A stretch of DNA of 13,842 nt from Pseudomonadota bacterium (lineage in GTDB: Bacteria; Bdellovibrionota; FAC87; UBA2466), in assembly GCA_043767805.1 (NCBI GenBank), contig JAYUGC010000076.1:1-13842 (forward strand). The letters run 5' to 3'. The stretch's first letter is position 1; each line of letters begins with the position of its first letter. Under the pieces are notes generated by a model. It was not told the DNA's origin, searched no databases, and worked only from the letters and a program-made list of their open reading frames with translations. A program made the translations under genes and the position numbers. Shown here one piece after another: positions 1-13,842 of this stretch.

Positions 1-60
1 CCGAAAAAAAGGATCGGGACGGCGTGTTGGACTGTGCCAAGGCTTAAACCGTCAGATGCT

Positions 61-85
61 CGCGCCGTAGGCGCGCACCTTTTTT
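61..85 (+). terminator. Possible intrinsic terminator immediately upstream of the recombinase
   Basis: Hairpin CGCGCC-GTA-GGCGCG (61-75) followed by CACC and T6 (80-85). Confidence 0.4.
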
Positions 86-86
86 A

Positions 87-1715
87 CTGAATGGTTACAG
101 TCTTATAAAGAAAAACACTTCGCACAAAATCGCCCTCTACGTCCGGGTATCGACCGAAGAGCAGGCCAATAATCCGGAAGGCTCTATCAAGAGCCAGGAA
201 CAACGGCTCCGACAACACGTCGAGTTTCAAAATCAAAATGGAAACTCAGGGGAAATCGTTGCGACGTTCATTGATCGGGCGCGGTCGGGAAAGGATACGA
301 ATCGGCCGGAACTCCAACGAATGCTTCGAGCCATCCGAAACCGAGAAGTGAGTCTAATCGTTGTCACAGAGCTATCGCGTCTTTCTCGGTCGATCAGAGA
401 CTTCTGTGAGATCTGGGATCTCATGCGCTCGTGCGATTGCGAGTTTCAATCGTTAAGAGAACAGTTCGATACCACCTCCGCCGCTGGCGAAATGATCCTC
501 TACACGATTGCCAATATCGCGCAGTTCGAACGCAAACAAACCTCGGAAAGAACTCGCTTGAACTTCCAGGCTCGCGCGGAACGGGGCCTATTCAATGGTG
601 GAGCAATTCCAGTGGGGTACCGGCGTGATCTAGAGAAAAAAGGCTACCTCCTTATCGACGATACCGAAGCGACTCTTATGCGGGAAATATTCAGTACCTT
701 TCTGAACGAAGGGACTCTCACCAAGACGGGGGTTTCGCTCAACGAAAGAGGCTTCCGTCTTAGTCGAAGACGCGAAGGAAGTGGCTCCAAGTCGCGCTTG
801 GGATATTTCACGGTGGAAAATTTGTGGAAGATATTGACCAATCCCTTGTATGCCGGGCAACGCAGATTCACTGTGAATGGAGAGGAGCGAACCTCAAAGT
901 CATCCTGTGATGCGATCATCGATCCGGCCGCGTTCAAGCGTGTGCAAGATAGTTTAGCTACGAACCATCGTCGGAACAAATTAACTCGCAGAGATCGCTA
1001 TCCCTACACCCTCTCAGGGCGTGTCTTTTGCGCGCAATGCGGCGACCACCTTTCGGGAAAATCCGCTCATGGGAATGGGGGAAAAGTCGGCTATTACGAG
1101 CATGCTTGGGCTACAAAACGTCAGTCTTGCTTAAAAAAGAAGACTTTCACCTGCAAACCCCATCGAGTTCCGGCCAAGCGGCTAGAAATCGCCGTGTGGG
1201 ACGAAATCGGGAAACTTCTCGGTTCGCCGGAGATAGCGCACTCACTTATCAACCAGGCCCATAAGGAACATAAATCAAAGGGCTCGGTCGTCGAAACAGA
1301 CAAACTCCGGGCACGAACACGAGAGGTCGATGAGCAAATTGAGGCATTAGCAGAGCACCTTTCCCAAATCCCGAAGGGAGTCTCTCCGGCGCCGGTCTAT
1401 TCGCAGATGCAAAAGCTCGAAGGGCGGAAGGCGGAAGCGATGAAGGAACTGGACGACCTGGCAAGGGAGAGCACCTGTGGTGACGAGCCGGTTGGTCTAA
1501 AGGACTATCAGGAATTCCTGTCCGCGCTTCAATCCCTTCTAAGCTTCTCGGACTCAGTGGAATTCAAATCCAATCTCATCAAGTGGCTCGTTGCCAAAAT
1601 CGAGGTGTTACCGAGCAGTTTCCGGATGCACTTCTACGTCGGGACCTGCATCCGCGGATTGAATCAGGAATTTAGGCACAAGTCAGGCTGGAGTCTTGTA
1701 TCACCCGTTGGGTGA
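87..1715 (+). CDS. Large serine recombinase (integrase: resolvase catalytic domain + recombinase domain + Zn ribbon + coiled coil); start uncertain, C-terminus probably IS-derived after 1644
   Basis: The frame of ORF 321..1715 is open back to TAA at 45-47 and reads ...HKIALYVRVSTEEQANNPEGSIKSQEQRL...FIDRARSGKDTNRPELQRM, with the catalytic YxRVS motif at 138-152. Later motifs: ELSRLSRS, AQFERKQTSER, GGAIPVGY, ILTNPLYAG, LSGRVFCAQCG (Zn ribbon). There is no in-frame ATG/GTG/TTG before 321; CTG 87 and ATA 105 are candidates. Confidence 0.92.
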   Translation: MNGYSLIKKNTSHKIALYVRVSTEEQANNPEGSIKSQEQRLRQHVEFQNQNGNSGEIVATFIDRARSGKDTNRPELQRMLRAIRNREVSLIVVTELSRLSRSIRDFCEIWDLMRSCDCEFQSLREQFDTTSAAGEMILYTIANIAQFERKQTSERTRLNFQARAERGLFNGGAIPVGYRRDLEKKGYLLIDDTEATLMREIFSTFLNEGTLTKTGVSLNERGFRLSRRREGSGSKSRLGYFTVENLWKILTNPLYAGQRRFTVNGEERTSKSSCDAIIDPAAFKRVQDSLATNHRRNKLTRRDRYPYTLSGRVFCAQCGDHLSGKSAHGNGGKVGYYEHAWATKRQSCLKKKTFTCKPHRVPAKRLEIAVWDEIGKLLGSPEIAHSLINQAHKEHKSKGSVVETDKLRARTREVDEQIEALAEHLSQIPKGVSPAPVYSQMQKLEGRKAEAMKELDDLARESTCGDEPVGLKDYQEFLSALQSLLSFSDSVEFKSNLIKWLVAKIEVLPSSFRMHFYVGTCIRGLNQEFRHKSGWSLVSPVG

Positions 1716-1819
1716 AGCGCCGAGACCCCCTTTCCCCTTTCTTTGATCCGCCGCATCCAGAAAATGAGCTTTTCAAGGATCTGCTCGGATCGTACCCGTA
1801 GTGGAGTTGGGAGGCTGCG

Positions 1820-3205
1820 ATGGTTAGGAAAGAATGGCGTCCACGGCATGTAAAGTTGGTGCCGACGAAGGAAAAGCTGACGGATGCGGTGGGTCTGGGG
1901 TCCATGGTCGAGGTATTCGACCACAGCACTTTATCCAAGGATTTTGCTCGCTGCCTACCACCTCGAACCAGCCCTCGGTCCTTCGGTAGTTATCGGTTGG
2001 GGCTCATTCAGATTTCCAGCTTCCTCTACGGCCACGATTCTCTAGATGACCTAGAGGAGTTCCAAGATGACCCGGCTCTGGAAGCCATCATGCGTGGGGA
2101 GACGGTAGCACCTCGAACGATGGGAGATTTCCTTCGCGATTTTGAGCCCGAGCATCTCGCCCAGCTCAATCGATACCTGGCGCAGATGTCCTATCGAATA
2201 CGCCGACAGATGGGCTCTATTTTGCCCGAGGTCCACCGGCCCGGCCTTGCCCCTCACCTGAGCATAGACTCTACCTCTCATGAGCAATGCGGGCAGAAGA
2301 TGGAAGGAGTAGCGTGGAATTACGAAAATAAATGGTGCCTCAATTCTCAGGTTATCTTCGACGAGCTGGGGCTCAACTACGGAATGCAGCTCAGAGCGGG
2401 CAACACCGGCAATAGCGTGGGTGCGAGAGACCTTATCGATAGCGCCTTCTCGCCCTGGGGCAAGCAGGAGGAGAAGTACCTGAGCGCCGATTCCGCCTAC
2501 TGCAATCAGGACGTGATTCGGACCTGTCTGGAGAGACGCATCCATTTTACGATTACCGCAAACGATGCCACCACCAACTGGCGAGCCCATGTCGGCGAGG
2601 TTTCGAACTGGACCAGCTGGCAGTACTCAATCGAGCAGACAACAAAGGCATTGAACCGAGAAAAACCGCCCCCCAAAATCGAGGTGGGCTCAATGCTTTG
2701 GACCCCGGGATGGGCGGACAATATTCGCTTCAATATCGTCGTAAAGCGAACCTGGGTTGAATCGGAGCAAGCCTCCCTCTTCGGCGACGGACACTGGGAC
2801 TACTACGGCATCGTCATTGCGCTACCCCAACTGAAATTTACCCTTCAACAGGCGGTCGAGTTCCACAACAAGCGGGGAAATGCCGAAAACTTCATCCGAG
2901 AGGAAAAGTACGGTTACGACCTCAAACACTTTCCGTGCCTGAAGCTCGGAGCCAATTACGCCTACGGCCTGTTTGCCATGGTCGCTCACAATATCCTGAG
3001 GTGGGTAGCTATCGTCGAGCGGCCCCACAAACCTCACTTCTCCAAAAAGCTTAGGCGACGATTCATCTTCATTCCGGGAAAGGTCGTCCAACATGCAAGG
3101 TCCCTTTGCATGAAAATACCGGAACGATTCTTCAAGGAGGTGCAACGCCTACGCAAAGCTTGGCAGTTACCGCTTCATCCTGCTCCGGCCTGGGCATCAG
3201 GATAG
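1820..3205 (+). CDS. IS1380-family DDE transposase (DDE_Tnp_1_4-like)
   Basis: 461 aa, preceded by SD-like GGGAGG. Motifs LSIDST (D), SADSAY (D), HNKRGNAENFIRE (E), LKHFPC, ANYAY...AHN, and LRRRFIFIPGKVVQHAR are typical of IS1380 transposases. Confidence 0.92.
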   Translation: MVRKEWRPRHVKLVPTKEKLTDAVGLGSMVEVFDHSTLSKDFARCLPPRTSPRSFGSYRLGLIQISSFLYGHDSLDDLEEFQDDPALEAIMRGETVAPRTMGDFLRDFEPEHLAQLNRYLAQMSYRIRRQMGSILPEVHRPGLAPHLSIDSTSHEQCGQKMEGVAWNYENKWCLNSQVIFDELGLNYGMQLRAGNTGNSVGARDLIDSAFSPWGKQEEKYLSADSAYCNQDVIRTCLERRIHFTITANDATTNWRAHVGEVSNWTSWQYSIEQTTKALNREKPPPKIEVGSMLWTPGWADNIRFNIVVKRTWVESEQASLFGDGHWDYYGIVIALPQLKFTLQQAVEFHNKRGNAENFIREEKYGYDLKHFPCLKLGANYAYGLFAMVAHNILRWVAIVERPHKPHFSKKLRRRFIFIPGKVVQHARSLCMKIPERFFKEVQRLRKAWQLPLHPAPAWASG

Positions 3206-3258
3206 CGCCCGCCGCGCCGGCTGATCTTTGACAACTCGTTCGGTTACCCAGTGGGGTC

Positions 3259-3318
3259 AATTGGACGGGGTCGAGGATTTGAAACTCGCGACAAAGCTAG
3301 CCAACTGACTACACCCAA
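3259..3318 (-). other. Degenerate tRNA-like segment lacking the anticodon arm
   Basis: Four blocks are colinear with the tRNA-His locus at 3523-3601: AATTGG, GGATTTGAA, CGACA, and CTAGCCAACTGA-CTACACCCA (20/22 columns identical to 3580-3601). About 19 nt covering the anticodon arm are absent. Confidence 0.6.
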
Positions 3319-3403
3319 TGGCGGTGGTGCGCCCAAACACACCCCGATGGCCCTGACGAGCAGCACGCCTCGGTAACTCCACTGCTCAAAAAGAGGGTGA
3401 TAC

Positions 3404-3444
3404 AAAAAAAGCGGTTACGCTTCGCCTGGCGAACGTGAACCGCT
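3404..3444 (-). terminator. Intrinsic terminator (minus strand), distal of a tandem pair
   Basis: Long bulged hairpin GCGGTT-ACG-C-TTCGC-CTG-GCGAA-CGT-G-AACCGC (3411-3443). The A7 at 3404-3410 gives a U-tract on the minus strand. Confidence 0.7.
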
Positions 3445-3448
3445 AAAC

Positions 3449-3479
3449 AAAAAAAATCCCACATGCTCTCGCATGCGGG
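3449..3479 (-). terminator. Intrinsic terminator (minus strand), proximal to tRNA-His
   Basis: The minus strand reads CCCGCATGC-GAGA-GCATGTGGG-A-T8: a 9-bp stem with one G-U pair, a GNRA loop and a U-tract. Confidence 0.8.
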
Positions 3480-3525
3480 GTTAACGCGCTTAATCCACCG
3501 ATTTGGGTTCGAATACTATTGTAAT

Positions 3526-3603
3526 TGGGGTGGATGAGGGGATTTGAACCCCCGACACCCAGAGTCACAGTCTGGTGCTCTAACCAACTGAGCTACACCC
3601 ACC
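3526..3603 (-). tRNA. tRNA-His (anticodon GUG) with encoded G-1 and CCA
   Basis: Minus strand GGTGGGTGTAGCTCAGTTGGTTAGAGCACCAGACTGTGACTCTGGGTGTCGGGGGTTCAAATCCCCTCATCCACCCCA. Acceptor stem GTGGGTG/CATCCAC, G-1:C73 pair, anticodon arm CCAGA-CTGTGAC-TCTGG, T loop TTCAAAT. Confidence 0.97.
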
Positions 3604-3627
3604 ACATAGAAATCCAGGGACCGGCCT

Positions 3628-3655
3628 AATCTAAAGATTTCTTCCGCTACGTCAA
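3628..3655 (-). promoter_or_regulatory. sigma70-type promoter of tRNA-His
   Basis: Minus strand TTGACG (3655-3650), 16 nt, TAGATT (3633-3628), followed by a GC-rich discriminator AGGCCGG as in stable-RNA promoters. Confidence 0.7.
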
Positions 3656-3659
3656 GTAT

Positions 3660-3688
3660 TTGAGATCGCCGCAAAACCTAGTTAAAAT
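3660..3688 (+). promoter_or_regulatory. sigma70-type promoter of the SPOR-lgt gene cluster
   Basis: TTGAGA (3660-3665), 17 nt, TAAAAT (3683-3688), ending 50 nt before ATG 3739. Confidence 0.7.
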
Positions 3689-3738
3689 AGATCCATCCCA
3701 CATCAGCCGGCCCGATCCCTGGAAACACCGCGCCAAAT

Positions 3739-4554
3739 ATGAGCAATCAGCCCTCCGCACTCCGCTTTGAACACCGCGAGGTAGCGGTCATCTTTAGCCT
3801 TTTCATCTTCGTTTCGCTCCTTATGTTCACGGTGGGTATCGTGGTCGGCAAAGGCATCACCCAGGCCAAGCCCGAGGGGTTCGCGGCCACCCTGACCCAA
3901 AACGCCCCGGTTCCCGCTCCTCCTCCGGCCGATCGGTTCGAGCGCCACGGCGGCAGCTCGGTGAACTACCCGACGCAGAACCCGGCCGCGCTCGCAAACC
4001 GCGCCCCGGCCGAAGCCCCCGCCGCTGAAGCTAAAGAGCCTACTGCCCCCGAGCCCTTGAAGCTCATTCCGAAAGTGAAAGTCGCGGCAACCCCGGCGGA
4101 AGTCGCGGCCCACAAAGAGGCCGAAGCCCTCACCAAGAATCCGAAGATCCGCGCGCTGCTCGAAGGCTACGGCGCTCCCGCTGGGAAAGTCGCCGCGAAG
4201 GCCCCGACTCCCGAAGTAAAAAAAGAAATCGCTCCCGAAGAACCGCGCGCGACCGCCTCCGTCCCGCCTCCGGTCGCAGCACCTCCGAGTTTCGCGAACG
4301 GCCCGTTCACGGTGCAAGTGGGTTCCTATCCCACGAAAGCCGACGCCGTCGATCGCATCAATCAATTGACGACGCTTGGTTTCCCCCACGCCTACCTCTC
4401 CGTGAAGAAGTTCGGCGATGGAAAAGAAATTTGGTATCGAGTATGGTTAGGCTATTACCCCGACATGGGAACCGCCAAAAAGAGCGGTGAGTTCCTTCAA
4501 CAGCGGGGTGAGGTGAACAATTATCTCATCCGAAAATCTGATAACCCAGGGTAA
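3739..4554 (+). CDS. SPOR-domain membrane-anchored protein (FtsN/DedD-like architecture)
   Basis: N-terminal TM helix (VAVIFSLFIFVSLLMFTVGIVVG), Pro/Ala-rich linker, C-terminal SPOR motifs FTVQVGSYPTKADA and WYRVWLGYY. Confidence 0.88.
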   Translation: MSNQPSALRFEHREVAVIFSLFIFVSLLMFTVGIVVGKGITQAKPEGFAATLTQNAPVPAPPPADRFERHGGSSVNYPTQNPAALANRAPAEAPAAEAKEPTAPEPLKLIPKVKVAATPAEVAAHKEAEALTKNPKIRALLEGYGAPAGKVAAKAPTPEVKKEIAPEEPRATASVPPPVAAPPSFANGPFTVQVGSYPTKADAVDRINQLTTLGFPHAYLSVKKFGDGKEIWYRVWLGYYPDMGTAKKSGEFLQQRGEVNNYLIRKSDNPG

Positions 4555-4891
4555 GAAGACCGTCAAACCGTGGGGCTACGAGATCCTTTGGGCATTGACC
4601 CGGGACTACGTGGGCAAGATTCTCTTCGTCAAACAAGGCGAAAGTCTCAGCATGCAGTACCACCGCATCAAGGAAGAAACTATGATCGTAGAAAGCGGTC
4701 ACTGCATCCTGCAAACCGGGATGTCGGAAGATTCCCTGGAGACCGTCGATTTCACGGCGGGCAGCGTTTTCCACATCGTACCGGGCCGCATTCACCGGCT
4801 GACCGCGAAAACCGATTGCCGCATCTTCGAAGTCTCCACGCCTCACTTAGACGACGTCGTCCGTCTCCAAGATCGTTATGGCAGATCCTAA
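4523..4891 (+). CDS. Cupin-domain protein (type II mannose-6-phosphate isomerase C-terminal-like); start uncertain
   Basis: The frame of ORF 4595..4891 extends upstream through KPWGYEILWA (KPWG at 4565-4576). Other motifs: SLSMQYHRIKEET, PGRIHRL, EVSTPHLDDVVRLQDRYGR. The frame is bounded by TGA at 4514-4516; ATT 4520 or ATC 4523 follows SD GAGGTGA. Confidence 0.85.
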   Translation: MSSENLITQGKKTVKPWGYEILWALTRDYVGKILFVKQGESLSMQYHRIKEETMIVESGHCILQTGMSEDSLETVDFTAGSVFHIVPGRIHRLTAKTDCRIFEVSTPHLDDVVRLQDRYGRS

Positions 4892-5918
4892 GCTTTTAGC
4901 CGTCATTTTGTCGGGTGGCAGCGGGACTCGCTTCTGGCCTCTGAGCAAGAAGACGCTTCCGAAACAATACCTTTCCCTCTTTGGCGGGCTCACCCTCGTT
5001 CAAGAGACGGCCGATCGCCTGGAAGGCGTGGTCGCCTCCGATCACCTCTACACGATTTCGACCGAGTCGCAGCGGGCGCTCCTGAAATCTCAGCTCCCTC
5101 AAGTAACCAATCATCTTTTCGAGCCAGAAGCGAAAAACACGGCCCCTTGTGTGATGCTCACCGCGGTGGAGCTTATCAATCGTAACGTTCCGCTCGATAC
5201 CGTGCTCACCGTACTTCCGGCGGATCACCATATCGCCGACAAAGGCGCGTTTCGCGCGGCCTTGAAAAAAGCCGCCACCTTCGCGCACCGTCACGACGCG
5301 CTCGTGACCTTCGGCATTCAGCCTGATTGTCCCCACACAGGCTACGGCTACATCGAAGCCGGCGATCCCGCGCCCGGCTCGGACTTAAACCGCGTCCGCC
5401 GCTTTGTCGAAAAGCCGAACGCGCAAAAGGCCGAGCAGTTTCTGCGCTCGGGCAATTTTTATTGGAACAGCGGCATGTTCGTGTGGACGCTGAAGGCCAT
5501 CTCCTCCGCCTTCGAGAAATACCTTGGCGAGGATTGGCGCCGGCTGCGCGCCGCGAAAGACGCCAAAGAGCGCGAGACGGTGTATCGGACTCTCAAAGCC
5601 GCGCCCATCGATACTGCCATTCTCGAAAAAGCGGACAATGTTTACGTTCTGCCGGCGAGTATGGGCTGGAGCGACGTTGGTTCCTGGAACGCGCTCTACG
5701 AACTCACCGGTAAAGACGCGGCGACCAACGCGGTCCTCTCGGGCACAGCGACGTCGCTGGAGAGTAAAGGCTGTCTCGTGTCTCTTCCCTCCGGGAAAAA
5801 GGTCGCGTTAGTCGGCGTCGAAGATCTCATCATCGTCGAGAGCGAAGGCCACTTGCTCATTTGCCGCCGCGATAAAGATCAGCTCGTTCGCGAAGCGTCC
5901 AAAATCCTCGATCCTTGA
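4878..5918 (+). CDS. manC: Mannose-1-phosphate guanylyltransferase
   Basis: Motifs VILSGGSGTRFWPLS...PKQYL, EPEAKNTAP, LPADHHI, TGYGYIE, FVEKPN, WNSGMF, WSDVGSW. At 346 aa it lacks the fused cupin domain. Confidence 0.95.
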   Translation: MADPKLLAVILSGGSGTRFWPLSKKTLPKQYLSLFGGLTLVQETADRLEGVVASDHLYTISTESQRALLKSQLPQVTNHLFEPEAKNTAPCVMLTAVELINRNVPLDTVLTVLPADHHIADKGAFRAALKKAATFAHRHDALVTFGIQPDCPHTGYGYIEAGDPAPGSDLNRVRRFVEKPNAQKAEQFLRSGNFYWNSGMFVWTLKAISSAFEKYLGEDWRRLRAAKDAKERETVYRTLKAAPIDTAILEKADNVYVLPASMGWSDVGSWNALYELTGKDAATNAVLSGTATSLESKGCLVSLPSGKKVALVGVEDLIIVESEGHLLICRRDKDQLVREASKILDP

Positions 5919-5972
5919 ACCGCGCCGATCGCCGGTTGCCGGGCCCCGCCCTTGAGCGGTAGGATCTGATCC

Positions 5973-6431
5973 ATGGCCGTCTCCTTGGACATCCCCTTTA
6001 AAGCGTCTTTGCACAGCGTGCGCTCGCCTGCCGATACGCTGGCGTACCTGTCGAAATGGGAAGAGTCTGTCGGCAAACAGTTTCCGGGACTCAAATCCTT
6101 CCGCCAGACGGACCCCGGTATTTACGCCTGGGAGTTCCAGGAGGTGGGCTATCAAAACATCAAGCTCGCCATCGCCTTCAGCACCCAGATGAGGGCGACG
6201 CCGCCCCTCTCGGCGACGGTTTCGCCGCACTCGGGCCCTCACAAACTATTCCTGCAATGGACGGTCAGTCCAGACGGGAAAGGCGCCAAAGCCGATCTCG
6301 ATTTGAAGTTCAACGTGGAGTTACCCGTTCCGGGCCTCCTCAAAGCCCTCGTGTCCGGCTTCGCCCGCACCGAGCTCACCAAGCTCCTGGAGCGCTACGC
6401 CGCCAATGTGGAAAAAACTCTCTCGGCATAG
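5973..6431 (+). CDS. Hypothetical protein, possible SRPBCC/CoxG-like (START-fold) lipid-binding protein
   Basis: 152 aa, fills the gap in the operon. Beta-rich core and C-terminal LPVPGLLKALV...YAANVEKTL helix pattern resemble CoxG/SRPBCC proteins. The fold assignment is from pattern only. Confidence 0.6.
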   Translation: MAVSLDIPFKASLHSVRSPADTLAYLSKWEESVGKQFPGLKSFRQTDPGIYAWEFQEVGYQNIKLAIAFSTQMRATPPLSATVSPHSGPHKLFLQWTVSPDGKGAKADLDLKFNVELPVPGLLKALVSGFARTELTKLLERYAANVEKTLSA

Positions 6432-7986
6432 GGCGGGGCTGGCGATCCTCGCCGGCTTGGGCATGGTTCTGGCCTTCTCACCGATAAGCCTAGTTCCTTT
6501 CGTCGTGGTGCTGCCCTTTTTCTCGGTTCTCTTGGTGCGTCTTTGCCGCTCTCCCGGAGAGGGGTTTAAGTGGGGCTTTCTCACTTCCTTTCTCATCGTG
6601 CTCGGTGGCTTTTACTGGGTCACGTACGTCATCCACACCTTTGGCTACATGCCGTGGTCGGTGTCCTTCCTCCTCTTCCTGGGCTTCTGCGGTTTCGGCG
6701 CGCTGAACTTTCCGATCTTTTCGGCGCTCGCGACTTATCTGCACCTTCGGTTTCAGCCCGATAAGGCGCAGGGCTTTCCCCGCGAAGCATGGTACGCACT
6801 CGGCATTCCGGCTCTCTTCACGCTGGTGGAGTACTTCGTTCCGAAGCTCTTTCCCTGGTTCGTGGGGCATAGCTTTCACCTGACCTCTTGGCTCAATCAG
6901 ATAGTGGAAATCACCGGCGCGTCGTACCTCACCTTCATGGTTTTTAGCTTGGGTAGCACTTGCGCCCTTCTCGTCGAAAGACGAAAAGGTTACGCGCTCC
7001 TCGCTCTGCCGCTCGCGCTCTTTCTCATTCCGCTAATGTTTAGTCTGTGGCGGCTCTCCGAGCCCGCGCCTCCGAGCAAGACTTTGCGAGTCGCTCTCAT
7101 CCAGGCCAACATCGGCTCTCTCGAAAAAGCCCAGGCCCGGCGAGGCGCGGTGAATCTCATCGAGAGTGTCCTGGAGCGCTACATCACGCTCACCGAGCGC
7201 GCTCTCGCCGAAACGAAGAGGCCCGACCTCATCGTCTGGCCCGAAACAGCGATGCCCTTCTCTTTGGAAAGCGGCGGCCTTTGGGCGCACACCATCCGCA
7301 ATAAAGTCGGGGACTGGAAAGTGCCGCTCATTACCGGCGCCTACTCCGAAAGCGTCACCGATCGAAACCTCGATCACAACGCGGCCTTTCTGCTTCAGCC
7401 TCAAGAAGACGGCACGGTCACCGCTCAGATCTATCCAAAGAACATTCTGCTCGCTTTCGGCGAGTACTTTCCGGGTGGCGAAATCTTTCCGGCGCTCTAT
7501 AAATACTTTCCGCAGGTATCGCATTTCGCGCGCGGCACGCATCAGCGGCCGCTCCTTCTGGCCGACGGCACACCCATCGGCATCACCATCTGCTACGAGG
7601 CCATCGTCCCGGATTTTTTCCGGCGCACCGTCGAGCCGGGCGTGAAAGCGGTCGTCAATCTCACCAACGATTCTTGGTTCGGTCCCACGTCCGAGCCGCA
7701 CCAGCACGGAGCGCTCGCCGTCTTCCGCTCTCTCGAGCACCGCATTCCCTTGGTTCGCGTCACCAATACGGGTGTCTCCTTCACGGTCGATCGCTTGGGA
7801 CGCACCTCGGAAAAGACGCCGGTGTACCAGGAAGCTTACCTCGTCCAAGACATCGAGCTCCCCGACGTGGCGCCTCGCACCATTTACCTGCGGTTCGGAG
7901 ATTGGTTCGTCGGCCTTTGCCTGCTGATTCTGGTAGGCTGTTTATACAGCCTAAAGAGGGATCGCCATGCACCCGTACCTGCTTGA
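6406..7986 (+). CDS. lnt: Apolipoprotein N-acyltransferase
   Basis: Multi-TM N-terminus, IQANI, nitrilase-fold triad motifs VWPETA (E), YPKNILLAFGEYFP (K), ICYEAI (C), NLTNDSWFG, RVTNTGVS, TIYLRFGDW. Confidence 0.96.
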   Translation: MWKKLSRHRAGLAILAGLGMVLAFSPISLVPFVVVLPFFSVLLVRLCRSPGEGFKWGFLTSFLIVLGGFYWVTYVIHTFGYMPWSVSFLLFLGFCGFGALNFPIFSALATYLHLRFQPDKAQGFPREAWYALGIPALFTLVEYFVPKLFPWFVGHSFHLTSWLNQIVEITGASYLTFMVFSLGSTCALLVERRKGYALLALPLALFLIPLMFSLWRLSEPAPPSKTLRVALIQANIGSLEKAQARRGAVNLIESVLERYITLTERALAETKRPDLIVWPETAMPFSLESGGLWAHTIRNKVGDWKVPLITGAYSESVTDRNLDHNAAFLLQPQEDGTVTAQIYPKNILLAFGEYFPGGEIFPALYKYFPQVSHFARGTHQRPLLLADGTPIGITICYEAIVPDFFRRTVEPGVKAVVNLTNDSWFGPTSEPHQHGALAVFRSLEHRIPLVRVTNTGVSFTVDRLGRTSEKTPVYQEAYLVQDIELPDVAPRTIYLRFGDWFVGLCLLILVGCLYSLKRDRHAPVPA

Positions 7987-8773
7987 ATGGCAAATGAACG
8001 GAGAGCTTTACCGGATCCCCTCCTACGGGATTCTCCTCGCCCTGGCCTTTTCCTCCGCGTACTTCGAAGCGCTTCGACGCGCGATGAAAACGGGAGATGG
8101 CCCCGAGCACGTCGAGAACATCTTTATCACCGTCGTGCTGGCCTCCGTGGTCGGAGCCCGTCTCTTCCACGTTCTTTTCGAAGAGCCGTCTTATTACTTG
8201 CGGCACCCGGGCAAAATCATCGCGCTTTGGGAAGGCGGTTACACGTTTTACGGCGCGCTCCTTCTCGCCGCGACCAGCATCTTTCTCTACTGCCGCTGGA
8301 AAAAGATTTCGGGCCTCCCCTACCTGGACATCGCCTCACCGGCGACCGCCTTCGGGCTCTTTCTGGGGCGGATGGGTTGTTTCCTGGCGGGCTGCTGCTG
8401 GGGACGGCCCACGAACTTGCCTTGGGCCGTGGTCTTCAACCACCCCGAGACGTTCTCCTCGGTACGGGGCATTCCCGTGCACCCGACGCAAGTGTACGAG
8501 GCCTTGGGCGGGCTTTGTATTTTCTTTTACTTGAGCTGGCGCTTCAAACGGCGCGCCTACGAAGGGCAAATCTTCTTTCACGGCATCGCTATCTATTCCA
8601 TCCTGCGTTTTGTGGTCGAGAGATTTAGGGGCGACGACTACCGCGGCTTCATCCTAGGCGGACTGGTGAGCTACTCCCAGCTCATCTCGCTAAGTCTCTT
8701 ACCGCTCGCTCTCTACGGGATGTGGCGTTACGGAAAGAAGTCAGTGAACGGAGACGCCGTTAAGTCGCGCTGA
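7967..8773 (+). CDS. lgt: Prolipoprotein diacylglyceryl transferase
   Basis: Motifs SYG, VVGARLFHV, WEGGYTFYG, GRMGCFLAGCCWG, HPTQVYE, RFVVERFRGD, SQLIS. Confidence 0.95.
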   Translation: MHPYLLEWQMNGELYRIPSYGILLALAFSSAYFEALRRAMKTGDGPEHVENIFITVVLASVVGARLFHVLFEEPSYYLRHPGKIIALWEGGYTFYGALLLAATSIFLYCRWKKISGLPYLDIASPATAFGLFLGRMGCFLAGCCWGRPTNLPWAVVFNHPETFSSVRGIPVHPTQVYEALGGLCIFFYLSWRFKRRAYEGQIFFHGIAIYSILRFVVERFRGDDYRGFILGGLVSYSQLISLSLLPLALYGMWRYGKKSVNGDAVKSR

Positions 8774-11239
8774 GTCCGAAGGATCGGACCAGGCGAACGC
8801 GGTTTTCAGAAACTCTCCGTATTCGAACTTCGGACCGGGTCTCAGCGACAAGCGCCGGGACTCGGGGAAATAGCGCACGTCCTGCAAGAAGCCCTTCTTT
8901 AACGACGGCGGTGTCAGATCAAAAAGCTGAAGGCCGGCCTCGGGCTTGCGCAAAGTGTACTTCAGGCCTCGGGCCTTGAAGTACTTCTCAGGCTGAAAAT
9001 TAAACTCGCCGGTGAGGTGCACTTCTTTCGGGGTCCAGTCGGCGGCGGCGATTCCCATGAGCTCACCCCAGCCCTCCATCAAGCTATTGACCAAAGCGCG
9101 CAAATCTTTGCCGGATGCTATCTTTTCGATAAGCGCCACGGCGGAACGATCGAAACGCATGTCGAAGGCATCGTCTCCGATGACGCCGCAGGGCTTCTCG
9201 TCGGCAGACCAATGGGATCCCGAAAAGCCTCGGTACGCCGGCGTCAGATCCGGATAGGAAAGCATGAAAGCGCGCGCCAAAGCGACGGCCACCATCTTTC
9301 GGGGCACGCCATTTCCGCGCGGTCCAACGTTCACCAGAAGGCGCACGACCCGCTCGTTGTTTCTGGCGTCGGCGAGCCGGGCCTTGAACTGCTCGAGGGT
9401 GTAGTCGCGGACTTGCTTGGCCTTTACGATATCCAAAATATGATCGGCCGAAGGACAGCCCCCACACAGGAAACACTGGGCTTCCTTCCAGTTGCGGCCC
9501 AAGCAGTAATCGATTTCGACGAAGGAGCGCGCTCTCAAAACTTCTTGCCAGAGGAAATCCCGCTTCACGCCGGTATCGATCTTCACCCAAGGCTTTTCTT
9601 CCTCGAGCGTAGCGCCCGCGAGCAGCGCCACCGGATCCAAACCGCGCGCTTTCAAGCATTCTTCAAAGCGGTTACGAAACGCCGCCGAAACTTCTCGGTG
9701 GTAGACGAAGCCCGTCGCGTCGACCGCGTCATTCAATGCCTGGCCGATGCGAGGATCGGAAGCACGCACCAGGACTTGTGAAACCCAGTACTCGGGTAAA
9801 TCCGCCGACTCGCGGAACTCAAAGCCCGCGGCGCGCACGACTTTCGCCGTTTGGTTGATGATCTTCTGGTAGCGGGCAATCGAGTGGCCCTCTTCGAACT
9901 CGAGCGGCGTCCAGGGAAACCGCACGAGCGGAGTCATGGAGAAAATCAGACGCGTCGGCACGCCCGCCTCTTCCCGGATCTTTCTGAAGTGGCCGAGCAT
10001 GTCCTGCAAGGCGGCGAAGTCCGCCTCTTCTTCGAGTCCGGTCGCAATCAGGAAGACTTTGAGCTCGCGCGCCTTCGAGCGGAAGATTACCTGCAAGCTC
10101 TTATGGAGCTGATCGTTTTCGAGGTTCTTGTGGAGGTACTTGCGCAGCCGGGGCGAAATTCCCTCGAGCCCGCAAGTGAGACTCGCCTTCTCGATGGCGT
10201 GCTGAAACTCGATCATTTCAGGATCGTGCGCCAAGAGATCGAAGCGCTGGCTTTTCAAGCCCACGTGTTTGAAAAGCGGAACCAAGTCCCAGAGCACCGG
10301 GTAGAAATCCGAGTGCATGTTGAAATTGAAGCTATAGAGATCGACGCTGTCGAGTCCCATGGAGGCCTTCATCTTCAGCGCGACTTTGCGAAGGTTCTCC
10401 CGGTTTCTTTCGCGGTAAGGCTTACGATCCCAGGACTCGGCGCAAAAGCTACAAAAGCACGGACAACCCTCGGAAATCTGAAGGTGACTGCTGCCGATTT
10501 GATCTTCGAGATAATAGACCGGGCCCTTTTCGAGAGCCTCGCTCGCGTTCAAGGACCAGATGAAGCTTTTGCGAGTGGAGCGCGGCGCCTCCGGCTCGAA
10601 GAATCCCGGAATCTCCAAAAGATCTTTTAGAATCTCGGCCTTCTTCTTCCCGGCGCGTTTTCCGTCGCGGGCAATTCGGACGAGCTCTTTAATCGCCTTG
10701 TCGCTCTCGCCCACGAAGATGCCGTCGACCATCGGGTCCGAAGTCCAAAGCACGCTCGAATAAAGCGCGTTCGCACCCCCGAGAATGAGGAGCGGACAAC
10801 CCTCATCCGCCATTCGCTCGCTTTTTTTGAGCGGGAGGCCGCTCTTCTTCAGCATGGTGGGCAGATTGATGAGCTCTTGGACGATGGAGTTCGAAAAGCC
10901 GATGAGATCGTAATCGCGCGGGCCGCGCTTGGTCTGCGTCGCGAGAATCCAAGGCACTTCGCCCGCTTCGAAGAATTCCTGATCCGACCGCGGCGGCAGA
11001 TACGCGAGGTCCGGGTACACCCCTTCCAGACCGGCGGCGAGTTGATAGAGGAGCTGATGCGTGAACGAGTAGCCCGTATCGAAATAAGTGGAGAGGCGGG
11101 TGAAGAGCACGCGGTAGTCGCGAGACGCATACGCTTCCGAAGAGAGGGAATTTATTTCCCCTCCCCTGAGCCACAGCCCCTGCCCGATGAGCTTGGGGTA
11201 ATGGGCTTCGTACCAGTTTTGATAGTCCACGGACGACAT
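8741..11239 (-). CDS. Radical SAM protein (TIGR03960-like, N-terminal B12-binding-like domain), function unknown
   Basis: 832 aa. N-terminal YDLIGFS...ELINLPTML...PLLILGGANA...DGIFVGE, CxxxCxxC motif GCPCFCSFC (10442-10465), RPYRER-like KPYRER, GLEGISPRLR, PFTP-like FPWTP, distal C-x9-CFLCGGC motif. Confidence 0.88.
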   Translation of the reverse strand: MSSVDYQNWYEAHYPKLIGQGLWLRGGEINSLSSEAYASRDYRVLFTRLSTYFDTGYSFTHQLLYQLAAGLEGVYPDLAYLPPRSDQEFFEAGEVPWILATQTKRGPRDYDLIGFSNSIVQELINLPTMLKKSGLPLKKSERMADEGCPLLILGGANALYSSVLWTSDPMVDGIFVGESDKAIKELVRIARDGKRAGKKKAEILKDLLEIPGFFEPEAPRSTRKSFIWSLNASEALEKGPVYYLEDQIGSSHLQISEGCPCFCSFCAESWDRKPYRERNRENLRKVALKMKASMGLDSVDLYSFNFNMHSDFYPVLWDLVPLFKHVGLKSQRFDLLAHDPEMIEFQHAIEKASLTCGLEGISPRLRKYLHKNLENDQLHKSLQVIFRSKARELKVFLIATGLEEEADFAALQDMLGHFRKIREEAGVPTRLIFSMTPLVRFPWTPLEFEEGHSIARYQKIINQTAKVVRAAGFEFRESADLPEYWVSQVLVRASDPRIGQALNDAVDATGFVYHREVSAAFRNRFEECLKARGLDPVALLAGATLEEEKPWVKIDTGVKRDFLWQEVLRARSFVEIDYCLGRNWKEAQCFLCGGCPSADHILDIVKAKQVRDYTLEQFKARLADARNNERVVRLLVNVGPRGNGVPRKMVAVALARAFMLSYPDLTPAYRGFSGSHWSADEKPCGVIGDDAFDMRFDRSAVALIEKIASGKDLRALVNSLMEGWGELMGIAAADWTPKEVHLTGEFNFQPEKYFKARGLKYTLRKPEAGLQLFDLTPPSLKKGFLQDVRYFPESRRLSLRPGPKFEYGEFLKTAFAWSDPSDSARLNGVSVH

Positions 11240-11248
11240 GAGCGCGCC

Positions 11249-11277
11249 ATTAGAGGCGATCCGACGCGCACAATCAA
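11249..11277 (-). promoter_or_regulatory. Possible sigma70-type promoter of the radical SAM gene (very short leader)
   Basis: Minus strand TTGATT, 17 nt, TCTAAT, ending 9 nt before ATG 11239; no SD is visible. The -10 box lacks the conserved second A. Confidence 0.35.
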
Positions 11278-11317
11278 GGGGAACGCGGTAATTCCTAAAG
11301 ATAGCGGGCTTTTAGGG

Positions 11318-12028
11318 CTATTCCTTAAGGAGGAACTTGGCTTCCATCTCGGGTCGGTCGGAAAGCTCTTTAGGAACGAGCTTCAGATCGGACATAGACC
11401 CGGAGTCCTTTTGGGTGAGGCCCAAGGCAAGGGTGAAGTCCCCTTTGAACTCATCCACCATGACTTGCCCCTTGGCGCGATCGAAGTGAAAGCTGAGCGT
11501 TCCTCCGCCCGACGCTTGGCCCAGGCCCGCGAGATTTCTTCCCACTTTCGGCATCGGCACGTCGAGAAAGCTCTTACCGCTTTCGAGGTCCGCCACGGAA
11601 AATTTCTTCACGAGCTTAACCGTGCGGATCGGACCAACGATGATGACCTCGAAGAGGTCGGGCCGATCTTTCATTTTGCGAAACGTGAGCCCATCGAGAG
11701 AAACTCTCAGAGCGGTCCCCTGATAAAGCCGTTTCTTAAACTCGGGATTGGTCTCGTCCCCGTACATGGTGGCGTTGATTTGCCCCGCGATGCGCCTCTG
11801 CATGAAAGTGTCGTTGAAAATATCCACGTAAGGGGCCTCGCCCGCGAATCCCCAAGTCACTTCGTCCTCGCCCTCGAAGACACTTTTGCGTCTTGGGTCC
11901 GCTGTTCCTTCTCGCCGGGCGGTAGTCTCCGCGACCGGGGCCGTTAAAGCGTGATCGTCCGCGCCCGCGGAAACGAACGGCAGCGCCAAAACCAAAACCA
12001 AAACCAGAAGCAGTTCTATGCTTTTCAT
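11318..12028 (-). CDS. Hypothetical secreted protein
   Basis: Internal ATG 12028 of ORF 11318..12136 begins a signal peptide MKSIELLLVLVLVLALPFVSAGA-D. It has SD GGGGA 5 nt upstream and a sigma54 motif just upstream. No family recognised. Confidence 0.75.
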   Translation of the reverse strand: MKSIELLLVLVLVLALPFVSAGADDHALTAPVAETTARREGTADPRRKSVFEGEDEVTWGFAGEAPYVDIFNDTFMQRRIAGQINATMYGDETNPEFKKRLYQGTALRVSLDGLTFRKMKDRPDLFEVIIVGPIRTVKLVKKFSVADLESGKSFLDVPMPKVGRNLAGLGQASGGGTLSFHFDRAKGQVMVDEFKGDFTLALGLTQKDSGSMSDLKLVPKELSDRPEMEAKFLLKE

Positions 12029-12055
12029 TTTCTTCCCCAGTACGAGAGCATTAAC

Positions 12056-12071
12056 TGCAAGGCAGGGACCA
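12056..12071 (-). promoter_or_regulatory. sigma54 (-24/-12) promoter
   Basis: Minus strand TGGTCCCTGCCTTGCA is GG-N10-GC with TTGCA, 27 nt upstream of ATG 12028. Confidence 0.6.
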
Positions 12072-12337
12072 TTTTCAAAAGTCGCCTTTAACCGCATGAA
12101 TACGTCTCCTCGAAGCAAGGTCGAGCCTGCGCGCAAACAAGATCCAGAGAAAATGAGGAACGGCGGAATAAAGGCGGTGCCCGAGATAGTACAGCTGCCT
12201 CAAAAGGATCCAACGAAAGAGACCCCGATTGCCCAAGAGACAAGCAGTGTACAGCCCTTTTCGTCCCTGCTCGCGCCGCCTTCCGCCCTTCCCGCACGCA
12301 GGTCCGTGAGCACTGCGAGTCTTCACCCCCTGAATTC

Positions 12338-12353
12338 TGGCAGTGTCCTTGCA
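12338..12353 (+). promoter_or_regulatory. sigma54 (-24/-12) promoter
   Basis: TGGCAGTGTCCTTGCA is a near-perfect match to TGGCAC-N5-TTGCW, 13 nt upstream of GTG 12367. Confidence 0.72.
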
Positions 12354-12366
12354 AAAACGCTCCTCC

Positions 12367-13173
12367 GTGAAAGTCGGAACGAAGTTAAAACTGGCGTCTG
12401 TGTTTTGTTTGTTTCTCGGATCTCTCAGCGCGCACGCGCAAGACGAAATCACCGCGGAAGCGAAAGATGCGATCTGGGCGAAAGCGGCGCCTCACTATCC
12501 TCTAAAGGATCTTGGGCTTCGCGCTCCCGAAGCGAAGCCAAACGTCGAAGGCGACGAAGTGAACGCTTTCCTGGAAAAGGAAACGACCTGCCGGTTTTAC
12601 GGGTACGGTTCCAATAGCGTCATCGAACGCCGAGTGAAGCCCTCTGATCGTCTGAAGGTCGTCGCCAGCGCCGAGGGAATGCTTTCCGAGTGCCAAACAA
12701 TCAAAAAAGAGCTCGGTCCGAAAGCTTGCAGCTCCATCGAGATCGCCGGACACGCGGACCGGGTTTCGATCGGGCTCTCGCTCTATATCGGAAACGATCG
12801 CTACCCCACAGTATTTGGTATCAATCACCACTCCAGCAAACGCGACGTGGTACCGAACAACTTGGCTCTCATGAAGGAGATCGGCGCGTGCTTGCGGGAA
12901 ATTTCCGAAGACGGAGCGCCCGTCATCTTCAGCACGTGCGGCGCGGACAAAGACAAGCAAACTGGGGAATGGCTTTTTTATCCCGGCAAGCCGACCGCGC
13001 AGGCCGAGCTCGCAAAGCTCATCGACCGCCCGGTGATCAGCGCCATTGGGCCGGCGAGCTCCGATGGTCTCGGCACTTATTCACGCTTCGGCTGGCTGAA
13101 ATCGGAGCCGACGAAAGACATCGCGGTCACTCGCCCCTTGTCCCAACCGACGCGCACGGCCGCGCACCGCTAA
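12367..13173 (+). CDS. Secreted protein with DUF4347/caspase-like (clan CD) His-Cys pattern
   Basis: Signal peptide MKVGTKLKLASVFCLFLGSLSAHA-Q from GTG 12367. Motifs IEIAGHA (His codon 12751), VIFSTCG (Cys codon 12937), ELAKLIDRPVISA. Confidence 0.65.
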   Translation: MKVGTKLKLASVFCLFLGSLSAHAQDEITAEAKDAIWAKAAPHYPLKDLGLRAPEAKPNVEGDEVNAFLEKETTCRFYGYGSNSVIERRVKPSDRLKVVASAEGMLSECQTIKKELGPKACSSIEIAGHADRVSIGLSLYIGNDRYPTVFGINHHSSKRDVVPNNLALMKEIGACLREISEDGAPVIFSTCGADKDKQTGEWLFYPGKPTAQAELAKLIDRPVISAIGPASSDGLGTYSRFGWLKSEPTKDIAVTRPLSQPTRTAAHR

Positions 13174-13181
13174 GTAGGCCG

Positions 13182-13697
13182 CTACCTTTTAAGATTCGGG
13201 GGGGTGCCGGCGGGCTCGCTGAGGCGAAGCTCGTACCAGGCGGTGTCGTGCCAACGGCCTAGCTTGTAGCCGATGCGATGGTAGATGCCGACCAACGTAA
13301 AGCCCAGCGCTTGGTGAAACGCGGTGCTCGCTTCATTCGGAATGACCACGCCGGAATAGGCGTTCACGTAGCCTAGCTCGCGGAGCTCCGCGAACAGGCG
13401 ATCGTAGAGCGCGGTACCAACACCTTGCCGGCGGGCTTCGGGCGCCAAATACGCCGACACCTCTACGCTCCATTGATAAGCGGCCCGCGATCGATGCGGA
13501 GAGCCGTAAGCGTAGCCGAGAATCACGCCGTCTTTCTCGGCTACCAGCCACGGATATTTGGCCGAAATCTCCCCAATACGGGAAGCGAACGCTTCCACCG
13601 ACGGAATTTTCAGCTCGAACGTAACCGGCGTGCTCAAGATGAACGGCGCATAGATCGCCAAACAAGCGGAGGCATCTTCCGGCCGCGCGTTTCGGAC
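13182..13697 (-). CDS. GNAT N-acetyltransferase, phosphinothricin acetyltransferase/YncA/ArsN1-like; start uncertain
   Basis: Reads VRNARPEDASACLAIYAPF...VTFE...GYAYGSPHRSRAAYQWSVEVSAYL...RRQGVG (acetyl-CoA motif)...PNEASTAFHQALGF...GYKLGRWHD. The first canonical in-frame start is TTG 13661, inside the conserved region. Confidence 0.9.
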   Translation of the reverse strand, partial: VRNARPEDASACLAIYAPFILSTPVTFELKIPSVEAFASRIGEISAKYPWLVAEKDGVILGYAYGSPHRSRAAYQWSVEVSAYLAPEARRQGVGTALYDRLFAELRELGYVNAYSGVVIPNEASTAFHQALGFTLVGIYHRIGYKLGRWHDTAWYELRLSEPAGTPPNLKR

Positions 13698-13704
13698 TCA
13701 ATTA

Positions 13705-13842
<138 letters not shown>

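What the first reader, a model, noticed from the sequence alone, without database searches (positions are those of the whole stretch)
3252..3321. Anticodon-less tRNA mimic in the 3' non-coding end of an IS1380 element inserted next to tRNA-His
Seen: 3259-3317 is colinear with the tRNA-His locus about 260 nt away. AATTGG (CCA end) 3259/3523, GGATTTGAA (T loop) 3275/3540 and CGACA 3289/3553 match exactly, and CTAGCCAACTGA-CTACACCCA 3297-3317 matches 3580-3601 at 20/22. Spacing is kept except for a 19-nt gap that removes the anticodon arm. The T-stem equivalent has a different sequence but still pairs (CGAG/CTCG), and the minus strand ends ...ACCCCGTCCA. The segment can also fold into its own 9-bp stem, GTCAGTTGG/CCAATTGAC (minus strand). 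The IS right end lies only 18 nt from the tRNA 3' end. Inference, three options: (a) an IS-encoded RNA that is antisense to tRNA on the transposase strand and could guide or bias insertion near tRNA genes, (b) a tRNA-mimic processing signal for RNase P/Z, or (c) a decayed tRNA or att relic captured by the element. I know of no such RNA described for IS1380.
Basis: partly seen in the sequence, partly recalled or inferred. Interest (0 to 1): 0.8.

Follow-up and report, generated by a model that had tools for sequence, protein, structure and literature searches.

The report
tRNA-seeking insertion sequence with antisense-tRNA RNA arm
The tRNA-like stretch is real and belongs to a conserved, folded non-coding arm of a jumping gene whose relatives sit beside tRNA genes far more often than chance, so the element may use a tRNA look-alike to find its landing sites.

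Summary
The resemblance is to tRNAs in general, not to tRNA-His in particular.

The segment is not a local duplication relic. It lies inside an IS1380-family element (1645-3507) and travels with homologous elements down to about 30% transposase identity.

It is not a folded tRNA mimic. Rfam's tRNA model does not hit it, and the structure signals lie on the transposase strand. There the tRNA-derived letters are antisense to tRNA and sit in a non-coding arm of about 300 nt. That arm holds a strongly covarying pseudoknot (96% paired, 0 of 500 shuffles as good) and a likely helix that joins the T-loop-like box to a box just after the stop codon.

The lineage sits beside tRNA genes. 20 of 34 right flanks hold a tRNA gene or 3' piece, always on the opposite strand with its 3' end facing the element. 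0 of 28 left flanks do. One copy has inserted beside another copy's own tRNA-like module.

Best reading (0.35): a generic, not programmable, anti-tRNA RNA or DNA module used to home to tRNA genes.

Main rival (0.30): a captured tRNA relic reused as 3'UTR structure.

No transcript data exist.

The parts
1645..3507 (+). IS1380-family insertion sequence, 1863 bp. Its ends read CC.../...GGG.
   Evidence: Nucleotide homology with L009/L022, L010/L023 and L014 runs to these ends. Identical copy pairs elsewhere define the ends as CC(C/T)...GGG. This copy has no target duplication.
1645..1665 (+). Left terminal inverted repeat.
   Evidence: Conserved in the left-end alignment. It matches the reverse complement of the right end at 12 of 21 positions by eye.
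1701..1715 (+). Conserved palindromic hairpin in the 5' non-coding part.
   Evidence: Present in the left-end alignment of 30 loci. By eye the arms change together in L032, L033, L012 and L056.
1820..3205 (+). Transposase gene, 461 aa, intact.
   Evidence: Pfam DDE_Tnp_1_4 at 2e-25. NCBIfam IS1380 family transposase at 188.6 bits, cut-off 180.
3223..3232 (+). 5' strand of proposed helix P1, the conserved box just after the stop codon.
   Evidence: Paired with 3270-3279 in the MFE and the centroid. The outer G-U pair is present in 21 of 22 sequences.
3252..3321 (-). The finding: a tRNA-gene-derived segment without an anticodon arm. It is tRNA-sense on the minus strand and antisense to tRNA on the transposase strand.
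   Evidence: The same place and orientation are hit by the tRNA profile in relatives. Rfam's tRNA model does not hit it.
3270..3279 (+). 3' strand of proposed helix P1. It overlaps the T-loop-like box 3275-3283, whose TTGAA core is invariant.
   Evidence: T, G, A and A are invariant in 22 of 22 sequences.
3320..3343 (+). Hairpin HP4, with two overlapping stems that may form a small pseudoknot.
   Evidence: Stem 2 is 89.6% paired, with 8 G-U/U-G cells against 1 unpaired cell at two pairs. Stem 1 is 70% paired.
3349..3387 (+). Pseudoknot P5a/P5b. In the window, P5a joins 3349-3351 with 3367-3369, and P5b joins 3358-3363 with 3382-3387.
   Evidence: 96.4% of 197 cells are paired against 68.5% in shuffles (0 of 500 as high). 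The covariation score is 0.682 against 0.207. Slid controls give 32-43%.
3389..3403 (+). Conserved purine-rich box that ends in GTGAT.
   Evidence: G, T, G nearly invariant (90% or more) over 20 sequences. Function unknown.
3408..3479 (-). Two minus-strand terminator-like hairpins with T runs, inside the right end. They would stop read-through from the tRNA gene.
   Evidence: By eye, the outer one is kept with changed stem letters in L022, L023 and L014.
3487..3507 (+). Right terminal inverted repeat.
3526..3602 (-). tRNA-His(GTG) gene, with its 3' end facing the element.
   Evidence: ARAGORN. Rfam tRNA at 69.1 bits.
3525..3572 (.). 48-nt stretch covering the tRNA-His 3' half. It behaves like an attachment-site repeat of an integrated island.
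   Evidence: Contigs of runs X1-X3 carry exactly this piece with different DNA on both sides. A second relic, 89% identical, lies on contig C177.
108..1715 (+). Large serine recombinase reading frame. Its last 23 codons come from the left end of the IS.
   Evidence: Pfam Resolvase, Recombinase and Zn_ribbon_recom. The left end of the IS at 1645 lies inside the frame.

Best explanation
The segment is the tRNA-gene-derived core of a conserved non-coding right arm of about 300 nt in an IS1380-family insertion sequence.

The arm works as RNA read on the transposase strand, either as the transposase mRNA's 3' part or as a piece cut from it. In that RNA the tRNA-derived letters are antisense to tRNA. 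The T-arm part pairs with a box just behind the stop codon (helix P1). The invariant UUGAA core and the D-arm-like stretch follow, and then come a hairpin and a strongly covarying pseudoknot.

The lineage lands beside tRNA genes with its right end towards the tRNA's 3' end. I think the most likely use of the module is to find tRNA genes in general. The anti-tRNA stretch, kept alike to the universal letters of tRNAs, would tether the transposase-RNA complex to tRNA genes, to their exposed sense strand or to nascent tRNA. The element would then insert in the safe zone behind the gene. It is a generic address, not a programmable guide.

Shown: the module travels with the IS, its structure is plus-strand, copies are enriched beside tRNA genes in one orientation, and one copy inserted beside a module.

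Inferred: that the RNA is made, that it binds the transposase, and that it pairs with tRNA genes or transcripts.
For: 1. The segment travels with the IS. Homology runs through the whole 3' arm in L009/L022, L010/L023 and L014, and the same architecture is seen in relatives of 37-58% identity.

2. A tRNA profile hits the first 200 nt after the stop codon in 25 of 31 elements. In 24 of them the top hit is on the minus strand. 16 of 31 score above 6 bits. ORF controls give 7 hits in 143 windows, maximum 4.2 bits.

3. The letters kept best are those universal in tRNAs. The TTGAA core is invariant in 22 of 22 sequences, and distant relatives (about 30% identity) keep a D-arm-like block.

4. The structure is on the transposase strand.
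- Pseudoknot P5a/P5b: 96.4% paired, 0 of 500 shuffles as high.
- HP4 stem 2: 8 G-U/U-G cells against 1 unpaired cell at two pairs.
- P1: the outer G-U pair is present in 21 of 22 sequences, with U-G in 4 to 11 sequences at four inner pairs. P1 is in the MFE of all 16 sequences folded, by my reading of the dot-brackets, with the inner part different in L031.
- Window MFE is -63.1 (z -1.55) on the plus strand and -57.9 (z +0.23) on the minus strand.

5. Targeting.
- tRNA-profile hits of 10 bits or more are found in 17 of 32 right flanks. tRNA-Cys in L043 (ARAGORN) makes 18. All are on the minus strand.
- 0 of 28 left flanks have such a hit.
- Two further loci found with the RNA model alone both have a minus-strand tRNA 40 and 92 nt from the end.
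- Ten different tRNA identities are involved, and identical copies lie beside different tRNAs.
- With 40 tRNA genes in 4.52 Mb, a 1.25-kb flank would hold one about 1% of the time (my arithmetic).

6. Self-targeting. In L056/L059 one copy sits inside another copy's 3' arm, 13 nt from that copy's tRNA-like module, with a 6-bp duplication. Three right ends are stacked before tRNA-Asp.

7. The transposase has no extra domain: DDE_Tnp_1_4 covers residues 9-437 of 461.
Against: - No transcript data exist, because no RNA run holds the sequence, so RNA production is not shown.
- The distance from the IS end to the tRNA is not fixed. It is 17, 18, 36, 40, 40, 41, 62, 88, 92, 118 and 151 nt, then 463-901 nt. 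14 of 34 right flanks show no tRNA.
- The copies with clean 6-bp duplications are not close to a tRNA. L058 is 555 nt away, and L044 has none in its flank.
- In predicted folds the T-loop-like box is mostly paired (mean unpaired 0.28 against 0.44 background), so half of it is not free to pair with a target.
- P1's support from shuffles is weak: 76.6% paired against 74.5%, 32 of 500 as high.
- The segment does not co-vary with the neighbouring tRNA.
- The side and the orientation could partly come from selection: safe sites behind tRNA genes, and terminators in the right end that face the tRNA.
- No DDE insertion sequence is known to use an RNA for target choice (recalled; nothing found in searches).
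- Related elements are not independent samples.
Confidence: 0.35

Rival explanations
1. Captured relic reused as structure. An ancestor that already landed behind tRNA genes extended its right boundary over the neighbouring tRNA gene, as IS1380-family elements such as ISEcp1 do with flanking DNA (recalled). The antisense tRNA copy then became part of a folded 3'UTR that controls transposase mRNA stability or expression. Target choice is made by the protein alone and does not use the module.
For: - The internal layout copies the external one. The box after the stop codon is followed about 22 nt later by the tRNA-like 3' end in minus orientation, just as the present right end is followed 17-18 nt later by a real tRNA.
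- Part of the T-loop-like box is explained by pairing in P1.
- The D-arm-like part has decayed unevenly between clades, and some clades keep an anticodon-arm-like hairpin while others lost it.
- The segment does not follow the neighbouring tRNA.
Against: - The invariant letters lie outside P1 and coincide with the universal tRNA letters.
- A pseudoknotted RNA of about 180 nt is more elaborate than a 3' stabiliser needs.
- It leaves unexplained how a transposase with no extra domain finds ten kinds of tRNA gene.
- The origin by capture was not tested.
Confidence: 0.3
2. DNA-level site. The tRNA-like box is a subterminal binding site of the transposase on double-stranded DNA. tRNA genes resemble it, so they act as pseudo-ends that attract insertion, as some insertion sequences favour sequences like their own ends (recalled).
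For: - The right end, the internal box and the tRNA T-loop region all carry GATTTG in the same direction in the window.
- One copy inserted beside another copy's module.
- Left flanks of two clean insertions carry end-like GATC strings by eye.
Against: - The shared string is only 6 nt and is not kept in clades whose ends read differently.
- The many G-U pairs and the covariation show selection on RNA, not on duplex DNA.
- No binding data exist.
Confidence: 0.15
3. tRNA sensor. The plus-strand RNA pairs with tRNAs or pre-tRNAs to tune transposase output to the cell's state. The position beside tRNA genes has another cause.
For: The letters are complementary to the universal tRNA letters. The RNA is complex and folded.
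Against: Folded, modified tRNAs offer little free T-loop or D-loop for pairing (established knowledge). It does not use the strong link to tRNA genes. No data support it.
Confidence: 0.08
4. Minus-strand tRNA mimic that RNase P or RNase Z cuts, for example to process read-through from the tRNA gene.
For: - On the minus strand the T-loop-like box is mostly unpaired (0.59 against 0.42).
- A short acceptor-like helix changes on both sides in the five closest elements by eye.
- The 9-bp stem is in the minus-strand MFE.
Against: - Rfam's tRNA model gives no hit in the window or in 16 loci. ARAGORN finds nothing there.
- The T-stem is not kept by eye.
- The covarying helices carry G-U pairs that would be A-C on this strand.
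- Two terminators lie between the tRNA gene and the segment.
- The minus-strand fold is no better than shuffles (z +0.23).
Confidence: 0.04
5. Chance likeness, or a local duplication or attachment-site relic of this one locus.
For: A real attachment-type repeat of the tRNA-His 3' half exists at this locus.
Against: The segment lies inside the IS and recurs in homologous elements beside other tRNAs in other genomes. It also holds 5'-half letters, which attachment relics lack.
Confidence: 0.02

Closest known systems
IS1380 family insertion sequences (IS1380, ISEcp1)
   Same: The transposase passes the NCBIfam IS1380 model and Pfam DDE_Tnp_1_4. The element has terminal inverted repeats that start with CC, and short target duplications are seen in relatives.
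   Different: It has a conserved, folded 3' arm of about 300 nt with a tRNA-derived module. It shows a strong preference for the 3' side of tRNA genes. The duplications here are 6 bp, against 4-5 bp recalled for the family. I found no report of either feature (searches; listings and abstracts only).
Bridge RNA of IS110 and seekRNA of IS1111 (recalled; IS110 bridge RNAs are named in an abstract listed)
   Same: A folded non-coding RNA is encoded in the non-coding end of an insertion sequence, and it carries letters that resemble the insertion target.
   Different: Those elements use a DEDD recombinase, and their RNA loops match the target and donor exactly and change with them. Here the enzyme is a DDE transposase, the match is to generic tRNA letters, and it does not follow the neighbouring tRNA. 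Insertion distance varies. RNA use is not shown.
Type V-K CRISPR-associated transposons homing to tRNA genes (recalled)
   Same: A transposon lies behind a tRNA gene in a fixed orientation and carries near its right end a short copy of tRNA-gene sequence used as the address.
   Different: No Cas12k, TnsB/C or CRISPR repeat is seen in the IS, which encodes only one DDE transposase.
tRNA-gene-targeting retroelements of eukaryotes (Ty3, Ty1, Dictyostelium TRE; recalled)
   Same: They choose tRNA genes of all kinds as safe landing zones, with a window of positions rather than one exact site.
   Different: Those are retroelements tethered by protein contacts with the RNA polymerase III machinery. 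This is a bacterial DNA element with a tRNA-derived nucleic-acid module.
Attachment sites of integrases that use tRNA genes
   Same: A partial tRNA copy lies next to an intact tRNA gene. Such a repeat does exist at this locus (3525-3572).
   Different: Attachment relics hold only the 3' part, match the neighbouring tRNA and stay at island borders. The segment also holds 5'-half letters, is generic and moves with the IS.

Membership tests
IS1380 family insertion sequence | The transposase matches the family model above its curated cut-off. | tested here: met
   NCBIfam NF033539 at 188.6 bits, cut-off 180. Pfam DDE_Tnp_1_4 at 2e-25 over residues 9-437.
IS1380 family insertion sequence | Terminal inverted repeats bound the element. 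| tested here: met
   The ends are defined by identical copy pairs. Relatives match at 12-15 of 16 positions. The window's ends match at 12 of 21 by eye.
IS1380 family insertion sequence | A short direct target duplication flanks the element. | tested here: inconclusive
   6 of 6 in L044, L058 and the nested L056/L059 copy, and 5 of 6 in L036. The window's copy and several others have none.
tRNA or tRNA-like RNA (Rfam RF00005) | The covariance model of the cloverleaf matches. | tested here: not met
   No hit on 3252-3321 at E up to 10. No hit on the internal segments of 16 related loci at E up to 1. ARAGORN finds none.
tRNA or tRNA-like RNA (Rfam RF00005) | Acceptor and T stems are kept by compensating changes. 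| tested here: inconclusive
   By eye, a 4-5 bp acceptor-like helix changes on both sides in five close elements. The T-stem is not kept in L028, L033, L040 or L027.
Bridge RNA / seekRNA systems (IS110, IS1111) | A DEDD (RuvC-like) recombinase is present. | tested here: not met
   The only protein is a DDE_Tnp_1_4 transposase.
Bridge RNA / seekRNA systems (IS110, IS1111) | The guide letters change with the target. | tested here: not met
   Identical copies lie beside tRNA-Pro and tRNA-His. Copies 99.7% identical lie beside tRNA-Met and tRNA-His. The window's segment scores about the same against His, Pro and Gly.
Bridge RNA / seekRNA systems (IS110, IS1111) | A folded non-coding RNA is transcribed from the element's end. 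| not testable with these tools
   Structure is supported by covariation. No RNA run holds the sequence.
Attachment-site relic of a tRNA-integrating island | The relic stays at one locus, holds the 3' part only, and matches the neighbouring tRNA. | tested here: not met
   The segment recurs inside homologous elements elsewhere. It holds D-arm and 5' acceptor letters. It is generic.
CRISPR-associated transposon with a homing guide | Cas effector and Tn7-like genes are present in the element. | tested here: not met
   The element of 1863 bp holds one long frame, the DDE transposase.

The most novel reading that the evidence does not exclude
A DDE insertion sequence of the IS1380 family uses its own folded, pseudoknotted RNA as a generic address label. 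The RNA carries an antisense copy of the universal tRNA letters. It brings the transposase to tRNA genes of any identity by pairing with the gene's exposed sense strand or with nascent tRNA. This would be the first RNA-assisted target choice by a classical DDE insertion sequence, and a bacterial counterpart of the tRNA-gene homing of Ty3-type elements.
Probability: 0.3. Interest if true: 0.92.

Novelty: new variant of a known kind. Interest (0 to 1): 0.74.

Why it matters
How insertion sequences with a plain DDE transposase choose safe landing sites is mostly unknown. RNA-assisted choice is known only for other enzyme classes.

This lineage offers three features that can be tested together with one cloned element and one target plasmid:
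- a clear preference for the 3' side of tRNA genes;
- a conserved pseudoknotted RNA in the element's arm;
- a tRNA-derived stretch inside that RNA.

If the module sets the address, it would be a new, compact way of aiming DNA insertion at a generic safe harbour. If it does not, the arm is still an undescribed structured RNA class tied to a transposase. It would also be a clear example of an insertion sequence that swallowed its target.

Tried and rejected
- Expression: no listed run that holds the stretch is on record as RNA.
- Laying contigs of four DNA runs gave no joint, empty site or alternative insertion.
- Empty-site comparison: in the same-genus genome G001, homology starts only 4 nt before the tRNA's 3' end and the other side is unrelated. 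The insertion site could not be reconstructed.
- My idea that the recombinase frame once continued into the right flank is unsupported, because this copy has no target duplication.
- A gapped local search for inverted repeats gave meaningless long alignments. It was replaced by ungapped matching.
- RNAalifold on only five close sequences gave similar energies on both strands and missed the family-wide pseudoknot. Its suggestion that the box after the stop codon pairs with the GTGAT box at the far end does not hold across the family by eye.
- The RNA model R1 found no copy without a transposase context in the own genome (1 hit) or in 150 further genomes of the phylum. 6 of 151 genomes were hit, the own one included, and all hits were at IS right ends.
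- Rfam gave no family for the arm.
- No conserved small reading frame lies in the arm.
- A test of whether the loop of the pseudoknot resembles, and changes with, the element's right end was not done.
- Earlier notes of this scan hold nothing on this place or sequence.

Full report
**What is at the locus.**
The window starts inside a large serine recombinase frame (108-1715; Pfam Resolvase, Recombinase, Zn_ribbon_recom). Next comes a 461-aa transposase gene (1820-3205). It matches Pfam DDE_Tnp_1_4 and the NCBIfam IS1380 family model above its cut-off (188.6 against 180 bits). ARAGORN finds one tRNA gene, tRNA-His(GTG) at 3526-3602 on the minus strand.

The collinear likeness of 3252-3321 to tRNAs is beyond chance. 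Its best local alignment against the genome's 40 tRNA genes scores 41. None of 718 control windows reaches that, and 1 of 300 shuffles does. It is not specific to tRNA-His, since His scores 41, Pro 39 and Gly 38.

**The segment belongs to the insertion sequence.**
Only one full copy exists in this draft genome. Protein searches in relatives and public contigs gave homologous elements. In the closest ones (81, 75 and 80% amino-acid identity) nucleotide homology runs from a left end near 1645, through the whole 3' non-coding part, to ...GGG at 3507.

Identical or near-identical copy pairs in other genomes break off exactly at CC(C/T)... and ...GGG. Three insertions carry perfect 6-bp target duplications (L044, L058 and a nested copy in L056/L059) and one has 5 of 6. 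The window's own copy has no duplication, so one of its flanks has probably been exchanged.

**The module is old and family-wide.**
The arm after the stop codon has the same order of blocks in relatives of 37-58% identity:
- a box just after the stop;
- a variable hairpin;
- the T-arm-like box with a following CGAC;
- a D-arm-like stretch that ends in CTAC;
- a hairpin (HP4);
- a second structured block;
- a purine-rich box that ends in GTGAT;
- minus-strand terminators;
- the right end.

A profile of 30 tRNAs of this genome hits the first 200 nt after the stop in 25 of 31 elements. In 24 of them the top hit is on the minus strand, and 16 of 31 score above 6 bits. ORF control windows give 7 hits in 143, at most 4.2 bits, on mixed strands. 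The window itself gives no profile hit.

Some clades keep an anticodon-arm-like hairpin where the window's clade has a gap. The most distant relatives (about 30% identity) keep only the D-arm and 5'-acceptor-like part.

**It is not a folded tRNA.**
Rfam's tRNA model does not hit the segment in the window (E up to 10) or in 16 related loci (E up to 1). By eye the T-stem is not kept in several relatives.

**The structure is on the transposase strand.**
On an alignment of 20 arms, two crossing helices form a pseudoknot. It has 96.4% of 197 cells paired (shuffles 68.5%, 0 of 500 as high), a covariation score of 0.682 against 0.207, and slid controls of 32-43%.

A hairpin before it is 89.6% paired. 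At two of its pairs there are 8 G-U or U-G cells against one unpaired cell. Such pairs would be A-C mismatches on the other strand.

Folding 16 arms singly puts the box after the stop codon in a helix (P1) with the 5' half of the T-loop-like box in all 16, by my reading, with a different inner part in L031. The tool count gives 76.6% paired, with the outer pair G-U in 21 of 22 sequences and many U-G. The shuffle control is weak here (74.5%, 32 of 500) because both strands are conserved.

The TTGAA core just outside P1 is invariant in 22 of 22. The window's arm folds better on the plus strand (-63.1 kcal/mol, z -1.55) than on the minus strand (-57.9, z +0.23). No Rfam family matches the arm.

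**The lineage sits beside tRNA genes.**
- ARAGORN on 42 oriented loci finds a tRNA gene in 16. All are downstream of the transposase gene and on the opposite strand.
- I dropped six loci before the profile scan: one duplicate (L025), four with a truncated gene or contig end (L030, L035, L053, L011), and one whose 3' part is replaced (L038).
- After that, the scan finds hits of 10 bits or more in 17 of 32 right flanks, all on the minus strand. Two of them, L014 and L046, are 3' pieces only. 0 of 28 left flanks have such a hit.
- tRNA-Cys in L043 (ARAGORN only) makes 18.
- A covariance model of the arm found two more right ends at contig starts. Both are followed by a minus-strand tRNA, Ala at 40 nt and His at 92 nt. 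The total is 20 of 34.
- Ten identities are involved: His, Met, Asn, Leu, Asp, Lys, Pro, Cys, Gly, Ala.
- With 40 tRNA genes in 4.52 Mb, a flank of this size should hold one about 1% of the time (my arithmetic).
- Distances from the end to the tRNA are 17 and 18 nt in the two closest relatives, then 36, 40, 40, 41, 62, 88, 92, 118 and 151 nt. In four cases they are 463-901 nt. In one of those, L041, the element lies inside a tyrosine integrase gene beside tRNA-Met (seen).
- Related elements are not independent samples, but copies of one element at different tRNAs are separate insertions.

**The module itself attracts insertion.**
In one genome, a copy lies inside another copy's arm, 13 nt from that copy's tRNA-like module, with a 6-bp duplication. 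A third, truncated right end begins inside the module's D-arm-like part. The stack ends 61 nt before tRNA-Asp.

**How I read it.**
The segment is a tRNA-gene-derived module. Its likely origin is that an ancestor took in its neighbouring target, since the internal layout repeats the external one. It is now part of a folded plus-strand RNA.

Its best-kept letters are the universal tRNA letters, the elements land beside tRNA genes of all kinds, and the transposase has no extra domain. I therefore favour a role in finding tRNA genes (0.35).

The main rival is a reused relic with protein-only targeting (0.30). Then come a DNA-level binding site (0.15), a tRNA sensor (0.08), and a minus-strand tRNA mimic (0.04).

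Against my reading:
- the distance to the tRNA varies;
- 14 of 34 flanks have no tRNA;
- the copies with clean duplications are not close to a tRNA;
- half of the T-loop-like box is paired in the predicted folds;
- no transcript data exist;
- no DDE insertion sequence is known to work this way.

**Literature.**
Five full-text searches (I saw listings and abstracts only) gave nothing on IS1380 elements with a tRNA-like module, a structured RNA or a tRNA-gene preference. What I say about ISEcp1 capture, bridge RNAs beyond the listed abstract, type V-K transposons, Ty3 and the usual 4-5 bp duplication is recalled. Two unchecked notes from earlier in this scan describe other tRNA-linked elements. 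I did not test them.

Noticed in passing
window 105-140: The serine recombinase frame has no ATG, GTG or TTG between the stop at 105-107 and the catalytic-serine motif. The first listed start, at 321, would cut off that motif. Its last 23 codons come from the IS. The gene may be dead or may use an unusual start.
   Followed up: partly
window 3525-3572; L003 1501-1546 (G000 contig C177): The 3' half of tRNA-His behaves as an attachment repeat. Contigs of three runs hold exactly these 48 nt with other DNA on both sides. Contig C177 holds an 89% copy next to a small transposase fragment. An integrated island probably ends at this tRNA.
   Followed up: partly
L024 about 1815-1884 (whole contig of 1884 nt): The right end is followed after 6 nt by a left end, and the contig is one element long. 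This is either a tandem pair or a circular form with a spacer of duplication length.
   Followed up: no
L059 2890-3900 and L056 (same contig): Three right arms are stacked head to tail before tRNA-Asp. One full copy is nested in another copy's arm with a 6-bp duplication.
   Followed up: yes
L041 (oriented) flanks of the IS: The element splits a tyrosine integrase gene that lies next to tRNA-Met. In L055 the left flank is the start of another transposase gene that looked IS256-like by eye. tRNA-side junkyards are reused by several mobile elements.
   Followed up: no
window 1768-1784 and 3222-3238: A box in the 5' non-coding part is an imperfect inverted repeat of the box just after the stop codon (about 12 of 15 by eye). 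The two bracket the transposase gene. This could be long-range RNA pairing or old protein-binding sites.
   Followed up: no
window 3371-3392 and 3487-3507: The 3' half of the pseudoknot loop and stem resembles the element's right end by eye. In L013 the likeness was strong enough to fool my pattern search.
   Followed up: no
window 3389-3403 and 1701-1715: The purine-rich box ending in GTGAT is complementary to one arm of the conserved left-end hairpin (11 nt perfect in the window, pair I10). It also looks like a strong ribosome-binding-type box, with no start codon behind it.
   Followed up: no
L072 about 295-309 and L074 about 441-455: In this genome the element's right end reads differently (it ends in GCGCG, not GGG), yet the copies still lie 40 and 92 nt from tRNA genes.
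   Followed up: partly
window 3739-13842: The rest of the window was not studied beyond a SPOR-domain protein (3739-4554) and a nucleotidyl transferase with a mannose-phosphate-type C-terminal domain (4878-5918).
   Followed up: no
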